Position numbers and translations under genes: made by a program. Below the pieces are notes generated by a model. That model was not told the origin of the DNA, searched no databases, and saw only the letters and a list, made by a program, of their open reading frames with translations. Positions 1-64,000 of a stretch of 64,000 bases of DNA are shown here, piece after piece. Where the stretch lies: NCBI GenBank assembly GCA_965217115.1, contig OZ244239.1, positions 1,361,430 through 1,425,429 on the forward strand, in the 5' to 3' direction. Origin of the DNA: Bdellovibrionales bacterium. GTDB taxonomy: Bacteria > Bdellovibrionota > Bdellovibrionia > Bdellovibrionales > CAYMLA01. Position 1 is the stretch's first letter; each line of letters starts with the position of its first letter.

Positions 1-336
1 TAGAACAATGGCGATTCTCTGGCCGACAGGTTTGTGGAGAAAAGCGACAGATTTTTGTTCATCTGATATTTCAGCTGAGAGGTCATCGCCGTACATTTTA
101 ACATAGCCACCTAAAGGGATAAGACTGAGACAATAGACAGTGTCCCCCTTTTTGTATTGAAGTATTTTTTTACCAAATCCGAGACTAAAGACCTCAATTT
201 TAACCTTATAAAATTTTGCGACAAGAAAATGTCCCATTTCATGGACGAAGATTAAAAGCCCGAGAAGAATAACAAAGGGAACGATAACCGATAGACCTGA
301 TTGTAGCCATTCAATGAGAAATGAGATAGATTCCAT
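1..336 (-). CDS. rseP: Site-2 (RIP) zinc metalloprotease RseP, N-terminal part; the gene runs off the left edge
   Basis: My own reverse-strand translation from the ATG at 336..334 gives MESISFLIEWLQSGLSVIVPFVILLGLLIFVHEMGHFLVAKFYKVKIEVFSLGFGKK.... HEMGH is the HExxH motif in the first TM helix. The position after cdsA matches the conserved uppS-cdsA-rseP order. The ORF is absent from the track because it is truncated. Confidence 0.85.
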   Translation of the reverse strand, partial: MESISFLIEWLQSGLSVIVPFVILLGLLIFVHEMGHFLVAKFYKVKIEVFSLGFGKKILQYKKGDTVYCLSLIPLGGYVKMYGDDLSAEISDEQKSVAFLHKPVGQRIAIVL

Positions 337-457
337 GGGGCTATTCTAATAATATAGAGACCATTAGTACACTCTAAATAATTTATAGAGCACCATGTCT
401 GGACCTTTTGGACTTGGGTTTTGGTTCAAATGGGCTCTTGATTATAAACAATAGTCA

Positions 458-871
458 TTAACAGAAAATTCGACCAATTTTTAATCCATCAGGAGCAAAA
501 AGAATATCAATAAAAACAGAAACAAAGATACCACCTATAATCCAGAGTGATTTTGTCTTAAAGGGAATAGTTGAGGGAGTTTTAAAAAGAAAAAGAATAA
601 GACTCCACTCAAAAATTCTTATAGGGGAATAAACTAAGAAATACATGGGAAATTCACCATCATGTAATGCTGAAACAGGTAGCAAATCTGTATTTATCCC
701 AATGAGAATACCAAGGACAGCGCCTATAAGGGCTCTAAAAAGGCCAAGAGCTAAACTTCTTCCAATAGGTACCTTTGGGGAGAGAGTTAAGTATTTAATG
801 CCAACACCACACCACAAGGAGTAGCCAATAATTTTCATAAATGCATAAAGTAAATGGCCAGAAAATATCAT
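458..871 (-). CDS. Hypothetical multi-pass membrane protein (137 aa)
   Basis: Track ORF. It is hydrophobic throughout with about four predicted TM segments and I recognise no motif. It lies between cdsA and rseP. Confidence 0.5.
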   Translation of the reverse strand: MIFSGHLLYAFMKIIGYSLWCGVGIKYLTLSPKVPIGRSLALGLFRALIGAVLGILIGINTDLLPVSALHDGEFPMYFLVYSPIRIFEWSLILFLFKTPSTIPFKTKSLWIIGGIFVSVFIDILFAPDGLKIGRIFC

Positions 872-914
872 AATAGGGAGATCTCTAAATAAATAAAAAC
901 ACGCTATGCTTTAG

Positions 915-1733
915 TTACTGCATAAAGATTAATATGAATAGGTACATAACGGGTAGAGCAAAGAGAAGGCTGTCAATTCGGTCTAGAACACCTCCATGTC
1001 CAGGCATGAATTTTCCAGAGTCTTTTACGCCGTTAATTCTTTTTAAGAGGGATTCAAAAAAATCTCCCGATTGAGCAAAAACCCCCAGACAGAGACCAAG
1101 AAGAAAAAAACTCCAGACAGGAGTCGAGGGGAAAAAATAGATTCCGAAAGAAACGGTGGAGAGAAGTGATCCAGCTAATCCCCCAAAGGAGCCTTCAACT
1201 GTTTTAAGAGGAGAGAGATGGGGAAGGATCTTGTTTTTTCCAAAATTGACACCAATGATGTAGGCCAGAGTGTCCCCAGAAAAAACAGCGACAAAAACCA
1301 GGGCAAAAAGAATGAGGCCTTCTTCAAGGAGAAGAATTTTCCCAGCAAAGCTTGGCAAAAGACCGCAATAAAATAAACCAAAGCTAGAGCGTAGTGACCA
1401 CTGCTTTAATTGTTCTAAATCTTGGCGAAAAGGAGCAGCAAGTAAGCACATGACAATAGAGAGAAGTACGCTGATGGAGAAAAAAGACATCGCCCAAGAA
1501 GGTTGAAAAACCATGAAGCAGTAATTAGAGAGAACGAGGCCATAGAAAAGCAATTTTAGACGTTTGCTAGATTTAAAATGAGAGAAAGTCAGACGATTAT
1601 ATTCGCGGGCAGAGAGCCATGATAAGAGTAGACACAAGTAAACAAGGCCCTTTGTAGGAAAAAAGAAATGTATAACAACAAGAAGAGCAGTCGCAAGAAT
1701 CGCAGAAAAGAATCTTTTAGTAAAAGTCGTCAT
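915..1733 (-). CDS. cdsA: Phosphatidate cytidylyltransferase (CDP-diglyceride synthase)
   Basis: Polytopic membrane protein with the C-terminal CdsA signature region SGDFFESLLKRINGVKDSGKFMPGHGGVLDRIDS. I chose the internal ATG at 1733 (MTTFTKRFF...) rather than the track start at 1820, which would run about 100 nt into uppS. Confidence 0.88.
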   Translation of the reverse strand: MTTFTKRFFSAILATALLVVIHFFFPTKGLVYLCLLLSWLSAREYNRLTFSHFKSSKRLKLLFYGLVLSNYCFMVFQPSWAMSFFSISVLLSIVMCLLAAPFRQDLEQLKQWSLRSSFGLFYCGLLPSFAGKILLLEEGLILFALVFVAVFSGDTLAYIIGVNFGKNKILPHLSPLKTVEGSFGGLAGSLLSTVSFGIYFFPSTPVWSFFLLGLCLGVFAQSGDFFESLLKRINGVKDSGKFMPGHGGVLDRIDSLLFALPVMYLFILIFMQ

Positions 1734-2472
1734 TATTCTGCACAGTTCCTTCAACAAAAGACGGAGTTTGTTTTTGCGTGATACTACCAAAGCGTCGATG
1801 GCGTTTTCTGAAAGCAGCAAGAGCTTGATAAAGGTGTTTTTTTGTAAAATCAGGCCAATTCACATCAGTAAAGTACATTTCACTATATGCACATTGCCAG
1901 AGCAGAAAATTAGAAAGACGCATTTCGCCACTTGTACGAATAATTAAATCTGGAGAGGGAGTTGGGTGAGTCCAAAGATGACGAGAGAGGAGATCCTCAT
2001 TGATATCGTTGATCTGAATTTTTTCTTCTTTGATTTGTACTGCTATTTTTCGGGTCGCTTGGACAATATCAGATTGGCCACCGTAGTTAAGGGCTAAGGT
2101 AAGCTCCATTCCCGTGTTATTAGCTGTTAAGTCGATGTTGTGTTGAACTTCCTTGATGATCTCCGCAGGGAGTTGTTCAAGTAAGCCAATGGACTTGAAG
2201 CGGATATTTTCTTTCATCAAAGTGTCGCGTTCACGCACAAGATGGCGGTTTAGTAGGCGCATTAACAAATTTATTTCTGTTTGAGGACGTCGCCAGTTCT
2301 CTGTGCTAAAAGTAAAAAGAGTGAGATATTTTATATTTCTTTCTGTGGCATATTGAATAATCTCTCGGGCCACTTTAGCCCCCTTGATATGGCCAAAAGC
2401 ACGATGTCTATGGCGTGCCTCAGCCCAACGCCCATTTCCATCCATAATGATTGCAATGTGCTTTGGGATCAT
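1717..2472 (-). CDS. uppS: Undecaprenyl-diphosphate synthase (cis-prenyltransferase)
   Basis: N-terminus PKHIAIIMDGNGRWA plus the motifs FSTENWRRP and RTSGEMRLSNFLLWQ, which are classic UppS signatures. Confidence 0.95.
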   Translation of the reverse strand: MIPKHIAIIMDGNGRWAEARHRHRAFGHIKGAKVAREIIQYATERNIKYLTLFTFSTENWRRPQTEINLLMRLLNRHLVRERDTLMKENIRFKSIGLLEQLPAEIIKEVQHNIDLTANNTGMELTLALNYGGQSDIVQATRKIAVQIKEEKIQINDINEDLLSRHLWTHPTPSPDLIIRTSGEMRLSNFLLWQCAYSEMYFTDVNWPDFTKKHLYQALAAFRKRHRRFGSITQKQTPSFVEGTVQNNDDFY

Positions 2473-2509
2473 AAAGTTCCTTTTGATCTCAATACTAAGA
2501 GTTACTAAA

Positions 2510-3067
2510 TTAAAGAGTCAGAATATCTTGTTCTTTTTTATCTGAGATAGTGTCTATTTTTTTAATATAAGAGTCAGTCAATTTCTGAACTTTTCCTGTT
2601 ATGGACTTCTGCTCATCTTCACTAAGCTCTTTGCTCTTAAGGGCAGATTTTGAAATATCATTGGCTTCTCGACGTGTCATGCGTATAGCAATACGAGCCT
2701 CTTCAGAAATTTTCTTGATAGTTTTAACCAGTTCTTTTCTTCTCTCTTCTGTGACGTCAGGAACTTTTAGGCGAATAACTTTTCCGTCATTGATGGGTGA
2801 CATTCCTAAATCACTTTTAACAAGAGCCATTTCTATATCTTTAAGAACAGCGGCTTCCCATGGGGCAATCATAAAAGACTTGGCGTCGGGACAAGAGACA
2901 GAAGCTACTTGGCTTAAAGGGGTCGGGCTACCGTAGTAATTAACTTTTACGGTGTCTAACATAGAAGCATTCGCTTTTCCTGTGCGAACTTTTTTTAGCT
3001 CAGAGCCAAGAGACACTATAGCTTTTTCCATTTTTTCTTTTGAATTTTCTTCTAGGTTTTCAAGCAC
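2510..3067 (-). CDS. frr: Ribosome recycling factor
   Basis: 185 aa with typical RRF sequence (VRTGKANASMLD, PDVTEERRKELVK) and pyrH-frr-uppS synteny. Confidence 0.95.
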   Translation of the reverse strand: MLENLEENSKEKMEKAIVSLGSELKKVRTGKANASMLDTVKVNYYGSPTPLSQVASVSCPDAKSFMIAPWEAAVLKDIEMALVKSDLGMSPINDGKVIRLKVPDVTEERRKELVKTIKKISEEARIAIRMTRREANDISKSALKSKELSEDEQKSITGKVQKLTDSYIKKIDTISDKKEQDILTL

Positions 3068-3098
3068 GGGTAATCTCCTTTTTTATTTATCAAATAAT

Positions 3099-3809
3099 TT
3101 ATTTAATAGTAGTTCCTATCTCTTCTCCTGAAATAGCTTTGAGGATATTACCAGGAGTGTTTAAGTTAAAGGTGATAATAGGAAGTTTATTATTCATACA
3201 TAAAGAAACGGCAGTAGAATCCATAACTTCGAGTCCTTTGTTAAGAACATCAATATAGGAAAGTTGACTAAATTTAACGGCATCACTATGAGTCACGGGA
3301 TCTTTATCATAAATGCCATCGACTTTTGTTGCTTTTAAAATCACATCAGCATTGATTTCCATAGCGCGTAATGCGGCGGCTGTATCTGTTGTAAAGTAAG
3401 GGTTGCCTGTGCCGGCACCAAAAATCACGACTCGTCCCTTTTTTAAGTGACGCATAGCACGTCGTCGAATATATGGTTCGGCAATTTCTGCCATTTGGAT
3501 AGCTGTTTGTACACGTGTTTGTACTCCATCTTTTTCGAGAGCATCTTGAAGGGCAAGGGCGTTAATGCATGTTGCAAGCATTCCCATGTAATCGGAGCTA
3601 GAGCGATCCATGCCTTCCGCAGAAGCGGCAACACCACGAAAAATATTTCCGCCACCAATGACAATACCAATTTCAACGCCTGTGCGAGAAGCACCCCCGA
3701 CGTCTTTTGCAATACGCCGAATGACGGTGGTGTTTATTCCAGTACCCTGCTCTCCTCCGAGAGCTTCGCCACTCAATTTTAATAGAACACGATGATATTT
3801 TTTCCCCAA
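3099..3809 (-). CDS. pyrH: UMP kinase
   Basis: [13 protein letters not shown] at the N-terminus, plus GGGNIFRG and [17 protein letters not shown]. Confidence 0.95.
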
Positions 3810-3829
3810 GTGAACTCCTGTTAAATTAT

Positions 3830-4480
3830 CTAGTGCTGCTGAGTAACGGCAGCAACTTCGTCGGCAAAGTTTTCCTCTTTTTTTGCAAGACCCTCGCCTA
3901 ATTCAAAACGAGCAAAACGACGGATATCGAGTTTTTCACCAATTTTAACAACCATGTTGTTGAGATGTTCTTCGACGGTTACATCTGTGTTTTTAACAAA
4001 CGTTTGTTTTAATAAACATTGTTGTGCAATCCATTTGTTGATTTGACCATCAACGATCTTTCCGATGATCTCTTCTTTTTTTCCCTCTTCTTTGGCCTTG
4101 GTCGTTAAGAAAATTCTTTCTTTTGAAATGAGGTCAGAGGAGAGATCCTCTTCTCTAACGGCTAGTGGAGCTGTTGCAGCAATGTGCATGGCAATATCCT
4201 TAGCAAAATCTTGAAAATCTTTGTTGCGAGCAACGAAGTCTGTCTCTGAATTGACTTCAACCATAACTCCAACACGGCCGCCGTGCATATAGGTTTGTAC
4301 AATACCTTCGGAAGCAATGCGGCCAGATTTTTTTGCAGCCTTAGCAAGACCTTTTGTGCGTAACCAATCGGCAGCTTGATCAAAATCTCCAGACGCTTCT
4401 TGCAAAGCTTTTTTGCAATCCAACATTCCAGCACCTGTTCTTGCGCGTAATTCTTTAACCTGACTTGCAGTAATAGACAT
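3830..4480 (-). CDS. tsf: Elongation factor Ts (short, 216-aa form)
   Basis: [24 protein letters not shown] (UBA-like N-terminal domain) and TDFVARN, with rpsB-tsf synteny. Confidence 0.93.
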
Positions 4481-4511
4481 CTTTTACTCCCTAAGGATTT
4501 TTTATTAAAGG

Positions 4512-5510
4512 TTATTTTTTTTCTTCGACGTTATCTTTGATAGAGGTTTTTGTTTTTTCTCCAGTCTCGCTAGGTGCTTCCGTTGTTGGGTTGGCTTCAG
4601 CTTCGAGTTTTTTAAGCTCTCTATCGGCTAACTCACGGGCCACCTCCTCTTGTATTTCAACATCTTCGGCTGTCCCCGCTGCGACAAGTTTTCTTGCCTT
4701 GGTAACGGTCACAACGGCTGGTCCACTGGAGGTGTCTGCCCCACGTTTTCCCCGCGTTTTAACTTCTGCTTTTTTAGGAGTGCTTGAAAGAACTTCTTTG
4801 TCTCCTAATTCACGAAGCTTAGCTTGGTAGTTTTTTGCGCCTTCGTTGTAGGCTTCAGCAATGTGATTGGCAAAAAGATTAATAGAACGAATGGCATCAT
4901 CATTTCCAGGAATAGGAAATTCAACTGTTCCGGGGTCAGAGTTAGTGTCAGCAATTCCGATAACGGGAATACCGAGTTTTTTAGCTTCGGCAACGGCGAT
5001 ATGCTCTTTGTTGAGATCAACAACAAACAAAGCGCCTGGCGCACCGTTCATATCGCGAATTCCGCCTAAATAATCAGAGAGGCGGGTGTAATCTTTTTCA
5101 ATTTTTGAACGTTCTTTTTTAGAAAAAAGATCAAGATCACCATCTTCACGCATCTTATCGATTTTTTTTAGGCGTGTGATACTAGATTTAATAGTGGCGA
5201 AGTTAGTTAAGGTTCCACCGAGCCAGCGTTTAGTTATAAAATATTGGCTACATTTTTCGGCAGCGTCTTGGATTGGGCCAATAGCCTGTTTTTTTGTTCC
5301 TACAAAAATAATAGATTGTCCCTTTGCGGCCATCTTTTCCACAAACTGGGCTGCTGTCTGTGCGTAATTGACGGTTTTTTGCAGATCAATAATATGGATT
5401 CCCCCACGAACCGTGTACACATAGTTTTTCATTTTGGGGTTCCAGCGAGCTGTTTGGTGTCCAAAGTGGACGCCAGCGTCGAGCATTTCTTTCATAGAAA
5501 TTTGAGTCAT
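4512..5510 (-). CDS. rpsB: 30S ribosomal protein S2 with a long charged C-terminal extension
   Basis: MKEMLDAGVHFGHQTARWNPKM and TLTNF are S2 signatures. At 332 aa it is well above the roughly 240 aa of the E. coli protein. Confidence 0.95.
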   Translation of the reverse strand: MTQISMKEMLDAGVHFGHQTARWNPKMKNYVYTVRGGIHIIDLQKTVNYAQTAAQFVEKMAAKGQSIIFVGTKKQAIGPIQDAAEKCSQYFITKRWLGGTLTNFATIKSSITRLKKIDKMREDGDLDLFSKKERSKIEKDYTRLSDYLGGIRDMNGAPGALFVVDLNKEHIAVAEAKKLGIPVIGIADTNSDPGTVEFPIPGNDDAIRSINLFANHIAEAYNEGAKNYQAKLRELGDKEVLSSTPKKAEVKTRGKRGADTSSGPAVVTVTKARKLVAAGTAEDVEIQEEVARELADRELKKLEAEANPTTEAPSETGEKTKTSIKDNVEEKK

Positions 5511-5604
5511 AAATTACCTCTGGTTAAGCCTCCTCCTCGAAATGTAATTCAGACCAGGGTCATGAACACCAGGGTTATCAAGGAGTGAGTAGTTAATAAT
5601 TATC

Positions 5605-6744
5605 TCAAGGGTTTAGCATATTTTTTGTACTAGGGGCAACCCCTATTAGAGAGCTTAATGCTATTTGTGCCCTTTCAATAGCCCCTTCAACTCCACGATA
5701 GGCACTGAGTTGAGGTGAGGCTAAAAAGAGGGAAAGACCTTCTTTAAGCACTTGATTTTCCTCGGAATTCAGTCCTTCTAGGGGAGATGTGTCTTCAATA
5801 AAAAGCAGCTTATCATCGATGATCGTTTTTAAAGCTTCAGGAAAAAGACGTTTGACCTGTTTTTTTATTTTTTTGACAGTGTTTCCTGCCACTTCATGAT
5901 TCTCATTGGAGGGGTAGAAAGTTGTCCAACTAGAAGTGTGTGGGTCTAGGAAATGTCCCCAAACAACCCCTGTGGTGTCATTTTTTTCACTGATTGGCAT
6001 GATAAAAGTATTTTGCCCATCGTAAATTGGTTCAGAATGCTTTACATTCCAGTGCAAAGTTCCCCAGAGAGGAGTCTTCATAATTTTTTGTAAAGACCGT
6101 GGTTTTAATGAATCAGAAGAGAGGGTTTGCACGAGTTTTTTTAGCGGTAAACAAGAGAAGTAATTTTTTGCTGTGTAAAAAAGATGACCATTGACATGAA
6201 TTCCCTGAATTTGCTGGGCCTGGGTTTCAATTTTGGTGAGATGGGAATTTGGGAAAAAGTCCCCTTTGAATTCTTTGGTTAAAGTATTGATCCAATCTTG
6301 AGGTGTGAGTTTTAAATGTGTAATCTTTTTTTCAAGATGAGGTTTTAGTTCAGCGTAAAAAGAAGGTGGATTACCGGCAAAGCCTAAAAAAGGCAATATT
6401 CGATCCTTGTCTAGTGTTAGAGGCGGAAGCTCCTGCTGCTCTCCGAGAATTTCTTTGTTAAGAAATTTTTCTAGCCACTTTAAGTGTTCTAATGTTTTGT
6501 TTTGTAGGGGAAGAGTATTTTTGTTGCAAAATCTTGTGGTTCCCCCAGCTTGATCTCGACTGTCAATGAGCGCAACAGAGAAACCTCTTTTTTCCAGGCC
6601 ATAAGCAATAAGAAGACCCTCAAGATCAGCTCCGAGAACGATGCAATCATAAGAGCGAGTCTTTTTTTTACTGCGAGGTTGTTTTTCATTAGTTTTCTTT
6701 TCTTCATTGTGAATGAGTGTTGTCATGGTTTTACGATGATCCAT
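5605..6744 (-). CDS. Rossmann-type FAD/NAD(P)-binding oxidoreductase-like protein (function unknown)
   Basis: The N-terminal YDCIVLGADLEGLLIAYGLEKRGFSVALIDSRDQAGG resembles a dinucleotide-binding beta-alpha-beta unit, although GADLEG departs from GxGxxG. Confidence 0.45.
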   Translation of the reverse strand: MDHRKTMTTLIHNEEKKTNEKQPRSKKKTRSYDCIVLGADLEGLLIAYGLEKRGFSVALIDSRDQAGGTTRFCNKNTLPLQNKTLEHLKWLEKFLNKEILGEQQELPPLTLDKDRILPFLGFAGNPPSFYAELKPHLEKKITHLKLTPQDWINTLTKEFKGDFFPNSHLTKIETQAQQIQGIHVNGHLFYTAKNYFSCLPLKKLVQTLSSDSLKPRSLQKIMKTPLWGTLHWNVKHSEPIYDGQNTFIMPISEKNDTTGVVWGHFLDPHTSSWTTFYPSNENHEVAGNTVKKIKKQVKRLFPEALKTIIDDKLLFIEDTSPLEGLNSEENQVLKEGLSLFLASPQLSAYRGVEGAIERAQIALSSLIGVAPSTKNMLNP

Positions 6745-6890
6745 GATTTTATAGAAAGCAAGGGAAAACAGTCGTTATTTTTGATATTGCTCTGCTAATA
6801 GGCATTGCATGACGGGTAAGATCTGGATAAAGAGGGTTTAAGAACTTAGTTTAGAAAATGTCGGTCGTGGTATCGATTGTGTTTTTATAA

Positions 6891-8963
6891 TTACAAAAAA
6901 CTTATAGGGTCGACATCAATCATAACTTTGGTTGTAGATTCGATCCACTTGCCGTCACTGAGAACTTGAGAACAAAAAGTTCTCAGCGTTTGTGAAGATG
7001 AAGACTTTGTTAATAGGTGGAAGCGATGTTGTCCACGTAGACGTGCAAGAGGTGCTTCGACGGGTCCTAAAACAGTGATGGAAGCAAATTGAGGGTACTT
7101 GTCTTTGAGTATTTGAATGCGTGAGCTGAGTTTTTTGAGGGATGTCTTAACTTTGTCCATATGCAAACCTTGAATACGGATGGAGCAGATTTTTTCAAAA
7201 GGAGGATACTTAAGTTCATCACGATTGGAAAGTTCCTCTTGAGCAAACCCCTTAAAGTCATGAAGAAGAGCGTGTTTAAGACAAGGGTGGGAGGGGTTGT
7301 AGGTTTGGACAATTACTTTTCCAGGAAGTTCGTTTTTTTGAATGTGCCTTCCAGCTCTCCCGCTGACTTGGCAAATTAGTTGAAAACTTCTCTCAGCAGC
7401 ACGAAAATCAGGAAGGTTAAAACCAACATCAGCGAGAACAACTCCAACAAGTGTGAGATCAGGAAAGTCTAGGCCTTTAGCAATCATCTGAGTGCCGATG
7501 ATGATATCAACGTCTTTGTTTTCAACTTCTTGTATGAACCTTTCCATGTCTTCACGGGAGTTGATTTCATCTCGATCGGCTCGACTGATACGTGCTGTTG
7601 GAAAGAGAGTTTGTATATTTTTTTCAATAAGCTCCGTGCCTGTTCCGAGAGGTTGTAGTTCTCCTTCTTTACAGTCAGGACAGTTTTCGTGTAGGCTATC
7701 GTGGTAACCGCAGTAGTGGCAAATTAGGTTTGAGCGACTGTGAAGAGTCAGGCTGACGGCGCAATCAGGACATTCGTAGACATAGCCACAGTCTTTACAG
7801 TGGACAACCTGTGCCACTCCTCGTCGGTTGAGAAACAAAGCGCTTTGCTTATTTTGTTTTAAATTTTCCTTAAGAGCTTGATAAAGCTGGTGGCTTAGCC
7901 AAAAAGGAAGCTCTTCTTCTTTTGAGGTTTGGTTGTCTTCCTCGTTCTTACGCATAGGTATGATTTCTATTTTTGGCATTGGGCGATTATTGACACGTTT
8001 TTCCATGGAGTGAAGTTGATATATTCCTTTTTTTGAATTTTGCCAAGATTCTAAACTAGGGGTTGCTGAGCCAAGAACAATTGGACAATTTAGTTTCTTT
8101 GCAATAACAACGGCAGCATCTCTTGCGTGGTATTTGAGTTTTTCATTTTGTTTAAAGCTAGGTTCGTGCTCTTCATCAATAATAATAATCCCTAAAGAAG
8201 CAATAGGGCAAAACAGAGCGGATCTTGCTCCAATGAGAATATTTTTCTTATTATCAACGATCTCCCACCATTGGTTTGTTTTTTCTCGTGGAGTGAGGTG
8301 TGAATGTATAACGGCGATCTGTTGACCAAACCGCGCGTGAAACCTTTGTACAAGTTGAGGAGTGAGTGAGATTTCTGGAACAAGAACAAGCCCTTTTTTT
8401 CCTTGAGAGAGGGTTTTTTCTAAAAGATTGAGATAAACTTCCGTCTTTCCTGAGCCAGTAACTCCGTGAACAAGATGCACGTTAAATTTGTTGAGTGATT
8501 GAGCCATATCATTAGTTACTTTTTGTTGTTCACCTGTAAGTTTAGGAATCACTGGGTTTTTTTCTGAAGAGCATTCAACCCCTTCTGTCGTTTTTATGAT
8601 GGGAGATTTACGAGTTTTGTTGCGAAGAGTTCCTTTTTTTAAGGGAGGAAAAGAGAGATGACAGGTTTGTCCAATGGGGTAGAGATAATAATTAGAAACC
8701 CATGTGAGCCATGAGATGTGAACTGATGATAGAGGTGGGAAGTCTTCTTGTAGAGATGAAATGGGCTTTAGCTTATAGTTACCCTTGTCTTTGGTTGTGC
8801 CAATGATAACACCATCAAGCTGTCTTTTTCCGAGAGGAACTTTGACTCTAAGGCCTATGGGGTTGTTGGGTAGACTCTGTTCTGGCGGTAAGTAGGTAAG
8901 AGGTTCTTTGAGTGGCGCATTGACAGCGACAACTAGATAAATAGAACCAGAATTTTGATTCAT
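6891..8963 (-). CDS. priA: Primosomal replication protein N' (PriA helicase)
   Basis: Walker A GVTGSGKTEVY, DEEH box (IIIDEEHEPSF), and a Cys-rich zinc-binding insert CKDCGYVYECPDCAVSLTLHSRSNLICHYCG. Confidence 0.93.
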   Translation of the reverse strand: MNQNSGSIYLVVAVNAPLKEPLTYLPPEQSLPNNPIGLRVKVPLGKRQLDGVIIGTTKDKGNYKLKPISSLQEDFPPLSSVHISWLTWVSNYYLYPIGQTCHLSFPPLKKGTLRNKTRKSPIIKTTEGVECSSEKNPVIPKLTGEQQKVTNDMAQSLNKFNVHLVHGVTGSGKTEVYLNLLEKTLSQGKKGLVLVPEISLTPQLVQRFHARFGQQIAVIHSHLTPREKTNQWWEIVDNKKNILIGARSALFCPIASLGIIIIDEEHEPSFKQNEKLKYHARDAAVVIAKKLNCPIVLGSATPSLESWQNSKKGIYQLHSMEKRVNNRPMPKIEIIPMRKNEEDNQTSKEEELPFWLSHQLYQALKENLKQNKQSALFLNRRGVAQVVHCKDCGYVYECPDCAVSLTLHSRSNLICHYCGYHDSLHENCPDCKEGELQPLGTGTELIEKNIQTLFPTARISRADRDEINSREDMERFIQEVENKDVDIIIGTQMIAKGLDFPDLTLVGVVLADVGFNLPDFRAAERSFQLICQVSGRAGRHIQKNELPGKVIVQTYNPSHPCLKHALLHDFKGFAQEELSNRDELKYPPFEKICSIRIQGLHMDKVKTSLKKLSSRIQILKDKYPQFASITVLGPVEAPLARLRGQHRFHLLTKSSSSQTLRTFCSQVLSDGKWIESTTKVMIDVDPISFL

Positions 8964-8966
8964 AAA

Positions 8967-9851
8967 CTATCTGAACCTTCGATAAAAATTAAGGATAAGA
9001 TTTTTATTTGGAGCATTCTGAAGCCCTTCGATTTTGGTTGGTTGGTTGAGGTTTTCTGTTGAGAATTTATTTTTTAGTATTTTACTAGATGTTTTATTCT
9101 TTACTGAAATGAGTTGAATCTTGTACTGTCTGTCGTGCCACTGAATATAACGTATTTTAGGAAAATAAAGATTTTTAGAATATTGAGAGAAGGAGGAGCT
9201 TGTTATCTCCGCCCCTGATTTTAGACGTAATTTTCTTAGTACAAAGTGATCTTGTTCTATCCATGCTCCAGGCAATAGGTTCTTCTGGGTTGATGGTGTT
9301 CCGTAGCCGTAGGCCACAACACCACTGACACGGGTTAATCTGGAAAAAGGTTCATAGACGTAGCCAGTTTCGCTAAGGTCACTTGGTTCGTAGGAATTCA
9401 TAAGAAAGGACGGAGGAAGGATGTTTTGTTTTTTTAATCTATGGGCAAATTTTTCCAATGAGCGGTAGTGAAAAAAATTTTCTATAAAATCTGAAGAAAT
9501 TTCGTGGGAGATGTTTTTTTTAGATGAATCGATGGAATAACGATGGCCCTTTTTATAAAGGTATTCAAAAAAAATGGTCTTCTTCCACTCGCGAGTTCCA
9601 GTGACGGTTAAGTGCATGGAGTCTTCACTCTCTATGAGCCAAACTTCGCGGAGTGTAAAATTATTAAAAAGACCAAGGTTTGTAGCTTCGTTAGGAAAGG
9701 AGACCTCTTGTTCAATTTCATAAATCCCAGACCCATGTCTCTTAACCGCTCTGCTTAAAATAGTTTTAGCTGAGGGAATATAAGAAAAGCAAAAACAGGG
9801 AAGAATCATTAATGTGAAAAAAAAGAAGAGTTTTTTTCTTAGAGCGATCAT
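8967..9851 (-). CDS. Hypothetical exported protein (294 aa)
   Basis: N-terminal hydrophobic signal-like segment. Its start overlaps the galU stop by 4 nt and its stop lies 3 nt from the priA start, so it is probably co-transcribed with galU and priA. Confidence 0.5.
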   Translation of the reverse strand: MIALRKKLFFFFTLMILPCFCFSYIPSAKTILSRAVKRHGSGIYEIEQEVSFPNEATNLGLFNNFTLREVWLIESEDSMHLTVTGTREWKKTIFFEYLYKKGHRYSIDSSKKNISHEISSDFIENFFHYRSLEKFAHRLKKQNILPPSFLMNSYEPSDLSETGYVYEPFSRLTRVSGVVAYGYGTPSTQKNLLPGAWIEQDHFVLRKLRLKSGAEITSSSFSQYSKNLYFPKIRYIQWHDRQYKIQLISVKNKTSSKILKNKFSTENLNQPTKIEGLQNAPNKNLILNFYRRFR

Positions 9852-10720
9852 TTTCCCACCAGACCTTTTAAATATTTTTTAAGGGGTTGTTCAAGGGTTG
9901 TGTCTTTTAAGGCAAATTCTATGTTGGCCTGAAGATAGCCAAGTTTATCTCCAGCATCATATCTTTGTGAAGTAAAAGTTTGGGCAAGGAGGCCTTCATT
10001 TTCTGCTAGTTGCACCATGGCATCGGTCAGCTGAATTTCACCATTTTTCCCAGGAGAGGTTTTTTCAAGATAGCTAAAAATGCGATTATCAAAAACATAT
10101 CGTCCAGGTAGAGCGAGATTGCTTGGAGCTTTGTCGGCAGAGGGTTTTTCGATAACATTTAGAACTTTGTATTGGTTTTTTTCTTCAGAAAAAGATTCAA
10201 CAGTGACGACGCCGTATTTACTGATGTTTTCTGGAGAAATTTCCATAACAGCGACGGAGGAAATTCCCGTATCGGAGAAGGTTTGACAAAGCTCTTGGGT
10301 GACGGTTGGGGGAGAGATGATTTCATCTCCGAGAAGAACAGCAAAGGGGTCTTTGCCAATAACAGACTGACCACAATAGACGGCATGGCCGAGACCCTTG
10401 GCTTCTTTTTGACGAACACTGATGATATTAACTTTATTTCGAATATCATGGATTTTTTTAAGTTCATTTATCTTCCCTGCTTTGATGAGCTTATCTTCTA
10501 ACTCGTAACTGGTATCAAAAAAATCTTCTATGGCAGACTTGCCTCTTCCTGTGATTAAGACAATATCTTCAATTCCAGCTTGCAAGGCCTCTTCAATGAC
10601 GTAGAGGATAATAGGAGTGTCGACAATGGGAAACATCTCTTTAGGGATCGTTTTGCTGGCGGGAAGAAAACGAGTTCCTAGGCCAGCGGCGGGGATAAGG
10701 GCTTTTTTTATTTTTCTCAT
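9848..10720 (-). CDS. galU: UTP--glucose-1-phosphate uridylyltransferase
   Basis: MRKIKKALIPAAGLGTRFLPASKTIPKEM is the canonical GalU N-terminus, so I prefer the ATG at 10720 to the track start at 10786. Confidence 0.9.
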   Translation of the reverse strand: MRKIKKALIPAAGLGTRFLPASKTIPKEMFPIVDTPIILYVIEEALQAGIEDIVLITGRGKSAIEDFFDTSYELEDKLIKAGKINELKKIHDIRNKVNIISVRQKEAKGLGHAVYCGQSVIGKDPFAVLLGDEIISPPTVTQELCQTFSDTGISSVAVMEISPENISKYGVVTVESFSEEKNQYKVLNVIEKPSADKAPSNLALPGRYVFDNRIFSYLEKTSPGKNGEIQLTDAMVQLAENEGLLAQTFTSQRYDAGDKLGYLQANIEFALKDTTLEQPLKKYLKGLVGK

Positions 10721-10930
10721 GGGGTCAAGAAACCATAAAACATCCTTGGAGGCAATGAAACAGACTTTTGTCTGGGAGAGAAGCATTTAAGCGTGTTTTA
10801 AGCAGATCTAAAGGTGTCCTTCCTAGACATGAGTCTGTCTCAAAACGAGAAAAACAAGTTTTTTTTAGGAGTGTTGATCTCAGAGTGGGGGGGGATGTGT
10901 TAGGCTAGATATAAGGCCTTGAGGGGGGAT

Positions 10931-12172
10931 ATGATTTTAAAAATAAGAACGGCTTCTATGGTTTTGGCAGCTATTTTTTTGATAGTGACGTTTCAGAACT
11001 GTGGAGGGCCTTTAAATCAAAATATAGATATTCTTGCCGGGAAAGTGAAGAAATACGCGGACGCTCCTTTTGCTTTTAAGTCTGACATTGATCAAATAAC
11101 TTATATGTCTTGTAGTAAGCCATCTGCTCCACGGGCCGAAGGTGCTAGTGTGAATACTTTTTTTACGTTCAAAGTGGGAGCTTATGGTTCGTCAGGAGTT
11201 AAGATACGTGAGGATTTTTCTCTTTATGTTAATAACAAGCATTATCCTATTGGTCTGAACAAGACCAATCTCAAAGACTCTCTTGTGTACAGCGAAAGAA
11301 ACAACGGTGCTTCTTTACAGCTGGCGGTGCGTCCCCGTAGTAATATCAGAGATGTGGTGCATTCTTCTTCAGGAAATCCTACGTCAGGGATGGATTATGT
11401 CAATCTTTGGCCTTCTTTGACGACGGATACAATTGTCGATAATTTTATAAAAGCAGGGAGTGATAATAAGATTAATTACATTGTCGGAGGTCGAGGGATT
11501 GGTCAAAGGAGAATAGAAGGGGGAATTGTTTTTAATACAGACGCCGGACTTGAGACTGATGTGAGGGCAGCGCTGACGAACAATGCTTATCTAACACTTA
11601 CGTATTCGACACCAGAAGATCGTGCTTCGGCGGAGAGTGATGTTGCGGCCCGTTCACCATCGCATTTTGGAGAGACGTCGAGCAAAAGAGTTTGGGGACA
11701 GGCGTTTCAAGTGGATTTTCTAAATCTCGGGCATGTGTCCAGCCCCAGCCGAGTTTTGAATTCTGTGCGTCAGTTGGAGCTAGATGATGAAGACGGCCCT
11801 AAATACAGCGAAGGTGTGAGTTGGAGTTGTCCATCAAGTCTGCGATTAACAATTGTTAGTCCCCTTGATGCTAACGATAAGATCGACGGAGAAACGACGC
11901 TGCCTGGACTGTGTCCGACGGGAGATGATGGAAGTCAAATAACGAGTAGTAATGAATCGGTTTTTAGAACAATTCGCCATCACTTACGGTCAGAAGATTG
12001 GTATGTGAATCTTACGGGTCTCGATGGAAATCCGTGTATTGTGCCTAAAGCTGGCAAAGGTGATATCTGTTATAGTCGTAATTACCCTGTGGAATATGGA
12101 ACAGGAGAGTGTGGTCCAGAAAAAACTGTAGATTGTGCCCATTTTGTGAGTATTTGCACTCGAAATGATTGA
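10931..12172 (+). CDS. Hypothetical secreted protein
   Basis: The ATG at 10931 is preceded by GAGGGGGG. Signal-like MILKIRTASMVLAAIFLIVTFQNCGG. No motif recognised. Confidence 0.5.
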   Translation: MILKIRTASMVLAAIFLIVTFQNCGGPLNQNIDILAGKVKKYADAPFAFKSDIDQITYMSCSKPSAPRAEGASVNTFFTFKVGAYGSSGVKIREDFSLYVNNKHYPIGLNKTNLKDSLVYSERNNGASLQLAVRPRSNIRDVVHSSSGNPTSGMDYVNLWPSLTTDTIVDNFIKAGSDNKINYIVGGRGIGQRRIEGGIVFNTDAGLETDVRAALTNNAYLTLTYSTPEDRASAESDVAARSPSHFGETSSKRVWGQAFQVDFLNLGHVSSPSRVLNSVRQLELDDEDGPKYSEGVSWSCPSSLRLTIVSPLDANDKIDGETTLPGLCPTGDDGSQITSSNESVFRTIRHHLRSEDWYVNLTGLDGNPCIVPKAGKGDICYSRNYPVEYGTGECGPEKTVDCAHFVSICTRND

Positions 12173-12224
12173 TTCCTTTATAGAGATTTAATGCTCACCC
12201 GCAGTGAGAACGAAAAAAGCGTTT

Positions 12225-13385
12225 TCAAGAATGTTTTTTTATCTTTTGAGAAATTCGTTTAAAAGAGTTCTTTAATTGTTTCTCGGCATGGGCTGGATAT
12301 CCTTTGATGTATTTAGAGGGATTCACCATGCGAGAATTTTTCTTAATGGCAAGATGGAGATGTGGTTTTGTGCAGTACCCTGTGCAGCCGATTTGTCCAA
12401 TGGCTTGACCTGCTTTAACAAAAGTTCCAGTGGAGATGTTGGAGTTTACTTTGTTTAGATGATTGTAGTAGGATTTTAGGCCATTTTTGTGCTGAATAAC
12501 AATGTAGTTTCCGGGAGCTCTTGCTCTTCCAGTTTTGATAACTCTACCATTGGCGACGGCGTAGACGGGGCTGGCAGACGGAAGAGCGAAGTCGATTCCG
12601 AGATGGGCTTGGCGGCGTTTTTTTATAGGGTGACGACGACGGGCTTGAAAAGAACTGGAAATATGGAGAGTGTTTACAGGGGAATAAAATGGCTTTACTG
12701 AAGAGAAATCTTCTTGGGAGAGAAAAGCACCTCCTGAAATTCCATTTTTAGAAAAAGGCACGAAGATTTTTTTTATTACTTTATTATTTATTTCTAAAGC
12801 GGCAATAAGAACATTTCCAAATTTGATAAAATAATCGTGGTCGAATTTTTTTTCAACAATAAGGTAAAATCGAGCATTTTTTTTGATATCTCGTTTTAAG
12901 TTGTAATCGAGTAAGAATGCATTCATAAAACGGTAGGCAACAAGGGTTTCGTTTATTTTTGAATTAATACTTGAAATTAATGAGTTTTTTATTTTTCCGT
13001 TAATTTTCAGTGTTTGGACTTTGAAGTTTTCTTTTAAAGAATGTGAACCGATTTTGTTGGAAGTTTTCCAAAAAATGTAGGTTAAATCACTTTGGTGGTC
13101 ATAGATTTTCATTTGGAACTTTTGCGCACTCTGGAGAAGAAGGTATTTGTGACCAGGAACAAGAAGGAAGTTTTTAGGAACAAGGCTACGATTAAAGAGT
13201 TCTTGTCTCTCTTTGTGTGAGAAACCGTTTTTGGAGAGGAGTGAAAAAAGAGTGTCTCCCGTCAGTATGGTTTTGACCTCAGTTGAAGAATTGGTGGACA
13301 ATAGAGCTGGTAAAGAGAGAGAGAATGTCAGCGAAGCGGAGAAAATGATGAGACTGTGTAGAATTTTTTTCAAGGGATTCCCCAT
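12225..13385 (-). CDS. M23 (LytM-type) metallopeptidase
   Basis: HLGIDFALPSASPVYAVANGRV (HxxxD) and GYCTKPHLHLAI (HxH), with an N-terminal signal-like segment. Confidence 0.85.
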   Translation of the reverse strand: MGNPLKKILHSLIIFSASLTFSLSLPALLSTNSSTEVKTILTGDTLFSLLSKNGFSHKERQELFNRSLVPKNFLLVPGHKYLLLQSAQKFQMKIYDHQSDLTYIFWKTSNKIGSHSLKENFKVQTLKINGKIKNSLISSINSKINETLVAYRFMNAFLLDYNLKRDIKKNARFYLIVEKKFDHDYFIKFGNVLIAALEINNKVIKKIFVPFSKNGISGGAFLSQEDFSSVKPFYSPVNTLHISSSFQARRRHPIKKRRQAHLGIDFALPSASPVYAVANGRVIKTGRARAPGNYIVIQHKNGLKSYYNHLNKVNSNISTGTFVKAGQAIGQIGCTGYCTKPHLHLAIKKNSRMVNPSKYIKGYPAHAEKQLKNSFKRISQKIKKHS

Positions 13386-14226
13386 TATTGTTTTACAAGC
13401 TGCATTGCTATTATTGGTTTTACCTGCTGTAGGACAACATTATTACGGTCCTGTGTCATCTGCAATGGGAGATAGTGGTCGAGCGATAATTAACCCCTCT
13501 GAATGTATTTATCTGAATCCGGCATGCATTGCCCATTATCGAGGTTATGAAACGTCAGTTTCTTTTAGCAACGTGGGCAGCCTTCTAAATGATCAAAAAC
13601 AGGCTTCTTTTGGTTTCTCTTTGGCAGATAATACGGGAGAAGTCCTTCTTCCGGCTTCCTTTGCTTATCTTAAAAGAAGGGTGAAAGGTGAGACAGGAGA
13701 CCGTGTAAATGAGATTAATTATCAACTGTCCATTGCTCGTTTTTTGATCCCACGGTTGGCGCTAGGGTTGGGTTATCAATATGGTCTCCGTGAGGAAGAA
13801 GAGGGAGATGAAGAGCGGCAGAGTGGTCACTTGGGTTTCTTGTACACTCCTATGCATAATCTTGGATTGGCATTGGTGGGTTATAATCTGGCTCAAATTG
13901 GATATGGAGAGAGATCTTGGGCCTTAGGGCTTTATTATCTTCATACACAGAATTGGCGATTGAGTTTTGATGTTTTATTTCTTCCAGAGGGAGGAGAGAG
14001 CCAGAGAGTCAATGTTGGAGGGGGATTTGAAACTCGCTTGAATGATTTTGTGGTTTTTCGCTTGGGTTTTCAGGAAAGTGAATCTTTAGGAGGCTCGTCA
14101 GTGGGTAAGTGGACCTCGGGTCTAGGAGTCTCTCTGCCTCGTTTTCAGATAAATTACAGTTATCAGGAAAAACGGTCTCAGGTAGGGGAAGAGACTCATA
14201 GCATTGACATTAAAATACCTCTTTGA
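13345..14226 (+). CDS. Putative outer-membrane beta-barrel protein
   Basis: Signal peptide MMRLCRIFFKGFPIIVLQAALLLLVLPAVGQ follows GGAG. After it comes alternating amphipathic beta-strand-like sequence rich in G, Y and L. The start choice is uncertain, and the track ORF begins at 13213 inside the neighbouring gene. Confidence 0.5.
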   Translation: MMRLCRIFFKGFPIIVLQAALLLLVLPAVGQHYYGPVSSAMGDSGRAIINPSECIYLNPACIAHYRGYETSVSFSNVGSLLNDQKQASFGFSLADNTGEVLLPASFAYLKRRVKGETGDRVNEINYQLSIARFLIPRLALGLGYQYGLREEEEGDEERQSGHLGFLYTPMHNLGLALVGYNLAQIGYGERSWALGLYYLHTQNWRLSFDVLFLPEGGESQRVNVGGGFETRLNDFVVFRLGFQESESLGGSSVGKWTSGLGVSLPRFQINYSYQEKRSQVGEETHSIDIKIPL

Positions 14227-14261
14227 TACAAAAGTCGTCCAAAGTTTAAAAGGAGACTTTT

Positions 14262-14393
14262 ATGGCATCACCAGATAAGCGCACGACTTTGATACGCGAG
14301 CGTAAAATCTCAAAGGCAGGAAGGAGTCGTAAAAAAGACATTCGTAAGAATGGAACGACTAAATCTCAAAAAGAGTTGTTTGGAGACAGTTAG
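14262..14393 (+). CDS. Small highly basic protein (43 aa), unannotated in the track
   Basis: AAAGGAG lies 7 nt upstream of the ATG. Translation: MASPDKRTTLIRERKISKAGRSRKKDIRKNGTTKSQKELFGDS, ending at a TAG at 14391. Confidence 0.35.
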   Translation: MASPDKRTTLIRERKISKAGRSRKKDIRKNGTTKSQKELFGDS

Positions 14394-14406
14394 TTTTTAA
14401 ACTGTG

Positions 14407-15507
14407 CTAGTGACCTAGAATTTTAGCTGCATTTTTATATTGTGCTCGACGACGCAGTTTGGTCGGATACTGCTGCACGTTCCCTTTTAAATCCCAAATA
14501 AAAGCCATTTGTATCCAACCTTCTTGTCCTGAGTGGAAGCGATATTTTTTAAAGGCCTTAAGAGTTTTTCTGTCGAGACTTCTGTGGCCTGCACTGTTGA
14601 GCAGTTTGAAGTTTTTTAGAATTCCTCTTTTGGTGACGTAGGCTTGGAGGACGACAGTGCCTTCTTTTTTTGCAAATCGATCTTCTAAGCTGTAAACAGG
14701 AGGGCGGTTTCCACGGAGAGAGCGTAATTCTGAAATATCACGAACTTTACTTGGAAGGCTCTTTTGTAAAACGCCTTTTTGTTCCTTTTTCTTACTGACA
14801 AGGGCGTCCTGTTTAACTAATTGAACTTTCTTTTTTAGGGGTTTATTTTCAGGAGCTTTTTTTTCTTCAAGAGGTTCATCGACCCATTTTTCTTCGGCGA
14901 GGGCAATTTCTTGGCTGATCTCGTCTTCTAAGGCCTGTTCGTGGTTAAGGTCTTCCTCAGCATCCATTTGATCAAGTTTTTGGCGAATTTTATCGGCAAA
15001 AGAGTCACTGGCGAGCGTTTGCTCTTTTTTTGGTTGTTTTTTTTCAACGGGAATGGCGATGTCTGATGATAAATCAGAGGATTTGAGGGCGACGGGGGGG
15101 AGCTTCTTTTCAGGAAGTCTCTTTTTAGAAAGCCTCTTTTTAGGAAGCTTCTTTTTAGGAAGCTTCTTTGCAATGAAGGTTTTCAGGATTTTCTTTTTTG
15201 GTTTTGGGGTTTTGAGTTTTCTTACTTTTTTTACGATAGGCACAGTTTTTTTGGCCCTCTTAGCTCTCACAGTTTTCTTGGGGGCAAGGGGAGTTGGAGC
15301 GATAGATTCATCTTTGATTTGTGTTTTTTGAGCTAAACGGGTGGGCTTGGTGGAGGTGGGCGCAATTTCAAATTCAATAGTTCCCTGGTTAAGGGGGCGC
15401 AGCTGATCAACGGTGACCCAGCTGAGAACAGCAAAAAAAGCAAAATGCAAAACACCTGAAAACAGAAAGTAGCCATTAATTTTTTCGTTATCCCAATGAC
15501 TCCACAT
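14407..15507 (-). CDS. TonB-like energy-transducer protein
   Basis: N-terminal TM helix, Lys/Pro-rich spacer (KKLPKKKLPKKRLSKKRLPEKKLPP), and a C-terminal TonB-type domain (PPVYSLEDRFAKKEGTVVLQAYVTKRG...). I prefer the ATG at 15507, preceded by GGAG, to the GTG at 15534. Confidence 0.7.
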   Translation of the reverse strand: MWSHWDNEKINGYFLFSGVLHFAFFAVLSWVTVDQLRPLNQGTIEFEIAPTSTKPTRLAQKTQIKDESIAPTPLAPKKTVRAKRAKKTVPIVKKVRKLKTPKPKKKILKTFIAKKLPKKKLPKKRLSKKRLPEKKLPPVALKSSDLSSDIAIPVEKKQPKKEQTLASDSFADKIRQKLDQMDAEEDLNHEQALEDEISQEIALAEEKWVDEPLEEKKAPENKPLKKKVQLVKQDALVSKKKEQKGVLQKSLPSKVRDISELRSLRGNRPPVYSLEDRFAKKEGTVVLQAYVTKRGILKNFKLLNSAGHRSLDRKTLKAFKKYRFHSGQEGWIQMAFIWDLKGNVQQYPTKLRRRAQYKNAAKILGH

Positions 15508-15604
15508 GGCTTTATCTCCAAAAAATAAATTCACCTGATGGAAAATACATCAAGAATTGGGCCAAGCTAAGGACGAAGAGAATTGCTGAGGGGAGAAATC
15601 TTTT

Positions 15605-15646
15605 GAAAAAAATACACAAAATAACGCAATAAGAATAAGTGCGTTA
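15605..15646 (-). terminator. Possible intrinsic terminator between the repeat region and the TonB-like gene
   Basis: Read on the minus strand: taacgca-N11-tgcgtta followed by ttttgtgtattttttt. The stem is only 7 bp. Confidence 0.35.
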
Positions 15647-15657
15647 AATAAGTTTAA

Positions 15658-15922
15658 GGTTCTTTGTGATAAATAGTGGAATTGTTCCCAAGAGACCCAT
15701 TGACCCATTGATTGAATAGGGCCTTTTTTTCTAGAGTCTCTCCCAAAAGAATCCAGTTCTTTTCGGCGAGTTTGGCTTGGCGACTTCCATTGCATTTCTC
15801 TGCAATGGAAGGTGACAAACGGATGTTTGAGCAAGAAAAGGGCTGGATTCTTTTGGGAGAGATTCTAGAAAAAAAACGGGTCATCAGAAAAAACTGTCTC
15901 CACTATTTTTTGTCATAAAGAG
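15658..15922. mobile_element. MITE-like non-autonomous element with nested inverted repeats
   Basis: The outer ends are imperfect inverted repeats: ttctttgtgataaatagtgga at 15660 and tccactattttttgtcataaagag ending at 15922. Inside is a near-perfect 26-bp inverted repeat. No transposase is present. Confidence 0.4.
15731..15868. repeat. 138-bp long-hairpin core: 26-bp arms matching at 25 of 26 positions, plus an inner 10-bp hairpin
   Basis: The left arm ctagagtctctcccaaaagaatccag (15731..15756) is the reverse complement of the right arm ctggattcttttgggagagattctag (15843..15868) with one mismatch. The arms are flanked by T7 and A8 runs. The inner hairpin ttccattgca-tttctc-tgcaatggaa is at 15785..15810. 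Confidence 0.85.
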
Positions 15923-16092
15923 TCCAGTTCTTTTCGGCGAGTTTGGCTTGGCGACTTCCATTGCATTTCCCTGCAATGGGAGGTGACAAACGGATGTTTG
16001 AGCAAGAAAAGGGCTGGATTCTTTTGGGAGAGATTCTAGAAAAAAAACAGCTCATCAGAAAAAAATTGGCTCCACCATTGTTTGTCATAAAG
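15752..16092. repeat. Two-copy tandem direct repeat, period about 171 bp
   Basis: 15752..15922 and 15923..16092 align almost base for base (tccagttcttttcggcgagtttggcttggcgacttccattgcatttc...gtcataaag) with a few substitutions and a small indel. The second copy lacks the left hairpin arm. Confidence 0.85.
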
Positions 16093-16153
16093 AATCAAAT
16101 TTAATCTGAGACCTATCTCTGTGGGAAAAGCAGTTCTTCCTTAGAGTATTTAA

Positions 16154-16759
16154 TTAGAGTGAAGATTTATTCTCAATAACTTTATGAACAAGGCCATACT
16201 CCACGGCATGATTAGCATTCATCCAGAAATCACGGTCACAGTCTTTTTCGATTTTCTCCAGTGGCTGTCCCGTTTCTTCAGAGAGAATCTTGTTTAATTT
16301 AGATCGTGTTTTAACAATCTCATCGGCAGTGATTTCAATACTTGAAACAGACCCTGTAACGCCACCCTGAATAAGAGGTTGATGAATCATGAATTCACAA
16401 TTTGGCATTGTAAGTCGGTTCTTTTTTTCAGGGGCTTGCAAAATAATAGTAGCAATACTTGCGCAGAGGCCGGTACAAATAATTTTCACATCAGGTTTGA
16501 TAAAACGGATTGCATCGTAAATAGCAAAACCAGCATTGACAGATCCCCCTGGAGAATTGAGATAAACAGAGATGCTTTTTTTATCGTCATCAGCTTCTAA
16601 TAGAAAAAGACCTTGAATAAAGTCTTTAGCTGTTTTTGCAGAGATCGCTTCAAAGAGAGTTAATTGACGGGTTTTTAAAAGTTTTTCATTAAAAGAAATC
16701 TCTTTTTCTTTTTTTTCATCTTGTTCTGAAATGATTGGTTGAAAATTAATAAGATTCAT
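16154..16759 (-). CDS. clpP: ClpP-family serine protease subunit, divergent paralog (ClpP2-like)
   Basis: YLNSPGGSVNAGFAIYDAIRFIKPDV, GLCASIA (Ser), MIHQP (His) and DRDFWMNA (Asp) are conserved. The N-terminal 35 aa are unlike canonical ClpP. Confidence 0.8.
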   Translation of the reverse strand: MNLINFQPIISEQDEKKEKEISFNEKLLKTRQLTLFEAISAKTAKDFIQGLFLLEADDDKKSISVYLNSPGGSVNAGFAIYDAIRFIKPDVKIICTGLCASIATIILQAPEKKNRLTMPNCEFMIHQPLIQGGVTGSVSSIEITADEIVKTRSKLNKILSEETGQPLEKIEKDCDRDFWMNANHAVEYGLVHKVIENKSSL

Positions 16760-16845
16760 TTGGTTGTCCTTTTTAAAGTAAGATTATCTAGAAGTAGTGT
16801 TATTTTATGAAAAATGCAGACATTCGTGTACCGTTTAATGAATAG

Positions 16846-18507
16846 CTAACACAAAGTCGAGGAATGAGACTGTTTAATTTTTTTACGCATCTGCCAGAGT
16901 AGTTGGCTAATATAGGGGCGGCGGTTTTCACCTGTGGTGACCATAAGCAGCTTAGTAATTTTGATATTATCAGGGTTGGTAAACAAGAGGATAATCATCT
17001 CATTTATGAAATTCGTGTTGAGAGTGATGTAATTGTCCGTCCCAACACCGAGAGAGACCCCTTTTTGTTCCCACCAAGAAAAAGGATGATCTTTGAAATC
17101 TTCAAAGCCAAAGGTGAGTTTATTATTAGAGGAGGGCAAAGATGTTAATGAGACCTCTTTAGAGAGCATACGATTGAGAACGTCATGTTGATAGGATTCA
17201 ATTTCTGTGGCTGTATGAAATTTTGTTTTAATAAAGACAGTGAGTTCATCTTCAGATAAAGGAGAGCCTTTAAGAAGCTTATCACAAACACTCTGGTGAA
17301 CACCCCAGCTCATATCATTGATTTCATTGTACTCTAAACTGCCTTTCCAGAGAGGTTTTTTCCGTGAATTCCATTTGGAGACTCGCTGAAAGATACTGTG
17401 AAAATAAAAATTAGGATTCATACCTAAACTTAAGCCGTGTTCGAGAGTGTCGATTCTCCATATATTCATGGCGTTATCGACAGCCTGTATGCCTTTACGC
17501 AAAGTGTGCCAGGTTTCTCCGTGGTGGCTGCGGATTTTAAAACCTGAATATTGCAATTTACGAAAACCAATTTTCATTTCATTGAAATGAGATTTTTTAT
17601 AAAGGTCTTTTTCGTCACCAACAGTGTCAACTTCGCAAAGATGTTCTTTGAGAAAACTGTGTTTCTGTAAAAGGTTGAGAAGGGTTTGTATTTGATCGAG
17701 AAAGTGATCGTTCTTAGTTTTAAAATTGTCATCGTCAAAAAACCAAGGCTCTTTACGAAAAGAAGGGGAGAGGATAAAATTAAAGCGAGGGTTCTCTTGT
17801 TGGAATTTTTTAAAGCCTTGGTATAGGCCTAAAACAACATCCTCTGAGGTGATATCTCCAATTCCAGGTATTTGTTCGGATGATTGTGAGGCAGAGCGAG
17901 AGAGTGTGAATTTTAAGCGAATATGGCCAACATTGTATTTGTTAAAGAGTTCACTAGCCATGTGATAGGCAGCCTCTTCATGGGCTTGTCGGTCGATGAG
18001 AATGAGTTTAGGTAAAAATAAAACCTTAAGATAGTGCTCAAAACGTTGATCTTCTTTGAGGCGAATGAGAGTGTCCACATCTTCGACGGACTCAATGGGC
18101 CAGGCGTTATCACCGTAGATCTCTTTGATCTTCTTCTCATAAAGAGCTTTATGAGCTCCATTTAAAAGAGGCTTGAGTCGAGGATAAATAAACTCAGCCG
18201 ACAGTGAGCCAGTTAGGTGAATATGCTCCTCTCTATAGGGAAGAGGAAAAGATTTAAAAAATTCAAAAAGGGTCTGACCAATAGGGTGTTCAATAAGGTC
18301 TTGAATCTCTCGTTTATTCTGTTGAAATTCAGCGAGCTTTTCTTGAAAATCAATAGTGATTTCACGTATTTGAGTGTTTCCGTCGAGAGAGGTCCAGTAG
18401 TCTAAAAGTTCGAGAGAATCAGTAAGAACGATGCCGTTGGTTTCACTAATGATGTGTGTTAGATGATGGGTGAGTTGATTAAAGAGGTCTTTTGAGAGTT
18501 TTTGCAT
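16846..18507 (-). CDS. Adenosine/AMP-deaminase-superfamily metal-dependent hydrolase, divergent (553 aa)
   Basis: Ordered ADA-type motifs are present: EEHIHLTGS (HxH), SHHGET (HxGE), LEHG and GVGTDNY (TDN where ADA has TDD). There is also an N-terminal extension of about 90 aa and a long insert before the last motif. Confidence 0.6.
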   Translation of the reverse strand: MQKLSKDLFNQLTHHLTHIISETNGIVLTDSLELLDYWTSLDGNTQIREITIDFQEKLAEFQQNKREIQDLIEHPIGQTLFEFFKSFPLPYREEHIHLTGSLSAEFIYPRLKPLLNGAHKALYEKKIKEIYGDNAWPIESVEDVDTLIRLKEDQRFEHYLKVLFLPKLILIDRQAHEEAAYHMASELFNKYNVGHIRLKFTLSRSASQSSEQIPGIGDITSEDVVLGLYQGFKKFQQENPRFNFILSPSFRKEPWFFDDDNFKTKNDHFLDQIQTLLNLLQKHSFLKEHLCEVDTVGDEKDLYKKSHFNEMKIGFRKLQYSGFKIRSHHGETWHTLRKGIQAVDNAMNIWRIDTLEHGLSLGMNPNFYFHSIFQRVSKWNSRKKPLWKGSLEYNEINDMSWGVHQSVCDKLLKGSPLSEDELTVFIKTKFHTATEIESYQHDVLNRMLSKEVSLTSLPSSNNKLTFGFEDFKDHPFSWWEQKGVSLGVGTDNYITLNTNFINEMIILLFTNPDNIKITKLLMVTTGENRRPYISQLLWQMRKKIKQSHSSTLC

Positions 18508-18599
18508 ATCTGACTATAGAGGAAAAATCAAAAACGATCAACATAAGCCCTTGAAAGGGTGAGAAAAAAATAAATACGAAATGCAGGGTGAGCCGGGTT

Positions 18600-19538
18600 T
18601 TATTTTTTATTTAGATCAATTAAGAAATGCTCTGGTCCCTCGTCGTTCCTATGGGGGCAGTTCTCCTCAGGGGATTCAAGTTCAATAGTGACGTGATAAT
18701 TACCGAGTTTTTGAATAATTTGACGAGTTTGTTTCTTTATTTCTGAAAAAGTGGTCAGATTTGGTTCTTTAGGGTCATTTAAGGAATAAATAAGATGCAA
18801 AGAGAGGACATGATGTTCTCCGTCTAAAGACCATGAATGAATATCGTGTACATCTATAATTTCTGGTATGGAACAGAGTTGTTTTTTCAAAGCTTCTCGG
18901 TTGAATTTATCTGGAATTGCTTGCAGGAGAACTTTAAAGGTTTTAATGAGTTGCCTTGCTACATTGAAAAGGATGAAAGCAGAGAGAGTAATTGCCAAAA
19001 GAGGATCTAGCCAAGTTATTTTAAAAAGAATGATAGCCACAGAGCCAATGAGAATGACAACCCAGCCTACGCAATCTTCTATCAAATGCCATTTAAGCAT
19101 TTGCTCATTAAGGGATGATCCTTTTGCTAACTTCCAAGCAGCCCAACCGTTGATGACAATGCCCAAAATAGATAAGATAAACATACCTTTTCCGTTGGGA
19201 AGAGTGTTTGTGCTCAAATTAGAGAGGGTGCTAATAATAACAAAAGTTGAACCGCATAAAATAACAACGCCTGAAATGAGAGAGGAGAGAGTTGAGAATC
19301 TTTGGTAGCCATAGCTGTAGTGTTCGTTGCCTTTTTTGAGAGAAAATCTTTGTAAATACCAGGCAAGGCCTAATGAAAGAGTGTCACCCAGATCGTGAAC
19401 AGCATCGGCTATAATGGCAGAGCTTCCGGTGAGAGAGCCACCAACAAATTCTATAAGAACAAAAATAAAATTAAGAAAAAAGGCTTTTGCAATATTCTGG
19501 CTGGCTTCATGATTGTGATGGTGACAGTATGCGCCCAA
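18600..19538 (-). CDS. Cation diffusion facilitator (CzcD/ZitB-type) metal efflux transporter
   Basis: His-rich N-terminus, TM2 motif IIADAVHDLGD, six TM segments and a C-terminal cytoplasmic domain. TTG start preceded by AGGAG. Confidence 0.88.
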   Translation of the reverse strand: MGAYCHHHNHEASQNIAKAFFLNFIFVLIEFVGGSLTGSSAIIADAVHDLGDTLSLGLAWYLQRFSLKKGNEHYSYGYQRFSTLSSLISGVVILCGSTFVIISTLSNLSTNTLPNGKGMFILSILGIVINGWAAWKLAKGSSLNEQMLKWHLIEDCVGWVVILIGSVAIILFKITWLDPLLAITLSAFILFNVARQLIKTFKVLLQAIPDKFNREALKKQLCSIPEIIDVHDIHSWSLDGEHHVLSLHLIYSLNDPKEPNLTTFSEIKKQTRQIIQKLGNYHVTIELESPEENCPHRNDEGPEHFLIDLNKK

Positions 19539-19613
19539 GGTAACTCCTACAGCCCGCTTGTTTTTTTTATTTAGAACTTATGGTAACATATAAAAAAGAA
19601 GGAGCAAATTCTT

Positions 19614-19901
19614 ATGACGAGCAAAACAATAGAAGAGGGTGTTTGTGAATCTGATTGGACAGCTTTGTATGATCATTATTTGCGTGATGCTTTAATAATG
19701 GTGGATATAAGTCTAAATCTTGTAGATGTTGGTTTAAAAGTGGCTAATGATCAAACTCAGATCATGCAGGACTGGATTAATAAAGGGTTAATAGGAAAAC
19801 CAATTAAGAGTCAAACGGAGACATGGAGTATGGATGACCAGAAGAAATTTCTATTTGTGATTGTGCAGCCCTATGTTCTTGCCCAAGTGATGGAGCATTG
19901 A
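19614..19901 (+). CDS. Hypothetical small protein (95 aa)
   Basis: AAGGAG RBS. Its stop overlaps the start of the next ORF. No motif recognised. Confidence 0.5.
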   Translation: MTSKTIEEGVCESDWTALYDHYLRDALIMVDISLNLVDVGLKVANDQTQIMQDWINKGLIGKPIKSQTETWSMDDQKKFLFVIVQPYVLAQVMEH

Positions 19902-20308
19902 GTATGAAAGAGAGAGAGATAATTTTTTTTGACGGTGTCTGTGGTCTATGTAACGGTTTTGTTAGCTCTCTAGTTAAGATCATTAAAAGGAAAAATATCG
20001 AAGGAATTTACTTTTCTCCATTACAGGGAGACGTAGCAAAAAAAATATTACCCGAAGAAAAGAGAAATTCTCTTGAAAGTATTATCTACTGGCAAGAAGG
20101 GCAGTCCCACGAGCGTTCAACAGCGGTTTTAAAAATATTGAAAAAAATAGGAGGTGTTTTCATATTGAGTCAGGTGTTTCTTTTAGCGCCTCTCTTTTTA
20201 AGAGACAAAATTTATAATTGGGTGGCAAAAAACCGTTATAGGTGGTTTGGCAAAAATGAACTATGCCGAGTGCCATTGGAAGAGGAAAAAAAATATTTTT
20301 TACCTTAA
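19898..20308 (+). CDS. DCC-family thiol-disulfide oxidoreductase (DUF393-like)
   Basis: FFDGVCGLCNGFV matches the DCC motif (D-x-x-C-x-x-C) near the N-terminus. Size of about 135 aa fits. Confidence 0.7.
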   Translation: MSMKEREIIFFDGVCGLCNGFVSSLVKIIKRKNIEGIYFSPLQGDVAKKILPEEKRNSLESIIYWQEGQSHERSTAVLKILKKIGGVFILSQVFLLAPLFLRDKIYNWVAKNRYRWFGKNELCRVPLEEEKKYFLP

Positions 20309-20361
20309 AAGTGCGTCTCAATAACAAAATCATCTCGGTTGATAATGACAGAAATATAAAA

Positions 20362-20384
20362 GAACCGAGACGGGATCTCGGTTC
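20362..20384. terminator. Bidirectional hairpin between convergent genes
   Basis: gaaccgaga-cggga-tctcggttc forms a perfect 9-bp stem. A-rich sequence lies on the left and T-containing sequence on the right. It sits between the DCC gene (+) and the peroxiredoxin gene (-). Confidence 0.6.
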
Positions 20385-20396
20385 TTCATTCTAAAA

Positions 20397-20975
20397 TTAT
20401 TTATTAGCTAAGTATTTACTCACACTCTGGTGATTTTCTTCGATAGCTTGAGCGCCTTTTTGCCAGTTCGCAGGACAAACTTCACCATGGTTTTCAAAGT
20501 GTTGAAGAGCGTCAATAGTACGAAGTGCTTCGTCAACATTGCGGCCAAGAGGGAGGTCATTAACGATTTGATGACGAACTATGCCTTCTTTATCAATAAG
20601 GAATAACCCCCGAAAAGCCACATTATCATCTGTGAGGACATCATATTCACGAGCAATTTTTCCGCCAAGATCAGAGACGATTCCGTAGGTTGTCCCTTCG
20701 ATACCGCCCTTGTTTTTAGGGGTGTTGATCCAAGCTAAGTGTGAGAAATGACTGTCGACACTGCAACCGAGAACTTCGACATTACGATCTTTAAACTCAG
20801 ATAATTTACTTTGAAAAGTGACAAGCTCAGTTGGACAAACAAAAGTGAAGTCTAAAGGATAAAAGAAAAAAAGAACATACTTACCCTCGTAGTCTGAAAG
20901 TTGAATTTCTTTAGTGTCATTACCAAAAACTGCTTGTGCATTAAAATTAGGTGCCTTTTTACCAACTAAAACCAT
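20397..20975 (-). CDS. 2-Cys peroxiredoxin (AhpC/Tsa family)
   Basis: FTFVCPTE (peroxidatic Cys) and GEVCPANW (resolving Cys). The ATG at 20975 is preceded by AAGGAGAG, and the track start at 21011 adds 12 unsupported residues. Confidence 0.92.
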   Translation of the reverse strand: MVLVGKKAPNFNAQAVFGNDTKEIQLSDYEGKYVLFFFYPLDFTFVCPTELVTFQSKLSEFKDRNVEVLGCSVDSHFSHLAWINTPKNKGGIEGTTYGIVSDLGGKIAREYDVLTDDNVAFRGLFLIDKEGIVRHQIVNDLPLGRNVDEALRTIDALQHFENHGEVCPANWQKGAQAIEENHQSVSKYLANK

Positions 20976-21133
20976 AGGTCTCTCCTTGAATGTAAAGAAT
21001 AATGAGAGCATTCTGACGCAAAAAGCTTCTTTTGTCTAGTGAGATTATAAAACTAAACCTATAAATATAAATTATGTCGTTTTCAGTTTGAGTAAAAAAT
21101 GATATTAAGTGTCAAAAGAGTGCGAGGTTATTA

Positions 21134-22105
21134 GTGGTTCGTAAGCAGAGGCTTTTACAAGCTGTTGAAATTTTAAAGAAAGGGGGAGTTGTCGTTGTGC
21201 CGACCGAGACCGTTTATGGTTTGGCCGCGAGCATTGAAAGCCAGTCAGGAGTTGAGAAAATATTTTCTATTAAAAAGCGACCTTTTTTTGACCCGTTGAT
21301 TGTGCATATTTCCCGTCAAGAACAGGTTCATCAATTGACAGACTCATGGAGTGAAATTTGTCAGGTTCTCGTAGATAAATTTTGGCCAGGACCTCTAACT
21401 TTGGTTTTACCTAAAACGAAAAAAGTAAGTGATCTTATCACTGCGGGTTTACAAACAGTGGGACTGCGTATGCCCCATCACCCTGTTATTTTGGAGCTTA
21501 TTGATGTCTTGCAAGTTCCTATCGCAGCTCCGAGTGCGAATATATTTAAAAAAACGAGTCCGACAAAGGCTGAGCATGTGCTAGAGGAGTTTGAGGAGGA
21601 AGATTTATTTGTTCTTGATGGAGGAGCCTGCCAAGTTGGTATCGAATCTACGGTGATCGCGGTTGAGGGGAATCAATTATCTATTCTAAGACCAGGAGCT
21701 GTGACTGAAAAACAGTTACTTGAGGTGCTAGAAAGGTCAAAGCTCCCTTTCTTTTTAAACAAGTTAGGGAAGAATTTATCTGCCTCGCCAGGACATATGA
21801 AAGAACATTACATGCCAACAAAACCCCTCATCTTGTGGACAAGATCGTGGCAAAAGGGATCTATGGATGAAATTTTAGACAAGGCTCAAGAAATAGCTAT
21901 TGATGTTAAGAAAATAAAAGGCAGTGAATTGAAACTCTTGTCTGATCCTGTGCTTGCAGCTCGTACATTGTATTCACAAATGCGTGAACTTTCGCAACAA
22001 AGTGAAGTGACTTTTATTTATTGTATTTGGTCTCAGAAAAAAGATCAGGATCTATGGGCTGCTATCTGGAACCGTTTAGACAAGGCTTCGTCCTACTGTT
22101 TTTGA
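21134..22105 (+). CDS. L-threonylcarbamoyladenylate synthase (YrdC domain plus Sua5 C-terminal domain)
   Basis: VVVPTETVYGLAA, RPFFDPLIVHI and SANIFKKTSPT. The 323-aa length indicates the two-domain Sua5 form. Confidence 0.85.
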   Translation: MVRKQRLLQAVEILKKGGVVVVPTETVYGLAASIESQSGVEKIFSIKKRPFFDPLIVHISRQEQVHQLTDSWSEICQVLVDKFWPGPLTLVLPKTKKVSDLITAGLQTVGLRMPHHPVILELIDVLQVPIAAPSANIFKKTSPTKAEHVLEEFEEEDLFVLDGGACQVGIESTVIAVEGNQLSILRPGAVTEKQLLEVLERSKLPFFLNKLGKNLSASPGHMKEHYMPTKPLILWTRSWQKGSMDEILDKAQEIAIDVKKIKGSELKLLSDPVLAARTLYSQMRELSQQSEVTFIYCIWSQKKDQDLWAAIWNRLDKASSYCF

Positions 22106-22116
22106 CTGATTTTCCG

Positions 22117-23412
22117 TTAAATAAGAATACCAGCAATAGAAGCGGTCATAAAGGCGGCCAAAGACCCTCCAATCATGGCTTTGATTCCTATCTTGGCAAG
22201 ATCTGATTTTCTCCTCGGTGCAATTTCTCCGATGCCTCCGATTTGGATAGCGATAGATGTGAAATTTGCGAAACCACTTAAAGCATAGGAGAGAATGATC
22301 ACCGTTCTATCCGAGAGTTGGCTGCCTAAATTAGAGAGATGAACGTAAGAGACGAATTCATTGAGAACAATTTTTTCTCCTAACAAAGCTCCTGCAGTTG
22401 TGGCTTCGCTCCAGGGGATCCCCATAATAAAAGCTAGGGGAGAAAAAATCCAACTAAGAAGGACTTGTAGACTTAATTGAACTTGCCCTTCTTTTAGAAG
22501 AGCAGATGGAACAAGGGATTGTCCCCAGCTTTGAAAATTGACCCATTCACCGACAACTGTAAACATAGAATTAACCATAGCAATCAGAGCGATAAAAACT
22601 AAGAGCATAGCGCCGACATTGAAAGCAAGCTTTAATCCATCGGTGGCGCCGTTGGCTGCAGCTTCGATAACATTGACATCAGAAGATTTAAAGTCTTTGG
22701 GTGATTTGCCAAGGGTTTCTGGTTTTTGTGTCTCGGGAACCATGATTTTGGCAATAGCTAAAGCGGCAGGTGCCGACATCACACTGGCAGTGAGTAGGTG
22801 TCCCGCAATATCAGGTATTCGTTCAATGAGCAGTCCAACATAGGCCGCCAACACTCCTCCTGCGACAGTGGCCATACCGCCAACCATAACAGAATTGAGT
22901 TCAGATTTGGTCATTTTATCTATGTAGGGACGAATAAGTAGAGGAGCTTCTGTTTGCCCGACAAAAATGTTGGCAGAGGCGGAAAGAGACTCTGCGCCAC
23001 TTGTCCCCATTGTTTTTTGCATGATAATAGCCATCCATTTCACGATTTTTTGTATAATTCCAAGGTAGTAAAGAATAGACATCAGAGAGGAAAAGAAAAT
23101 AATAGTGGGAAGAATTTGTAGAGCAATAATAAAGCCTGATTTCTTTATATCCATCAAAGATGAAAATAAAAAAGCACTTCCCTCATTGGTGAAATTCAAT
23201 AAAGCTATAAAGGCTTGATTGGCTGCATTAAACAGAGGTCTTAAGGGACCAGAAATATCAAGAGCCGGAATGCCCAAAACAAGAAGCCCAAAGACAATTT
23301 GTAAAACACAACCGATAATAACGGGTCTAAATTTAATGGCTTTTTTATTCTCAGATAGGAGATAGGCTATGAAGATCAATAAAAATAAGCCAAAAAAGCT
23401 CATTATACGCAT
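22117..23412 (-). CDS. NupC/CNT-family concentrative nucleoside transporter
   Basis: 431-aa polytopic protein. The N-terminus LSENKKAIKFRPVIIGCVLQIVFGLLVL and overall architecture are typical of NupC. Confidence 0.8.
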   Translation of the reverse strand: MRIMSFFGLFLLIFIAYLLSENKKAIKFRPVIIGCVLQIVFGLLVLGIPALDISGPLRPLFNAANQAFIALLNFTNEGSAFLFSSLMDIKKSGFIIALQILPTIIFFSSLMSILYYLGIIQKIVKWMAIIMQKTMGTSGAESLSASANIFVGQTEAPLLIRPYIDKMTKSELNSVMVGGMATVAGGVLAAYVGLLIERIPDIAGHLLTASVMSAPAALAIAKIMVPETQKPETLGKSPKDFKSSDVNVIEAAANGATDGLKLAFNVGAMLLVFIALIAMVNSMFTVVGEWVNFQSWGQSLVPSALLKEGQVQLSLQVLLSWIFSPLAFIMGIPWSEATTAGALLGEKIVLNEFVSYVHLSNLGSQLSDRTVIILSYALSGFANFTSIAIQIGGIGEIAPRRKSDLAKIGIKAMIGGSLAAFMTASIAGILI

Positions 23413-23518
23413 GAAAAGTCCTTGTTAAAAGTGAATTTTCCTCTATGAGTCCCATATAAGTGATGGGTGATCAATAAATAAGAGTAAAAAAAACAGAGCA
23501 GAGGGAGGTTGTAGCAGG

Positions 23519-24247
23519 TTAAAACCTACGAATCAGCCCGACAAGAACTCCTTTGATTTGTACTTCATCAGGAGAGAACCACATAGAATCCATGTTGTCG
23601 TTGGCAGGTCTTAATTCAACACAGGGGCCGTCAAAGCCTGCACTTTCGTGTTTACTATAAGTATAGAGGTGTTTCACCGTGGCCTCGTTGTCGATCGTTG
23701 CAACAACAGTTTCTCCGTTGTTAGCGTCTTCTTGTTTTTGCACGAGAATAATATCCTCATCATAAATGCCGTCGTTAATCATGGACTCCCCCACGACTTT
23801 TAGTGCAAAGGATTTACTGGGAGATCTGATCAGGGAAGGGGGGATGTCTATGTATTCATCGTGGGATATTGCCTCGATGGGTGAGCCGGCAGCAACAAAG
23901 CCCATAAGCGGAAGAGAGAGAAGTTCATTTGTGGGTAGAGCATGGGGTGTTTGGAGGAGACTAGGCGGAGAGGAGGGAGCATTTTTAAAAGAATTGGCTC
24001 CATGTAGAATTTTAAGAGCCCGTTTTTGATTTTCCCCTGGATTGTGAATATATCCTTTGTTGTGAAGTTGCTTTAGATATCTTTGTACTGAATTGTAAGA
24101 GGCAAAACCAAAATGATCTTTGATCTCTGCATAAGAAGGGCTATAGTTTTTACGCTTTGTGTAAAGCTCTAAAAACTCTAAGAACCCTTTTTCCTTGGGA
24201 GTGAGTGAGGGCAAAGTTAGGGAGGAGCTTTGCGAAGTTATTGTCAT
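23519..24247 (-). CDS. lexA: LexA repressor (S24 self-cleaving), long form
   Basis: wHTH N-domain (SYAEIKDHFGFASYNSVQRYLKQLHNKGYI), cleavage site VAAGSP, GESM (Ser) and VKHL (Lys). The start could be the ATG at 24247 or the GTG at 24262. Confidence 0.88.
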   Translation of the reverse strand: MTITSQSSSLTLPSLTPKEKGFLEFLELYTKRKNYSPSYAEIKDHFGFASYNSVQRYLKQLHNKGYIHNPGENQKRALKILHGANSFKNAPSSPPSLLQTPHALPTNELLSLPLMGFVAAGSPIEAISHDEYIDIPPSLIRSPSKSFALKVVGESMINDGIYDEDIILVQKQEDANNGETVVATIDNEATVKHLYTYSKHESAGFDGPCVELRPANDNMDSMWFSPDEVQIKGVLVGLIRRF

Positions 24248-24266
24248 TGTCTGGGCCCTCACAGGG

Positions 24267-24281
24267 TAAGTAGTTTACTTA
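24267..24281. promoter_or_regulatory. Perfect 6-3-6 palindrome TAAGTA-GTT-TACTTA immediately upstream of lexA (candidate operator)
   Basis: Read directly from the sequence. It lies 5-20 nt upstream of the possible lexA start codons. Confidence 0.4.
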
Positions 24282-24543
24282 GCATCTTATGTGTAAATTA
24301 AGTGTAAGTCAATAGGCTGAATCAATATTTTGGGCAAAACGTGGTGGAATATTAAAATTTGAGTTTGCAGCCTTTATGGGTAAGACTGTCTCGGTGAGAG
24401 GTCTGGGAAACGACCCAATTGCTCATTTAGAGAAGTTTGATCGCCCGCAAGATATTTCAGGAACTGTTGCTATTATGACAGAGAGAGAAATTTAAAAGGC
24501 TTCGATAGATATTATTTTTTATTTTTAATAAAAGAGAGGGTTC

Positions 24544-26130
24544 ATGAGATCAGTTTTAGTGTCTTTTTTAGTCTTTAGTGTGGCCATAAATATTTGGGCG
24601 ATGGAAAAAACTTTTATTTATTGTTCAGAGGGAAGCCCCAGTTCTTTTAACCCTCAATTAGCGACCGATGGAGCAAGTTTTAATGCCAGTTCACGCACGA
24701 TTTATGACCGATTGGTGGATTTTTCTCCTGGAAGCACAAGTATCATTTCTGGTTTAGCAAAATCATGGACCGTTAGTAAAAGCTCATTGGTTTATACTTT
24801 TAAGCTACATAAAGGGGTAAAGTTCCATTCGACAAAAAACTTTAAACCCACCAGAAACTTCAATGCCGATGATGTGGTTTTTTCTTTTCGTCGTATGATG
24901 GACAAGAAAAACCCTTATCACTTAGTTAGTGGTGGCACCTATGAGTATTTTCAAAACATGGAAATGGGTAAAATCATTAAAAGGGTTAAAAAAGTAGATA
25001 ATTACACAGTGCAGTTTATCCTCTCTCGTCCAGAAGCACCGTTTTTGGCAAATTTAGCGATGGATTTTGCGAGTATTTTATCAAAAGAATACGCTGATAA
25101 AATGTTGATTGCTAAGACTCCTGAGAAGACAGATCGTTTTCCTGTGGGGACAGGGCCTTTTAAATTTAAAAAATATATAAAGGACACTTTAATTCGCTAC
25201 ACGGCCCACAAAGATTATTTTAAGGGTAAAGCTTTTATTGATCGCTTAGTTTTTAGCATCACACCAGACGCAAGTGTGCGATTCCAAAAATTAAAAGCAG
25301 GGGAATGTCATTTAGTCGGTGAGCCTTCGCCAACAGATTTAAAAAGTATGAGAGTGCGAAGTGATATTCATGTGATGGAGCAAGAAGGATTGAATGTTGG
25401 ATATGTTGCGATGAATGTAGAAAAAAAACCTTTGAATAGTTTATTAGTTCGCAAGGCGATAAATTATGCGCTCAATCGTAGGGCCTACATTAAGGCTATT
25501 TATTTGGGAAATGCAATGGTGGCTAAAAACCCTATTCCTCCGACAATCTGGGGTTATAATAATAAGATTAAAGATTATGAGTATGATATTAAAAAAGCCA
25601 AATCTCTTCTTAAAAAAGCAGGCTATTCCAATGGTTTTGAAATTGAGCTTTGGACCTTGCCCATTTCCCGCCCCTATAACCCTAATGGTAAGAAAATGGG
25701 AGAATTAATCCAAGCTGATTTGGCGAAGATAGGCATTAAGGTTAAATTGATTACCTACGATTGGCCGACTTATTTGTCGAAGGCTCGGAAGGGTGAGCAT
25801 CAGATGATTCAGCTCGGTTGGACAGGAGACAATGGAGATCCAGATAATTTCATGAACGTTCTCTTGGGTTGTGCAGCTGTTGAAGGCGGGGGAAACCTTG
25901 CCCGTTGGAAAAATAAGAATTTTTGCAAATTAATGGTACAGGCGAAATCTATTTCTAATGTAAAGGCGAGAACGAAATTCTATTTGAAGGCCCAAGAAAT
26001 TTTTAAAAAAGAAGCTCCGTGGGTACCTATTGCCCATTCAAAAGTTTTTCGGGCTATGTCAAAAAGGGTTAAAGGCTATCAAATACATCCATTTGGCGTA
26101 GAGATGTTTCATAAGGTGGACTTAAAATAA
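24544..26130 (+). CDS. ABC transporter substrate-binding protein, family 5 (peptide/opine/nickel type)
   Basis: Signal peptide, 528 aa, family-5 SBP sequence style (e.g. WTGDNGDPDNF), followed by DppB/DppC-like permeases. Confidence 0.85.
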   Translation: MRSVLVSFLVFSVAINIWAMEKTFIYCSEGSPSSFNPQLATDGASFNASSRTIYDRLVDFSPGSTSIISGLAKSWTVSKSSLVYTFKLHKGVKFHSTKNFKPTRNFNADDVVFSFRRMMDKKNPYHLVSGGTYEYFQNMEMGKIIKRVKKVDNYTVQFILSRPEAPFLANLAMDFASILSKEYADKMLIAKTPEKTDRFPVGTGPFKFKKYIKDTLIRYTAHKDYFKGKAFIDRLVFSITPDASVRFQKLKAGECHLVGEPSPTDLKSMRVRSDIHVMEQEGLNVGYVAMNVEKKPLNSLLVRKAINYALNRRAYIKAIYLGNAMVAKNPIPPTIWGYNNKIKDYEYDIKKAKSLLKKAGYSNGFEIELWTLPISRPYNPNGKKMGELIQADLAKIGIKVKLITYDWPTYLSKARKGEHQMIQLGWTGDNGDPDNFMNVLLGCAAVEGGGNLARWKNKNFCKLMVQAKSISNVKARTKFYLKAQEIFKKEAPWVPIAHSKVFRAMSKRVKGYQIHPFGVEMFHKVDLK

Positions 26131-26189
26131 AAAAGCTCCATTGAGGTAAAATTTCGATGGGTCTATAGTGAATCTTTCTGTATCGATCA

Positions 26190-27248
26190 ATGAAAACTAG
26201 ACTTTACTCTTTTTGGACGACTAGAATGGTCTTTATGTTTCAGGTGATATTCAAGCGTCTGTATGGTTCATTGCCGACTCTTTTGGGCGTCTCTTTTTTG
26301 GCTTTTGTTCTAATTCGTCTCGTTCCAGGGGACCCTGTACTTGTGTTGCTTGGAGAACGGGGAGGGTCGCCAGAGGTTGTGGCGGAGCTACAGGAAAAAT
26401 TAGGTTTAGATCAACCAGCATGGAAGCAGTATTTTATTTTTATTGGCAACGCTATTCAGGGAGACTTGGGGACATCTATTATTACCAAAAGGCCTGTGTG
26501 GGAGGAATTTATTGATCGTTTTCCAGCGACGTTAGAGTTGGGGATGTTGGGATTATTGTTTGCGATCGTACTGGGTATTCCAATGGGTATTATTGCAGCG
26601 GTGAAGCGTAATTCTTTTTGGGATTACTCTATTATGGGTGGAGCCTTGTTGGGGTATTCCATGCCTATATTTTGGTGGGGCTTGCTATTGATTCTTATTT
26701 TTTCCATTAGTTTAGGGTGGACTCCTGTCTCAGGAAGGATCAGTGCTTTTTATGATGTGGACTCAATTACGGGGTTTATGCTTATTGATACTTTAATGAG
26801 TGAGGATGGGTGGTCTGCGTTTAAGAATGCATTGAAACATCTTATTTTGCCATCCATTGTTTTAGGAACAATTCCTCTGGCAGTGATTGCTCGCATGACA
26901 CGATCTAGTTTGCTTGAAGTGATTCGAGAAGATTATATGCGCACGGCTAAGGCGAAGGGCGTGGGAGGAATGAAATTGATTTTACGCCATGGTTTGCGCA
27001 ATGCTTTGATTCCAGTGGTGACGGTGATAGGTTTGATGGTGGGGAGTGTAATTACGGGAGCTATTTTGACAGAGACGATTTTTTCATGGCCAGGGATTGG
27101 TCGTTGGCTCGTACAAAGCGTGGTGTCACGAGATTATCCTGTTATTCAAGGGGGAATACTGTGCATTGCTACGGTGGTGATTTTGGTGAATTTATTTGTC
27201 GATCTCACCTACTTGTGGATTGATCCTAAAATGAGGAAAAAGGCTTAA
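26190..27248 (+). CDS. ABC transporter permease (DppB/OppB-like)
   Basis: FVLIRLVPGDPV N-terminal motif and the EAA-loop region REDYMRTAKAKG. The true start is probably internal (ATG at 26226 or 26235). Confidence 0.88.
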   Translation: MKTRLYSFWTTRMVFMFQVIFKRLYGSLPTLLGVSFLAFVLIRLVPGDPVLVLLGERGGSPEVVAELQEKLGLDQPAWKQYFIFIGNAIQGDLGTSIITKRPVWEEFIDRFPATLELGMLGLLFAIVLGIPMGIIAAVKRNSFWDYSIMGGALLGYSMPIFWWGLLLILIFSISLGWTPVSGRISAFYDVDSITGFMLIDTLMSEDGWSAFKNALKHLILPSIVLGTIPLAVIARMTRSSLLEVIREDYMRTAKAKGVGGMKLILRHGLRNALIPVVTVIGLMVGSVITGAILTETIFSWPGIGRWLVQSVVSRDYPVIQGGILCIATVVILVNLFVDLTYLWIDPKMRKKA

Positions 27249-28097
27249 ATGGAAAAGTGGAATTTTTTTTGTCACAACAAAGGAGCTTTGGGAGGACTTG
27301 TTATTGTTCTTTTATTTGTTCTGCTGGCGATATTGGCTCCTTTAATAGCTCCCTACTCTCCAATACAAATTCATGAGGGGGCTTATCGTATCGAGCCTTT
27401 TTGGACCTTGGAAGGAAGCTTCCTTTATATTCTTGGTACAGATGACATTGGAAGAGATCTTTTGAGTCGTTTGATTTATGGAGCACGAATTTCTCTGGGG
27501 ATTGGGTTTTTAATTGTAACCTTCTCTCTTTTTATAGGCACGACATTAGGTTTATTGGCAGGTTATTATGAGGGAAAAATAGAGAGTGTTATTATGCGCT
27601 CGGTGGATATTCTAATGTCTTTACCCAGTATTTTACTGGCAATTGTTGTTGTAGCTATTTTAGGACCGAGTTTGATGAACACAGTTGTCGCGGTAGGCAT
27701 TGTTGGTATTCCTTCCTTTGTTCGTTTGGTGAGAGCTTCAGTTAAGGCAGAAAAGTCAAAAGAGTATGTGATTGCGGCAAGGAGTTTTGGAGCATCGTCT
27801 TGGAGGATTGCTATTTTAAATATTCTTCCGAATTGTTTTGCTCCGATTGTTGTGCAAGCGACTTTGGGTTTCAGTGATGGTATTTTAAATGCGGCAGCCT
27901 TGGGTTTTCTTGGTTTAGGGGTTCAGGCGCCTACACCAGAATGGGGGACGATGCTTTCTGACGCTCGTTCCTATATAGAGACGTCACCATGGCTTGTGAC
28001 ATTGCCAGGGCTGTGTATTTTGATTGTTGTTTTAGCATTTAATCTTTTTGGTGATGGGTTACGCGATACCTTTGACCCAAAATTAAGAGGCTCTTAG
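27249..28097 (+). CDS. ABC transporter permease (DppC/OppC-like)
   Basis: ILGTDDIGRDLLSRLIYGARISL and the EAA-loop region EYVIAARSFGAS. The ATG lies 1 nt after the preceding stop. Confidence 0.9.
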   Translation: MEKWNFFCHNKGALGGLVIVLLFVLLAILAPLIAPYSPIQIHEGAYRIEPFWTLEGSFLYILGTDDIGRDLLSRLIYGARISLGIGFLIVTFSLFIGTTLGLLAGYYEGKIESVIMRSVDILMSLPSILLAIVVVAILGPSLMNTVVAVGIVGIPSFVRLVRASVKAEKSKEYVIAARSFGASSWRIAILNILPNCFAPIVVQATLGFSDGILNAAALGFLGLGVQAPTPEWGTMLSDARSYIETSPWLVTLPGLCILIVVLAFNLFGDGLRDTFDPKLRGS

Positions 28098-28123
28098 GGG
28101 CTAGTTATTTTTTTGGAGAATTT

Positions 28124-29500
28124 ATGGCGCAACTAATAACGAAAAACCCCTATAGTCTGGTAGAAATTAATTCCTATGAGATGGATGATTTTGAAAATTC
28201 TAAATTAAAAGTTCAAAGATTAGAAACGGCCCAAAAAACATGGGGCCATGTTGACCTTTCCAAGAGAATTAATCTTGTTAAAAAAGGAATGGAGTATTTT
28301 GAAAATCATCGAGTTGAGATAGCCAAAGATATTAGCGAACAAATAGGTCGACCTTTGCATTATTGCGATGGAGAAGTGAAGGGTTTTTTTGAAAGAGCCG
28401 ATCACCTTTGTGCCATTGCTAGAAGGAGCTTAGCTGTTGAGGTCATTGAGCCCAAGGAGGGGTTTGAGCGAAGTATTGAAGCAACTCCTCTGGGAGTTGT
28501 CTTTGTTATTGCCGCATGGAACTACCCTCTTCTGATTGCAGTGAACTCTATTATACCAGCATTACTTGCGGGGAACACTGTGCTGTTGAAGCACTCTAAG
28601 CTAACTCCTGAAATCGGCAGACACTTTGAAAAAGCGTTTGGAAAATTAGGGGAGTTTGGAGATCTATTATTTAATGTGATTACTGATCATGAGACCACAG
28701 GAAAAATCATTGAAAACACGGGTGTTAATCATGTGGTTTTTACGGGCTCAGTGAACGGTGGTCGTCAGATTCTCTCCCATACCTCGAAGCGTTTTATGAT
28801 GCCTGGTTTAGAGTTAGGGGGGAAAGATGCAGCTTATGTTCACAGTGATGCCGATTTGGCGTTAGCTGTTGAAGCTGTTGTTGATGGGGCCCTTTTTAAT
28901 TCAGGGCAAAGTTGTTGCGGAATAGAGAGAGCTTATGTTCATGAAGATGTCTATGAGGATTTTGTGAATAAGGCTCAAAAGACTATGAGTAGCTATAAAA
29001 TGGGCGACCCAAATGATGAGAATGTCCAACTAGGGCCTTTGGCGCAACCACACGCGGCTGAAGTTATGCAAAACCAAGTCGAAGAGGCGAGGTCTAAAGG
29101 TGCTAAGGTTGTTATTGGTGGAGAAATACATAAAATAAAGAAGGCCGTCTTTTTTCCTGCAACATTAGTTGTTAATGCTGACAATAATATGGAGATCATG
29201 CGTGAAGAGAATTTTGGACCGATACTCTCGGTGATGAAGGTGAAATCTTTGCAGGAAGGCATAGAGAACATCAATGACTCCAACTATGGTTTAACTTCTG
29301 CTATTTTCACCAAGACAAAAGAGACAGCTCAAAATTTTGCTAATCAAGTCGATACAGGAACTGTGTTTATGAATCGTTGTGATTATTTGGATCCAACTTT
29401 GCCGTGGACGGGAGTTAAGGACAGTGGTTGTGGATCATCTTTGTCTCATTTTGGTTTTTTACACCTCACTCGCAGGAAATCGTTACACTTTAAAACATAG
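28124..29500 (+). CDS. NAD(P)-dependent aldehyde dehydrogenase
   Basis: LELGGKDA (catalytic Glu) and GQSCCGIER (catalytic Cys), 458 aa. Confidence 0.9.
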   Translation: MAQLITKNPYSLVEINSYEMDDFENSKLKVQRLETAQKTWGHVDLSKRINLVKKGMEYFENHRVEIAKDISEQIGRPLHYCDGEVKGFFERADHLCAIARRSLAVEVIEPKEGFERSIEATPLGVVFVIAAWNYPLLIAVNSIIPALLAGNTVLLKHSKLTPEIGRHFEKAFGKLGEFGDLLFNVITDHETTGKIIENTGVNHVVFTGSVNGGRQILSHTSKRFMMPGLELGGKDAAYVHSDADLALAVEAVVDGALFNSGQSCCGIERAYVHEDVYEDFVNKAQKTMSSYKMGDPNDENVQLGPLAQPHAAEVMQNQVEEARSKGAKVVIGGEIHKIKKAVFFPATLVVNADNNMEIMREENFGPILSVMKVKSLQEGIENINDSNYGLTSAIFTKTKETAQNFANQVDTGTVFMNRCDYLDPTLPWTGVKDSGCGSSLSHFGFLHLTRRKSLHFKT

Positions 29501-29508
29501 GAAGTATT

Positions 29509-30885
29509 ATGGAAAAAGATTTTTTAACAATTATAAAAACGTATAAAGAAAAAAATGTTAAATGCATTAAGCTGGCCATCACTGATATTGATGGTGTTAT
29601 GCGTGGGAAATACATAAATCTAGATAAATTTGAATCCGTATTAAAGGCCACAGGTGGCTTTTGCGACTGTGTTTTTGGTTGGGACGTCGTTGATAAGCTC
29701 TATGAAAATGATGTCGACTTTACAGGTTGGCATACGGCTTATCCTGATGCTCTCTTTAAAATTGATTTAAAAACACAGAGATGGCTTACCGAAGAGCAGA
29801 TTCCATTTTTTATTGCCGATTTTGTTGATAACGATGGTGAGAGTCTCCACTCTGTGTGCCCTAGAAATTTATTAAAAAGAGTTCTTAGGCAAGCTGAGGA
29901 AATGGGGATGGGCTTTAATCTGGCTTTTGAGTATGAATTTTTTCTTTTTAATGAGACTCCTCATTCTGTGCGTGAGAAGGGCTACAAGAACCTCACTCCT
30001 TTTACGCCTGGAATGTTCGGCTATAGCATGATTAGGAGTTCGACTTATTCAGACATTTTTAACGACTTGATGGATTATTTTTCAGAATTAAATATAGAGA
30101 TCGAGGGTCTCCATTGTGAAACAGGTCCAGGTGTGTTGGAGGCAGCGATAAAATACGGAGAGGCTCTTGATTCTGCCGACAAAGCCGTGTTATTTAAGAC
30201 TTTCTGTAAAGTGTTTTTTCAAAAGAGAGAGATTATGGCGACGTTTATGGCTCGTTGGAGCTTAGAATATCCAGGCCAAAGTGGGCACATACATATTTCT
30301 CCCTACGATCTCAAAACAAATAAAAACCTATTTCATGATGCCTCTGATGGAAATAACATGAGTTCTATGATGAAGTCATTTGTCGCTGGTATGTCTAAGT
30401 ATATGAAAGAATTTTTACCATTAACGACACCGACAATAAACTCTTACACACGATTGGTTAAGGGTTTTTGGGCTCCGACGGCAGCCACGTGGGGGGTAGA
30501 GAATAGAACTTGCGCCCTTAGAGTTATTCCAGGCAGTGATAAATCACAACGGGTAGAGTATCGAGTTGGTGCGGCTGACGGCAATCCTTATATTTGTGCA
30601 GCAGCAGTTATTGGAGCTGGTTTGCAGGGAGTAAAAGAAGGTCTTAAAATTTTAGAACCAATAAAAGGCAATGCTTATGATGTTCAAGACGATTTACCAC
30701 AGGAGTTGCAGTTACCAAGTTCTTTAAAAGATTCAATAAAAAACCTAGCTAAATCAACTGTGGCCCCTGAAATTTTTGGAGAAAAATTTGTGCAGCATTT
30801 TGTAAAAACTCGTGAGTGGGAAGTTTCAGAGTATGAAAAAGCAATCACTGACTGGCAACTAGAGAGATATTTTGAAATTATTTAG
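29509..30885 (+). CDS. Glutamine-synthetase-family gamma-glutamyl-amine ligase (PuuA-like)
   Basis: GS fold sequence (FEYEFFLF, HCETGPGVLE, SGHIHIS, NRTCALRV...RVEYR). Its context with an ALDH and a GATase1 hydrolase is analogous to the E. coli Puu pathway. Confidence 0.8.
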   Translation: MEKDFLTIIKTYKEKNVKCIKLAITDIDGVMRGKYINLDKFESVLKATGGFCDCVFGWDVVDKLYENDVDFTGWHTAYPDALFKIDLKTQRWLTEEQIPFFIADFVDNDGESLHSVCPRNLLKRVLRQAEEMGMGFNLAFEYEFFLFNETPHSVREKGYKNLTPFTPGMFGYSMIRSSTYSDIFNDLMDYFSELNIEIEGLHCETGPGVLEAAIKYGEALDSADKAVLFKTFCKVFFQKREIMATFMARWSLEYPGQSGHIHISPYDLKTNKNLFHDASDGNNMSSMMKSFVAGMSKYMKEFLPLTTPTINSYTRLVKGFWAPTAATWGVENRTCALRVIPGSDKSQRVEYRVGAADGNPYICAAAVIGAGLQGVKEGLKILEPIKGNAYDVQDDLPQELQLPSSLKDSIKNLAKSTVAPEIFGEKFVQHFVKTREWEVSEYEKAITDWQLERYFEII

Positions 30886-30893
30886 GAGATCTT

Positions 30894-32048
30894 ATGAAGC
30901 AATTTGATTTTCCAACGACATTGATTTATGGCGAAGGTGCTTTGGAGGAGTTGTCTCTGCGAATTGCGAAAACAAGATCAAGTTCTTTGTTGTTAGTGAC
31001 AGATAAGACGCTTGTAGAGGTTGGCATTGTATCCTTTGTCATGGATGAGTTAGTAAAGAGAGGCCTAAAGGTTACTATTTATGATGGGACTGACTCTAAC
31101 CCTACGGAAGACAATGTTTTAGAAGGGGCGGAAATTTATAAAGAGCATAAATGTGATGCCGTAGTTGCTCTTGGTGGGGGAAGCCCGATGGATGTTGCTA
31201 AGGGGGTTGTAGTTATGGCAAAAAATGACGGTCCTTTGGCGAAATATGATAATTGTTTCGGTGGTGAGAGACATATTACCAACCCACTGCCTCCTCTCTA
31301 TGCGATTCCAACAACTGCGGGAACGGGGAGTGAGGTTGGTCGCTCTGGAGTGATCATTATTAAAGAGACCAATGATAAGACGATTATTTTCCATCCAGAT
31401 CTTTTGCCAAAAATGGCTGCTCTTGATCCTGTATTGACGAAGGGTTTACCTCCACATATTACGGCAGCAACTGGCATAGATGCATTTACTCATAGTCTTG
31501 AGGCTTATTTTTCTCCTGAATTTCACCCGATGGCTGATGGAATTGCCTTGGAGGGAATGAAGATTATTTTAGATAACTTAGAAACTGCAGTGCGAGAGGG
31601 AGAAAACATTGAAGCTCGGTCAAAAATGTTAATAGCTTCATCTATGGGAGCGACGGCTTTTCAAAAAGGCCTTGGAATGACTCACTCTATAGCTCATCCA
31701 CTATCAAGCGAGTGTGGACTGCATCACGGTTTAGCCAATGCAATCATGCTTCCATTTTGTATCGCATTTTTAGAAGAATCTAATCTTAGTGAATTCCAAA
31801 GAGAAAAAATAGCCGATGTTCAAGGTCTTTTTGAAAAAAGAAATCTCTCTAAGGAGACACTTTCCCAATCTTGCAAATCTTATTTCGAGAGATTGGGGAT
31901 TAAATCCGGTCTTTCAAATTACAATGTCACTGAAGATCAAATCAAGATTCTTAGTGAAAAAGCGCTTAAGGACCCCTGTCATCAAACCAATATGATACCA
32001 GTGGACCTTGAGGATTTTAAAAAAGTTATAAGAAGGAGTTTGAGTTGA
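30894..32048 (+). CDS. Iron-containing (group III) alcohol dehydrogenase
   Basis: GGGSPMDVAK, the PTTAGTGSE glycine-rich motif, and a His-rich metal site (HSIAHPLS...HHG). Confidence 0.9.
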   Translation: MKQFDFPTTLIYGEGALEELSLRIAKTRSSSLLLVTDKTLVEVGIVSFVMDELVKRGLKVTIYDGTDSNPTEDNVLEGAEIYKEHKCDAVVALGGGSPMDVAKGVVVMAKNDGPLAKYDNCFGGERHITNPLPPLYAIPTTAGTGSEVGRSGVIIIKETNDKTIIFHPDLLPKMAALDPVLTKGLPPHITAATGIDAFTHSLEAYFSPEFHPMADGIALEGMKIILDNLETAVREGENIEARSKMLIASSMGATAFQKGLGMTHSIAHPLSSECGLHHGLANAIMLPFCIAFLEESNLSEFQREKIADVQGLFEKRNLSKETLSQSCKSYFERLGIKSGLSNYNVTEDQIKILSEKALKDPCHQTNMIPVDLEDFKKVIRRSLS

Positions 32049-32734
32049 TAGGGATTCTTGATTCTTACCATGAGGATAAAACGCCTGGAAATTATCAGGA
32101 AGAATATATTCCTGTAATTTTAAAGTTTTTTGATAAAATTTTTGAGTCAAGGGTTTACCATGTTGCTCAAAATGATTTTCCCCGTTCTGTGAATGATTGC
32201 GATGGTTGGATTATTACGGGCAGTCCTCGGAGTTGTTACGATGGAGATGAATGGCTAAAAAAATTAAGCACCTTTATTAATGAAGCACACAGAAACAAGT
32301 CTAAGCTCTTTGGCATTTGTTTTGGTCATCAAATAATAGCTCACAGTCTGGGAGGGAGAACTTTAAGGTCAGAAAAAGGCTGGGGTATTGGTGTTAGAGA
32401 GATTAAAATCATTGAACACAAGCCTTGGATGGAACCAGGCTTAGAAGATATCAAGCTTATTTTTTCACACCAAGATCAAGTTGTACAGCTTCCGTCAGAG
32501 GCGAAGCTCCTTGGGCAGAGTGAATTTTGTCCTAATGAAATGTATTCTATAGGTGAGCATATTTTTTCAATTCAAGGACACCCAGAGGTTACGAAGGATT
32601 TTGCCTTAAATAGGTTAGAGTCCCGTTTAGAGGAGATCGGTGAGTTAGCATCTTGCATTGCTAGAGAATCTTTAAACTCTCAAAGCCCCGATAATGATAT
32701 TGTGGGGGCTTGGGTTAAAAGCTTTTTTTCTTAA
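32045..32734 (+). CDS. Class I glutamine amidotransferase-like hydrolase (PuuD-like candidate)
   Basis: The nucleophile elbow GICFGHQ and the QGHPE His/Glu pair. Its TTG start overlaps the ADH stop by 4 nt. Confidence 0.75.
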   Translation: MIGILDSYHEDKTPGNYQEEYIPVILKFFDKIFESRVYHVAQNDFPRSVNDCDGWIITGSPRSCYDGDEWLKKLSTFINEAHRNKSKLFGICFGHQIIAHSLGGRTLRSEKGWGIGVREIKIIEHKPWMEPGLEDIKLIFSHQDQVVQLPSEAKLLGQSEFCPNEMYSIGEHIFSIQGHPEVTKDFALNRLESRLEEIGELASCIARESLNSQSPDNDIVGAWVKSFFS

Positions 32735-32775
32735 ATTATTTATAATTAGTCAGTAGAATTCTTGAGTTTAAATGA

Positions 32776-34077
32776 TTACATCTGTTCTTTACTGACTTCT
32801 TCGATCTTGGCGTGTTCGATCAAATAATTAACAACCTTTTCCTCGATAATTTGGTAGGTTAATCGCGATCGCTGCTCATCAGAGCCGTAGAACTCTTTGA
32901 TTTTACTGAGATCAAGTCCTGTTTGTTGAGCCATTTCAGTGTATTTTTGTTCGAAGTCACTGTCTTCACAGCTTATTTTTTTCTCTTTGGCAACGGCATC
33001 GATCATAAATCCTGAATGAACCATCTCCTTGGCCATATTATCAAAATCCTGTCCCCATTTTTGTGAGTATTCAATAAAGTCTTTTTCGTTCATACCCTGT
33101 TCGGTCATGCGTTTCTGCACGTCATTGATGAGATTTTGTTTTTGCTCTGTTTGCAGGGACTTTGGAACATCCATCGGGTTCTCTTGGACAAGCTTCTTTA
33201 AAACATTATTTTTTAAATCTTCTTTAATGCGATTTTCTTCATTTTTAAGTAAATCTCTATGAATTGTTTTCTTAAGGTCTTGGAGAGTCTGGTCCTTGCC
33301 ACCGAGTGATTTAATAAGTTCGTCGTTAAGTTCAGGAAGTTCTGATTTTTGTAGCTTGTTGAGTTTGACCTTGAATTCAACAGGTTTACCAGAAATCTCT
33401 TTTGCGTGATAATCATCAGGAAATTTTGTCGATATATTTTTCTCAGAACCAACCTTCATACCAACTACTTTTTCTTCAAAACCTTCAATGAAGTTTTTTG
33501 ATCCAAGTTCCAAGGAGTGGTCTTTTCCAGAGCCCCCTTCTAAGGGAGCGCCATTGATGGAGCCGTCAAAATCAATGATAGCAATATCGCCCATTTGTGC
33601 AGGTCGATCTTCAAAGATATCTACGGCTGTGGCTTTGCTTTTTCTGATGTTTTCAAGAGTTTGATCTACTTGAGAATCGTCTAATTTTAAAATTTCTTTC
33701 TTAATAGAGAGGCCTTCAGAAGTTTTGAGAGTAACTTTAGGGCGAACCTCAAATAGGGCAGAGAAAGAAAAGGAAGAGCTTTCGTTGATATCTTTGAAGT
33801 CAAACTGAGGGTTGCCTATAGGTTCTAAGGTGTGTTCAGTTAATGCTTCCCCGTAGTTAGTTTGCACAATGTCTTGCAAGACGTCTTGTTTAACTTTGTC
33901 GCCATAAGACTGACGAATTTTGTTTAAAGGAGCTTTGCCCTTGCGAAAGCCAGAGATATCAGCGTCTTTTTGAATGACACGGTAGATTTTATTAAAAGCT
34001 GTTTTTACTGTTTCACTAGGAACTTCAATATTGAGTCTACGCTCTAGTTTTGATAATTCTTCGACATGGCTCTTCAT
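32776..34077 (-). CDS. tig: Trigger factor
   Basis: 433 aa with N-terminal ribosome-binding region GFRKGKAP and a central FKBP-type domain. Confidence 0.92.
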   Translation of the reverse strand: MKSHVEELSKLERRLNIEVPSETVKTAFNKIYRVIQKDADISGFRKGKAPLNKIRQSYGDKVKQDVLQDIVQTNYGEALTEHTLEPIGNPQFDFKDINESSSFSFSALFEVRPKVTLKTSEGLSIKKEILKLDDSQVDQTLENIRKSKATAVDIFEDRPAQMGDIAIIDFDGSINGAPLEGGSGKDHSLELGSKNFIEGFEEKVVGMKVGSEKNISTKFPDDYHAKEISGKPVEFKVKLNKLQKSELPELNDELIKSLGGKDQTLQDLKKTIHRDLLKNEENRIKEDLKNNVLKKLVQENPMDVPKSLQTEQKQNLINDVQKRMTEQGMNEKDFIEYSQKWGQDFDNMAKEMVHSGFMIDAVAKEKKISCEDSDFEQKYTEMAQQTGLDLSKIKEFYGSDEQRSRLTYQIIEEKVVNYLIEHAKIEEVSKEQM

Positions 34078-34196
34078 GGTTTTAGGCTCCTTAAGAGTTT
34101 TATATTCAGTTAATGTACTGACCTACTGCTAGAAGCTCTTAAATGCAAGTCTAGGGAGAATTTTGTCGCTTTCAGGTCAGCGATGTACTATGCCAT

Positions 34197-35027
34197 GTGA
34201 GTATGAATCAGCAAAAAATTATCTTAGTTTCAGGTAAGGGGGGAGTGGGTAAAAGCACGTTGGCCGCTTGTTTGGCTCAAAAACTGGCAAATGAAGGTCA
34301 AGAGGTGTTGCTTGTGAGGCTTTGCCGCTCATCTTCAAAAGAAAAGGCATCTCTCCGGGCCTCAACCCTATTTCCAGGGGCAGAACCATTTCAAGTGGCC
34401 TATTGGATGGGACTTGGGTGTTTACAGGATTATGTAACGCACGTAGTCAAATCTTCAAAGGTGGCTTCCTTGTTTTTTGCGAATCTGACAGTTCGCCGCT
34501 TACTAGAGGTGGCTCCCGGGCTGTGTGAGTTGTCTATTTTGGGAAAACTAACCAGTGGTATTCGCGGAGTTGGAGATTTGTTTTCTTACGATGTTGTGGT
34601 GGTGGATGGTTATGCGACGGGACACACATTATCTCTTTTGAAGGCTCCTGTTGCGATGAGAGATTTTTTTTCCACAGGGAGTCTTAAAAACCCCATGGGA
34701 GAGCAGAGTTCTGATATTTTAAAAGTATTGCAAAATAAAAACATCTTTAAAGTGGTGATTGCGACTCTTCCCGAGGAATTTTCTTTAGAGGAGTCTTGTG
34801 GTTTTGCGCAGGAATTAGAAAAATTAGAGATAGAGTGTGAGTTTTGGTTGAATCGTGTTTGGCCTGAGTGTCCAGAGAAAATAAAAGAAGGATTGTGGTG
34901 GGATCGGGTCAAAGCACAGAAGCGAGCTCTGGTTAAAAATCCTGAGAAATTTTCTATGGAGTGGCCTTTTATTCCATACGTTCAACGAGAGGAGTTATAT
35001 AGAAAATTACTAGGAGAGGTTCTATGA
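34197..35027 (+). CDS. ArsA/Get3-family P-loop ATPase, half-size subunit 1
   Basis: Deviant Walker A SGKGGVGKST and the ArsA signature-like DGYATGHTLSLLKAP. GTG start at 34197, with an in-frame ATG at 34203. Confidence 0.72.
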   Translation: MSMNQQKIILVSGKGGVGKSTLAACLAQKLANEGQEVLLVRLCRSSSKEKASLRASTLFPGAEPFQVAYWMGLGCLQDYVTHVVKSSKVASLFFANLTVRRLLEVAPGLCELSILGKLTSGIRGVGDLFSYDVVVVDGYATGHTLSLLKAPVAMRDFFSTGSLKNPMGEQSSDILKVLQNKNIFKVVIATLPEEFSLEESCGFAQELEKLEIECEFWLNRVWPECPEKIKEGLWWDRVKAQKRALVKNPEKFSMEWPFIPYVQREELYRKLLGEVL

Positions 35028-36097
35028 AAAAAGTGAGTTCACTTTTTGAGTCTAACCGCATTTTGGTTTGTGTTGGGGCAGGGGGAGTTGGTAAAACCAC
35101 AGTGGCAGCTTCTCTGGGAGTTTTATCGGCAAAGGCTGGGTTGAAAACTCTTGTTCTCACGGTGGACCCCTCTCGACGCCTAGCTAAGGCGTTTGGTCTT
35201 GGGGATTCAGAAGAGCAAAAACAAATTCACTGGGAAGATGTTTGTTTTCCACAAGGGGGAGAGTTCTGGGTGGGGGCGATTTGTCACGAGTTATTTTTTG
35301 CTCGTTTTATTCGCGAAGGGGTTAAGGATGAAGCTCTTTTGCAGAAACTAATAAAGAATAAAATATACCAAAAATTAACTGATACTTTATCTGGTTCCCA
35401 GGATTTTACATCTATGGGGAGATTGTTAGAGGCATGGGAATCTCAAGAATTTGATTTGATCGTTTTAGACACTCCTCCGAGTGAGCATGCTTTGGATTTT
35501 TTTCAAGCTCCTAAAAAATTTCAAAGGATTTTTGATAAAAAATTAATGAGTTGGTTTTCTCAAGAGAAGGACACAGATAGAAAACTCCCAAACCTTCTTA
35601 AATCTCTTGTGGGTTTTGGTCTTCAATCAGCACAGAGTGTTTTGCAAAAATTAACAGGAAGCTCTTTTATGTTAGAATTGACAGAGTTCTTTTCGGCATT
35701 GAGTCATTGGCAACAGGAATTAAGTGACAAGACGAAAAAAGTTGATGAACTTTTAAAAAGTTCAAATTTAAAATTTGTCGTTGTGACAGGTGCAGAGGAA
35801 GAGCGTTTGGAGCAAACAGAGTATTTAAAAAATCAGTTACAGCAAGAGGGCTTATCTTTAGAGGTGGTGGTGGTTAATCGTATTTTTCCATCGCCAGATT
35901 CTGTAAGTCGAGAACATTGGCCAGAATTGGAGAAACATTATTCTTATCAAAAAAATCTGTGTCAAAAATTGAGTCTCGATTTAAATGGAGTACCTGTCAT
36001 TGAGGTTTTAGAAATGAAGGAAGATATAGGAAGTCTTGACGGAGTGATGATCTTTTCAGAGTTGATATTAAAAAATGAACAGGAGATGGGTTTATGA
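35024..36097 (+). CDS. ArsA/Get3-family P-loop ATPase, half-size subunit 2 (divergent)
   Basis: GAGGVGKTT, VDPSRRLA and DTPPSEHALDFF. ATGA start/stop overlaps occur with both the upstream and the downstream genes. Confidence 0.72.
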   Translation: MKKVSSLFESNRILVCVGAGGVGKTTVAASLGVLSAKAGLKTLVLTVDPSRRLAKAFGLGDSEEQKQIHWEDVCFPQGGEFWVGAICHELFFARFIREGVKDEALLQKLIKNKIYQKLTDTLSGSQDFTSMGRLLEAWESQEFDLIVLDTPPSEHALDFFQAPKKFQRIFDKKLMSWFSQEKDTDRKLPNLLKSLVGFGLQSAQSVLQKLTGSSFMLELTEFFSALSHWQQELSDKTKKVDELLKSSNLKFVVVTGAEEERLEQTEYLKNQLQQEGLSLEVVVVNRIFPSPDSVSREHWPELEKHYSYQKNLCQKLSLDLNGVPVIEVLEMKEDIGSLDGVMIFSELILKNEQEMGL

Positions 36098-36876
36098 AAA
36101 AAAAATCTCTAAATTATTTTGAGGAATTTTTTCTTGGTTGTGCTTCCCCCGTTAAAGGCATGAGACTTCTTATGGGAGACAGGTCATTGCGTCGACTCTC
36201 ATTTTGGCCTTTTATAATCTACATTCTATTCTTTATTATTGGATTGAGTTTCTCATCACCATTACTGTTGGTGGTTTCTTCTTGGGTAACGGCCATGTTG
36301 GGAAGTACAATTGCCTCTGGATTCTTGGGGCTGTTGATTTTAATAGTTACAAAAATAATGAGTTGGTTATTTTTTGTTTTGGTATTGGGTTACGGGGTTT
36401 TTTTGGTGACTAATATTATTGCGTCGCCGTTTTATGCTCTTTTGGCTGAAAAAATATTGAAAGACAGAGGAGAAATGCCAGAGGGGGCGAAATCTCTGAA
36501 GAGTTGGTTAGGTCGAAATCTGGGCCTGATTTTACAGGCGCTGATTAAGGTGATGATTTTTCTTATCTTGGGTGCCATTTTGTTTGCTTTGTCCTTGATA
36601 CCAGCAATTGGTTTTATTGCAACTTTTGGCTTTTTTCTGATTATCGCTTTTGATTGCAGTGATTATTCCTATGAAGCTGTTTTGTGGAATTTTCGTCAGA
36701 GAATGAGTTTCTTTACTTTGCACTGGGCGGCTCATTGTGGTTTGGCGCTGACAATAGGCTTTATTTTTATGATCCCTATAATGAATATTTTTTTATTTCC
36801 GATGGCGGTTGTTGGGGCGACAGATCTATTTATTCGGTTGAGAGCTACTGACAAAGCGAGTGTAATTGAAACCTAA
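36094..36876 (+). CDS. CysZ/EI24-family polytopic membrane protein
   Basis: The motif IIASPFYALLAEKI after the second TM pair resembles the CysZ/EI24 signature. About 6 TM segments. ATGA overlap with the preceding ATPase gene. Confidence 0.55.
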   Translation: MKKKSLNYFEEFFLGCASPVKGMRLLMGDRSLRRLSFWPFIIYILFFIIGLSFSSPLLLVVSSWVTAMLGSTIASGFLGLLILIVTKIMSWLFFVLVLGYGVFLVTNIIASPFYALLAEKILKDRGEMPEGAKSLKSWLGRNLGLILQALIKVMIFLILGAILFALSLIPAIGFIATFGFFLIIAFDCSDYSYEAVLWNFRQRMSFFTLHWAAHCGLALTIGFIFMIPIMNIFLFPMAVVGATDLFIRLRATDKASVIET

Positions 36877-36891
36877 GTTAGCGAGAGAAAG

Positions 36892-38139
36892 ATGAAAGAT
36901 TTTGTACATAGGCAAATTATTAAGAACATAGATTCAGTATCTGATTGGTTTCAACAAAAATCTTTGCACCCCTATCTCCCTTTCTATTCATCGTTTGATA
37001 TGAGGGACAGTGGTTATAAGATCACTAATGTGGATGCGAATCTTTTTCCTGCTGGATTTAATAATATTTGTGAGGTTGACCGGGATGAGGCGCCAAATTT
37101 GGTCTCTCAATATTTAGAGCGTTGTTACAATCTTCCAAAGAATGCTAAAATTGTGTTATTAACCGAAGAGCACACGAGAAACGCTTATTATTGGGAAAAT
37201 ATTTATCAAATATTGAATTTATTAGAAGGGTTAGGTCACAAGGTGAAATTATGTGTGCCTAAAAAATTGGAAAAAGACATTTATGTGCAATCGGCAACAG
37301 GTAGGGAGTTGATTATTGTGTCTTGGTGGCAATTAAAGAGAGAGGGTTTTGTCCCAGATGTTGTGATAAATAATAACGATTTTTCTTCTCACTATGAGGA
37401 ATGGGAAGCATCTTTGCAGGAAGAAGTGATGTTGGTGAACCCTCCCTGGCAACTTGGTTGGCGTTGGAGAAAGAAGAGCGATTATTTTTTCCATTTTAAT
37501 TCTTTAGCTGAAACCTTTGCTCAAATAATAGATGTGGACCCGTGGGTTTTTACGGTGAGAACAGAGGTTTTTTCTAATTTCTCGATCAATGAGAGAGGGA
37601 GTCGAGATAGTTTAGCGAGTATTATACAAACACAAATAGATGAACTCTCTGAGGACTATGCACAGAGAAAGATTGATAGAAAACCGACAGTTTTTGTAAA
37701 AAACAACTCTGGAACCTACGGCATGGGAATTATAGCTGTGAGTTCAGGAGAGGAGTTTTTGCAATTAAATAATAGAGCGCGGACGAAGATGAAGGCCTCC
37801 AAGGGAGGAGAGGGGATTGGGGAGGTGATTGTGCAAGAGGGGATACCGTCCTCTTTGTTAAGTGGACAGTCAGTGGCGGAGCCAGTTCTCTATCTTGTTG
37901 GTGAAGAGTTGGCAGGGGGGTTTTTGCGAACTCATAAGGATAAGGGAGTGGTTGATAATTTGAATAGTCCGGGGGCTGTGTATAAGCGACTTTGTGTTTC
38001 TGATTTAAAAATAAATGTGGAAGGTTCTCCATTGGAAAATGTTTATGGTTGGGTTGCTAAGCTGGGTGTGCTTGCTTTGGCAATGGAGATTAAAAGTAAA
38101 AAAATAAAAATCTGTTCTTGTTCTGAATTGGAAAATTAA
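36892..38139 (+). CDS. gshA: Glutamate--cysteine ligase, rare 'T. ferrooxidans-type' family (assigned from recalled motif)
   Basis: PFYSSFDMRDSGYKITNVDANLFPAGFNN matches my memory of the N-terminal signature of this GshA family (PF08886/TIGR02049). This needs an HMM check. Confidence 0.55.
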   Translation: MKDFVHRQIIKNIDSVSDWFQQKSLHPYLPFYSSFDMRDSGYKITNVDANLFPAGFNNICEVDRDEAPNLVSQYLERCYNLPKNAKIVLLTEEHTRNAYYWENIYQILNLLEGLGHKVKLCVPKKLEKDIYVQSATGRELIIVSWWQLKREGFVPDVVINNNDFSSHYEEWEASLQEEVMLVNPPWQLGWRWRKKSDYFFHFNSLAETFAQIIDVDPWVFTVRTEVFSNFSINERGSRDSLASIIQTQIDELSEDYAQRKIDRKPTVFVKNNSGTYGMGIIAVSSGEEFLQLNNRARTKMKASKGGEGIGEVIVQEGIPSSLLSGQSVAEPVLYLVGEELAGGFLRTHKDKGVVDNLNSPGAVYKRLCVSDLKINVEGSPLENVYGWVAKLGVLALAMEIKSKKIKICSCSELEN

Positions 38140-38209
38140 TTGACAAAAGTCTAGTAACTAAACTTTTCATCGGCTTCTTCCGAAAGAGTAGGTGATAAGG
38201 GAGGCCCCT

Positions 38210-38908
38210 ATGAAAAATGGGAGTATACGGTTTGTAGGTATTTTTGGATTTATATTTTTCTTTGCGATGGGGGTGAATATTGCCTTTAAATCGTGGAGTG
38301 GTTCTACCTATGTAAGTCAAAAAGTTTGGTTTGATGGAAAGCGCGATTTAGCTTCTGTTGGCAAGGCATTCGATTTTTCTAACTTAAGCGGAAATATCTT
38401 TCGTGGAGAAGCCAAATCTCAAATGATAGAGAGAGCTAGGGTGAGTGAGGGATTAGATCGAATTGGTGTGCAGTTGGGTCATTTTTTAGTAAGAACGAGT
38501 GAGGGTAAGAGAAATTTTATCTGTCGAGAGCATGGCCGCGTGGAAATGACTTTTAAAGCCAGTGGCTTTGCAATCAACGGTCGTAGGCCTGTGATGGTGG
38601 TGGATGGACTGTGCAATGTTGCCAATGATGTTAATTATATTTCGACGTTGTGGATTCCTGTGAAGGAGATCATTAAAAGTTCAGCAGGAGATGTTGAATT
38701 TAAATTTAGAGGAGAAGCTCCTGTGAGTGTGACCTTTGATGGAATGGGAGATAGTTGGCCAGAGAATTGGGCACTGTCTAGTGTGCGTTTTTATTCAGAA
38801 GGACAAAAAAAAGGAAAAGAGATGGTTGTTGAACAAAGGGATATCTTAAAGTTGCAAAAAAACAAACGCCTATCTCTTAATTGGAATCGCTGGATTCAGC
38901 AGAAATGA
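38210..38908 (+). CDS. Hypothetical membrane-anchored or exported protein
   Basis: The ATG at 38210 is preceded by AAGGGAGG. N-terminal hydrophobic segment FVGIFGFIFFFAMGVNIAF. Confidence 0.5.
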   Translation: MKNGSIRFVGIFGFIFFFAMGVNIAFKSWSGSTYVSQKVWFDGKRDLASVGKAFDFSNLSGNIFRGEAKSQMIERARVSEGLDRIGVQLGHFLVRTSEGKRNFICREHGRVEMTFKASGFAINGRRPVMVVDGLCNVANDVNYISTLWIPVKEIIKSSAGDVEFKFRGEAPVSVTFDGMGDSWPENWALSSVRFYSEGQKKGKEMVVEQRDILKLQKNKRLSLNWNRWIQQK

Positions 38909-38936
38909 CCAAGCAATGTTTAAACTTTTTACAGAG

Positions 38937-39003
38937 CGGCTTCACAGGAAGTGATCTGTCCATCTGCAATGGGAGCTGCGACATCACTAGACTCTGTGTT
39001 AAC
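38937..39003 (-). pseudogene. Truncated fragment of a paralog of the 153-aa secreted protein gene (39758..40219)
   Basis: This 67-nt stretch aligns with 39802..39868 with about six mismatches by eye. It encodes VNTESSDVAAPIADGQITSCE versus INTESNDVEALITDGQITSCE in the intact gene, and an in-frame stop lies just upstream. Confidence 0.7.
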
Positions 39004-39086
39004 TGTACGTCGTCAAAACATTTGGGAATAAACAAGATCCAGACTAATTAACAATTTCTTATTACCTTCTAGATCAAGTCAGCGAG

Positions 39087-39413
39087 CTATTTTTCTAATA
39101 TAGTACAAAAATCTTCATTATGATATACGTCAACAGCATAATAGAAAGAAATCTTATATATAGGCAATTCATAACGTGTTGGATTTTCATAAATTAAACC
39201 CTTAACAGTTATATTAAATCGATATAAGCTTTTAACATCAGAATTTTCAATGGAAAAGCGAGTAAAGAACCAGCGATCTATATTTTTATTTTCAGTCAAT
39301 AATTTGTTAACGGCGTACTTACGTACTTTGTCTTGACAATCTTTAGATGCCCCCTCTTTTGCAAAACTAACCACAGTACTAAGCAATACTAATAGTGCAA
39401 ATATTTTTTTCAT
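39087..39413 (-). CDS. Small secreted protein, unknown function (108 aa)
   Basis: Signal peptide MKKIFALLVLLSTVVSFAKEG. No motif recognised. Confidence 0.55.
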   Translation of the reverse strand: MKKIFALLVLLSTVVSFAKEGASKDCQDKVRKYAVNKLLTENKNIDRWFFTRFSIENSDVKSLYRFNITVKGLIYENPTRYELPIYKISFYYAVDVYHNEDFCTILEK

Positions 39414-39478
39414 AAAGCCCCTTTTTGTTAATTTTTCGAGAGAGTATCGCCAATTCTAAAACTTACAAGATAAAATCT

Positions 39479-39505
39479 ATAGATCGTTTAAAAAAAACGA
39501 TCTAT
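39479..39505. other. Perfect 10-bp inverted repeat (atagatcgtt-N7-aacgatctat) upstream of the 108-aa gene
   Basis: Read directly. It lies about 65-90 nt upstream of the ATG at 39413. It could be an operator or a weak terminator. Confidence 0.3.
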
Positions 39506-39678
39506 CGCCGCTGATTTTCTAGTTAATGGTATTATAAAGAAAATTTTTCGAATCCAAGACATATCTTTGTTCAAATACAATGGTTTTTTGTGACCGAAGG
39601 AAATAGTTTATGGATATACGTCATATTGAAAAAAAACATTAACAATCTAGTGATGAGTAAAAGATGCAGATAAAGCAC

Positions 39679-39706
39679 AAAAAAGAGGCTACCAATTGGC
39701 AACCTC
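39679..39706 (-). terminator. Rho-independent terminator of the 153-aa gene
   Basis: Minus strand reads gaggttgcc-aatt-ggtagcctc followed by tttttt. It lies about 50 nt after the stop at 39758. Confidence 0.65.
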
Positions 39707-39757
39707 GTCATCTTTTCCTAATTTTGATAAACTAGTTAGTTATTAAAACCTAAAATC

Positions 39758-40219
39758 TTAATTTGTATAAAACCAATCGAGACGATCAAAATCTTCAAAA
39801 TCGGTTTCACAGGAAGTGATCTGTCCATCTGTAATGAGAGCTTCGACATCATTAGATTCTGTGTTAATAAAAAAACCATAGATGTTCCCGCCAGCATCAA
39901 AGAGATACATTCTATAATTTCTGTCATGGGCAGTGTCTTTTATTGATCTAACCCAAAGTTCAGCCTTCTCAAGACTATAAGAAGCATATTTGAGTGCCTC
40001 TTCATAGCTAGTAACAGACACTCCCAGGCTAGCAGAGACCCCTTTTATAATCTGGGAGAGTGTTTTTTTATTTACTTTTGAATCCTTATTAAGGGTTTGT
40101 TCTTCAGATACAATCAAATCTTTCATTCGTGCAGTGTCAACAAGGTCGTCACCAAAGAGACATTTAGAAAAAGAGGGGACAGATGTGAGTAGAACCAATG
40201 CAATTAATATTTTTTTCAT
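39758..40219 (-). CDS. Small secreted protein, unknown function (153 aa)
   Basis: AAGGAGAA RBS and signal peptide MKKILIALVLLTSVPSFSK. A decayed paralog fragment lies at 38937..39003. Confidence 0.6.
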   Translation of the reverse strand: MKKILIALVLLTSVPSFSKCLFGDDLVDTARMKDLIVSEEQTLNKDSKVNKKTLSQIIKGVSASLGVSVTSYEEALKYASYSLEKAELWVRSIKDTAHDRNYRMYLFDAGGNIYGFFINTESNDVEALITDGQITSCETDFEDFDRLDWFYTN

Positions 40220-40409
40220 AATTGTTCTCCTTGAATTGTGTTCACTAAGAGAGGAACCTATTAATTTCTTTAATTAAACAAACTTCTATCTCCTTCCCGG
40301 AAATAAGCAATAAATTTATTTCGTTTGAAATATTTACAAAGCAGATCACTCACGACACTCGAATGTTTTTTTTGGATTTGTTCTTAAAAAAACAATGGCT
40401 TCTGAATTC

Positions 40410-40438
40410 AAAAAAAAAGGCCACTTTTTGCAGTGGCC
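40410..40438 (-). terminator. Rho-independent terminator (conserved cassette 3' flank, copy 1)
   Basis: Minus strand reads ggccact-gcaaaa-agtggcc followed by ttttttttt. Confidence 0.7.
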
Positions 40439-40483
40439 CCGTTATAATTCCTTCGCTCAGACGAGTGAGGACAATTTTAGAAT

Positions 40484-40954
40484 CTATTTCCTAATTTTCA
40501 GAGTTGTTAAGCAATAATACCTATCTAAGTCTCTATAATCAAGAACCTTTAGAGGGCGGCGGTCCATGGTTCTGACCTTTTCAAGTTTATAACAGGATAT
40601 TTTGTCATCAACAATAGATCTTCGATAGGCCACAACTCTTTTAGATTTTGTCCCTGATCTAATTTCAGTTACTAAATCATGGGATTTAATGAGTTTCCTT
40701 TGTTGTTCACCAGATTCAAACAAGGCCTTTGCATAGCGAGTGAAGTAAAGAGGTACTTTTCCACTTGCAACGATATCGTTTTCCTCGTCTTGAGTTACTC
40801 TGTCCAGGAGATCTTGAAAAGCCTTGCCAGAACCAAAGCTAGGGTACTCAGTAGCAGGGACTCTCTTTTCAACCGCGGTCGATGCTATTTTGGTCTTTAT
40901 TCCAGAACAGGAAACAATACTTAAGCTAAGCAAAAGAAGGGCAATTATTTTCAT
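40484..40954 (-). CDS. Lipoprotein, unknown function (156 aa)
   Basis: MKIIALLLLSLSIVSCSG contains the lipobox IVSC. Confidence 0.6.
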   Translation of the reverse strand: MKIIALLLLSLSIVSCSGIKTKIASTAVEKRVPATEYPSFGSGKAFQDLLDRVTQDEENDIVASGKVPLYFTRYAKALFESGEQQRKLIKSHDLVTEIRSGTKSKRVVAYRRSIVDDKISCYKLEKVRTMDRRPLKVLDYRDLDRYYCLTTLKIRK

Positions 40955-41126
40955 AAAAAATCCTTATGTTATATGTTAACAACATTAAGCATATCGGATT
41001 ATTTAAACTAAACTAACTAAACCAAGGTCTGTATGGAACCTCGAAGAGAAGAGGTGACTACAGAATCTATGCCTGGTGTTGAGAGGACACATTCCCTGGC
41101 GGTGCCATCGTCACTATAACGACTCT

Positions 41127-41171
41127 TTAAAAGAAGTTTAGTATAGCTAAGATTTGTTTGATTTCTTTCAT
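41127..41171 (-). pseudogene. 14-codon stub with strong RBS, probably the remnant of a former cassette gene
   Basis: AAGGAGAGATT-ATG then MKEIKQILAILNFF and a stop. The leader aligns with the leader of the 338-aa gene at 44068. A frame-shifted continuation remains open for about 40 codons. Confidence 0.3.
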
Positions 41172-41210
41172 AATCTCTCCTTGTGGTTTATTAACATCTT
41201 CGTTTTAGAA

Positions 41211-41279
41211 AGAATAGCTTGAAAAATTCAAACATCAGCATATATATTATTATTTATTACCACGAAAGGGTTATTTTCC
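41211..41279. promoter_or_regulatory. Conserved divergent promoter/operator block, copy 1
   Basis: Contains the 27-mer atcagcatatatattattatttattac (41234..41260), which is identical to 44136..44162. It lies directly upstream of the regulator ATG. Confidence 0.5.
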
Positions 41280-42074
41280 ATGACTGTTTTAGAATTTGAT
41301 AATTACAAAACCTATTTAAGGCATATCACCGATGTGGAGAAACGCGGGATTGTTAAAAAATTGGCCGATGCAGCAGGCTGTCAGAGATCTTATATTTCCC
41401 AGGTACTGAGTACACAGGTTCATCTCACATCTGACCATGTATATGGCATTGGGCTGTTTTTACACATGCAAGACTATGAGTTAGATTACTTTCTCTTACT
41501 TTTAGAGAAAGAGAAAGCCTCTTCCTTGCCCTATCGAGAAAAACTACAGGGGAAGTTAGCTCAAAGTAAAAGACATGCTCTGCGACTTTCCAAACAAATA
41601 AAAGAAGAAGAGACTCAGGTGATCCCTGAAGCCTATTATTCTGCGTGGTATTTTTCAGCCATCCACATAGCTACAAGCATAGATAAATTAAAGGATGAAG
41701 ATGATTTTTCCAAGTATCTGAGTCTTCCTAAAAAATTAGTGAGTAAAGTTCTCAGAGAGTTAGAGCGTTGGGGGCTTATTGAGTTTAATGGTGAATCTTG
41801 GAATTACGTAGGTTCGAGAGTCATCCATTTAAGAGATGATTCCTTCCTAAACCGTATCAATCATATTAATTGGAGAACACAAGCTCTATCACGTGCTCTG
41901 TCACCAATACAAGACGTTCATTATACGTCTGTGTTTACGATTTCTAAAAAAGATGTGGAAAGGATAAGAGAAAAACTTCTAAACTTCATCCATGAGCATA
42001 GAAAAGACGTTGATGCTTCCAGTTCAGAAACACTTGTCGCTTTTTGTTGCGATTATTTCGTGGCAGGTTCTTAG
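41280..42074 (+). CDS. Putative HTH regulator, DUF4423/TIGR02147-like (264 aa)
   Basis: The N-terminus YKTYLRHITDVEKRGIVKKLADAAGCQRSYISQVLSTQVHLTSDH...YFLLLLEKEKA resembles the TIGR02147 pattern as I recall it. An HMM check is needed. Confidence 0.5.
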   Translation: MTVLEFDNYKTYLRHITDVEKRGIVKKLADAAGCQRSYISQVLSTQVHLTSDHVYGIGLFLHMQDYELDYFLLLLEKEKASSLPYREKLQGKLAQSKRHALRLSKQIKEEETQVIPEAYYSAWYFSAIHIATSIDKLKDEDDFSKYLSLPKKLVSKVLRELERWGLIEFNGESWNYVGSRVIHLRDDSFLNRINHINWRTQALSRALSPIQDVHYTSVFTISKKDVERIREKLLNFIHEHRKDVDASSSETLVAFCCDYFVAGS

Positions 42075-42129
42075 ACATTCTAAGAACCCATGAACAAAAA
42101 AACTACAAATTGCAAAACGGAAACCCTAA

Positions 42130-42426
42130 CTATTCATATTCATCTAACTCTATAATTTCGGTCTTAACGATTTTATTGTCTATACCATCGGCCTTTAAAT
42201 TTTCACTAATATTATCTACGCAGTTTAGTTTATCTTTAGGCTCTTCGAGTTGATTGCACTTGTTGACCATCGCCTCGATCGCACTTGACCTAGCATTTCT
42301 CAGTCTTGTATTAGCACGCGTTTCATGGACGGCTGACAAGCCCTTTCTCCCCGAATTAACGAATTGACTTGGTAAAACCGCAATTGCAAGAAAAACGAAT
42401 GCGCCAGCTATGTATGCCATAACCAT
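42130..42426 (-). CDS. Small N-terminally membrane-anchored protein (98 aa)
   Basis: Strong RBS TAGGAGGAAAAA, one TM helix (AYIAGAFVFLAIAVL) and an acidic C-terminus. Confidence 0.55.
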   Translation of the reverse strand: MVMAYIAGAFVFLAIAVLPSQFVNSGRKGLSAVHETRANTRLRNARSSAIEAMVNKCNQLEEPKDKLNCVDNISENLKADGIDNKIVKTEIIELDEYE

Positions 42427-42582
42427 TTTTTCCTCCTAAGTAATAGAATAATTCATATTTTCGATTGGCACCATAGTATCATATTTTCATACTGTGTAGT
42501 TATTACTTTTTATCTAAGAGTAAATTTTACAATGCTAAAAGACGGGGAGCCACCCATTGCCCCACCGACTTAGTTATCCCAG

Positions 42583-42819
42583 CTATTTAGAAGCTTTGAA
42601 AAATTTGTCATTGGAATCAACATTTCGGAAATACTCCGTGTTTTTAAAGGGGCCTTTTTCTTTTGGTCCGTCATTGCAATTTTTAATAATGGCATCACGT
42701 CATGTACCAAAGGTATAAGAACATAGAGCTGACCCATTATACTCCACAACACAATCAGAACGAGCATGGGAAGAGATCGTTGAAAGTAAAATCGTTAAAC
42801 CTAATATTATATTTTTCAT
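42583..42819 (-). pseudogene. Small secreted Cys-containing protein interrupted by one in-frame TGA (codon 40)
   Basis: My own translation gives MKNIILGLTILLSTISSHARSDCVVEYNGSALCSYTFGT-TGA-RDAIIKNCNDGPKEKGPFKNTEYFRNVDSNDKFFKASK, then TAG. RBS AAGGAAA. The TGA is at 42700..42702. Confidence 0.45.
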
Positions 42820-42972
42820 TCCGTTTTCCTTGGTTTCTATTTGAGTCATTTCATTTTAAATTTCTGAGCAATTATAGGGAGGATCAACACCTTTAAGGAG
42901 AAACACTATTTAATAGTGTAAATTTTCTTACTCTTCGGGGGGGGCTTTAAAAAGCGGATATTTTCTGAACTC

Positions 42973-42998
42973 AAAAAAAAGGCCACTTTGTAGTGGCC
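42973..42998 (-). terminator. Rho-independent terminator (conserved cassette 3' flank, copy 2)
   Basis: Minus strand reads ggccact-acaa-agtggcc followed by tttttttt. Confidence 0.7.
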
Positions 42999-43051
42999 TC
43001 GTCAAAATCTCCTCGCTTAAATGAAAAAGCTAGTTTTTAGAGCCTAGTGAT

Positions 43052-44068
43052 TTAGTATTCCCAATCGTGGTAAGATTTACAATTCGTAAAATAAGCAATC
43101 TCAGTTGCTTTATTTCTAGGGCCTAATTTTGCAATAAGAAAAGGTCTGTCTTTGAAATACTCGATTGCAAACTTCTCCCCTCTTAAAGTGTTGTGTCCAA
43201 CATACATCTTCCCAATCATTTTTGCATCAGTATTTCTTGGCACTAATACTCTTCCAACTTTATCATGGTCCACTTTTTCAAGCATACTCAAATTAAATTT
43301 CTGAAAATTGTATGTCTGTTTAGAGTAGGGGATAAAACCAAAATATTGAGTGATTTGTGCCACTGTCGTATCTGATTTATTTGTAAAGATCACATAGGTT
43401 CTAGCTGTGTCAGTAGCATACCTCTGAGCAACACATCTTACAGATTGACCATGAATAGCTCCTTCATACATGTTCTCTAAACCGTCTAATGAAACTGCTT
43501 TTCCAATAACCCTTCGTATTTTATGCGAAGTAAACTCTTCAGATATAACTCTTCCCATTTCATAAAGGTATTCATGGAAGAGCAGTGCTGCTTGATTCAT
43601 TGTATCCAATGAGTTCCAAATCTCTCTATTGATGTAATATCTACCCCTGTCATCATCAGCATAAGCTAATTGCTCAATACGACAGTTGTTAGGAATGTTG
43701 CTACGAAGCTCTCCTGAGTCATAAGTGGAAGGAAGTTTATGATCTACAAAAATTGATTTAGATAATAATATATCTAAGTAGCTCAGGTCATTCTCCTCAA
43801 CTGGACGTTTATCGTTTGATGAATTTCGTAACTCTTGAAATAATATTTTGAAGTCAGCTCTTAAATTACCAGAGGCAGATTTCATCCCTATCCCCCTAGA
43901 TGACTCTTCGTACACATCAAGTAAAGCCGAATCTTGAATTTTACCATTTAAGTTTCGACAGACAACAGACATTCCCCCACCGCTAGAAATAGGTCCATTA
44001 ACAACTTCTGGAAAAGCCCAAGATGGAAGAATCGATAACATAAACGGTAAAAATAATAATAGTTTCAT
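43052..44068 (-). CDS. Secreted protein, unknown function (338 aa)
   Basis: AAGGAGAA RBS and signal peptide MKLLLFLPFMLSILPSWA. No motif recognised. Confidence 0.6.
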   Translation of the reverse strand: MKLLLFLPFMLSILPSWAFPEVVNGPISSGGGMSVVCRNLNGKIQDSALLDVYEESSRGIGMKSASGNLRADFKILFQELRNSSNDKRPVEENDLSYLDILLSKSIFVDHKLPSTYDSGELRSNIPNNCRIEQLAYADDDRGRYYINREIWNSLDTMNQAALLFHEYLYEMGRVISEEFTSHKIRRVIGKAVSLDGLENMYEGAIHGQSVRCVAQRYATDTARTYVIFTNKSDTTVAQITQYFGFIPYSKQTYNFQKFNLSMLEKVDHDKVGRVLVPRNTDAKMIGKMYVGHNTLRGEKFAIEYFKDRPFLIAKLGPRNKATEIAYFTNCKSYHDWEY

Positions 44069-44112
44069 ACTGTTCTCCTTATTTTAAATTCGTTAACACT
44101 CTCTGAAGAAAA

Positions 44113-44181
44113 GTTATAGCTTAAAAAGCCTAAAGATCAGCATATATATTATTATTTATTACTATAAAAAGGTTATTTTTC
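44113..44181. promoter_or_regulatory. Conserved divergent promoter/operator block, copy 2
   Basis: The same 27-mer occurs at 44136..44162, and the flanking sequence aligns with 41211..41279. Confidence 0.5.
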
Positions 44182-44442
44182 ATAACTATTTTTAGTTTTG
44201 AGGACTGTATAGCTTATTTGAAATATATCGTGGATATGGAAAAACGTGGTGTCATTAAAGAGTTAGCTAATACGCAGCCGTTGAAATTATGAGATTGGAC
44301 TGAGCCTAGGTAAGAGCAAGGTTTTACAAAAATTGTCACTGGTCATTTATTAAACAAAGTATCTTCTTCAACTGAGCGTCTCATCATACTTGAGAGTGGC
44401 AGTGATTTTGCTTTATATAGACTGATAGAGTTAATTAATTAA
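44182..44442 (+). pseudogene. Decayed paralog of the DUF4423/TIGR02147-like regulator
   Basis: The start codon is ATA instead of ATG. ITIFSFEDCIAYLKYIVDMEKRGVIKELANTQPLKL then stop aligns with MTVLEFDNYKTYLRHITDVEKRGIVKKLADAAG. A later piece, TERLIILESGSDFALYR, resembles LERWGLIEFNGESWNY in the intact copy, which implies an internal deletion. Confidence 0.65.
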
Positions 44443-44485
44443 CACGTAAGGCGACCAAATTTATACCAGTAGTTGAGGTTTTATT

Positions 44486-45769
44486 ATGATATTGAAATTA
44501 CTCATACTAATTACTTGTAGTTTAACAACAAAAGTATTTGCTGACATTACTAAGCCATGTCATTTTTCAGGATTAGAAAACATTAAGAGACCCTGGTATC
44601 CTAATAAAAATAAATCTTTTGAATTCCTCTACTCTTTTAGAGTTCTGAGAACAGCAAAAAAAGGGTTCCCTACAATTATATTTATTCCCGGAGGACCAGG
44701 ACAGACAAGTATGGATGGGCAACTAGGTATTGATAAAATTGTACCAAAAAATTGGGGACTAGTGTTAACAGACCCTCGTGGAGTTGGCTGTAATGATGTA
44801 GGTAAAGAATATCCCCCTGATTTTTTTCAGACGAATTATATTGCAGATGATATTCTTGCTCTGATTAAAAAAATAGCTATTCCTCACGATAAAATTATTC
44901 TTTATGGTCTTTCCTATGGAACAGTTGTTGCCACTAAAGTAGCTAGCCTCGCAAATAAGAGGGAACTTACTAAATTTAATGCTCTTTTCTTAGAAGGCAC
45001 ATTAGGTCGGTCCTTCAAAGGACAAGAATTTCTGGATCAATACGTTATAGAGTGGAGGGAATATTTCAATAGATTAGATGAATTAACGAAACAAATGCTA
45101 ATTAAAAACTTTCCTCTTTTATCAAGAAAATTTCGTAAAAACTGGTCTAATTTTTTATTAAGTGGTCTTATTTTTGGGGGGGCTCAAAAAAGGGAACATA
45201 CTTTGGACTACCCAATATCATTACTTTCATCGAATGAAGGTATTCTTGAGTTAGAAAAGAATTTCTTAATCACTGGCGAGAGGAATTCTTCTCAAAACAG
45301 CAATCAAATGTGGGAAAGCATATGGTGTGGAGAACTCAACAATGAGGGAAATACCTGGGAGTTGGGCTATGACATAGATTTTAATGCCCTTAGAATCTAT
45401 GAGAAAAAGGATCGCACCTTGTGTAACACAAACTATCGAGGTGAACGTTATGACTCTTCCTTTGAGTATGTACGAGAAAAGGTTTTCTACTTTCAAGGGG
45501 GGGCTGATCCTGCGACTCCTCTTTGGCAGGCAGAATACCATTTCGAAAATTTGAATGGCAGTGGAGAGAGTATTTTTTTTACTTTCCCTGAAATGGGACA
45601 TAGTCCCCTTGAAGTTTTAAAGATGTTTGAATCTACTTGTTTATCAGATTTCTTAAACTCAGTCCTCTCTGAAAAAAACACAAATCAAATATTAGAGAAA
45701 TGTGGTTTTAATGTAAGAACTAAATATAAAAAGAGGAATCCAAATGAGAGAGGTGTTGGTCCAAGTTAA
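44486..45769 (+). CDS. Secreted alpha/beta-hydrolase (prolyl-aminopeptidase-like, S33-type)
   Basis: Signal peptide, IFIPGGPGQTS, and nucleophile elbow GLSYGT. Confidence 0.65.
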   Translation: MILKLLILITCSLTTKVFADITKPCHFSGLENIKRPWYPNKNKSFEFLYSFRVLRTAKKGFPTIIFIPGGPGQTSMDGQLGIDKIVPKNWGLVLTDPRGVGCNDVGKEYPPDFFQTNYIADDILALIKKIAIPHDKIILYGLSYGTVVATKVASLANKRELTKFNALFLEGTLGRSFKGQEFLDQYVIEWREYFNRLDELTKQMLIKNFPLLSRKFRKNWSNFLLSGLIFGGAQKREHTLDYPISLLSSNEGILELEKNFLITGERNSSQNSNQMWESIWCGELNNEGNTWELGYDIDFNALRIYEKKDRTLCNTNYRGERYDSSFEYVREKVFYFQGGADPATPLWQAEYHFENLNGSGESIFFTFPEMGHSPLEVLKMFESTCLSDFLNSVLSEKNTNQILEKCGFNVRTKYKKRNPNERGVGPS

Positions 45770-45863
45770 AGGTTTAATTCGTTCTACGACTAAAGTTATA
45801 GACTGATCTTTATTAATTAGACAGTTTAATTTGCATTTCTGTCACTAAAATAATTTTGTCATA

Positions 45864-46181
45864 ATGAGTACTATGATTCGGTCATTTGTGGATTATAGAA
45901 GAACTATTAGTCATGAGTTTTTTCATGCTCAGTATTTTTTAAACCCTAAGTATCGGAGTATTGTAGATAAATATTGGGAAGGTCTTGATGCTGAGAAAAA
46001 AGAAAAATTTAAAAAAAATCTACCTCCCGTATATGACAGAGATAATGATTTTCTAATCAAGAATGGGTTTCAGGCATATCTTTTATCGGGAAACCTTCCT
46101 CAATCGATGGCAAGTTTTTTTTCGATCCATCAAATTGCTTTAGGAGTAGAGTTGCTGAAGTCTTTGCCGATTGAAAAATAG
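45864..46181 (+). CDS. Small HExxH-containing ORF (105 aa), possibly a gene fragment
   Basis: SHEFFH contains an HExxH motif. No RBS and no signal peptide. Confidence 0.3.
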   Translation: MSTMIRSFVDYRRTISHEFFHAQYFLNPKYRSIVDKYWEGLDAEKKEKFKKNLPPVYDRDNDFLIKNGFQAYLLSGNLPQSMASFFSIHQIALGVELLKSLPIEK

Positions 46182-46359
46182 CCTATTTTTGTTATAAGTT
46201 GCATATAACTTCGTCAGTGGCTTTATCTCTCAAGAATTAAAAAGCGAAAAACCAAGTAATATTGAGTAGATATACCTCTGGGCAAGGTGGCATGGACAAT
46301 GCTTTATTAAGGGGAGAGGATTCACAAAAAAACCTTGTGATAAAGACTAGGGAGTCGTT

Positions 46360-46755
46360 ATGAAAAAAAATGGAATAATCTTGATCTTGATGCTGTCATC
46401 TCTTTCAGCATCTGCAGTTACTATTCATCATGCCTGTGGTTCGGATAATCATAGTACTTATGTAACAAAGGCCCTCGAAAAATCCAGTCAGTCTTCTTTA
46501 ATGGGACTTGCTGTATGCCAGGATGTAACAACAGGAGAAGTGCCTTGCGTGGTAAAGGTTACGAAAAATGAAAATACGAAAAATGAAAAGTTGAATATTT
46601 ATGCGACTGATGCTGAAAATCATGAATCTTGTAGATACACAGCATTTCATTTGTTGAGAGACCAACAGACAGATGTAAGAGTTGACTATGTTTATACAAA
46701 CAAGAGTAGAGAGGTAGAGGCTGAGGACACGATCTATGCTACCAGTGTACGATAA
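46360..46755 (+). CDS. Small secreted protein (131 aa)
   Basis: GGGAG RBS and signal peptide MKKNGIILILMLSSLSASA. Confidence 0.55.
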   Translation: MKKNGIILILMLSSLSASAVTIHHACGSDNHSTYVTKALEKSSQSSLMGLAVCQDVTTGEVPCVVKVTKNENTKNEKLNIYATDAENHESCRYTAFHLLRDQQTDVRVDYVYTNKSREVEAEDTIYATSVR

Positions 46756-46905
46756 ACTATATTCTTGTTTTCAAAAAAAGGATGGGGGTCGGGTCAGGGA
46801 AATGGGGAGTACCGAAACATTACACAATACTCCTGTTTTCAAGTATTTTATCTCTATCTTGTATATAATCGCACTGGATTTATAATAAGGAAGAAAGGGT
46901 TTATA

Positions 46906-47322
46906 ATGATTAAAATACAACACCTATCTGTGTCGGTGAATAATCCAAGAAAAATGGCTGAAGCATTAGCTGAAGTGACAAAAGGAAAAGCTGAAAAGTT
47001 TTTATCGAAAAATATGACAGAAGCCTGGGTTTGTATTTGGGATGAAAAAACAAACCACCTTATTGAGTTTTTACCGAATGATTACTTAATGCACCCAACC
47101 GATTACGGTGCTGACTTTAAACAATTACCACAAAAACAAAATTTTAATTCAACGCATGTTCAGTTAGAAGTAGAAACTCCACTGGAAAGCATTATTTTTA
47201 TGGCAAATAAATACGGTTTTGAACACAGATTTAGACCTAATCGTGGTGGACCACTCTATGATGTTTGGTTTGAAAAGGAGTTTTTAATTGAATTTGTTTC
47301 AGATGAAATCCGAAACTTATAG
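46906..47322 (+). CDS. Hypothetical cytoplasmic protein (138 aa), possibly VOC/glyoxalase-fold
   Basis: The ATG at 46906 follows AAGGAAGAAAGGG. The IQHLSVSV start resembles a VOC beta-1 strand, which is weak evidence. The track start at 46765 is unsupported. Confidence 0.45.
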   Translation: MIKIQHLSVSVNNPRKMAEALAEVTKGKAEKFLSKNMTEAWVCIWDEKTNHLIEFLPNDYLMHPTDYGADFKQLPQKQNFNSTHVQLEVETPLESIIFMANKYGFEHRFRPNRGGPLYDVWFEKEFLIEFVSDEIRNL

Positions 47323-47465
47323 ATAGGTCATGATCATTTGTCACTAACTGCTTCACTAGAGCTTAATACAAAAAGCTCTAAAGGGCATGACAGGGGTAAA
47401 GTTTCAGTAGAGTTAAAGGCTGCCCTTAAATCACTAGGTAGATGACCAACATCTACTCAGAGAGA

Positions 47466-47541
47466 CAGTGAAAATTTAATGACAAAAAAATGGCCAATCT
47501 AAATGATTGGCCATTTCTTATTGCTAGTAATGAATAACTGG
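47466..47541. repeat. 77-bp direct repeat, copy 1 (contains a 12-bp-stem palindrome)
   Basis: cagtgaaaatttaatgacaaaaaaatggccaatctaaatgattggccatttcttattgctagtaatgaataactgg is nearly identical to 48457..48533. On the minus strand the hairpin is followed by a T-run, so it is terminator-like. Confidence 0.85.
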
Positions 47542-47712
47542 AATCGGAATTGGTGGCGGTTCTGGCTCCTTGACTGCAATTTGCAAGATTGGCAATCCCT
47601 CGAAACATAAGTCCCTTTGATCTTAAACGCCTGATAAGAGCCGAGGGTCGATTTTTCTTCCTCCCGATTTTGACACCACTTTTCTTAGCATACTTCAAAC
47701 CATTTGGTTTTT
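47542..47712 (-). pseudogene. Serine recombinase (resolvase/invertase) C-terminal relic
   Basis: GLKYAKKSGVKIGRKKNRPSALIRRLRSKGLMFRGIANLANCS resembles the end of the E-helix plus the HTH of small serine recombinases (A[KR]xxGVKxGR...). An in-frame TAA lies directly upstream and there is no catalytic domain. Confidence 0.5.
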
Positions 47713-47834
47713 ATATGGTGTCAATCTGACTTTAAATAGAGCCAATAAGCAATGAATTAGGCTCCATTACAGTTGATTGTTGGCTTCATTTTTGCTGTTT
47801 AATATTTTCAAATATTACTCTAGGGGGAGAAGTT

Positions 47835-48362
47835 ATGAAAAAGTTTTTGTGTTATTTGTTAATATTATTATCTACTGGGAGCGTTGCGTTAAGCACTGTC
47901 GTTGATGTTGAAGTCTTAAATTTAAGTCCTCCAAAATATGCTGAGTTTAAAAAACTACCATTGAGTGTCCAAAATTTAATGCTTCAAGAAGCAAAATTTC
48001 GGAAGAAGGCAAAGGAGATAAGAAGAAAAAAGGAAGAAAAAACGAAGTTTCAGATATTGTCTCTTACTTTTTCAAACAGACACGATCCTAGATGTGATGA
48101 CGATGATTCAGGTAATGATTCACGCTCTTGTGTGCCTAGATGTACTTGGAGACGTTCTGACGGGTCATGTATCTCACATGGAGCAGACTTTTGTAGCAAA
48201 AATGCGTCTTGTTCACCGAACTGTACTTGGAGAATCTCTGACGGATCATGTAACTCATATGATGAAGATTTTTGTGGTGAAGATGCTGTTTGTTCACCAA
48301 ATTGTACATGGAGAGGTTCTGACGGATCATGTAACTCATATGATTCAGATGTTTGTTTTTAG
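47835..48362 (+). CDS. Secreted protein with three tandem Cys-rich repeats (175 aa)
   Basis: GGGGGAG RBS, a signal peptide, a Lys-rich linker, then three units of C-x3-C-x8-C-x7-C (CxPxCTWRxSDGSCxSxxxDFC). Confidence 0.65.
   Translation: MKKFLCYLLILLSTGSVALSTVVDVEVLNLSPPKYAEFKKLPLSVQNLMLQEAKFRKKAKEIRRKKEEKTKFQILSLTFSNRHDPRCDDDDSGNDSRSCVPRCTWRRSDGSCISHGADFCSKNASCSPNCTWRISDGSCNSYDEDFCGEDAVCSPNCTWRGSDGSCNSYDSDVCF
48129..48359 (+). repeat. 81-nt tandem repeat (about 2.9 copies) inside the Cys-rich gene
   Basis: The units start at 48129, 48210 and 48291 (tgt tca ccn aay tgt acn tgg aga...). Confidence 0.85.
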
Positions 48363-48456
48363 ATAACTTTAAAAAAAATATAAATGAGTTCCAGTTGAAA
48401 GAGCTGGAGCTTGTCGAGTAAAACGAAGGGTTCAAGAGAGATCGCCTTTCAAATCA

Positions 48457-48533
48457 CAGTGAAAATTTAATGACAAAAAAAATGGCCAATCTAAATGATT
48501 GGCCATTTCTTATTGCTAGTAACGAATAACTGG
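48457..48533. repeat. 77-bp direct repeat, copy 2
   Basis: See copy 1. It differs by one extra A and one T/C substitution. Confidence 0.85.
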
Positions 48534-48832
48534 CTTTGTAGTGTAAAAAATTCATCAGTATTTTACGCTCAAAGGGCCTTTGTTTTAATTTGAATAAGAA
48601 AGTAACCAGATACGACAATTGTTTGTCTACGAACTTATCAAAATAAGTTAGAAACACTCTTAAAACACCAAAAGTGAGCTCATAACAAACATAAAATTAA
48701 ATAATTATAGATACTTAGAGCTATGGCTGGAACTTTGCTTTACTTACAAATGAAACAAAGTTCTTATTTTCAAAGAAAGGAGAGGCCGGAGCAAGGAAAT
48801 AGGACGATACCAGTTTATGAGGAATTATTAAA

Positions 48833-49429
48833 ATGAAAGGTTTAGTTTTATCCAGTTTACTTTTTATTCTACCCATTTTTAGCTATGGAAACTGTCCAGT
48901 CCCTAAATTACAAGATGAATTTATACTGAACGAGAGAATCATAAGCTTAACTACAACCCTTGATCTAGAAGATGATAATGGAAAATTTGGTACTATTAAA
49001 GAAAAACTCATTAGCCTAGCAAGGTCTTTCACCTATACAGGTCCTTCAAATGAGACTATTGCAACGGCCAAACAAAAGCTTTTTTCTTGGGGGGTACAGA
49101 TTGATGTTTTTGATTGTGCACGCAAGAAAATAGGCACGATTAAAGAAAATATTCTAAAATCTATGTTTAAAACTTATACAACTTACAGTATTGAAGACGC
49201 TAGCGGCGAAATAGTTGCAATATCAAAAAAGGTTAGTTGGCTCGCAACGTCCTTCTCATTAAAAACTCCTGAAGGTAAAGATATCGCTAAAATGAAACGT
49301 CCCGTGATTAACTTTTTTGGTGATAAGTGGAAAATGCAAATTGAGAACCATAAACAAGTAGACCCTCGGCTATATATTATGATTGCTGCCTACAAAACGA
49401 GTGCAGATAATCAGAGATCTTCAGATTAA
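48833..49429 (+). CDS. Secreted protein, possibly LURP-one/YxjI-like (Tubby C-terminal-like fold)
   Basis: Signal peptide plus repeated K-K-x-F/S-W...beta-hairpin pattern (AKQKLFSWGVQIDVFD, ISKKVSWLATSFSLKT). The family assignment is from memory. Confidence 0.45.
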   Translation: MKGLVLSSLLFILPIFSYGNCPVPKLQDEFILNERIISLTTTLDLEDDNGKFGTIKEKLISLARSFTYTGPSNETIATAKQKLFSWGVQIDVFDCARKKIGTIKENILKSMFKTYTTYSIEDASGEIVAISKKVSWLATSFSLKTPEGKDIAKMKRPVINFFGDKWKMQIENHKQVDPRLYIMIAAYKTSADNQRSSD

Positions 49430-49483
49430 AGTTTCCTAGATAAATAATCAGTTCTCAGCCGATAAGGCTAGGAGATGATGAAA

Positions 49484-49511
49484 AGCTCACTGTAAAGTGG
49501 GCTTTTTCTTT
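49484..49511 (+). terminator. Rho-independent terminator
   Basis: agctcact-gtaa-agtgggct (8 bp with one G-U pair) followed by ttttcttt. Confidence 0.65.
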
Positions 49512-49599
49512 GCGCCCCATGATCAGCTTATCATCAATTTACCAGGTTTTAGAACTACCGATGTTTTGGGTTTTCAAGGATTTTAGAGGTTCAATGAAA

Positions 49600-49675
49600 T
49601 GGTAGGGCCTGCCGGAGTCGAACCGACGACATCTACCTTGTAAGGGTAGCGCTCTACCAACTGAGCTAAGGCCCT
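49600..49675 (-). tRNA. tRNA-Val (anticodon UAC), CCA encoded
   Basis: The reverse complement AGGGCCTTAGCTCAGTTGGTAGAGCGCTACCCTTACAAGGTAGATGTCGTCGGTTCGACTCCGGCAGGCCCTACCA folds by hand into a cloverleaf with a 7-bp acceptor stem, D arm GCTC/GAGC, anticodon loop CTTACAA and T arm GTCGG/CCGGC. Confidence 0.93.
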
Positions 49676-49734
49676 AAAAAGAAAGGACAAGTTAACTAGA
49701 AAACAACTATTTGTCCAACACAAACCAAGAGAAT

Positions 49735-50286
49735 TTAACTCCACCAGTGGTAGAGCCAATTCCACCAAGAACAGCTTGAATCTTCCTCTTCAGATTGAGA
49801 CTCCTTGTCTTCCACTCGACTTAACAAATAATGATAGCCACAATTTTCTTCACAATCATTATTAATAAAGGGCAAAAATGTCACTCCCATGCCTTTGTGG
49901 CCTTCAAGGCCATCATAATACCGCATAACTAAGCGATAGAGTTGACCATCGTTCTCAACCATCACCGCACGCACAAGGAAGCCCTCTTCCACCCCTATGC
50001 CCGTAGCGACAACTCTGTTGGTTTTGCCATCTATTTCTTCTATTTGTAACTGTTTTAAAAGCTCTGAGGTTTCAATAACTTTCAATCGAAGAAGTATTTG
50101 AGAGCGAGATTCTCCATCGGGGATATCTACTTTCCACACAGTCTCATTAATTGACTTCCAAGGGAATGGAGCTTCTGTCCCCAGGGGCCAAGGAATTTCT
50201 CCCCCATCCGCGCAGGCGCTCAACCCTATCAAGAGACTTATTAGTAATAAGCTCAATCTTTTCAACAATAAATACCCCATTAACAT
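49735..50286 (-). CDS. Lipoprotein, unknown function (183 aa)
   Basis: LLIGLSACADGG contains the lipobox LSAC. Confidence 0.55.
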   Translation of the reverse strand: MLMGYLLLKRLSLLLISLLIGLSACADGGEIPWPLGTEAPFPWKSINETVWKVDIPDGESRSQILLRLKVIETSELLKQLQIEEIDGKTNRVVATGIGVEEGFLVRAVMVENDGQLYRLVMRYYDGLEGHKGMGVTFLPFINNDCEENCGYHYLLSRVEDKESQSEEEDSSCSWWNWLYHWWS

Positions 50287-50291
50287 CCCCT

Positions 50292-51398
50292 CTAAGCTTC
50301 AAACATAACACGAGCATTTTTATTCATGTAATACCCACTCTTTGCTCGGAAAATATATTTTGGTTTTTCAAAATCAGGCTCAACCATCTTGCGTAGCCTT
50401 TTGATGGTCACATAAATCTTATTATCATGAACTGCAGGATCGTATGTCTGCTTCCAAATTTTTTCAACGAGGCATTCCTTAGAATAAATTTGCCCTGGAT
50501 TTTTTACAAATAATCGCAGCATATCTAATAAAACAAATTGATTTTTAAAATTAACTCGTCCAAGTCTTTTTTCAACAATTGAATTTGTTCGTTCATCAAA
50601 AACTAAATCATACTGACTCTCGTTAACTGTGCCAATTTCTTTTAATGCTTTTTCTATGTTAGTCAGAGAGCTTTTTAAATTACTTGGATCGCAAGAGCGA
50701 CGTGCTAAGTCTAAGTAAGTTCGAGCCATATTCTTGTCGCCCGCTTCAAAATAGGTTAAACCCAGTGCCCATAATAAATACACATAGTGCATGAAGTTCT
50801 TATCTTCCCGCAACTGATCGTAACACTTCCAAAATATATCTAAGGCCTGGTCGTATCTCTTCATTTGACGTAAAATATGTCCATTAATCATCTGGGTCGA
50901 CATTTCAAGTTCAGGTAATTTCAGCACTTGAAAGAAGACTTGAAGGTTATACACTTCATTTAAAGCCTCATCGAATCTCCCCAAGTTGTAATAAACGATG
51001 GCGATTCCGTTAATCGCATAACAAACATCTTTCTTGCTATCTTCGCTCAAGGCTAAAGATAAAGATTTTTGTAAATAATCCAAGGCCACTTCATACTGCT
51101 GCTTAAAAGAAGCACAAAGCCCAAAGGTGTAATAGGTCTTAGGAGATAGCTGCAACCCCTCTCGAATCACTAAATCTTGAATTTTTTCTTTGATCTCGTT
51201 GATTTCATCAAATTGCTCTCTATCCGCATAGATTCGCAAGGCCTTGTTAATGCACTCTAAATAGTTTGTGAAATCCTTCTCTTTGAGATATCCCTCAGAG
51301 GCTTTGATCAGATTGCGTAGAGCAAGTGAAAAGTCTCCACGATCGCAATACAGGCGACCTAATTCAAATTGAGATTCAAAATTCTCTGAATGAGCCAA
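50292..51398 (-). CDS. TPR-repeat protein with C-terminal OmpR/PhoB-type winged-helix DNA-binding domain
   Basis: The C-terminus LVEKIWKQTYDPAVHDNKIYVTIKRLRKMVEP...IFRAKSGYYM matches the trans_reg_C pattern. The N-terminal roughly 250 aa carry TPR-like repeats. There is no receiver domain. Confidence 0.7.
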   Translation of the reverse strand: MAHSENFESQFELGRLYCDRGDFSLALRNLIKASEGYLKEKDFTNYLECINKALRIYADREQFDEINEIKEKIQDLVIREGLQLSPKTYYTFGLCASFKQQYEVALDYLQKSLSLALSEDSKKDVCYAINGIAIVYYNLGRFDEALNEVYNLQVFFQVLKLPELEMSTQMINGHILRQMKRYDQALDIFWKCYDQLREDKNFMHYVYLLWALGLTYFEAGDKNMARTYLDLARRSCDPSNLKSSLTNIEKALKEIGTVNESQYDLVFDERTNSIVEKRLGRVNFKNQFVLLDMLRLFVKNPGQIYSKECLVEKIWKQTYDPAVHDNKIYVTIKRLRKMVEPDFEKPKYIFRAKSGYYMNKNARVMFEA

Positions 51399-51585
51399 CA
51401 GAACCCTCTTCCCATAAATTTAAGTGTTTTTACTCACCAATACGGTACTATTTCTTACAAAATTTGACTTTTTGGTCAACTTCTTAATGCTTTTTTTTAG
51501 AATATAGTTAAATTTACATGGAGGCTTTTCTCAGAATCTATATAACAGTTAAGAGATTAACTATAGAGAGAAGGCCTCCTCAGGT

Positions 51586-54087
51586 CTAATGTCGAATATC
51601 CTGATCTTGCTGAGTATGCCCTGTATACCTGGCTCTCAGCCCCTCTGTTCTCTGAGACATGACCTTGAATAAATCCTTGGCGTCTTTTATCTCTAGAGCA
51701 TTTACCAAAACTTGATCCACATGGTCCACCAGAATAAATTTTAATTGTTTTCTCACTTCCTCTGGAATGTCTTTAATATCATCCTTGTTCTCCTTAGGGC
51801 AGATGACTGTTCTAATTCCTGCGCGATGGGCAGCCATGGTCTTTTCTTTCAAACCACCTATAGCCATCACTCGCCCTCGAAGTGAAACCTCTCCAGTCAT
51901 AGACACCGTTTTTTTAACTGGAAACTTCAGCATTGACGAGACAATACTCGTCACAATTCCAATACCTGCTGAAGGACCGTCTTTAGGGACGGCTCCCTCT
52001 GGTAAATGTATGTGAACATCTATATTCTCGTAAAACTCCTTGTCTAAACCAAACAAAGGCCCGCGAGAACGGACATAGCTCATCGCCGCCGCACATGACT
52101 CCTTCATCACGTCACCTAATTGACCTGTAACAGTGAATTTTCCTTTCCCTGGCACCGTTGAAACCTCAATCTGTAGGAGCTCTCCGCCCACCTCTGTCCA
52201 TGCCATGCCATTGGTTAAGCCTATCTCACTCTTGCCTTCAATCTTTCCATGCTTAAGCTTGTGTGGACCCAATAACTCGACCACCTTGGCCGCAGTGACA
52301 TTTATCGATTTTCGAGAAGGTTTCTTTTTCGACGCCTTTGCTCCCTTCTTCTTTAAAGCACTCTTGTTTTCCTCCAGAGCGTCATTCGTTACGATTTCTT
52401 TAACGATCTTACGACAAACTGTCGCCACTTGACGTTCAAGTCCTCGAACTCCAGCCTCTCTGGTGTAAAAACGAATCAACTCTTTAATTGCTCCATCAGC
52501 AACTGTCACAGTTTTTTTATCCAGACCATGTTTTTTCAATTGTTTCTGTAATAAATATTTTTTAGCTATTTGGAATTTTTCTGTCTCCGTATATCCTTCC
52601 AACGAAATTATTTCCATTCGATCAAGCAACGGCCGAGGAACGTAGTGCAACGAATTTGCTGTGGCTAAAAACATCACCTGGGATAAGTCATACTCCAGCT
52701 CTAAATAGTGATCCTGGAAATGGCAATTTTGCTCTGGATCAAGAACCTCTAACATCGCCGCAGAAGGATCTCCTCGAAAGTCATTGCTCATTTTATCAAG
52801 TTCATCGAGCAAGATCAGAGGATTGCCTCTCTCGGATTTGCGCAACGCTTGAATAATTTTTCCCGGCATAGCTCCTACATAGGTTTTTCTATGACCACGA
52901 ATTTCCGCTTCATCTCGAACTCCTCCAAGGGAAACTCGCGTGAAATCACGTCCCAGGGAACGGGCAATAGAACGGGCCAAGGAGGTTTTTCCCACCCCTG
53001 GAGGGCCCACAAGACACAAAATAGGACCATTCATGTCATTGGACATCTTCTGCACAGCTAAGTGCTCTAAAATCCTCTCTTTAACCTTATCTAGACCGAA
53101 ATGATCTTCATCCAATATATTCTCAGATGCCACAATATCCACTTTAATATTAGAGTAATCATACCAAGGAAGAGACAACATCCAATCAATGTAATTACGA
53201 ACCACTGCCGCCTCAGCACTCATAGGCGACATCATCTTGAGTTTTTTAAGTTCCTTATTAAACTTTTCTTGCGCCTCTTGACTCCATTTTTTCTTTTTCG
53301 CGCTATCTTCCAACTCCTCCAGCTCTACAGCATAGTCATCCTTATCTCCAAGCTCCTTCTGAATCGCTTGTATTTGTTCATTGAGATAATACTCTTTTTG
53401 GGATTTTTCCATCTGCTTCTTTACGCGACCGCGAATTTTTTTCTCCACTTCGAGAATTTCAATTTCGCCTGTCATTAAATTCAACAAATATTCTAAGCGA
53501 TCCATGGAATTAATAATTTCAAGAATTTTTTGTTTATCCTCTAATTTCAGGTTTAACTGAGCTACAATGATATCTGATAATTCACCTGAGTTCTCAATTG
53601 AAGACACCCTCATTAAAATCTCAGGGGGAATTCTTTTATTCAGCTTTACATAGGTTTCAAAAGTTGATTTCACTGAACGAGCCAAAGCCTGGCTCTCAAT
53701 TTCATTGATCTTCGGTTCTTCCAAAGTTTCCACTTCAACAGCAAAGAAGACATCCGTTTGAGTGAAGTGTCTAATCCTCGCCCTTCTTTTACCCTCAATT
53801 AAAACTTTTACCGTTCCATCAGGCAATCGGAGTAGTTGTATAATTGTACCAATTGTACCAACTTCATAAACATCTTCAGAGCCAGGGTTATTCGTTTTTG
53901 CATTTTTTTGGGCAGCTAAGACGATATCTGTCTGACGAGTCATTGCTTCTTCCAAAGCATTGATACTTTTTTCTCGTGCAACAAACAAAGGCATCATCAT
54001 ATGAGGAAAAATAATTAAATCCCTCAAAGGTAACAACGGCAAAGTTTCTATAGATGATCCTTCTCTTTGAGATTTTGATTCCCCCAT
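51586..54087 (-). CDS. lon: ATP-dependent Lon protease
   Basis: LON N-domain, Walker [10 protein letters not shown], and protease-domain PKDGPSAG (catalytic Ser), 833 aa. Confidence 0.97.
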
Positions 54088-54331
54088 TTGTGCCCCCCTG
54101 TTACAACGGTGCGACAGAGCACCAGTCGAAGACCTTCTCTGGTCTTATTACTAGTAACAATACCGCGAAATCACTCTTGGGGAAACGTTTAGTCATAAAA
54201 CTAGTCTGAAAAGAAGAGGTTAAAGATAAAGAAGGTTTTTCGTATTGCTTAGGGGCTAGGTCAAATGGCAGTAGGGAATAAGAAATTTATCGACCAAGGT
54301 CTTGGAAACCCTAAAATCTCTTATATAAATC

Positions 54332-55603
54332 CTAAGCACTCTCTTCTTTGTCCTCGACTTCAGAGATCATTAGGGGGCGAGCGTTATTTTTAATAGCCTC
54401 TTCATTGACGATGACCTGCTTGATCTCTGGTTTCGACGGAATTTCAAACATAACATCAAGCATCGCCTCTTCAATAACTCCACGCAAACCACGGGCCCCA
54501 GTTTTACGCTTTAACGCCTCATGGGCAATCGCGCGAATAGCCCCATCTGTAAAGGTTAAATCCACGTCTTCATAGCTCAAAAGTTTTTTGTACTGCTTAA
54601 TCAAGGCATTTTTAGGACGAGTTAAAATATCCACTAAAGCATCTTCCTCTAAAGGGTCTAGAATTCCCACAACAGGTAGTCGACCAACAAACTCAGGAAT
54701 CAAACCAAAACGAGCCAAATCATCAGGTTCCAATTGATGCAGAATGTTTTCACAACTGTCATCCTTTTCCTTTTGAGTCTTTATGTTCGCAGCAATTCCC
54801 ATCGTTTTATTTGACACCCTCTTTTCAATAATTTTGTCCAAACCAACAAAAGCTCCACCAACAATGAATAATATTCCTGTCGTATCCACTTGAATAAATT
54901 CTTGCTGGGGATGTTTTCTTCCGCCTTTGGGGGGCAGACTAGCCATGGTTCCTTCCAGTATTTTCAACAATGCCTGTTGTACGCCCTCTCCACTCACATC
55001 GCGAGTGATCGAAGCATTTTCCGATTTACGAGTGATCTTATCGATCTCATCAATATAAATAATTCCCCTCTGGGTTTTTTCAACATCATAATCCGCGGCT
55101 TGTAACAAACCCAAAATAACATTTTCAACATCCTCTCCAACATACCCCGCTTCGGTTAGAGTCGTGGCGTCCGACATAGAAAATGGTACGTTCAAAATAC
55201 GCGCAATGGTCTGCGCCAATAATGTTTTACCTGACCCTGTTGGGCCAATAATCATAATATTACTTTTCTGTAATTCGATATCTTCTTTCTTAGAAATACT
55301 TAGAGCATTTATTCTTTTATAATGATTGTGCACTGCCACTGATAAGGATTTTTTTGCCTTCTTTTGACCAATGACATACTCATCCAAATGGTTCGATATA
55401 TCTACCGGTTTAGGGACAATCAACGAGCCTTTTAGGGTGCCTTCACGCTCCATTTCCTCATCAATAATATCATTACATAAGTCGATGCACTCATCACAAA
55501 TATAAACACCAGGGCCTGCGATCAGCTTCTTAACTTCTTTCTGGCTTTTACCACAGAAGCTACAACGAAGTGTTCCTGTTCCTATTGAATCTTTCTTGCT
55601 CAT
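54332..55603 (-). CDS. clpX: ATP-dependent Clp protease ATP-binding subunit ClpX
   Basis: Zinc finger [30 protein letters not shown], Walker A GPTGSGKT, and IGF-type loop region. Confidence 0.97.
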
Positions 55604-56214
55604 TAAATATTTCCTTTCGCAGATTTGCGGAATTCCACAATATTATCTATCAGTCCAAAATCCTTAGCTTCCTCAGCATTCATGAAATGATCACGATCCA
55701 AGGCTTGAGACAAGAAATCCTTGTCCTTACCCGTGTGGTGAGAATAAATTTCAAGAACTTTCTCCTTCAAAGACTTTAATTCCTTCGCCTGAATTTTAAT
55801 ATCAGAAGCCTGCCCCCCAATTCCCTGTCCATATACCATAGGCTGATGAACCATCACCCGGGAGTTAGGCATGCAATAACGCTTGCCTTTAGCTCCTGCC
55901 GCTAAAAGCAAGGACCCCATACTTGCTGCCATACCTACGCAATAGGTTGAAACATCACATTTTACGAACTGCATCATATCATAGACGGCCATTCCTGCAG
56001 AGAGACTTCCTCCTGGGCTATTTATGTATAAATGTATATCTTTTTCAGGGTTATCTACTTCCAAAAACAAAAATTGCGCTAAAATAGAATTTGCTACGTC
56101 ATCGGTTATCGGCGAACCAACAATGACAAGGCGATCTTTTAATAAACGAGAGTAAATATCATAGCTTCTCTCTCCCCTTGCTGTCTGCTCAATTACATAA
56201 GGCACCAACGTCAC
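55603..56214 (-). CDS. clpP: ATP-dependent Clp protease proteolytic subunit (canonical)
   Basis: [33 protein letters not shown] and MVHQP. GTG start after GAGGAG. The TAATG junction overlaps clpX by 1 nt. Confidence 0.95.
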
Positions 56215-56483
56215 AAAAACTCCTCTTTTTTCAATAAGTTATTTGAGCTACTACTAAATCGTTAAATACCAATCGGATTTTTATGAAATGATCTTAAGTG
56301 ATGTTTTGGTGCGTAAGTTACCAAAATCTGAGAATTATTCCCATAAATCTAAGAAAAGACTACAATCAGTACCTTTGTCCTGTTACTACCTATCAGATCT
56401 TAACTTTAAGATTTTTTTAACTTATGTCGAAAAGCGGCTCGATTCAAAACCAGAATCGTAAATACTTATATATAGGAGGAAAC

Positions 56484-57995
56484 ATGACCTTATCGCTGTC
56501 ACTTGCAAAAAAAATTTCCAACACACCTAAACAGGTAGGCGTCATTTTTGTTCAGCAGGGAAACAATAAGCTTTCCATCAATTCAAGCCATCAACTCAAG
56601 GACGGCAAGAGATTGCTCTCTAAAATAAATAAATGTCAGCAAGAGGACCTTTTTTCAGGAAAGACCAATGAGACTCTTTTTTTTAGAGATGTGAATATTG
56701 CCGATTGCTCACATATTCTCTATATAGGAATTGGTAATAAAAAAGAACTCTCAGGAGAGACACTTAGACAGGTTTCAGCCACAATTCTACAGAGTTTCCA
56801 AGAAAATAAATATTCAAAAGGTGTTGTCTTCTTTGATACAATTCCTTTAAAAGACAAACTCAATAGCTTACAATCTCTTTCAGAGGGACTTGTCCTTAGC
56901 TCCTATGTTTTCGATGAATTAAAAGAAAAGCCTGAAAAAACAGTCAGCTTTCATATACAAATCTACTCATCGTCAAAAACAAAATCTCTAGAAAAAACTT
57001 TTGAATCTGGATCAATTATTGGTCAATTCGTAAATTTTTCTCGTCGTCTAGGAGACATGCCAGGCAATCGAATGACACCAACTATTTTGTCTAATGAAGT
57101 GACCAAAGCCGCTAAAGATATTTCTAAATTAAAAATCACTGTTTGGAATAAAGCTCGCATAAAAAAAGAAAAAATGAATTCGTTTCTCTCTGTCTCTCTA
57201 GGGAGCGCCCAAGAACCTAAAATGATTGTTATGGAATACAATGGTGCGGCCGCCTCTAAGAGACCCATCGCCTTTGTTGGAAAAGGGCTTACCTTTGATT
57301 GTGGGGGAATCAGTATAAAACCTTCGCCAAGAATGAGCGAGATGAAGTTTGACATGTGTGGGGGAGCCAATGTCATTGGAGCCGTTCTTGCCATTGCTAG
57401 TTTAAAGCTCAAAGTCAATATTCGCGCTTATATCCCCGCTTCTGAAAATATGCCTGGAGCTGCCGCCAATAAGCCGGGAGACATTGTTAGGGCTCGCAAC
57501 GGCAAAACCATTGAGATCAATAACACGGATGCTGAAGGTCGTCTTATTTTAGCAGATGCTCTCGTTTACGCCTGTGAACAAAAGCCACAAATGGTTGTCG
57601 ATGCAGCCACTCTTACAGGAGCGATGGTTGTCGCCTTGGGTAACACCCACACTGGTTTTTTCACCCATGATGATAAATTAGCAAAGAGAATCAATACAGC
57701 TGCTCAGCATTCGAAAGAACCTGTCTGGCGCATGCCCTTAGTGAAGCATCATTTAAATGATGTAAAAGGACATTACGCGGACCTTTCCAATATCTCATCA
57801 TTCGGGGGAGCTGGCAGCTCTACCGCCGCAGCCTTTTTATCCCAATTTGTAGATGAAAAAATCCCTTGGGCTCATTTTGATATTGCTGGAACTGGTTGGG
57901 ACATCGGTAATCGCTCTAACTACAATTCGAAAAAGGGAGCCAGTGGGTCCATGATTAGAACCTTCATTGAATTAGCTAAGAGTTTTTCCAATTAG
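56484..57995 (+). CDS. pepA: Leucyl aminopeptidase (M17)
   Basis: NTDAEGRLILADAL and VGKGLTFDCGG. The ATG at 56484 follows AGGAGG, so I prefer it to the track start at 56424. Confidence 0.92.
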   Translation: MTLSLSLAKKISNTPKQVGVIFVQQGNNKLSINSSHQLKDGKRLLSKINKCQQEDLFSGKTNETLFFRDVNIADCSHILYIGIGNKKELSGETLRQVSATILQSFQENKYSKGVVFFDTIPLKDKLNSLQSLSEGLVLSSYVFDELKEKPEKTVSFHIQIYSSSKTKSLEKTFESGSIIGQFVNFSRRLGDMPGNRMTPTILSNEVTKAAKDISKLKITVWNKARIKKEKMNSFLSVSLGSAQEPKMIVMEYNGAAASKRPIAFVGKGLTFDCGGISIKPSPRMSEMKFDMCGGANVIGAVLAIASLKLKVNIRAYIPASENMPGAAANKPGDIVRARNGKTIEINNTDAEGRLILADALVYACEQKPQMVVDAATLTGAMVVALGNTHTGFFTHDDKLAKRINTAAQHSKEPVWRMPLVKHHLNDVKGHYADLSNISSFGGAGSSTAAAFLSQFVDEKIPWAHFDIAGTGWDIGNRSNYNSKKGASGSMIRTFIELAKSFSN

Positions 57996-58020
57996 CATCG
58001 TCAGTGAGAGTTCTTGTGGG

Positions 58021-58695
58021 GTGTTAAAAGAGGATGATTCTATTCGAATGATGAAAAATCTCTGTGATATTTTATTGGTGCCTGATTCTCAGAGAGATCA
58101 GAAGTGGGAGAAAATCTTCTTCGATGCTTTTTTACAGTCAAAAGTAAATATTGTCTCGGAACAACCTCAGACAGGGCCTGATGGATGGCCTTATTTATTG
58201 GTTTCAACAGATGAAACAGCCAAAGAACCAACCTCTAAGCTATTGAGTTGGCTGAGTCAAAAAGGGGTTGGCTTGGTTGTAAACCCTCAAAAAGATTTTC
58301 CAGATTATATATTTACTTGGGGAATGATTTGGTATCAAAAGCATCGAGGATTATTTCAAGTTGATAAGACGATAGACTCCACGTCTAATCTTGTAACTGA
58401 TAATTGTGAGATTAAATTTGGTCCTCCCTCCAATGAGTATTTACCAATATTTGTACGTAAAATTATTAAGAAATTTTTGCTTGATCAGGGTATTTTAGAA
58501 CCTAGGTGGGTTATGGGAAGTGATCGTCGAGATTGCCATGATCTTTGTTTTTCTCTGGAATCTCTAGGAAACCCGATTGAGAGCGAACACAAGGGTATTG
58601 CTGAGGCTCTTTCGTGGTTTTTGCCTCAGCATTATTCTGTGGTTCTTGTGAGTGAATCTCAATTAATCAAGGTAAAATTCTTCGAATTTTTTTGA
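58021..58695 (+). CDS. Hypothetical protein (224 aa)
   Basis: Track ORF with no motif recognised. The start is uncertain (GTG at 58021 or ATG at 58048). Confidence 0.45.
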   Translation: MLKEDDSIRMMKNLCDILLVPDSQRDQKWEKIFFDAFLQSKVNIVSEQPQTGPDGWPYLLVSTDETAKEPTSKLLSWLSQKGVGLVVNPQKDFPDYIFTWGMIWYQKHRGLFQVDKTIDSTSNLVTDNCEIKFGPPSNEYLPIFVRKIIKKFLLDQGILEPRWVMGSDRRDCHDLCFSLESLGNPIESEHKGIAEALSWFLPQHYSVVLVSESQLIKVKFFEFF

Positions 58696-59937
58696 GAAGC
58701 TCTGTTGATATTTCTTAAGGGCTGAATCACACTTCTTAGTATCTTGATTTTCAAGAACGCCCATGGACTTATCTAAATAACACTTAATTAATTGTTTCCG
58801 ATTTTGCTCTTTCTCTGAGGAGAGTCCTTTGGTGAGAATATCTAAGGCTTGTGTTATGTTTTTATTGATCTCTACAGTTGGGAATCGGGCCTTTAAGTTT
58901 TTTAAATTTAAATTTGGAGAAGGTTTTGGGTTTTTTAGTTTTTGACTGATGTCATGATGCATTTTTACATACCAATAAAGAGCTTCAGGGGCTGCTTTTG
59001 AATAGGAGTAATTCTTAATGACTGTTTCTAGGCGCATTCTACAAGCGATGTAGTGATTGGCCGGGTCGGATTCTTTAGTAGATAAAGAAGAGAAAAACTC
59101 TGATAATGGTTTTTCCTTTGGGTTTGCAACGTTACAGTTAAACATGGCAACAGACAGGTCTCGATTAGCGAGTTCATTGGAAACGAAAAGAAGTAAAGGA
59201 TAGACATCTTTTTTATAGAAATCTGTTCCTTCGAAGTCTCTCTCTAAAAGACGAATTATTTCATAAGCGTCGTCAAGATAGTGAATAGTTCTCTTAACAC
59301 CTCTGTATTGTTGCAAAGAGTTTTTTACAGAGCCAATAAGAGCATTTGCCGATTTTTTAGGTTCGAATGTAGAAAAAACCTTGTAATAATGCAAAAGTAA
59401 TTTGCTGGAGTCCTTAAATGCGCCAATTTTTTGAGCTGATAATGAGGCTTTGAGAAGGGCCTCTTTGTAAATATGAGAGGCTTTTTTATTTGATAAAATA
59501 TTTTCGATCGTAAGATCGTTAGGAAAAATAGCGGCGTTCTCTTCTTCTGAAGAATAATTTAGTATAGTTGTTTTGTTGATGTTTTTAGAAAAAGGAATTT
59601 TGTTAATATTTTTGTGGAATTGTTTTTTAAGCGCCTTGATGGCCTCTACATGATAGTGAATAGCCTGACAGTGTTTTTTTTGGCTTAACAGAAAGGATTT
59701 TTTTTCTTGTTTGTTCAGTATTTCCTGTGCTTGTTTTTGTAGTAAAATACCTTGTTCTAGAAGAAACGAAGGAATCACTTGAGGAGCTAAATTGTGCGAT
59801 TCTATGCTGGGATTATCATCTTCACATTCAAAAATTGATTTTAAAGGTTCTATCAGATCAGTTAAGCGAGGAACTTCCTGACTGTAGGCATTGATTGTAC
59901 TAGCAAGAATAGTAATAAACGTGATGGATTTTAACAT
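58663..59937 (-). CDS. Hypothetical secreted protein (424 aa)
   Basis: Signal peptide MLKSITFITILASTINAYSQE, followed by a helical, Lys-rich sequence. Confidence 0.5.
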   Translation of the reverse strand: MLKSITFITILASTINAYSQEVPRLTDLIEPLKSIFECEDDNPSIESHNLAPQVIPSFLLEQGILLQKQAQEILNKQEKKSFLLSQKKHCQAIHYHVEAIKALKKQFHKNINKIPFSKNINKTTILNYSSEEENAAIFPNDLTIENILSNKKASHIYKEALLKASLSAQKIGAFKDSSKLLLHYYKVFSTFEPKKSANALIGSVKNSLQQYRGVKRTIHYLDDAYEIIRLLERDFEGTDFYKKDVYPLLLFVSNELANRDLSVAMFNCNVANPKEKPLSEFFSSLSTKESDPANHYIACRMRLETVIKNYSYSKAAPEALYWYVKMHHDISQKLKNPKPSPNLNLKNLKARFPTVEINKNITQALDILTKGLSSEKEQNRKQLIKCYLDKSMGVLENQDTKKCDSALKKYQQSFSKKFEEFYLD

Positions 59938-60163
59938 GAGAAGGGCTCCTTTTTGTAAAGGGTGATACTACAGAGTATAGCGAAAATTGTGCCAATATCA
60001 GCTCTGAATAAAATAGATTTTGATACGCAAGAGGCTGTTCAATTATCAGACAGAACAGCGAGCAGAGAGGACACACTCTAAATAGCCAGTATTTCTAATA
60101 ATTTAAGAGAGTCAATAAAATAGGCTGATTGACAAAATATGTAAGTCAATATTGGAGGGTCTG

Positions 60164-61054
60164 TCAGTCCCTTTCGCCAAATTTGAGCTTTTCTTTTAAA
60201 AGGTCAAAATAATTATGTTTGGGATTTCTGACGATCCAGTGAGGTTGGGAAGTTTTGCGTATGATGATCTGATCTCCAGCGCTAAGGTCAGAGATATTTT
60301 GTCCATCAATAATAAAACTGGCTTTCTGATTGGTGGGATTTAATGTGATCTCTATTTCCTGTTCATCAGAAAAAATAAGAGGTCTACTGGTTAAACTATG
60401 GGGACATATAGGGGTGAGAACAAAAGCGTCGACTTCAGGATGTAAGATAGGACCTCCAGCTGCTAAATTATAGGCAGTGGACCCTGTCGGACTAGCCACA
60501 ATAACTCCATCGGCTTTAATATCGAGAACAGGACGACGATTGCGACAGACGGCAACGTTGATTAAATGGCTAGAGGAGCCTCTTTCAATAACAACGTCAT
60601 TGAGAGCTAAGATTTTTTTTATTTTTCGGTTCTTTTTTTTGAGATTAACTTCCATCATAGAGCGGGCGCGTAGTTGCATTTTTCCCTTAAGGGTGTCCAG
60701 AACAGTTTGATGAAGGTTTTCCACTTTTGTTTGTGTAAGAAACCCTAGGGAGCCTAGGTTGAAACCTAAAATAGGAACAGGTCGTCCTTCGAGAAAACGA
60801 ATGGCTTCTAGATATGTCCCGTCACCACCGAGAACAACTATTAATGTTAACTGTTTGATGTTATTTTTAGTGACAGGTTTAGAGTGGGGAAGGTTGATCT
60901 GTTTAGGTGTATTGAAAATAGTAACATTCTGTTCGTTAAGCCATACACAGAATTCTTTAGCGACTTGTTCAGCACTAGGAGTGTTCTTGCGATAGATAAT
61001 AGCGACTTTGGCTTTGTTTAAGCTGATAGCTAGCTTTTTTATCTGAATTCCCAC
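60164..61054 (-). CDS. nadK: NAD kinase
   Basis: The GGDGT motif and the SPTGSTAYNLAAGGPI region. GTG start. Confidence 0.9.
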   Translation of the reverse strand: MGIQIKKLAISLNKAKVAIIYRKNTPSAEQVAKEFCVWLNEQNVTIFNTPKQINLPHSKPVTKNNIKQLTLIVVLGGDGTYLEAIRFLEGRPVPILGFNLGSLGFLTQTKVENLHQTVLDTLKGKMQLRARSMMEVNLKKKNRKIKKILALNDVVIERGSSSHLINVAVCRNRRPVLDIKADGVIVASPTGSTAYNLAAGGPILHPEVDAFVLTPICPHSLTSRPLIFSDEQEIEITLNPTNQKASFIIDGQNISDLSAGDQIIIRKTSQPHWIVRNPKHNYFDLLKEKLKFGERD

Positions 61055-61063
61055 GGTAGCACC

Positions 61064-63136
61064 TTATAAACTTAAAAGCCCTTCTCTTTTTAAGAGAGGC
61101 CCTACTTGAGGGTCTCGTCCACGAAACTTGCGATACAGAACATCAGGGGACTCAGTATTGCCCCGTGAAAGAATATTCTTTTTAAAGTTTTTGGCCGTCT
61201 CATGGTTAAAAACACCTTTTTCCTGGAAAAGAGCAAATGCATCTGCATCTAAGACTTCGGCCCATTTATAGCTATAATAACCAGAGGAGTAACCTCCAGC
61301 AAAAATATGGCTAAAACTCACCGAGAAGTTTGTATTTTCGATATAGGGAGTAAGGGTGGTTTTTAGACAGGTCTCTTTTTCAAATTCAACAACACTTTTA
61401 ATGTTGGATGGATCTGAGCTGTGCCAAGCCATATCTAAAAAACTAAAATTTAATTGCCTAAGGCCAAAATACCCTGCCTGAAACTGTTCTTGAGCTTTGA
61501 TTTTTTCAATAAGATCGTCAGAGATAAGTTCTCCGGTTTTGTAATGATGGGCGAAGAGTTCAAGAGCTGATTTTTCCTTCATCCAGTTTTCCATGATTTG
61601 GGATGGAAGTTCCACAAAATCCCAAAGAACATGGTTGCCACTAAGCGAGCAATATTGACACTGAGATAAAAGTCCATGGATGGCATGACCAAATTCATGG
61701 AACAGTGTTGTCGCCTCCTGAAAGGTGATGAGAGAGGGGGTTGTTTCCGTGGGTTTGGTGAAATTACAGACAATACTTGCGTGGGGGCGGCGGTCTTTAC
61801 CAAAAGAAAACCCCTGAGAGCGAAAACCGGTGGCCCAAGCGCCGTTCTGTTTTGTTGGGCGTGGAAAGAAGTCAGTGTAGAAGAGACCGATGTACTCAGA
61901 GGAGCTTTTATCTCTAACTTCGTAAACCTTCACATCCTTATGATAGACGGGGAGATCGGTGACTCTTGTAAACGAAAGGTCGTAGAGTTTTTCAGCCACT
62001 TGAAAAACTCCATTAAGAACATTTTCTAATTTAAAATAAGGTCTTAGAGTTTCGGAATTAAAGTTAAGCTTTTTTTCCTGTAATTTATTAGAGTAATAAC
62101 CAAAGTCCCAGGGGAAAATATCACCATCAGACCCATCTAATTCTTGACGAAATTTTTTAAGTTCATCGAGGTCCTTTTCGGCGGCAGGCTTATAGGTCTT
62201 GTAAAGGTTCTGCAGAAAAGATTGAACGGTTTTTGGATCTTTGGCCATACGCTCTTTAAGAACGAAGTCGGCATGGCTTTTATAGTCGAGAATTTGAGCC
62301 CTTTGGTGACGAAGGTTAACGATTTTCAGAATAATTTCTTGATTGTTGTAGGGGGCAGAAAAGGCGCGGCTAGAAAAAGCAAACCACATTTTTTTACGTA
62401 ACTTTTCGTTGTCGATGTATTTCATAAATGGAGTAAAGCTAGGAGACGCAAGAGTGAACAGCCACTTGTTGCTCTCGCCGTTTTCTTTGGCAGCTAAGGC
62501 CGCGGCGTCAATGGCAGAGTCGGGAAGTCCTTTCAAATCTTCTCGGCTATCGATCCATAGTTTAAAATCGTTTGTCGCCTTAAGAAGATTTTCGGAGTAT
62601 TTGGGGGCAAGAGCAGAGAGGTCTTTGTCGATTTGACGTATTTTTTCTTTGTCGTCAATGCTCAGTAAAGCTCCATTTCTAGAAAATGTGTTATATTGAT
62701 CTTCTAACAAACGTTTTTGTTCCAGATTAAGGTCTAAATCCTTCATTTGATCATAGGCTGTTTTGATTTTTTTAAAGAGATCAGAGTCTAGAGAGACATC
62801 ACTAGAAAATTCGGCGAGTTTAGCAGAGATAACGGGGGTCAGTTCTTGGATGTCCTCCGTGGCTTCAGCGTGATGAAGATTAAAAAACACTCCAGAGATG
62901 TAGTCTACTAGATCGGAGCTGGTCTCTAGGGCGAGAACTGTATTGGAAAAGCTGATAGGTTCGGTATTGTTTTTTATGAGAGCTATCTTTTCTTTAGAAT
63001 CTGCAATGGAAAATTCAAGGGCGGGTAGGAAATGATCATTTTTAATTTGATCAAACGGCACGGCCTGGTCACGAAGATTTGAGAGTTCAATAAGAGGATT
63101 GTTTTTTGGTTTTATGATTTTTTCTTTCATGCCCAT
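61064..63136 (-). CDS. M3-family zinc metallopeptidase (peptidyl-dipeptidase Dcp / oligopeptidase A-like)
   Basis: HEFGHAIH zinc site. The 690-aa length and overall M3A sequence style fit. Confidence 0.88.
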   Translation of the reverse strand: MGMKEKIIKPKNNPLIELSNLRDQAVPFDQIKNDHFLPALEFSIADSKEKIALIKNNTEPISFSNTVLALETSSDLVDYISGVFFNLHHAEATEDIQELTPVISAKLAEFSSDVSLDSDLFKKIKTAYDQMKDLDLNLEQKRLLEDQYNTFSRNGALLSIDDKEKIRQIDKDLSALAPKYSENLLKATNDFKLWIDSREDLKGLPDSAIDAAALAAKENGESNKWLFTLASPSFTPFMKYIDNEKLRKKMWFAFSSRAFSAPYNNQEIILKIVNLRHQRAQILDYKSHADFVLKERMAKDPKTVQSFLQNLYKTYKPAAEKDLDELKKFRQELDGSDGDIFPWDFGYYSNKLQEKKLNFNSETLRPYFKLENVLNGVFQVAEKLYDLSFTRVTDLPVYHKDVKVYEVRDKSSSEYIGLFYTDFFPRPTKQNGAWATGFRSQGFSFGKDRRPHASIVCNFTKPTETTPSLITFQEATTLFHEFGHAIHGLLSQCQYCSLSGNHVLWDFVELPSQIMENWMKEKSALELFAHHYKTGELISDDLIEKIKAQEQFQAGYFGLRQLNFSFLDMAWHSSDPSNIKSVVEFEKETCLKTTLTPYIENTNFSVSFSHIFAGGYSSGYYSYKWAEVLDADAFALFQEKGVFNHETAKNFKKNILSRGNTESPDVLYRKFRGRDPQVGPLLKREGLLSL

Positions 63137-63180
63137 CTTGTAGCATCAATTGCAGGGGCTGACTACTTAAAGGTGATCTC

Positions 63181-63723
63181 TTAGCGATAAAGACAAAGCC
63201 CCAAGTCTCCACCACCAATAGCGCGGCAATAGCCGTTAGACCCGCATGAATCAGATTGAATGACAAGACAGGTCTGAAGAACATCTTTGTTGCAAGCCCC
63301 CCGGTATTGAGAGGGGATGGCATTGTAGGATCTTGGTTGTGGGGCTGAGAAGGCATACTGTTGGTAGTTCCAGCCATATGAAAAATAGTGAGCATTTCTT
63401 GCTAACTGTGAGTGATTAATACAGGTGAGGCCTAAGTGATTGCTGTAGGCGACGGAATAGCCAGCTTGACACCCGCAAAAACCACTCTGATAGTTGTCAT
63501 AATAGCCAGTGTACTGGCCATTTGTATTTCGAGGATAATTGCGAAAGCCACCATTGTATTGACCTGAGTAAGTACAGTTATTCTGCCCATTAAGGCACCC
63601 TGAATTAGGAGTGAGAGCAATATCCTCACTTTTTGACGAGTCATTACTACAGCCCACGCTCAGAGTGGTAAAAAGAGCTAGAGAGACGATCGTAATAAGA
63701 GAAAGAGACATTTTTTTAATCAT
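63181..63723 (-). CDS. Cys-rich, G/N/Q/Y-rich exported protein or probable lipoprotein (180 aa)
   Basis: Signal peptide ending in LSVGCSND. The mature part has 12 Cys and low-complexity NGQY/GYY segments. Confidence 0.55.
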   Translation of the reverse strand: MIKKMSLSLITIVSLALFTTLSVGCSNDSSKSEDIALTPNSGCLNGQNNCTYSGQYNGGFRNYPRNTNGQYTGYYDNYQSGFCGCQAGYSVAYSNHLGLTCINHSQLARNAHYFSYGWNYQQYAFSAPQPRSYNAIPSQYRGACNKDVLQTCLVIQSDSCGSNGYCRAIGGGDLGLCLYR

Positions 63724-63910
63724 TTTTAAAACCTCAAATTAAGAGACAGTATCTATTAATATTTTTCGTTTCTAATGAAATGTGTTCAAAATACATGCCT
63801 ATAATTGTTAGTTCCAAGAGTGTTTTCTACGCAATAGAGCTTTGGAAAATACAAAAGATGACAATTAATGGCAAATGAAACAAAAAAAAGCCCTTTGTGA
63901 GCTTGTAGTT

Positions 63911-64000
63911 GGTTCTTTGTGATAAATAGTGGAACTGTTCCCAAGAGACTCATCTTGAGGGCTCTCTTTTAAAACTATCCATGGATAACAGCGTTGTTAC
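63911..64000. mobile_element. Left end of a second copy of the MITE-like element; runs off the right edge
   Basis: 63911..63949 matches 15658..15696 at 38 of 39 positions (ggttctttgtgataaatagtggaaYtgttcccaagagac). The following gggctctcttttaaaactatccatgg is a diverged version of the hairpin left arm. Confidence 0.45.

Follow-up and report, generated by a model that had tools for sequence, protein, structure and literature searches.

The locus between the orphan clpP2 gene (16154-16759, minus strand) and a TonB_C-domain gene, whose likely start, from sequence reading, is at 15507 on the minus strand, holds a set of nested and partly repeated palindromes, and the question is what these represent and how they came to be there. 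The window, by which we mean the whole 64-kb stretch of DNA analysed, is ordinary bacterial chromosome with a G+C content of 38.9%, and carries rpsB-tsf-pyrH-frr-uppS-cdsA, priA, lexA, tig and an opp-type transporter, together with a canonical clpP-clpX-lon cluster at 51.6-56.2 kb. The element spans 439 bp (15658-16096), and the evidence set out below indicates that it is probably a transposable element of the non-autonomous kind (MITE), from a family not described before. The first-pass annotation of this DNA had proposed a MITE-like element, and that reading is supported by the finding of further copies and of a candidate 8-bp target-site duplication, with no Rfam family and no coding signal.

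The element contains the strongest inverted repeat of the window, with no other coming close. Its left 26-nt arm (15731-15756, plus strand) has a single forward occurrence, and the reverse complement of this arm is found at 15843-15868 and at 16014-16039, with one mismatch in each case and no match in 100 shuffles, which bears out the 25 of 26 matching positions reported for these arms in the first-pass annotation. Its further structural description holds as well: the three layers that it distinguished (a hairpin unit, outer inverted repeats and a duplication) are all present, the arms extend through their T7 and A8 runs to 41 nt with 93% complementarity, and the inner hairpin is present with 11 perfect base pairs. 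Folded as RNA, 15716-15884 gives a stem of about 46 bp without interruptions, capped by a small multi-branched core. The features of the element and its flanks are collected in Table 1.

Table 1. Features of the element, its immediate flanks and its second left end, in window coordinates.
Feature	Position	Strand	Basis or remark
Weak terminator-like hairpin, TAACGCA … TGCGTTA, with T-rich tail	15606..15645	-	Read from sequence
Candidate target-site duplication, left copy (AAGTTTAA)	15650..15657		7/8 direct repeat with 16097-16104, just outside the tips
Left terminal module 'M': tip GGTTCTTTGTGATAAATAGTGGAA, then near-palindrome GGAATTGTTCC	15658..15700	+	Recurs at 63911-63953
Left spacer, from end module to long arm	15701..15723	+	Read from sequence; partly pairs with 15877-15884 in the fold
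T7 run and left long-hairpin arm	15724..15764	+	41 nt, 93% complementary to 15835-15875 and to 16006-16046
Core with perfect 11-bp inner hairpin	15765..15834	+	Hairpin 15784-15794/15801-15811
Right arm and A8 run	15835..15876	+	Inverted-repeat and arm scans
Right spacer and internal right terminal repeat (…TCATAAAGAGTC); last 8 nt form the duplication junction	15877..15924	+	Alignment
Second, partial unit: last 12 nt of left arm, core, right arm, spacer, true right terminal repeat (…TCATAAAGAATC)	15917..16096	+	Tandem duplication of 15746-15924
Candidate target-site duplication, right copy (AAATTTAA)	16097..16104		8-mer background test
Left terminal module, second copy	63911..63953	+	41/43 identity

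The right part of the element arose by internal duplication. The segment 15746-15893 is repeated at 15917-16064 with 97% identity over 148 nt and a period of 171, in agreement with the duplication of about 171 bp lacking the left arm that had been described before, and the repeat runs on, with a 1-nt indel, to 15924/16096. An 8-nt microhomology, AAAGAATC, is found in the left arm (15746-15753), at the duplication junction (15917-15924), which reads AAAGAGTC, and at the right tip (16089-16096). To judge from its sequence, the junction would be the signature of slippage or unequal exchange at this microhomology; exchange between its left-arm and right-tip occurrences would thus give a second unit with core, right arm and right end and no left arm. 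Between the two units, arm and core show differences at 2 of 126 positions, versus 7 of 44 in spacer and terminal repeat (Fisher p = 0.0012). This uneven divergence, a point against the MITE reading with its local duplication, is not explained by a recent neutral duplication: it means either that selection, or conversion among copies, holds the hairpin part uniform, or that recombination with a different copy produced the second unit.

The left boundary of the element is GGTTCTTTG at 15658 (GGTTCTTTGTGA…), and G15658 was assigned as the left tip because it is the base at which similarity stops in all three copies; the right tip, C16096, is defined by symmetry alone. Over its outermost 12 nt, the left tip agrees with the reverse-complemented terminal right tip at 10 of 12 positions (GGTTCTTTGTGA versus GATTCTTTATGA), and gaps are needed further inward, so that the outer imperfect inverted repeats of the first-pass annotation are real but weak. 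The terminal repeats are only about 70% alike, compared to 93% for the internal arms; this is the reverse of a typical MITE and speaks against the MITE reading. The composite 15658-16096 is bounded by an 8-bp direct (not inverted) repeat that agrees at 7 of 8 positions, a level of match seen in 0.11% of all window 8-mer pairs with the same spacing and in 1.2% of those that are AT-rich. In sequence, this repeat looks like a target-site duplication, at one locus, and its single mismatch is a further point against the MITE reading. Around the inner hairpin module alone (15724-15876), sequence reading gave no evident target duplication.

Two further copies were found. The 43-nt left end recurs in the same orientation in the last part of the window (Table 1), where it is followed by a different sequence that runs off the window end. 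The similarity of this following sequence to the arm is not significant (p = 0.12), and it may be a diverged arm; the module may mark the left end of an autonomous parent with a transposase gene from 63981, and a minus-strand ORF ending at about 63951 is equally possible. The other copy was reached through its translation: in a phmmer search of 1.84 billion representative proteins, the 76-aa ORF 15654-15884 (minus strand) finds a 104-aa protein, P0124, which is 93% identical over all 76 residues and unrelated for the remaining 28, a tail that is not encoded anywhere in the window. P0124 also encodes the left terminal module (…GNSSTIYHKEP), its similarity ends at the same boundary as that of the 63911 copy, and it runs through right arm, core, left arm, spacer and left end in the order seen at the clpP2 locus. 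P0124 is recorded on a contig of 2,170,531 bp, the length also recorded for the contigs of the window's own ClpP2 (P0001) and TonB-like protein (P0121), and from this agreement we infer that P0124 represents a second full copy elsewhere in the same genome.

When the changes in P0124 are read back to DNA, one turns an arm G:U pair into G-C, one falls in the inner-hairpin loop, two lie in spacers and one gives GGAACTGTTCC in the end module, as at 63911. The centre of this module is GGAATTGTTCC at 15682-15692 and the perfect palindrome GGAACTGTTCC at 63935-63945, which the P0124 copy would, from its back-translated sequence, also carry. This end-module palindrome could be a protein-binding site. 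Known copies amount to at least two full loci, the second of them deduced from P0124, and one partial; since the protein search reveals a copy only where an ORF through it was called, the real number is probably larger. The first-pass annotation held that a single-copy sequence would count against its MITE-like reading, and the element is not one, given the 63911 left end and a P0124 copy that appears to belong to the same genome. The 63911 copy, the flanking 8-bp repeat and the junction microhomology were absent from that annotation.

These copies bear directly on the idea that the element is purely the product of local duplication and inversion at one locus, without mobility. A partial tandem duplication at a microhomology is indeed a local event, but a purely local origin is contradicted by the second full copy elsewhere and by the third end copy 48 kb away, and we find this explanation hardly credible. 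The properties by which MITEs are recognized are, by comparison, largely represented: the element is small (439 bp, built on a basic unit of about 265 bp, against a usual limit of about 600 bp) and without a transposase, has terminal inverted repeats at its tips (10/12, weaker inward), is flanked by a candidate target-site duplication (7/8) at one locus and is dispersed, as the P0124 copy, presumably of the same genome, and the 63911 left end indicate.

The detection of a copy through a protein search raises the question of whether the palindrome might be incidental to a family of small P0124-like proteins of 76-104 aa. The 76-aa ORF does start with ATG, and an ORF 93% identical to it was called at another locus. 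However, among the 1.84 billion representatives the 76-aa ORF has no homologue outside this genome, bar two low-complexity chance matches; the ORFs of the element, none longer than 94 aa, belong to no Pfam family; and an exact look-up of six of them in the protein collection found none present. All four differences between the two units within the ORF frame change the amino acid, as does every difference observed, and P0124 reads into an unrelated flank. Similar ORFs are moreover found on both strands because of the palindrome. The conservation of these ORFs as proteins, which the first-pass annotation had named as evidence against its reading, was therefore not borne out, with no Pfam family and no homologue beyond this genome. 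We consider a coding origin highly improbable, and P0124 itself looks like an erroneous gene call across one copy of the element.

A more substantial alternative is that the element is a structured noncoding or cis-regulatory RNA family expressed from the plus strand, antisense to clpP2 and the TonB-like gene, with the copies as paralogous RNA genes. The plus strand folds clearly better than the minus strand, both for the unit 15716-15884 (-96.8 kcal/mol, z = -13.9, versus -76.7 kcal/mol) and for the whole element (-194 versus -157 kcal/mol). All three imperfections of the 41-nt arms form G:U pairs on the plus strand, the sole stem difference between the units (15809 A/G) is likewise G:U-compatible on that strand, and the copy-to-copy differences that can be seen avoid or improve stem pairs. 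Nevertheless, no more than 3-4 sites show this G:U bias (p about 0.1). At gathering thresholds, Rfam matches only one tRNA in the window and none in the element, which settles the Rfam check proposed in the first-pass annotation; permissive searches, on both strands, return just plant miRNA models of a generic long-hairpin kind, all below threshold (best score 41 bits versus 65). Scans for a sigma-70-like promoter on either strand in 15300-16400, and for a consensus terminator after the hairpin on the plus strand, found none. As the hairpin has T upstream and A downstream on both strands, it forms no intrinsic terminator in either direction. The flanking 8-bp direct repeat, the absence of the element from relatives and from all collections searched, and a second unit devoid of the left arm also argue against an RNA gene, and the pattern of duplication and dispersal favors spread at the DNA level. 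Taken together, these data make an RNA family unlikely as the primary nature of the element.

We return to the MITE reading and to the site that such an element would have entered. On the minus strand, between the element and the TonB-like gene, lies the terminator-like hairpin of Table 1 (7-bp stem, 9-nt loop), corresponding to the weak terminator noted in the first-pass annotation: its stem and T-rich tail are seen, but the consensus terminator scan left it unflagged. Removal of the element and of one copy of the flanking repeat leaves a 199-nt intergenic region in which the clpP2 stop codon is followed by this hairpin, which is also present when the reconstructed empty site is folded. Lying just past the insertion site, the hairpin was probably the terminator that clpP2 originally had, and this layout places the element in the probable 3' UTR of clpP2. 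There, the duplex of about 46 bp might act as an RNase III substrate or as an exonuclease barrier, with a possible influence on clpP2 mRNA processing.

The nearest named ClpP relatives are from Pseudobdellovibrionaceae and Bacteriovoracaceae MAGs (54-64% identity), which tentatively places the lineage as probably Bdellovibrionota-like. The second clpP gene of the window (55603-56214) is the canonical one, followed by clpX and lon, and the orphan clpP2 is paired with a gene for a 553-aa protein with a weak A_deaminase match, a pairing kept in three relatives (L002, L003 and L004). In these relatives, whose ClpP2 proteins are 76-82% identical, the next gene abuts or overlaps clpP2, leaving no gap, and the downstream genes differ, which weakens a clean contrast between presence and absence of the element. 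The TonB-like gene has an orthologue (47% identical) on L006 with other upstream neighbours. The element is thus lineage-specific and outside any conserved operon architecture.

The 500-nt gap upstream of this TonB-like orthologue contains an unrelated long palindrome of its own (L006:5640-5830), with 20-nt arms at 95% and a folding energy of -75 kcal/mol (z = -7.3). A conserved regulatory hairpin upstream of the TonB-like gene was considered and rejected, as the L006 sequence is unrelated to the element and its better-folding strand is the opposite one relative to the gene. In this lineage, palindromic elements between genes may be frequent and change quickly. Just upstream of a more distant TonB-like homologue, four tandem repeats of 17-18 nt (CGAYAGGGCGAGAAACCC) are found at L007:9891-9961.

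Even as a mobile element, the sequence might have been put to use by its host, with the 46-bp hairpin serving as a plus-strand structured RNA or processing signal, or with the left-end module serving as a dispersed protein-binding or regulatory site; the palindrome GGAAC-T-GTTCC is perfect in two of the three copies of that module. In the former case, the G:U bias and the slowly evolving stems would reflect selection, and in the latter a regulatory site would have been spread by transposition. We regard such host use as quite unlikely.

The transposition history that we propose starts from a basic unit of about 265 bp, a palindrome from tip to centre that would comprise, in order, a terminal repeat, a spacer, T7 and a 41-nt arm, a core with a small hairpin, a second arm with A8, a spacer and a terminal repeat. 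This unit would have taken the AT-rich sequence AARTTTAA, which lies between the clpP2 stop codon and the weak terminator, as its insertion target, duplicating 8 bp. The empty site is predicted to read …TCTCAGA-TTAAAYTT-ATTTAACGCA… on the minus strand. After or during spread, the 171-bp internal segment would have been tandemly duplicated by slippage or unequal exchange at AAAGAATC. A DDE transposase with its gene elsewhere in the genome would have mobilized the element in trans; both transposition as the origin of the element and the family of this transposase are deduced from the features described here.

A Pfam scan of window ORFs of at least 110-120 aa, informative for those ORFs that have a Pfam hit, found no transposase or RAYT (Y1_Tnp, IS200-like) domain; within that scope, the first-pass observation that no transposase lies nearby holds. 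The lack of a detected parent insertion sequence or transposase in the 64 kb is a point against the MITE reading. To cover public collections, exact-pattern scans with 20-mers from the arm or the left end were run against GTDB representative genomes, JGI metagenomes and IMG/VR. The arm 20-mer has one match in the GTDB representatives, inside an EamA-like coding ORF of an Aminicenantaceae MAG (L001) and taken as chance, and no match in JGI metagenomes or IMG/VR. On the same contig, about 700 bp off, a second 26-nt stretch (L001:2423-2448) matches the element at 92%, on the other strand and not colinear. The left-end 20-mer likewise has no match in IMG/VR and a single match in the metagenomes, inside a long membrane-protein ORF (L005), also taken as chance. 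Blastn against plasmids and phages returned short chance matches only, and a search of one paper library for MITEs in Bdellovibrio found nothing relevant. The element is absent from all public collections searched.

The element is most likely a fairly ordinary kind of genomic parasite. It adds an undescribed MITE family in an uncultivated lineage, and no new class of biology, and it flags a source of assembly and annotation artefacts.

Other repeats were observed in the window. A block of about 77 nt is repeated at 98-100% identity, 991 bp apart (47465-47541 and 48456-48533); a terminator-like hairpin (AAAAAAATGGCCAATC…GATTGGCCATTT) is part of this block, and each copy directly follows an ORF without a Pfam hit. 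Three tandem 81-nt repeats, 67-74% identical, occupy 48126-48368 at the 3' end of the ORF 47835-48362, and, 81 being a multiple of 3, look like a repeated peptide module. Dispersed direct repeats are found at 38937-39002/39802-39867 (91%, 66 nt) and at 41214-41365/44116-44267 (72%, 152 nt). The 38-45 kb region is rich in ORFs without a Pfam hit and includes a gene for a DUF4423 protein.

Among known systems, REP/BIME sequences and RAYT-mobilized REPINs resemble the element in being extragenic palindromes, often tandemly amplified and located 3' of genes. The element might accordingly be viewed as a REPIN- or BIME-like palindrome, spread by a RAYT via single-stranded hairpins and then tandemly amplified as in BIME clusters, and its long hairpin, its intergenic location downstream of a gene and its local tandem amplification all suit that view. 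Its unit of about 265 bp is, however, far longer than REP doublets, and these systems depend on a RAYT, for which no Y1_Tnp match was found in the window. REP/REPIN spread is not known to leave a target duplication, so that the 8-bp flanking direct repeat is unexpected. With this repeat present and no IS200-like domain in the window, we hold a REPIN-like origin to be very unlikely.

The Correia elements of Neisseria and the ERIC/IRU elements of enterobacteria are, like the element, intergenic palindromic units, of about 100-160 bp, which fold into long hairpins when transcribed together with adjacent genes. RNase III cleaves the transcripts of Correia elements, whose target duplication is TA and which have 26-bp terminal repeats of their own. 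In contrast, the element has neither of these features: its candidate duplication is of 8 bp, its well-matched arms lie inside the element and not at its ends, and it is unrelated to them in sequence, with no Rfam or BLAST match. The Correia/ERIC likeness suggested in the first-pass annotation therefore extends to architecture, and not to sequence, duplication length or tips.

The GG tips together with the 8-bp duplication would, by analogy, fit a DDE transposase of ISL3 or IS6 type acting in trans. The IS6 family is characterized by GG tips and 8-bp duplications and has two known MITEs, of 227 and 336 bp (PMC7986276). The element resembles the IS6/IS26-family MITEs in its GG tips, its candidate 8-bp target duplication and its size; their internal cTGTt … caaa motifs are matched only approximately (CTTTGTGATAAA). 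IS6 elements move via cointegrates, and no IS6 transposase was found among the window ORFs.

ISL3 elements and a 187-bp ISL3-type MITE have been described with GGCTCTTCG tips and 8-bp duplications (PMC11448079 section 21; PMC6305408 Table 3). The tip of the element, GGTTCTTTG, agrees with this ISL3 tip at 7 of 9 positions, and its candidate flanking repeat has the 8-bp length of ISL3-type target duplications. Among the few references compared, the left end matches the left repeat of ISArsp7 at 14 of 24 positions, ungapped, and ISPst2-type ISL3 ends (GGGTAT…) differ. The 187-bp MITE, mobilized by ISL3 in Microcystis aeruginosa PCC 7806 (PMC11448079), has 9-nt terminal repeats only and identified parent ISL3 copies, in contrast to the tip-to-centre palindrome and 41-nt internal arms of the element, for which no parent was identified; beyond the tip, there is no sequence similarity between the two. 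The Microcystis MITE is, like the element, small, transposase-less and folded into a stem-loop, with 8-nt target duplications and GG.TCTT-type tips (GGCTCTTCG compared to GGTTCTTTG), and is mostly intergenic and present in multiple copies.

Follow-up and report, generated by a model that had tools for sequence, protein, structure and literature searches.

We examined a window of 64 kb (64,000 nucleotides) from the genome of a Bdellovibrionales bacterium and found seven co-oriented open reading frames (ORFs) on the plus strand (Table 1). The consecutive gaps across the seven ORFs are 59, 0, 26, 8, 8 and -4 nt. The initial annotation had described a row of seven tightly spaced genes with assigned families, and the coordinates, gaps and Pfam matches agree with that description. 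Beyond the row, the neighbouring genes encode LexA and trigger factor. The seven genes form two units, the transport genes dppABC (24544-28097) and a set of four enzyme genes (28124-32734), hereafter the cassette.

Table 1 Features of the seven-gene row and of the region upstream of it
Feature	Position	Strand	Domains or remark
Intergenic region, divergent LexA-like gene to dppA	24263..24543	.	Presumed promoter region of dppABC
DppA-type periplasmic dipeptide-binding protein, family-5 solute-binding protein (SBP), signal peptide	24544..26130	+	SBP_bac_5
DppB-type permease	26190..27248	+	BPD_transp_1 (PF00528) + BPD_transp_1_N (PF19300)
DppC-type permease, last gene of dppABC	27249..28097	+	BPD_transp_1 (PF00528) + OppC_N
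NAD(P)-dependent aldehyde dehydrogenase (ALDH)	28124..29500	+	Aldedh PF00171, E 3e-116
GS-like glutamate-amine ligase	29509..30885	+	Gln-synt_C PF00120 alone, E 5e-96
Group III iron-containing alcohol dehydrogenase (Fe-ADH)	30894..32048	+	PF00465 + PF25137 (Fe-ADH + ADH_Fe_C)
Class-I glutamine-amidotransferase-fold hydrolase	32045..32734	+	GATase PF00117

The promoter presumed to lie upstream of dppA would serve the cassette too, by read-through. A consensus scan of this intergenic region returned weak sigma-70-like matches, for example at 24331-24358, and no better ones. Neither an inverted repeat nor a TTACN3GTAA box was found there.

The dppABC importer

The SBP is predicted to be a DppA-type dipeptide binder. 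Over 528 aa it shares 53% identity with E. coli DppA; it matches PF00496 (E 5e-102) and aligns with the PDB entries 1dpp/8z1y at ~640 bits. The residues that clamp the dipeptide (R355, Y357, D408 and W386) are kept, and the motif GWTGDNGDP is identical to that of E. coli. Its relatives at 62-69% identity come from genomes named as Bdellovibrionota at the source. DppB and DppC are 56% and 54% identical to their E. coli counterparts, and both have intact EAA loops (EDYMRTAKAKG...P and KEYVIAARSFG...P, respectively). The DppB ORF carries ~15 surplus N-terminal codons, with the NCBIfam match beginning at residue 16, and the true start may therefore be an internal Met. The A-B-C gene order, the ligand-clamp residues and the EAA loops are thus those of E. 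coli DppABCDF, whereas none of the three proteins reaches its NCBIfam equivalog cutoff (695 bits against 1005 for DppA, 438 against 590 for DppB and 363 against 483 for DppC).

A further difference from the E. coli operon is the lack of dppD and dppF, which occur neither beside dppABC nor anywhere else in the 64 kb. As the initial annotation had noted, no DppD/DppF-type ATPase gene follows the permeases; the LSGGQ-type ABC signature is absent from all six frames of the window, and tblastn searches of the window with E. coli DppD and DppF returned only noise (E > 4). The absence had been read as a peculiarity of a transporter attached to the enzyme pathway. It is real, but it belongs to the dpp operon. 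Among the related dpp loci that could be decided, 61 of 65 have dppDF, and the four that lack it, the closest relative of the window among them, all fall in the Bdellovibrionota clade. The genes downstream of dppABC in these ATPase-less relatives are unrelated to the cassette: either a convergent gene or shikimate-pathway genes, as at the sister locus of the window (L166/L167), where aroB-aroA-aroK/E begins 10 nt after dppC. We conclude that part of the Bdellovibrionota lineage has lost dppDF from this operon and that the absence is a trait of the lineage in its dpp operon, not a feature of the cassette pathway. Because the coupling loops of the permeases are intact, DppABC presumably works with ATPases encoded elsewhere.

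The GS-like ligase

The second cassette gene encodes a member of the glutamine synthetase (GS) superfamily that scores below every curated NCBIfam cutoff. Its best NCBIfam match by score is the type I GlnA model TIGR00653 (235 bits against a cutoff of 429); it also falls short for the GSIII model TIGR03105 (206 against 470) and the gamma-glutamylputrescine synthetase model GGputSyn (189 against 650). The protein shares 24% identity with E. coli GlnA and 30% with PuuA.

The catalytic core of GS is retained. All the metal ligands (E129, E131, E212, E220, H269 and E357), the ATP ligands H271 and R344 and the glutamate/phosphate ligands R321, R339 and R359 are kept, and these three sets are conserved in 8/8 Bdellovibrionota and 69/69 clade-B homologs of the ligase. 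The residues of the ammonium site and flap are replaced (E327W, Y179F and N264P), and these replacements are invariant across the ligase family. E327 is also missing in PuuA, 5dm3, 11zs and IpuC. D50 and S53 of true GS are variable in this comparison, and the adenylylation-site Tyr aligns.

In the tree, the Bdellovibrionota ligase clade and the family enclosing it each have 100% bootstrap support. The family is separate from GlnA (split at 100% bootstrap), PuuA, IpuC and the 5dm3 family, and the ligase lies far from GlnA. We therefore regard the protein as a non-ammonia member of the GS superfamily, a predicted gamma-glutamyl-amine ligase and no true GS, and propose it as a candidate gamma-glutamyl-ethanolamide (amino-alcohol) synthetase. 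It is orthologous to no characterised ethanolamine ligase. Its nearest relatives outside the Bdellovibrionota, from Pseudomonadales metagenome-assembled genomes (MAGs), are sister to it at 98% bootstrap; their loci combine the ligase with a GATase and a Na+/solute symporter, and neither ADH nor ALDH was found nearby. On a Rhodobacteraceae plasmid (L177), a 45%-identical ligase has as its partners an aminotransferase and an ABC system of the polyamine type. With partners so varied, ligase similarity does not reveal the substrate.

The dehydrogenases and the hydrolase

The ALDH lies below every NCBIfam cutoff (190 bits against 850 for the PuuC model), its best curated match is an aminobutyraldehyde dehydrogenase, and its best solved relative reaches only 218 bits. 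Its translation contains the catalytic motifs ELGGKD and GQSCC. It shares 44% identity with its counterpart in the known ethanolamine operon (locus L183) and 29% with PuuC. The Fe-ADH, with GGGSPMD and Asp/His metal motifs, has 4-hydroxybutyrate dehydrogenase as its best NCBIfam match (357 bits, cutoff 500) and is 38% identical to the Fe-ADH at L183. We propose the two as putative gamma-glutamyl-aminoaldehyde (gamma-glutamyl-acetaldehyde amide) and gamma-glutamyl-ethanolamide dehydrogenases, respectively.

The hydrolase gene has a TTG start, overlaps the Fe-ADH gene by 4 nt and is found 3' of the Fe-ADH gene at 7 of the 9 Bdellovibrionota loci. The protein had been likened to PuuD, a view that we could not sustain: BLAST gave no match to PuuD, and among solved structures the best match is to Arabidopsis gamma-glutamyl peptidase 1 (GGP1; 9k7i, E 3.8e-30). 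The stretches GICFGHQIIA and IQGHPE, which carry the triad Cys and the His-Glu, are identical in the two proteins. We propose that this GGP1-like enzyme may act as a gamma-glutamyl-glycine (gamma-glutamyl-amino acid) hydrolase.

Distribution of the cassette and its link to dppABC

The four cassette genes occur together in many genomes. Elsewhere in the Bdellovibrionota, the ALDH-GS-FeADH(-GAT) block stands alone in six other genomic contexts (L001, L170, L173, L175, L184 and L185), one of them (L001) within the dcw cluster; the GATase is present in all but L184. No dpp genes adjoin the cassette at the other Bdellovibrionota loci with readable upstream sequence, none were seen at cassette loci L001-L006, and the cassette lies downstream of dppC at 0 of 80 dppC-related loci. 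Nor is there an ethanolamine transporter, phospholipase or regulator beside the cassette at any Bdellovibrionota locus. In a sister proteobacterial clade, with ligases 51-55% identical to that of the window, an ALDH and/or an Fe-ADH gene lies within 6 kb at 59 of 67 loci. Six loci of this clade encode an ethanolamine permease that reaches equivalog level (572 bits for TIGR00908, where the cutoff is 382), and several of those also carry RpiR and N-formylglutamate amidohydrolase (FGase) genes.

In the window, the cassette begins 26 nt after dppC. Consensus scans and fold z-scores for the interval between dppC and the ALDH gene did not rise above chance and gave no convincing sign of a terminator or a sigma-70-like promoter, and the consensus scan found no promoter-like site within ~550 nt upstream of the ALDH gene. 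The cassette is therefore probably co-transcribed with dppABC in this genome. However, the adjacency is not conserved and thus gives no indication of a shared substrate; the link between transporter and cassette is probably incidental.

Comparison with known gamma-glutamylation systems

By analogy with known systems, the cassette would operate in four steps. The ligase would use ATP to form gamma-glutamyl-ethanolamide from the amine and the gamma-carboxyl group of glutamate; the Fe-ADH would oxidise the free hydroxyl to an aldehyde, and the ALDH would convert this to gamma-glutamyl-glycine, from which the GGP1-like hydrolase would release glycine and regenerate glutamate. The scheme proposed initially, gamma-glutamylation in which an alcohol dehydrogenase takes the place of the Puu oxidase and an amino alcohol such as ethanolamine is converted to an amino acid, holds in its logic but had already been published. 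Vetting et al. (2015, Biochemistry 54:909) reportedly describe such an ethanolamine pathway in Chromohalobacter salexigens, Agrobacterium tumefaciens and Phaeobacter sp. MED193.

The proposed cassette chemistry is that of the published ethanolamine pathway (Csal_0678-type/EtoX), made partly from different parts. The two share the four-step logic and the end products glycine and glutamate, and the Fe-ADH and ALDH belong to the same families and are adjacent in the window too. The Phaeobacter EtoX operon reads RpiR-FGase-TRAP-GS-ALDH-FeADH (PMC10132767). We verified its ligase, ALDH and Fe-ADH make-up at loci L182/L183, whose ligases form a 100% bootstrap clade with 5dm3 outside the family of the window ligase, at 30% identity to it. 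The hydrolase of the published operon is FGase, whereas that of the cassette has the class-I amidotransferase fold; tblastn with the L183 FGase found nothing in the window. The TRAP transporter EtoVWX and the RpiR regulator have no counterpart beside the cassette, and the window yielded only noise for DctP-like sequence (E = 0.17) and no Eat-like sequence. Gene order also differs: ALDH-GS-ADH-hydrolase in the window and hydrolase-(TRAP)-GS-ALDH-ADH in the published operon. What is new here is thus the separate ligase family, the GGP1-like hydrolase and the lack of a TRAP transporter and regulator.

Two other systems share the scheme. The ethanolamine cluster SCO1611-1615 of Streptomyces coelicolor comprises a gamma-glutamyl-ethanolamide synthetase (GlnA4), a dehydrogenase, an ALDH and a hydrolase of the glutamine-amidotransferase type; it yields glycine and glutamate without need of eut genes, and the GlnA4 reaction is the sole step shown biochemically (PMC6529630, PMC9397018). 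The enzyme roles are those of the cassette, a likeness drawn from the descriptions and not from the GlnA4 sequence, but the alcohol step is assigned to a short-chain dehydrogenase in place of Fe-ADH and the cluster has a dedicated regulator, EpuRI. The E. coli Puu pathway follows the same sequence of glutamylation, two oxidations and deglutamylation with a GS-like ligase and an ALDH; its FAD oxidase PuuB is absent from the window, where BLAST matched neither PuuB nor PuuD.

Interpretation and alternative readings

We consider it probable that the region consists of two functional units that have become neighbours, an importer native to the Bdellovibrionota and a cassette that most probably catabolises ethanolamine via gamma-glutamyl intermediates. 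The substrate of the cassette would be a primary amino alcohol, and ethanolamine is the most probable one. A predator of Gram-negative cells has access to far more ethanolamine than any other amino alcohol; on ecological grounds, prey phosphatidylethanolamine would be the obvious source in a Bdellovibrio-like predator. The same chemistry could instead act on serinol, or on 3-aminopropanol, 4-aminobutanol or L-alaninol, which would yield beta-alanine, GABA and alanine, respectively; we regard such a substrate as unlikely. The position of the ligase outside the characterised ethanolamine-ligase family fits such a substrate, as do the varied partners of the ligase family (an aminotransferase at L177, no ADH/ALDH in the Pseudomonadales clade) and the 37-38% identity between the ligase and IpuC, which belongs to a route to alaninol; the curated models that the Fe-ADH and ALDH match best would suit a C3-C4 amino alcohol. 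Against it stand the abundance of ethanolamine for such a predator, the loci in the closest ligase clade with ADH/ALDH links that carry ethanolamine permease, RpiR and FGase genes, as the proven operon does, and an ALDH nearer to the ethanolamine-operon enzyme than to any ALDH of solved structure. A true glutamine synthetase, or a Puu-type polyamine pathway with the other genes as unrelated neighbours, is extremely improbable. The top-scoring GlnA model and the aligned adenylylation-site Tyr speak for this reading, which is already largely refuted by a score far under the GlnA cutoff, the low identities to GlnA and PuuA, the invariant replacements at E327, Y179 and N264, the lack of an FAD oxidase or aminotransferase for a diamine route and the co-occurrence of the four genes in many genomes.

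The importer had also been taken as functionally attached to the pathway. In that reading all seven genes would be one functional system, in which DppABC-like proteins, powered by ATPases encoded elsewhere, import the substrate of the pathway, be it a small amine, a peptide-like compound or a gamma-glutamyl compound. The common strand, gaps of 0-59 nt, the short dppC-ALDH junction with its lack of a significant terminator or upstream promoter-like site, and the lack of any other transporter with the cassette are consistent with this. However, we judge it very unlikely: the SBP retains, within identical local motifs, the residues by which DppA clamps the alpha-amino and carboxylate groups of a dipeptide, ATPase-less dppABC elsewhere precedes shikimate genes or a convergent gene, and neither the other Bdellovibrionota cassette loci nor the dppC-related loci repeat the arrangement. 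Two neighbouring units thus remain our preferred reading.

A broader proposal, which we hold to be doubtful, is that dppABC and the cassette form one functional transcription unit for prey consumption, in which DppBC would be energised by a pair of trans-encoded multitask ATPases that peptide importers have in common, and Bdellovibrio-like organisms would convert prey phosphatidylethanolamine head groups to glycine mainly through the cassette. If true, this route would use a previously uncharacterised family of GS-like ligases and a GGP1-like hydrolase. Trans-encoded multitask ATPases are established for CUT1 sugar importers (MsiK, MsmX); to our knowledge, such sharing is not established for the Dpp/Opp family.

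An uncharacterised cluster on the Legionella lytica plasmid pLlyPCM2298_1 (J2N86_RS14130-14145) encodes the same four enzyme types, with a hydrolase of the same family, in the order GS-ALDH-ADH-GAT and in an operon that lacks a dedicated transporter. Its identities to the window proteins are 49% for the ligase, 42% for the ALDH, 40% for the Fe-ADH and 40% for the GATase, and this copy is plasmid-borne in an amoeba-associated gammaproteobacterium.

Seven co-oriented genes in two halves

The seven open reading frames described in the initial annotation were recovered at the same positions, all on the forward strand, with gaps of 59, 0, 26, 8, 8 and -4 nt. The transporter genes encode SBP_bac_5 and two BPD_transp_1 proteins (DppB-like with BPD_transp_1_N, DppC-like with OppC_N), and the four enzyme genes carry Pfam domains Aldedh, Gln-synt_C, Fe-ADH/ADH_Fe_C and GATase. 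Housekeeping genes, identified with Pfam and NCBIfam, flank the seven on both sides. Upstream are a NupC gene and a LexA-like gene that is divergent, and downstream a convergent trigger factor gene is followed by ArsA-like ATPases, CysZ and GshA. Judged by the source names of its closest homologs, the organism belongs to Bdellovibrionota, with Bacteriovoracaceae- or Halobacteriovoraceae-like bacteria.

Coordinates of features in the window and in related loci from other genomes and metagenomes
Feature	Locus	Coordinates	Strand
ClpP paralog	window	16154-16759	
LexA homolog	window	23519-24262	-
dppABC	window	24544-28097	+
Hairpin in dppA-dppB spacer	window	26138-26160	
DppB-like ORF, start region	window	26190-26234	+
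Enzyme cassette	window	28124-32734	+
GS-like ligase	window	29509-30885	+
GATase-type hydrolase	window	32045-32734	+
Trigger factor	window	32776-34077	
ArsA/Get3-like ATPase genes	window	34197-38139	+
Low-G+C stretch	window	38900-50000	
tRNA-Val	window	49600-49675	
ClpP-ClpX-Lon	window	51-56 kb	
ClpP paralog	window	55603-56214	
Cassette in dcw cluster	L001	8610-14006	
rve fragments	L173	7178-7396	
Cassette lacking GATase gene	L184	6606-11199	
ATPase-less dpp operon	L166	9001-16579	
ATPase-less dpp operon	L167	97-7465	
Larger alphaproteobacterial variant	L042	5451-6965	
Larger alphaproteobacterial variant	L071	13981-15372	
Ligase with aminotransferase	L177	5765-15986	
Ligase with GATase-type hydrolase	L011	4562-8451	
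Plasmid-borne cassette	L178	7959-12606	

A ligase family separate from glutamine synthetases

The GS-like protein contains Gln-synt_C as its only domain and scores below all curated NCBIfam cutoffs (GlnA, 235 vs 429; GSIII, 206 vs 470; gamma-glutamylputrescine synthetase, 189 vs 650). It keeps all the GS metal, ATP and glutamate ligands, and three replacements are invariant across its family: E327 of the catalytic flap by Trp, Y179 by Phe and N264 by Pro. Glu327 is also missing from PuuA, IpuC, 11zs and the solved ligase 5dm3, which we take to be Csal_0679. We placed the ligase in a neighbour-joining tree, with bootstrap values from a 47-taxon subset. The Bdellovibrionota ligases formed a clade with 100% support, sister (98%) to a clade from Pseudomonadales MAGs, inside an enclosing family that was also supported at 100%. 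This family excludes GlnA, PuuA and the 5dm3/11zs group, with the exclusion of IpuC less firm; clade B of the ligase homologs is poorly supported as a whole (30%). The tree sets the protein apart from true glutamine synthetases; a grouping with them would have refuted the initial annotation. On sequence grounds, we predict that these proteins form a family of glutamate-amine ligases linked to Fe-ADH/ALDH cassettes; the family differs from the ethanolamine ligases that have been characterised. It is widespread, with members in Bdellovibrionota, in both Alpha- and Gammaproteobacteria and on one Legionella plasmid, and is annotated everywhere as “glutamine synthetase” despite this predicted activity.

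Relation to the published ethanolamine pathway

Where PMC10132767 and PMC6529630 cite Vetting et al. 2015, the pathway of C. salexigens and A. tumefaciens is given as gamma-glutamylation of ethanolamine, two oxidations to gamma-glutamylglycine with an Fe-ADH in the oxidase slot, and hydrolysis to glycine and glutamate. The pathway was shown in Phaeobacter by proteomics and EtoX binding (PMC10132767), and its first step was shown for Streptomyces GlnA4 (PMC6529630). The enzyme logic of the initial annotation, gamma-glutamylation with an alcohol dehydrogenase, is therefore right in outline and is not new.

The window differs from the published operon in its parts. A Chromohalobacter protein 94% identical to 5dm3 lies in an RpiR-FGase-TRAP-GS-ALDH-FeADH operon. 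Ligases of the 5dm3 family are found within RpiR-FGase-DctQ-DctM-DctP-GS-ALDH-FeADH in Chromohalobacter (L182) and within RpiR-FGase-GS-ALDH-FeADH in a Roseobacter-group genome (L183). These ethanolamine operon ligases form their own clade with 100% support, outside the family of the window ligase; identity between the window and L183 is 44% for the ALDH and 38% for the Fe-ADH, and only 30% for the ligase. The window also lacks the TRAP transporter and the RpiR regulator. Its hydrolase has a class-I amidotransferase fold, with Arabidopsis gamma-glutamyl peptidase 1 as the best solved relative (E 3.8e-30) and with identical nucleophile-elbow and His-Glu motifs. Assignment as an FGase or a PuuD-like protein was ruled out by sequence comparison. 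The predicted enzyme folds rest on sequence-level matches to solved structures, which we regard as decisive. The cassette would therefore carry out known chemistry using partly other parts, as both its ligase family and its hydrolase fold differ from those of the published operon.

What is new here is the uncharacterised ligase family and the alternative hydrolase, in a predator lineage. An open-access literature search returned no paper that ties the pathway to Bdellovibrio-like organisms, and a search on Csal_0679, 5DM3 and the Bdellovibrio dipeptide ABC system returned nothing relevant. Since the chemistry has been published, the main value of the finding lies in annotation and ecology. All four types of enzyme (GS-like, ALDH, Fe-ADH and a GATase annotated “GMP synthase”) are also encoded on plasmid pLlyPCM2298_1 of Legionella lytica, an amoeba-associated bacterium, with proteins 40-49% identical to those of the window.

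Substrate of the cassette

Ethanolamine is, in our judgement, the probable substrate, at a modest level of confidence. The presence of an ALDH in the pathway requires a primary alcohol, and the absence of an oxidase and of an aminotransferase argues against diamines. We called the neighbour contexts of the ligase loci by tblastn. In a large proteobacterial clade within this ligase family (ligase 51-55% identity), 59 of the 67 loci have an ALDH and/or an Fe-ADH within 6 kb. Six of these loci encode a permease above the NCBIfam ethanolamine permease equivalog cutoff (572 vs 382 bits), some of them with RpiR and FGase, and 20 have an ACT-family amine permease. Another primary amino alcohol is a less likely substrate, and the remaining probability falls to outcomes that are neither of these. 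Three observations argue against a confident ethanolamine call: in L177, a ligase 45% identical to that of the window has an aminotransferase and an ABC system of the polyamine type as partners; the sister Pseudomonadales clade has only the ligase, a GATase and a VC_2705-family symporter; and the best curated matches of both the Fe-ADH and the ALDH are C4-type enzymes. If ethanolamine is the substrate, its source may be prey phosphatidylethanolamine, and predators would recycle the dominant prey-membrane head group into glycine by a B12-independent, microcompartment-free route.

The locus with the aminotransferase lies on a plasmid of Rhodobacteraceae bacterium M382 (CP081101.1). Its ligase gene is accompanied by genes for an aminotransferase of class III, an FGase and an ALDH and by an ABC transporter of the spermidine/putrescine type. 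This diamine-type variant shows that the substrate switches within the ligase family. The sister-clade loci (L007-L013 and L018) come from Pseudomonadales/Gammaproteobacteria MAGs, and their ligases (56-58% identity) are accompanied by a GATase-type hydrolase, with no ADH or ALDH within 6 kb and with the Na+/solute symporter upstream in five of the eight. They represent a two-enzyme gamma-glutamyl system. A larger cluster variant, likewise uncharacterised, occurs at many of the alphaproteobacterial loci with this ligase family (L021, L025, L042, L048, L062 and others). Its additional genes encode an ACT-family permease, a Pyr_redox_2 protein, a GbdR-like AraC regulator and a DAO protein that resembles glycerol-3-phosphate oxidase and carries a BFD 2Fe-2S domain.

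A cassette probably independent of the transporter

The initial annotation attached the enzymes to the ABC importer, and a functional tie of this kind is not supported. The ALDH-GS-FeADH-GATase block stands alone, with neither transporter nor regulator, in six other Bdellovibrionota contexts (L001, L170, which is in the same place as L002, L173, L175, L184 and L185). In L001, it is inserted in the murB-ddl gap of the dcw cluster and is closely followed by a gene for an IS200-type (Y1_Tnp) transposase, and in L173 it is closely preceded by integrase (rve) fragments; these neighbours suggest that the four genes move as a unit. L184 retains ALDH-GS-FeADH and has a phosphoribosyltransferase gene after the Fe-ADH in place of the missing GATase gene. 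No dpp genes were found on the shorter contigs L003-L006, and the cassette does not follow dppC in any of the 80 DppC-related loci. Of all the loci examined, only the window therefore joins dppC to the ALDH gene. The four enzyme genes form a conserved cassette in their own right.

Promoter and terminator scans and folds at this junction gave results no better than shuffled sequence. Given the 26-nt gap and the lack of a detectable promoter-like site or significant terminator, the cassette is probably cotranscribed with dppABC by read-through. In this compact genome, tight spacing is no proof of a shared substrate.

A genuine Dpp transporter without its ATPases

The three transporter genes encode a genuine Dpp system. 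Identity to the E. coli proteins is 53% for the SBP (against DppA), 56% for the DppB-like protein (against DppB) and 54% for the DppC-like protein (against DppC), and the best solved relatives of the SBP are E. coli DppA structures (~640 bits). Residues R355, Y357, D408 and W386 of DppA are kept in near-identical motifs (GWTGDNGDP is identical); in the DppA structures, D408 and R355 are the ligands of the dipeptide alpha-ammonium and carboxylate groups. EAA coupling loops are intact in both permeases. The SBP has many relatives at 62-69% identity, with source labels that read Bdellovibrionaceae, Pseudobdellovibrionaceae, Halobacteriovorax or Bacteriovoracaceae, which marks the system as native to the phylum. 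The DppB-like ORF has ~15 codons before the DppB homology begins, and the true start is probably an internal Met at residue 13 or 16, which would give a dppA-dppB spacer of ~95-105 nt. This spacer contains a 10-bp hairpin whose predicted fold is similar to shuffled sequence (z-score -1.2).

The initial annotation noted that no ATPase gene follows the permeases; in fact, no ABC ATPase is encoded in the 64 kb: an LSGGQ-type signature is absent in six frames, and tblastn with E. coli DppD/DppF gave only noise. We surveyed 80 metagenomic loci matched by DppC together with loci found via the SBP. In 61 of the 65 decidable loci, dppD-dppF directly follow dppC. The four that lack dppDF (the window, L166/L167 from a Bdellovibrionaceae MAG, and L098) all belong to the Bdellovibrionota DppBC clade, and the genes 3' of dppC differ in every ATPase-less operon. 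In L098, a convergent gene follows dppC, and the short contig L085 appears the same. The window groups with L166/L167 in a neighbour-joining tree, which suggests that the loss is common to that lineage; among other Bdellovibrionota, L168 keeps dppABCDF and L164 has dppA apart from dppBCDF. The absence of ATPase genes is a trait of the dpp operon in this lineage. Because dppDF are lost recurrently while dppABC stays otherwise intact and conserved, ATPases may be shared within the Dpp/Opp family, a mildly interesting and testable possibility.

In L166/L167, too, a dpp operon without ATPase genes adjoins metabolic genes to which it is unrelated: dppC is followed after 10 nt by aroB (DHQ synthase), aroA (EPSP synthase) and a shikimate kinase/dehydrogenase (aroK/aroE) fusion. 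A LexA-like gene lies ~6 kb upstream of this operon, also a neighbour of dpp in the window.

Other genes in the window

The LexA homolog, divergent from dppA, has 247 aa and is extended at the N terminus; it exceeds the TIGR00498 model by ~45 aa. We dropped it as a regulator of the operon because the window contains no match to TTACN3GTAA, which we take to be the Bdellovibrio-type SOS box, and no palindrome was found in the 281-nt lexA-dppA intergenic region; nothing links LexA to the cluster.

Of the two ClpP paralogs, the solitary one has an adenosine-deaminase-like gene as its neighbour; the second is part of clpP-clpX-lon, a group ~17 kb away from the trigger factor gene. The ArsA/Get3-like P-loop ATPase genes form a tandem pair (276 and 357 aa, 4-nt overlap). 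After them come genes for a membrane protein of the CysZ/EI24 family and a glutamate-cysteine ligase of the PF08886 type; the grouping is unusual and might tie the ATPase pair to sulfur or glutathione metabolism. The low-G+C stretch (0.33-0.37 vs ~0.40) has short ORFs mostly without Pfam matches, with a DUF4423 protein and an alpha/beta hydrolase among the products. Its end lies near tRNA-Val, and the stretch may represent an island that is lineage-specific or acquired.

Follow-up and report, generated by a model that had tools for sequence, protein, structure and literature searches.

The region analysed here, part of a 64,000-nucleotide stretch of Bdellovibrionales DNA (the window), appears to be the 5' part of a conserved operon of the Bdellovibrionota, in which a BagAB-like ATPase heterodimer would be combined with a dedicated, non-sulfate EI24 protein in an envelope or thiol stress module; we assign a probability of about 0.5 to this reading as a whole. 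The operon provides a first genomic clue to the partners of the poorly understood BagA/BagB-type ATPase pair, and no description of an association of such a pair with a CysZ/EI24 protein was found in the literature searched, as had been supposed in the original prediction. The region contains the following features:

32776..34077, minus strand: tig, coding for trigger factor (TIGR00115, 1.5e-124)
34078..34196: divergent intergenic region of 119 bp with the presumed promoters for tig and the operon
34197..35027, plus strand: gene for ATPase subunit 1 (BagA-like), 276 aa, PF02374 (ArsA_ATPase)
35024..36097, plus strand: gene for ATPase subunit 2 (BagB-like), 357 aa, PF02374, ATGA overlap with gene 1
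36094..36876, plus strand: gene for the EI24/CysZ-fold inner-membrane protein, 260 aa, PF07264, ATGA overlap with gene 2
36892..38139, plus strand: gshA, coding for a PF08886-type glutamate-cysteine ligase, 415 aa, PF08886 and TIGR02049
38210..38908, plus strand: gene for the bitopic protein Post, conserved after gshA, no family assigned

The previously listed reading frames and sequence motifs were all present. So were the two ATGA overlaps of start and stop codons at 35024-35027 and 36094-36097, both preceded by a GGAG that resembles a Shine-Dalgarno sequence, and the spacing of 15 nt between the EI24 gene and gshA. Gene 1 starts either with GTG at 34197 or with ATG at 34203; the likely start of Post is ATG 38210, which is served by the ribosome binding site GGGAGG, and its ORF also opens at GTG 38192. 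The HMM searches returned the four predicted families (two ArsA_ATPase proteins, EI24/CysZ and GshA). A stoichiometric complex had been deduced from the overlaps, but translational coupling alone is no proof of one.

Both ATPases were recognised by PF02374, with E-values of 1.6e-20 for subunit 1 and 8.4e-30 for subunit 2. The translation of the first ORF contains GKGGVGKST and DGYATGHTLSLL, keeps the signature lysine of the Walker A motif, carries DGYATGHT as switch II and has no TxDP switch I, whereas that of the second contains GAGGVGKTT and DTPPSEHALDFF, has a Walker A motif without the signature lysine, retains switch I as TVDPSRRL and carries DTPPSEHAL as switch II. This asymmetry in Walker A and switch I was found family-wide in 24 pairs from several phyla, and the motif pattern of subunit 1 recurs, whatever the phylum, in the protein encoded first in each pair, true BagA included. 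The BagA/BagB proteins of Mycobacterium tuberculosis (Rv3679/Rv3680), a Get3-like heterodimer (PDB 6BS3-6BS5), are likewise encoded by adjacent half-size genes in the same order and show the same asymmetry (GKGG without TxDP in subunit 1, G[AST]GG with TIDPxxRL in subunit 2), which bears out the analogy drawn originally. For subunit 2, of which more than 1600 homologs were found, the best NCBIfam match is BagB (NF053621, 188.7 bits against an equivalog cutoff of 521), and the top PDB match is Rv3680 (6BS3_B, 6.6e-38). The best match of subunit 1 is ambiguous, since the NCBIfam models of ArsA, GET3 and BagA all score about 64 to 65 bits, each below its cutoff (63.7 against 400 for BagA); its PDB matches include 1F48 (1.6e-18) and 6BS3_A (3.6e-11). 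The window pair shares only about 30% identity with BagAB, and its subunit 1 is shorter than BagA (276 vs. about 340 aa) and has diverged further than the others of its group, with LLVR instead of their LLVE, while subunit 2 keeps the switch II histidine (SEHAL) that mycobacterial BagB lacks (SRNAL). A scan with the ATPase-2 alignment also recovered true BagA/BagB pairs above the equivalog cutoffs (L065). Judged by their sequences, the window ATPases are distant BagA/BagB-type (Rv3679/Rv3680-like) subunits of the ArsA/Get3 fold.

An assignment as ArsA or Get3 proper was rejected, because the Cys113/Cys172/Cys422 triad of ArsA and the CxxC of Get3 are absent from both window ATPases and their scores fall below the cutoffs (65 and 48 bits vs. 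650 for TIGR04291; below cutoff also for TIGR00345). As in the ArsA-ArsB/Acr3 systems, an ArsA-fold ATPase gene with the ArsA_ATPase Pfam domain lies beside that of a membrane permease, and two homologous halves would make up the (pseudo-)dimer, but here the halves are encoded by separate genes, and the membrane partner is an optional protein of the CysZ fold; no arsB, acr3, arsD or arsR gene is located near the window ATPases. With Get3/TRC40 and Get1/Get2 the system has in common the ATPase fold, the build as a dimer and an accompanying gene for a membrane protein, but the window pair probably forms a heterodimer, whereas Get3 is a zinc-bridged homodimer.

The third ORF, whose translation contains IIASPFYALLAEKI, matched PF07264 (EI24) with 2.1e-21 and 77 bits (cutoff 32), and an EI24 profile matched the CysZ structures with 1e-38 to 2e-42. 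Its AF2 model (pLDDT 93, pTM 0.88) confidently predicts a CysZ fold, and in a Foldseek search CysZ was the only match, with TM-scores of 0.60-0.75 across two normalisations; the match to the sulfate permease (PDB 3TX3, 6D79, 6D9Z) covers the full length of the fold. Because the CysZ fold consists of two full transmembrane helices and hemi-penetrating hairpins (PMC5967866), the earlier label of a 6-TM protein is only approximate. The PFxxLLAEK helix and several prolines of CysZ are kept, but the residues defined as functional in the same study were found to be replaced on residue mapping: R133 by Q/H/V/I, Q176-Y177 by D-C/x and D183-N184-H185 by E-hydrophobic-x; in addition, E106 is changed to L, and the arginine of the CysZ GLR motif is kept within the subfamily only by the window protein and its closest relative. 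The subfamily carries the motif DxxDYxxE, with AFDCSDYSYE in the window where CysZ has QYxDYPxDNHK, and its cysteine is kept in only about one third of the members and therefore lends no support to thiol chemistry. Sulfate uptake, one of the transport options initially considered, is unlikely, since the sulfate transport residues are lost and the protein reaches only 66.4 bits with the CysZ equivalog model (cutoff 140). The subfamily comprises at least 161 representatives (E<=1e-30), and a survey of gene neighbourhoods showed its association with the BagAB-like operon to be exclusive: all ten sampled loci lie in such an operon, compared to none of 80 loci with canonical or other EI24-family proteins, CysZ being encoded alone or with cys genes. 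From its sequence relationships, the EI24 protein of the window is a member of a separate, operon-linked subfamily of the CysZ fold.

Next to the divergent tig, the full operon in Bdellovibrionota has six genes, in the order bagA-like, bagB-like, the gene for a TPR lipoprotein (LipoX), the EI24 gene, gshA and the gene for a bitopic Cys-pair protein (Post). The operon is conserved in the window and in the loci L001-L003, L008-L012, L014, L015, L018, L019, L022 and L088, with the same order across lineages at only 29-37% protein identity and with start/stop overlaps of 1-14 nt in the relatives. Besides the window, the trio of ATPase pair and EI24 is kept in L001, L002, L003, L012, L018 and L088, and the three-gene module first proposed thus stands as a conserved unit but represents a reduced form of the longer operon, which has LipoX between ATPase-2 and EI24 and Post after gshA. 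The gene linkage is far beyond chance, with Fisher tests on locus counts yielding p = 1e-7 to 1e-16 for loci that are not phylogenetically independent. The EI24 gene is absent from 7 of 14 informative Bdellovibrionota loci, and none of the accessory genes, EI24 included, accompanies the ATPase pair in any of 70 loci outside this phylum; in Mycobacterium loci their place is taken by whiB- and ponA-type genes, for WhiB and a class A PBP, in line with the expectation that actinobacterial pairs have no membrane partner. Because EI24 is missing from half of the informative loci, LipoX from the window and all accessories from the 70 other loci, the core function of the pair needs none of them. This makes EI24 a dedicated partner that can be dispensed with, and not an obligate membrane dock of the kind that ArsB or Get1/2 would be. 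The scattering of the EI24-bearing loci on the ATPase-2 tree suggests that EI24 is an ancestral component of the operon that suffered several losses.

Among the neighbours of the pair, gshA is the most constant one: it follows the pair in all 14 informative Bdellovibrionota loci and lies directly 3' of the EI24 gene in L168 and L169, which strengthens the earlier hint at thiol metabolism. The gene product, a glutamate-cysteine ligase of a rare type, matched PF08886 (1.7e-114) and scored 318.7 with TIGR02049 (gshA_ferroox), above the cutoff of 293.9. On the other side, tig is found in divergent orientation 5' of the pair wherever the contig of a Bdellovibrionota locus extends far enough. LipoX carries a lipobox; its gene is lost from the window, and L001 contains a remnant of 145 aa with the lipobox still there. 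Orthologs of Post follow gshA in 12 loci, with the gene in L088 on the opposite strand, and in their alignment a TM helix at the N-terminus is accompanied by the motifs RxPAA and WPxxW and by two invariant cysteines. Post gave no Pfam or NCBIfam match; its periplasmic domain is probably beta-rich, and a single-sequence AF2 model was unusable except for the TM helix. Neither LipoX nor Post has detectable homologs elsewhere among the fetched loci.

We propose that the gene arrangement in the window derives from the full operon by deletion of the lipoprotein gene, which would have joined ATPase-2 to EI24 by the ATGA overlap. Most likely the two ATPases pair up as a heterodimer whose ATP sites differ, one being competent and the other degenerate: subunit 1 would give the signature lysine to the site of subunit 2, which retains the switch I aspartate, and the reciprocal site would be devoid of both. 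The EI24 protein would have evolved within the operon. The most likely role of the module is in envelope or low-molecular-weight-thiol stress, including electrophile stress, at the cytoplasmic membrane, where gshA would provide gamma-glutamylcysteine, and the CysZ-fold protein, the lipoprotein and the bitopic protein would represent envelope-side parts. On or with these, the BagAB-like ATPase may act as an energising or chaperoning subunit, perhaps in physical contact with EI24. The link to thiols and electrophiles is drawn from the invariable presence of gshA and from the implication of mycobacterial bagAB in glycerol/methylglyoxal and nitric oxide toxicity (PMC10597346).

Alternatively, the CysZ-fold protein might bind the heterodimer at its cytoplasmic head and, in the manner of ArsA-ArsB, be powered by it to transport a sulfur or thiol compound; it could, for example, carry gamma-glutamylcysteine, glutathione or cysteine out into the periplasm or take up a sulfur oxyanion. 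The ATGA overlap that couples ATPase-2 with EI24 here, the tight coupling along the entire operon of relatives, the exclusivity of the EI24 subfamily, its fold, known from a proven anion permease, the position of gshA immediately behind the EI24 gene and the presence of periplasmic partners, one with an invariant Cys pair, would all suit such a transporter. We nevertheless regard it as unlikely, as the dependency is opposite to that of ArsAB, with a universal ATPase and an optional membrane protein that is lacking from half of the Bdellovibrionota operons and all other phyla, as most relatives have a lipoprotein gene between the two, as the sulfate site and head-network residues of CysZ are lost, and as the ATPases have no metalloid site of the ArsA type. 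The published BagAB structure study reportedly also judged anion transport unlikely.

Still less probable is a Get3-like role, in which the heterodimer would cover the hydrophobic parts of envelope proteins on their way to the membrane and hand them over there to EI24 as receptor or insertase, or in which EI24, Post or the lipoprotein would themselves be the clients. The Get3/ArsA fold of the ATPases is consistent with this idea, as are the hydrophobic groove commonly kept by bacterial Get3-like proteins, which may be general chaperones (PMC6593721), the conserved neighbourhood of tig, a gene for a ribosome-associated chaperone, the envelope location of all operon partners and the class A PBP gene downstream of the pair in 13 Actinomycetota loci. 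However, the operon codes for no tail-anchored protein, Post being anchored N-terminally and LipoX being a Sec/Lol-type lipoprotein, and EI24, with its CysZ fold, has no relationship to insertases of the Oxa1/Get1/YidC kind. With neither a tail-anchored client nor an Oxa1/Get1-type receptor present, nothing positive speaks for the suggested Get3 device with its own receptor; the ATPases have no Get3 signature, and many lineages dispense with EI24. Similarly doubtful is that the genes are functionally independent and have stayed neighbours through inherited synteny and the economy of an operon, with a cytoplasmic role of the ATPase pair, a divergent permease and a gshA that just makes gamma-glutamylcysteine. 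The pair is self-sufficient in the 70 loci of other phyla, and genes drop out separately (EI24 at least three times, LipoX once, with Post inverted in L088). The regional synteny also reaches housekeeping genes, with tig upstream and pepA downstream in 8 loci, and part of the conservation may therefore reflect inherited gene order instead of co-function. On the other hand, the order with its overlapping codons persists despite the low protein identity, the EI24 subfamily never occurs outside the operon in its ten sampled loci and has diverged from CysZ at functional sites, and LipoX and Post are restricted to this context among the fetched loci.

The intergenic region between tig and the first ATPase gene (34078..34196) gave no match in Rfam and no promoter scan signal above background, and its RNA folding was not unusual (z = 0.71). 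It contains a short stretch, GTAnTGACnTACTnCTAGA...GCTnTTAA, which is common to the window and L001.

The operon lies divergently to the trigger factor gene tig and was resolved into the following features.

32776-34077, minus strand: tig (trigger factor), divergent and upstream of the operon (Pfam/NCBIfam)
34197-35027, plus strand: gene 1, ArsA_ATPase, ATPase subunit 1 (Pfam, 1.6e-20)
35024-36097, plus strand: gene 2, ArsA_ATPase, ATPase subunit 2 (Pfam, 8.4e-30)
36094-36876, plus strand: gene 3, EI24 (PF07264), membrane protein (Pfam, 2.1e-21; 77.4 bits vs. a cutoff of 32)
36892-38139, plus strand: gene 4, gshA (PF08886; Pfam, 1.7e-114)
38210-38908, plus strand: Post, conserved bitopic protein without a Pfam or NCBIfam family

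The original prediction of a paired ArsA-type ATPase, a CysZ/EI24 protein and a glutamate-cysteine ligase was borne out at the level of the genes: all four open reading frames were recovered on the plus strand with the expected coordinates and motifs, both ATGA overlaps (genes 1/2 and 2/3) are real and preceded by GGAG-type ribosome-binding sites, and 15 nt separate EI24 from gshA. The family assignments were backed by Pfam for both ATPases, EI24 and GshA (PF08886). The gshA gene is also of the rare type that had been suspected, scoring 318.7 bits with the NCBIfam model gshA_ferroox (TIGR02049), above the equivalog cutoff of 293.9. With 383 bits for PF08886 (cutoff 25), and passing the Pfam and NCBIfam cutoffs over its full length, the predicted product is by score a bona fide gamma-glutamylcysteine ligase. 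While these observations were confirmed, the interpretation placed on them held in part only. A riboswitch search of the divergent upstream region and leader gave no Rfam matches, a fold test yielded nothing significant there, and promoter and terminator scans stayed at background level. A defence-system identity was dropped after PADLOC returned P-loop-level noise only.

The gene 2 product matched Rv3680 (BagB, 6BS3_B) among PDB entries at 6.6e-38, compared to 1e-13 or weaker for ArsA/Get3 structures, and its top NCBIfam model was BagB (NF053621; 188.7 bits vs. an equivalog cutoff of 521). For gene 1, the ArsA, GET3 and BagA models all scored at about 64-65 bits (BagA NF053622, 63.7 vs. a cutoff of 400), and the top PDB match was E. 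coli ArsA; its orthologs in related operons had BagA as their top NCBIfam model. By these scores, gene 1 is the more diverged of the two. Both proteins differ from classical ArsA, which is a fused A1-A2 polypeptide with a metalloid-binding Cys triad encoded within an ars operon, whereas the two halves are separate genes here, have no conserved Cys at the triad positions and are not accompanied by any ars genes nearby. The ArsA model TIGR04291 gave 65 bits for gene 1 and 48 bits for gene 2 at a cutoff of 650. They likewise differ from the Get3/TRC40 homodimer, which is bridged by CxxC-bound zinc, in that neither contains a CxxC motif, and the Get3 model TIGR00345 reached 65.4 and 80.9 bits (subfamily cutoff 135). 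A search for tail-anchored candidates among the operon products found none.

Scanning species-representative genomes with an alignment of gene 2 homologs yielded 80 loci from Bdellovibrionota, Myxococcota, Actinomycetota, Binatia, Planctomycetota and other phyla. Nearly all carry a co-oriented gene-1-like frame immediately 5' of the gene-2-like frame, a few having the second subunit only, and subunit-specific HMMs labelled the first frame as BagA-type and the second as BagB-type. In total, more than 1600 BagA/BagB-type homologs were found in Actinomycetota, Bdellovibrionota, Myxococcota, Binatia and other phyla. A Mycobacterium control pair (L065) passed both equivalog models (BagA, 530.7 vs. 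400; BagB, 630.8 vs. 521). Because the window pair stays below these cutoffs (63.7 vs. 400 and 188.7 vs. 521) while the control passes, its subunits are distant homologs rather than equivalogs, and they are best called distant BagA/BagB-type subunits. The suggested likeness to the half-size pair Rv3679/Rv3680 is supported by the gene order, the asymmetry of the nucleotide sites and BagB as the best match to gene 2.

This asymmetry is evident from 24 aligned pairs, including those of Mycobacterium (L065 and L079). Subunit 1 has a Walker A motif GKGG[VT]GK[ST] with the signature lysine and no TxDP switch I, while subunit 2 has G[STAC]GGVGKTT without the signature lysine and retains the switch I sequence TIDPxxRL. 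The signature lysine works in trans within this ATPase superfamily. Taken together with the subunit asymmetry, this suggests that a heterodimer would contain one competent ATP site, which lies in subunit 2 and to which subunit 1 contributes, while the reciprocal site would be degenerate. Two further features of subunit 1 were recorded in the alignment: the window and L001, its closest relative, carry Arg (LLVR) where the other pairs keep Glu (LLVE), and a Cys in a GLGC motif (around residue 73) occurs in 12 of 13 Bdellovibrionota proteins and in no other phylum.

The nearest named homologs place the window in Bdellovibrionota. A word-indexed search with gene 3 matched only a few relatives, whose contigs share the order tig (opposite strand), ATPase-1, ATPase-2, one additional gene, EI24 and GshA, the stop codons overlapping the starts that follow. 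The additional gene, LipoX, codes for a lipobox-bearing TPR protein of 370-425 aa. In the Bdellovibrio/Pseudobdellovibrio clade LipoX is a shorter lipoprotein (about 250 aa), and only a 145-aa lipobox-bearing remnant is left in L001. An HMM for LipoX found no match in the window. Because the gene is gone from the window and reduced to a remnant in its closest relative, the ATGA junction between ATPase-2 and EI24 is a deletion scar. Among 15 Bdellovibrionota-type loci, gshA is present in all 14 informative ones and the lipoprotein in 13 of the 15, a number that includes the shortened remnant of L001 and, at the contig end of L009, a partial match of low score; tig is found in every locus whose contig extends there. 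Post lies 3' of gshA in 12 loci and is inverted in L088, a metagenomic (TARA) locus. Its N-terminus forms a TM helix, and alignment A5 shows the motifs RxPAA and WPxxW as well as two invariant Cys spaced by about 30 residues. A homolog search with Post returned the self-match only, and the single-sequence AF2 model was of low confidence (pLDDT 41). A periplasmic orientation is predicted for both the lipoprotein and Post. The operon as a whole is conserved, with translational coupling of its genes. The two ATPase genes and EI24 do recur together within it, but EI24 occurs in only 7 of 14 Bdellovibrionota-type loci and the operon is longer, including LipoX and Post.

A profile built from gene 3 and related sequences matched three solved CysZ sulfate permeases from the PDB at 1e-38 to 2e-42. 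The AlphaFold2 model of the product, based on 67 sequences, reached a pLDDT of 93 and a pTM of 0.88, and Foldseek retrieved CysZ chains only (6D9Z, 3TX3 and 6D79; TM-score 0.60-0.75 across two normalisations). The functional residues of CysZ comprise the GLR(R) sulfate site, ExVE, R129/R133 and QYxDYPxDNHK (PMC5967866). We mapped them in PdCysZ numbering onto six operon-linked sequences, the alignment near R129 being uncertain. In place of E106 these proteins have L (Y in L018); R133 has changed to Q, H, V or I, Q176-Y177 to D-C or D-x, and D183-N184-H185 to E-hydrophobic-x; R133, Q176, Y177, D183, N184 and H185 are substituted in all six. The window protein has SLRR, and the sulfate-site arginine is kept elsewhere only in the closest relative, not throughout the subfamily. 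With the CysZ equivalog model NF003433, gene 3 scored 66.4 bits against a cutoff of 140. The product has a CysZ fold but, given the lost functional residues and the sub-cutoff score, is unlikely to transport sulfate. Remote homology of CysZ and YihY to the mitochondrial ADP/ATP carrier has been proposed in a 2026 preprint (bioRxiv 10.64898/2026.03.31.715626); should this hold, proteins of the CysZ fold may move substrates other than sulfate, which bears on the present subfamily. A more CysZ-like EI24 paralog type, with QY kept, DN lost and no ATPase pair nearby, was seen in a Bdellovibrionaceae MAG (L006/P0006, GCA_002722705), so the phylum holds at least two EI24 lineages.

A metagenome scan with the EI24 alignment gave another 80 loci. 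In 79 of them the protein is either canonical CysZ (QYxDYxxDN) or another member of the EI24 family, and none of these has an ATPase pair nearby; the remaining locus, L088, has the subfamily motif and lies within the full operon. When 1.84 billion representative proteins were searched exhaustively with a profile, 161 subfamily representatives were retrieved at E<=1e-30, and most of the top 150 carry the motif D-x-x-D-Y-x-x-E. The Cys at the second motif position was dropped as a clue to thiol chemistry, since just 49 of these 150 have it. Three more members, sampled at random, each adjoin LipoX, GshA or both. Overall, 10 of 10 subfamily loci are located in the operon, compared to none of 80 other EI24 loci (Fisher's exact p = 2e-13, the loci not being independent). 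The proposed survey of EI24/CysZ neighbourhoods for ArsA pairs was thus positive for the operon subfamily and negative for the 80 canonical or other EI24 loci. We conclude that a CysZ-fold subfamily with an altered functional core is exclusive to this operon. The EI24-bearing loci are scattered over a rough neighbour-joining tree of ATPase-2, which suggests that EI24 is an ancestral component lost at least three times.

Outside Bdellovibrionota, none of 70 loci from other phyla contains any accessory gene of the operon within 8 kb of the pair, and no partner shared between phyla emerged when the neighbours were clustered without bias. The sole cross-phylum candidate, cluster 14, proved to be a spurious antisense frame in high-GC DNA. 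A class A PBP gene lies downstream on the same strand in 13 Actinomycetota loci, including those of Mycobacterium (L039, L044, L051, L057, L059, L065, L067-L070, L076, L079 and L082); several of these carry a WhiB-family gene, often between the pair and the PBP gene. This linkage provides a second, independent hint of a cell-envelope role. Among the contexts found, only the Bdellovibrionota operon links the pair consistently to other genes.

Low-molecular-weight thiols buffer methylglyoxal and nitric-oxide stress. In mycobacteria, methylglyoxal formed from glycerol and nitric oxide both affect bagAB mutants (PMC10597346), and BagA/BagB influence how well mycobacteria tolerate glycerol/methylglyoxal, nitric oxide, citrate and antibiotics (PMC10597346, PMC12216072). 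Because the stresses affecting bagAB mutants are buffered by such thiols, and because the pair is tied to gshA here, we infer that the operon products may act jointly at the inner membrane and envelope to maintain homeostasis under low-molecular-weight-thiol or electrophile stress.

The mechanism has to be approached by inference. As one candidate, the ATPase may energise the CysZ-fold protein as a transporter in the style of ArsA-ArsB; as another, it may chaperone envelope proteins in the manner of Get3, with EI24 as its receptor. Because EI24 is optional and a lipoprotein gene is interposed between the ATPases and EI24 in most lineages, both are weakened in their strict form. The ATPases and EI24 could also merely share an operon without any joint function, but the exclusive association of the EI24 subfamily with the operon speaks against mere synteny. 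A joint envelope and thiol role could take the form of a novel ATP-driven envelope machine, in which the CysZ-fold protein, joined in most lineages by the TPR lipoprotein and the Cys-pair bitopic protein, would be the physical membrane partner of the BagAB-type heterodimer, either moving a thiol related to gamma-glutamylcysteine or glutathione or inserting or chaperoning envelope proteins. We consider this doubtful as it stands, with a probability of roughly one in five. If true, it would expose the long-sought mechanism of BagAB and be relevant to stress tolerance in M. tuberculosis.

To our knowledge, neither substrate nor partner nor mechanism is known for BagA/BagB-type ATPases. The operon neighbours, namely a dedicated CysZ-fold membrane protein, the TPR lipoprotein, the periplasmic protein with the Cys pair and a gamma-glutamylcysteine ligase, implicate the envelope and low-molecular-weight thiols; they offer concrete candidates for interaction and epistasis work and make an orphan ATPase family amenable to testing. 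A survey of ArsA homologs from 2010 listed a 357-aa protein of Bdellovibrio bacteriovorus without giving a function, and the literature searched holds no account of an ArsA pair associated with CysZ/EI24, in agreement with the view that the module was undescribed. What is new is a BagAB-type pair in a previously undescribed envelope/thiol operon and a second, putatively non-sulfate branch of the CysZ fold, which comprises at least 161 clusters (50% identity).

Several observations concern the flanking genes. PepA-type enzymes can cleave Cys-Gly. A gene for an M17 leucyl aminopeptidase PepA lies convergently about 3.4 kb downstream of ATPase-2 in eight Bdellovibrionota loci (L008, L010, L012, L014, L015, L018, L019 and L022) and is not present in the window; in view of the Cys-Gly cleavage, it may be a loose link to thiols. 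Downstream in the window (39087-40954, minus strand), three small frames of 108, 153 and 156 aa with signal- or lipoprotein-like N-termini gave no Pfam matches. On the other side, 23519-32734 contains in order lexA (minus strand), SBP_bac_5 with two permeases (an Opp-type peptide ABC transporter), an aldehyde dehydrogenase, a glutamine-synthetase-like enzyme, an Fe-alcohol dehydrogenase and a class I glutamine amidotransferase, several junctions being tight or overlapping. The set looks like a Puu-type pathway of gamma-glutamyl-amine catabolism. Because lexA and a peptidase M14 gene lie directly by tig in L001, the block is an insertion relative to this locus.

What the first reader, a model, noticed from the sequence alone, without database searches (positions are those of the whole stretch)
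40400..44442. Two paralogous scaffolds (regulator, divergent leader and 3'UTR/terminator) carry unrelated secreted cargo
Module 1 (40400-42074) and module 2 (42963-44442) share three non-coding or regulatory pieces. First, they share an AT-rich divergent promoter block with an identical 27-mer, atcagcatatatattattatttattac, at 41234..41260 and 44136..44162, plus the 5' end of a DUF4423/TIGR02147-like HTH gene. Second, the opposite-strand leader and RBS are related: cat-aatctctcctt... at 41169 versus cat-actgttctcctt... at 44066. Third, they share a 3'UTR of about 60 nt with terminator, ttctgaaNtcaaaaaaaaggccacttt.t.agtggcc.cgt.a.aat..cctcgct, at 40400..40465 and 42963..43025. The genes held between these flanks are unrelated: a 156-aa lipoprotein in one and a 338-aa secreted protein in the other. 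In module 1 the ancestral cargo start is reduced to a 14-codon stub at 41127..41171 and the regulator is intact. In module 2 the cargo is intact and the regulator is dead (ATG changed to ATA, an early stop, and an internal deletion). This resembles a cassette system in which conserved flanks allow cargo replacement by recombination. It could equally be a diversifying family of regulator-controlled secreted-factor loci. I do not know of a described system with this layout.
Basis: seen in the sequence. Interest (0 to 1): 0.68.

Follow-up and report, generated by a model that had tools for sequence, protein, structure and literature searches.

The report
Decayed duplicate of regulator–secreted-protein gene pair
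Two neighbouring copies of a conserved two-gene unit (a DNA-binding regulator facing a secreted-protein gene) have each lost one of the two genes, so the shared promoter and terminator pieces are most likely leftovers of an old local duplication, not parts of a cassette-swapping system.

Summary
Two of the three shared pieces are real. A 152-nt promoter/regulator-start block is 72% identical between the copies and contains an exact 27-mer. A 58-nt intrinsic-terminator block is 81% identical. The claimed leader/RBS similarity is no better than chance.

The 338-aa "cargo" is not arbitrary. In all 7 loci from other Bdellovibrionota that encode the closest regulator relatives (48-58% identity), the regulator faces a homologue of this protein. 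All carry a signal peptide followed by GPISSGGG. More broadly, 29 of 45 TIGR02147 regulators have such a neighbour, and other genomes hold tandem arrays of intact pairs.

The 27-mer is conserved between species (26/26 nt in one locus whose regulator is only 53% identical), so it is a functional promoter/operator element.

Best reading: a lineage-specific duplication of the pair followed by reciprocal decay. Copy 1 kept the regulator and lost the secreted-protein gene; an ORFan lipoprotein gene now sits between the old start and the terminator. Copy 2 kept the secreted-protein gene and the operator, and its regulator is a 36-codon relic.

The cassette-exchange idea is not supported. Regulation itself is inferred, not shown. 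The source genome could not be scanned outside this window.

The parts
40400..40465 (-). Terminator block, copy 1. It is an intrinsic terminator (stem GGGGCCACT/AGTGGCCTT at 40440-40417, then T9) that now lies downstream of the 156-aa lipoprotein gene.
   Evidence: 81% identical to 42963-43017 (E 7e-7). Terminator scan. Fold gives a 9-bp hairpin.
40484..40954 (-). ORFan lipoprotein gene of 156 aa (signal peptide with lipobox IVSC, own AGGA ribosome-binding site). It occupies the place of the lost secreted-protein paralogue.
   Evidence: ORF. No Pfam or NCBIfam family. In 1.84 billion representative proteins it matches only itself and two repetitive proteins. It is not a member of the 338-aa protein family.
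41127..41171 (-). 14-codon stub ORF with a strong Shine-Dalgarno sequence (AAGGAG). It sits at the position equivalent to the start of the 338-aa gene and is probably the remnant of the lost paralogue's translation start.
   Evidence: Sequence. Start lies 63 nt from the 27-mer, against 68 nt in module 2. The sequence similarity itself is not significant.
41214..41365 (.). Shared block, copy 1. It holds the divergent promoter region, the 27-mer (41234-41260), the predicted sigma-70 promoter TTGAAA-18-TATATT (41219-41248) and the first 29 codons of the regulator.
   Evidence: Conserved between species.
41280..42074 (+). Intact TIGR02147/DUF4423 regulator of 264 aa, with an N-terminal HTH and a winged helix.
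   Evidence: Pfam DUF4423 43.4 bits against a cut-off of 30. TIGR02147 45.9 bits against a cut-off of 50, aligned over the full length. AlphaFold2 model pLDDT 91.6 with a winged-helix element at residues 140-176. Top PDB fold hits are MarR/ArsR/Rrf2 regulators, all weak.
42963..43025 (-). Terminator block, copy 2 (stem GAGGCCACT/AGTGGCCTT at 43000-42979, then T8), downstream of the 338-aa gene.
43052..44068 (-). 338-aa secreted protein (signal peptide, then GPISSGGGMSVVC). It is the conserved divergent partner of this regulator subfamily.
   Evidence: Homologues lie next to the closest regulator relatives in L001, L002, L003, L005, L060, L061 and L062 (blastp/tblastn E 9e-21 to 5e-7; family HMM). 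The alignment covers the full length.
44116..44267 (.). Shared block, copy 2. It holds the promoter region with the exact 27-mer (44136-44162), a weakened -35 hexamer (TTAAAA) and the first codons of the dead regulator.
44182..44292 (+). Regulator pseudogene relic. It has ATA in place of ATG, 36 codons, then TGA. Only codons 1-31 are recognisable.
   Evidence: tblastn gives 43% identity over 30 aa (E 4e-5). The regulator profile matches positions 1-31 (E 2.5e-7). Nothing further aligns.

Best explanation
The region holds two copies of one conserved two-gene unit of Bdellovibrionota. The unit is a TIGR02147/DUF4423 helix-turn-helix regulator transcribed divergently from a secreted protein that has a GPISSGGG motif after its signal peptide. 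Between the two genes lies an AT-rich promoter/operator of about 26 nt.

The unit, including its terminator, was duplicated locally in this lineage, and the two copies then decayed in complementary ways. Copy 1 (40400-42074) kept the regulator and lost the body of its secreted-protein gene. Only the ribosome-binding site and start remain, as a 14-codon stub, and an unrelated ORFan lipoprotein gene now lies between that stub and the old terminator. Copy 2 (42963-44292) kept the secreted-protein gene, its terminator and the operator, but its regulator is reduced to a 36-codon relic.

Inferred mechanism: the single surviving regulator binds the 27-mer. At 41234-41260 the 27-mer overlaps the -10 of the regulator's own promoter, which would give autoregulation and possibly control of the stub-lipoprotein transcript. 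At 44136-44162 the regulator would act in trans to control the 338-aa gene. That would explain why the module-2 operator is perfectly preserved next to a dead gene.

Shown here: the homology of the blocks, the conserved pairing, the conservation of the 27-mer between species, and the state of each gene. Inferred: the duplication as the origin of the two copies, DNA binding, the direction of regulation, and transcription of the lipoprotein gene from the orphaned promoter.
For: (1) The two significant homology blocks are collinear and in the same orientation in both modules: terminator, gene, start, promoter block, regulator N-terminus.

(2) All 7 loci encoding the closest regulator relatives (48-58% identity) have a homologue of the 338-aa protein divergently adjacent, 41-120 nt away. 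An iterated family profile finds a divergent partner for 22 of 49 TIGR02147 regulators. The [ST]GGG motif is present in 29 of 45 divergent neighbours against 7 of 587 background ORFs.

(3) Intact tandem arrays of the unit exist elsewhere, in the orientation inferred as ancestral here. L016 has gene-regulator-gene-regulator, and L038 and L039 have 2-3 units.

(4) The 27-mer is a selected element. L003 has 26/26 identical nt although its regulator is 53% identical. The 29 columns around the 27-mer are 90% (L062) and 83% (L001) identical to the window, against 51-63% in the adjacent coding DNA. Within the window it is 27/27 inside a block that is 66% identical elsewhere (P about 6e-4).

(5) The -10 of the predicted regulator promoter lies inside the 27-mer in both copies.

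(6) The relic and the intact regulator share D-x-EKRG, which the other species' regulators lack. This suggests a lineage-specific duplication.

(7) The terminator block is absent from the other species' loci, so its two copies are related within this lineage.

(8) The regulator model contains a winged helix.
Against: No remnant of a 338-aa-type gene can be detected in module 1 beyond the equivalent position of the start. The loss there is therefore inferred, not seen.

The two copies are barely more alike (71% over 160 nt) than copy 1 is to the L001 locus from another genome (68%). The duplication is thus old, or its date is blurred by pseudogene decay, and an independently acquired second copy cannot be excluded from that block alone.

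A second, unrelated 78-nt terminator-bearing repeat (97% identical) lies downstream of two unrelated genes 5 kb away. Terminator blocks may therefore spread or be homogenised on their own in this island.

How the lipoprotein gene came to lie between the stub and the terminator is unresolved. A 9-nt direct repeat brackets it, but removing the bracketed segment does not extend the homology.

No binding or expression data exist. The source genome outside the window could not be searched.
Confidence: 0.7

Rival explanations
1. Cassette exchange. The promoter/leader and the terminator would be fixed flanks of an acceptor scaffold into which unrelated secreted-protein genes are swapped by recombination.
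For: Two unrelated genes (156 aa and 338 aa) do lie between homologous promoter and terminator blocks. A 9-nt direct repeat AGAATCTAT brackets the 583-nt segment that carries the lipoprotein gene; the post-hoc chance of such a bracket is about 0.02. A second pair of unrelated genes nearby also shares a terminator block.
Against: In all 7 loci encoding the closest regulator relatives the scaffold holds the same gene family. Only two scaffolds are present in 64 kb. No recombinase domain was found among the island proteins scanned. The flanks are an ordinary promoter/operator and an ordinary terminator, with no attC-like or other recombination-site structure. Homology does not reach the ORF boundaries: it ends 27-35 nt before the stop codons. 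Removing the bracketed segment does not extend the homology.
Confidence: 0.07
2. The two blocks have independent origins. The promoter blocks would be alike only because both descend from the same conserved operator-bearing unit, the second copy being an ancient paralogue or separately acquired. The terminator blocks would be alike because a short terminator-bearing repeat, or a gene-conversion patch, spread within the island. In this reading there was no single duplication that included the terminator.
For: Copy 1 against copy 2 (71%) is about as diverged as copy 1 against L001 (68%). The island contains other patchy repeats. One is the 78-nt terminator repeat at 47465-47541 / 48456-48533, 97% identical, behind unrelated genes. 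Another is a 66-nt patch, 91% identical, shared by the otherwise diverged tandem paralogues at 39087-39413 and 39758-40219.
Against: Both blocks are collinear and in the same orientation in both modules, which is unlikely for independent events when each block has only two copies in 64 kb. The two regulator N-termini share the derived D-x-EKRG motif. Anciently diverged tandem units elsewhere (L016, regulators 45% identical) have different intergenic sequences, whereas here the operator is identical.
Confidence: 0.2
3. The resemblance between the AT-rich intergenic regions is due to chance.
For: The region is AT-rich (GC 33-37%). The leader/RBS similarity is indeed at chance level.
Against: blastn E 1e-17 and 7e-7 within the window. 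0 of 100 shuffles contain the 27-mer even with 3 mismatches. The 27-mer is conserved between species.
Confidence: 0.01

Closest known systems
Divergently transcribed regulator-target gene pairs with a shared intergenic operator (for example tetR-tetA, and many MarR-type and LysR-type pairs)
   Same: The arrangement is head-to-head, with an intergenic region of about 100 nt. A conserved cis element overlaps the -10 of the regulator's own predicted promoter. The regulator has a winged-helix DNA-binding fold.
   Different: The regulator belongs to the uncharacterised TIGR02147/DUF4423 family. No paper in the searched library describes its function. The target is a family-less secreted protein. 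No clear dyad symmetry is seen in the 27-mer. Binding and the sign of regulation are untested.
Gene duplication followed by reciprocal (complementary) degeneration of the copies
   Same: There are two collinear copies of a two-gene unit, and each retains a different functional gene. One pseudogene relic is demonstrable. Intact tandem arrays are present in relatives.
   Different: The second loss (the secreted-protein gene in copy 1) is inferred from position only. The vacated slot is now occupied by an unrelated ORFan gene, which simple decay does not explain.
Integron-type or other gene-cassette arrays
   Same: Unrelated ORFs lie between similar flanking non-coding sequences.
   Different: No integrase or recombinase domain was found among the island proteins scanned. 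No attC-like sites are present. There are only two units. The flanks are a promoter and a terminator. In other genomes the same flanks always hold the same gene family.
Short intergenic hairpin repeats (REP/BIME-like or terminator-bearing repeats)
   Same: The blocks are 58-78 nt long, contain a GC-rich hairpin, are repeated within a few kb and lie behind unrelated genes.
   Different: Each block has only two copies in 64 kb. No terminal inverted repeats or target duplications were identified. The blocks look like plain intrinsic terminators.

Membership tests
TIGR02147 / DUF4423 regulator family (ORF 41280-42074) | Match to Pfam DUF4423 above the gathering score | tested here: met
   43.4 bits against a cut-off of 30; residues 104-260 match profile positions 7-163 of 165.
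TIGR02147 / DUF4423 regulator family (ORF 41280-42074) | Match to NCBIfam TIGR02147 above its curated cut-off | tested here: inconclusive
   45.9 bits against a cut-off of 50. The alignment is nevertheless end-to-end (residues 1-242 to profile 2-248 of 272; E 4.7e-12). Homologues in public sets are named TIGR02147 by their sources.
TIGR02147 / DUF4423 regulator family (ORF 41280-42074) | Helix-turn-helix / winged-helix DNA-binding fold | tested here: met
   AlphaFold2 model pLDDT 91.6 with helix-helix-strand-strand at residues 140-176. Top Foldseek PDB hits are MarR/ArsR/Rrf2 regulators, but all are weak (E >= 0.03).
Secreted GP.SSGGG protein family paired with TIGR02147 regulators (ORF 43052-44068) | Signal peptide followed by G-P-x-(S/T)-S-G-G-G, and homology over the body of the protein | tested here: met
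   The motif is at residues 25-32. blastp to the neighbours of the closest regulator relatives gives E 9e-21 to 1e-15. The family HMM gives 424 bits. The alignment covers the full length.
Secreted GP.SSGGG protein family paired with TIGR02147 regulators (ORF 40484-40954, lipoprotein) | The same motif and homology | tested here: not met
   No motif is present. hhalign probability is 0.3%. The iterated HMM gives E 1.2.
Gene-cassette / integron-like exchange system | A site-specific recombinase encoded nearby | tested here: not met
   Pfam scans of 19 proteins from 35-54 kb found none. Small ORFs without family hits cannot be excluded.
Gene-cassette / integron-like exchange system | Different cargo between the same flanks in different genomes or at several places | tested here: not met
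   All 7 loci with the closest regulator relatives carry the same gene family next to the same operator. There are only 2 scaffolds in the window. The rest of the source genome is not testable with these tools.
Tandem duplication with reciprocal decay | Collinear homologous blocks in the same order and orientation | tested here: met
   The terminator block and the promoter/regulator-start block are in the same order and orientation, 814 and 1153 nt apart.
Tandem duplication with reciprocal decay | A recognisable relic of the lost gene in each copy | tested here: inconclusive
   The regulator relic in copy 2 is significant. In copy 1 only the position of the Shine-Dalgarno sequence and start codon is equivalent, and no sequence relic is detectable.
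Intrinsic (Rho-independent) terminator | A GC-rich hairpin followed by a T-run on the strand of the upstream gene | tested here: met
   Both copies have a 9-bp stem with 5 GC pairs followed by T8-T9 on the minus strand. Termination itself is not tested.

The most novel reading that the evidence does not exclude
The TIGR02147 regulator, the ~26-nt AT-rich operator and the GP.SSGGG secreted protein may form a widespread, undescribed regulatory unit of predatory Bdellovibrionota that multiplies in tandem. When a copy loses its secreted-protein gene, its orphaned operator-controlled promoter and terminator could be re-used by a newly arrived ORFan gene. Here that would be the 156-aa lipoprotein, bracketed by a 9-nt direct repeat. 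This would recruit a new secreted factor into the regulon, a one-off natural 'promoter/terminator capture' rather than a dedicated cassette machine.
Probability: 0.2. Interest if true: 0.5.

Novelty: new member of a known kind. Interest (0 to 1): 0.3.

Why it matters
The finding itself has an ordinary evolutionary cause: duplication and complementary decay inside a fast-changing, low-GC island of secreted ORFan genes.

The by-products are more useful than the finding. They give an uncharacterised regulator family (TIGR02147/DUF4423, abundant in predatory bacteria) a candidate target gene family. They also give it a candidate operator, conserved at the nucleotide level between genomes whose proteins are only about 50% identical. 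Both can be tested directly by EMSA or DAP-seq and by a knockout. If the regulator proves to control secreted factors, that would bear on how Bdellovibrio-like predators control their secretome.

Tried and rejected
(1) Locating the source genome so that scaffolds could be counted genome-wide. Exact-protein look-ups found no contig. The genome-contig scan returned only relatives. Cluster look-up gave singletons without names.

(2) A metagenome scan for the degenerate operator TCAGYAYATWTATTATTAYTTAT. It gave 17 hits, all in AT-rich DNA with no regulator or partner gene nearby, so they are chance matches.

(3) Looking for a relic of the 338-aa gene in module 1. tblastn, a family HMM on all three frames and local DNA alignment with shuffles all found nothing.

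(4) Testing whether the lipoprotein is a remote member of the partner family. The result was negative.

(5) Testing whether a small lipoprotein gene downstream of the partner gene is ancestral. L003 has a 152-aa lipoprotein there, but it is not similar to the window's, and L001, L002 and L005 have none.

The by-eye match of the relic tail to the winged-helix region is not significant: 664 of 2000 shuffles score as well.

(7) Testing an insertion model with target duplication for the lipoprotein segment. The bracketing 9-mer has a post-hoc P of about 0.02, but excising the segment does not extend the homology to module 2.

(8) A structure prediction of the 338-aa protein. With only 3 sequences the model was useless (pLDDT 39), so no fold search was run on it. 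Profile searches of PDB, Pfam and NCBIfam gave nothing.

(9) Rfam. The only hit in the region was a sub-threshold isrD match (E 0.13) on the terminator hairpin, which was rejected.

(10) Looking for the terminator block in the other species' loci. It is absent.

Full report
WHAT IS THERE. The region lies in a low-GC stretch (33-37% against about 40%) between gshA (36892-38139) and tRNA-Val (49600-49675). The stretch is filled with small ORFs that have signal peptides and no family assignment. Within it, the ORF at 41280-42074 is a full-length DUF4423/TIGR02147 protein. Its AlphaFold2 model is confident (pLDDT 91.6) and shows an N-terminal helical HTH region and a winged helix at residues 140-176. 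The top PDB fold matches are MarR/ArsR/Rrf2 regulators, though all are weak.

CHECK OF THE OBSERVATION. The exact 27-mer occurs only at 41234 and 44136. It sits inside an ungapped 152-nt block that is 72% identical between the modules (E 1e-17). Outside the 27-mer the block is 66% identical, so a run of 27 identities is unexpected (P about 6e-4).

The 3' blocks 40400-40457 and 42963-43017 are 81% identical (E 7e-7). Both are minus-strand intrinsic terminators.

The module-2 regulator is a relic. It has ATA for ATG and a stop after 36 codons, and only profile positions 1-31 are recognisable. The claimed leader/RBS similarity is at chance level, and the claimed internal deletion cannot be demonstrated. 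The two cargo proteins are unrelated.

THE KEY COMPARATIVE RESULT. The regulator has relatives of 48-58% identity in metagenomic Bdellovibrionales contigs. Flanking DNA could be read for seven of these: L001, L002, L003 (the same contig as L004), L005, L060, L061 and L062. In every one, the gene transcribed divergently from the regulator, 41-120 nt away, is a homologue of the window's 338-aa protein. All share a signal peptide followed by GPISSGGGM.VVC. No other flanking gene is shared with the window.

The pattern extends further. An iterated profile finds a divergent partner of this family for 22 of 49 TIGR02147 regulators in 41 loci. The [ST]GGG motif occurs in the first 110 residues of 29 of 45 divergent neighbours, against 7 of 587 other ORFs. 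Several genomes carry intact tandem arrays of the unit. L016 has gene-regulator-gene-regulator in the same orientation as the window, and L038 and L039 have 2-3 units.

The 338-aa gene is therefore the regular partner of this regulator, not interchangeable cargo. The window contains exactly one member of each family plus one regulator relic.

THE 27-MER IS A CONSERVED CIS ELEMENT. In L003 the same 26 nt (ATCAGCATATATATTATTATTTATTA) lie at the same place upstream of a regulator that is only 53% identical. L062 and L001 differ at 3-5 of the 29 aligned positions, and L005 and L060 keep a recognisable version. The adjacent coding DNA is only 51-63% identical.

A predicted sigma-70 promoter for the regulator (TTGAAA-18-TATATT) has its -10 hexamer inside the element in both window copies. 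In copy 2 the -35 hexamer is weakened (TTAAAA) and the gene is dead, yet the 27-mer is untouched. This points to selection for control of the 338-aa gene rather than for expression of the relic. This last step is an inference.

ORIGIN OF THE TWO MODULES. The two significant blocks are collinear in both modules. The terminator block is not found in the other species' loci. The relic and the intact regulator share D-x-EKRG, which the other species' regulators lack. Together with the tandem arrays seen elsewhere, the simplest history has three steps. First, a local duplication of terminator, partner gene, operator and regulator. Second, loss of the regulator in copy 2. Third, loss of the partner gene in copy 1.

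Two cautions apply. Copy 1 against copy 2 (71%) is hardly closer than copy 1 against L001 (68%). And nothing of a partner gene survives in copy 1 except a strong Shine-Dalgarno sequence and ATG at the equivalent distance from the 27-mer.

THE LIPOPROTEIN GENE. The 156-aa ORF has a lipobox and its own ribosome-binding site. It is an ORFan: a search of 1.84 billion representative proteins returned only itself and two repetitive proteins. It now lies between the stub and the old terminator.

How it got there is open. No conserved second gene follows the partner gene in the other species' loci. A 9-nt direct repeat (AGAATCTAT, at 40479 and 41062) brackets the gene; the post-hoc chance of such a bracket is about 0.02. 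Excising the bracketed segment does not extend the homology to module 2. The gene may be transcribed from the orphaned divergent promoter, because only a weak hairpin (41044-41022) intervenes. This is untested.

RIVALS. Cassette exchange is not supported. The cargo family is the same in every genome examined, only two scaffolds are present, no recombinase was found, and there are no recombination-site features. A more serious rival is that the terminator similarity is independent of the promoter similarity. The island contains other patchy repeats: a 78-nt terminator block, 97% identical, behind two unrelated genes, and a 66-nt patch, 91% identical, in otherwise diverged tandem paralogues. Collinearity argues against this rival, but it keeps about 0.2.

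LIMITS. The source genome is not in the searchable collections, so the number of scaffolds genome-wide and any strain polymorphism are unknown. A metagenome scan for the operator gave only chance hits. The partner protein has no Pfam, NCBIfam or PDB relative, and its structure model failed. The searched literature says nothing on the function of TIGR02147/DUF4423. All statements about binding and regulation are inferences from architecture and conservation.

VERDICT. It is a decayed duplicate of a conserved regulator/secreted-protein pair. The finding is ordinary in kind. Its useful side product is a candidate operator and a candidate target family for an uncharacterised regulator family of predatory bacteria.

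Noticed in passing
Loci L001-L042 and L060-L062 (for example L016:6572-10792, L039:4334-11655, L038:374-3822): Across Bdellovibrionota, TIGR02147 regulators are typically paired head-to-head with signal-peptide proteins that carry G-P-x-(S/T)-S-G-G-G just after the signal peptide. This holds for 29 of 45 neighbours against 7 of 587 background ORFs. The protein bodies range from 120 to 560 aa. Some genomes have tandem arrays of 2-3 such pairs. The partner family has no Pfam, NCBIfam or PDB match, and no paper was found.
   Followed up: partly
window 47465-47541 and 48456-48533: A 78-nt repeat, 97% identical, contains a bidirectional terminator-like hairpin (AAAAAAATGGCCAATC...GATTGGCCATTTCTT). 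One copy lies downstream of each of two unrelated genes (46765-47322 and 47835-48362). This is a second case in the island of unrelated genes sharing a 3' block.
   Followed up: partly
window 38937-39002 vs 39802-39867; ORFs 39087-39413 (-) and 39758-40219 (-): Two adjacent small secreted-protein genes are tandem paralogues. They share the RBS and signal-peptide start (48% aa identity over 31 residues) and a 66-nt patch that is 91% identical, while the middle is unalignable. In the 108-aa copy the patch lies downstream of the stop codon, so it is a relic. The patch may be a gene-conversion tract.
   Followed up: partly
window 48141-48356, inside ORF 47835-48362: Three tandem 81-nt repeats, about 81% identical, encode a Cys-rich 27-aa unit (C-T-W-R-x-S-D-G-S-C-x-S-...-D-F-C) in a 175-aa secreted ORFan.
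   Followed up: no
window 38200-49700: A low-GC island (33-37% against about 40%) lies between gshA and tRNA-Val (49600-49675, minus strand), with lon beyond. It consists almost entirely of small signal-peptide ORFs without any family, plus an alpha/beta hydrolase (44486-45769). No integrase was seen.
   Followed up: partly
window 40479-40487 and 41062-41070: An exact 9-nt direct repeat, AGAATCTAT, brackets the 583-nt segment that carries the ORFan lipoprotein gene. One copy overlaps the gene's stop codon, near the edge of the terminator block. The post-hoc chance of such a bracket is about 0.02. Excising the segment does not extend the homology with module 2.
   Followed up: yes
L006:9890-9946, L022:9930-9985, L009:150-232, L016:7570-7617: Upstream of more distant TIGR02147 genes, directly before the start codon, there are inverted repeats of the type (A/T)TTAC-GAATTAT-GTAA(A/T). 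L006, for example, has ATATATTAC-GAATTAT-GTAATATAT. These look like dyad operators of autoregulated dimeric regulators. The window's subfamily shows only an imperfect ATTAC-N9-GTTAT that spans the end of the 27-mer.
   Followed up: no
window 43052-44068 (residues 158-169 of the protein) and homologues in L001, L002, L003, L060: The motif N-x-A-A-L-x-x-H-E-x-x-Y is conserved in the close subfamily (H165, E166, Y169). One member weakly matches Pfam PF18894, a putative phage metallopeptidase (E 7e-4). This is a possible but unproven hydrolase-like site.
   Followed up: no
window 42130-42426 (-) and 42700-42849 (-): Two small genes lie between the two modules: a 98-aa protein with an N-terminal membrane helix and a strong RBS, and a secreted two-Cys peptide of about 39-49 aa. 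Neither has a family or a counterpart after module 2. It is unclear whether they were part of the duplicated unit.
   Followed up: no
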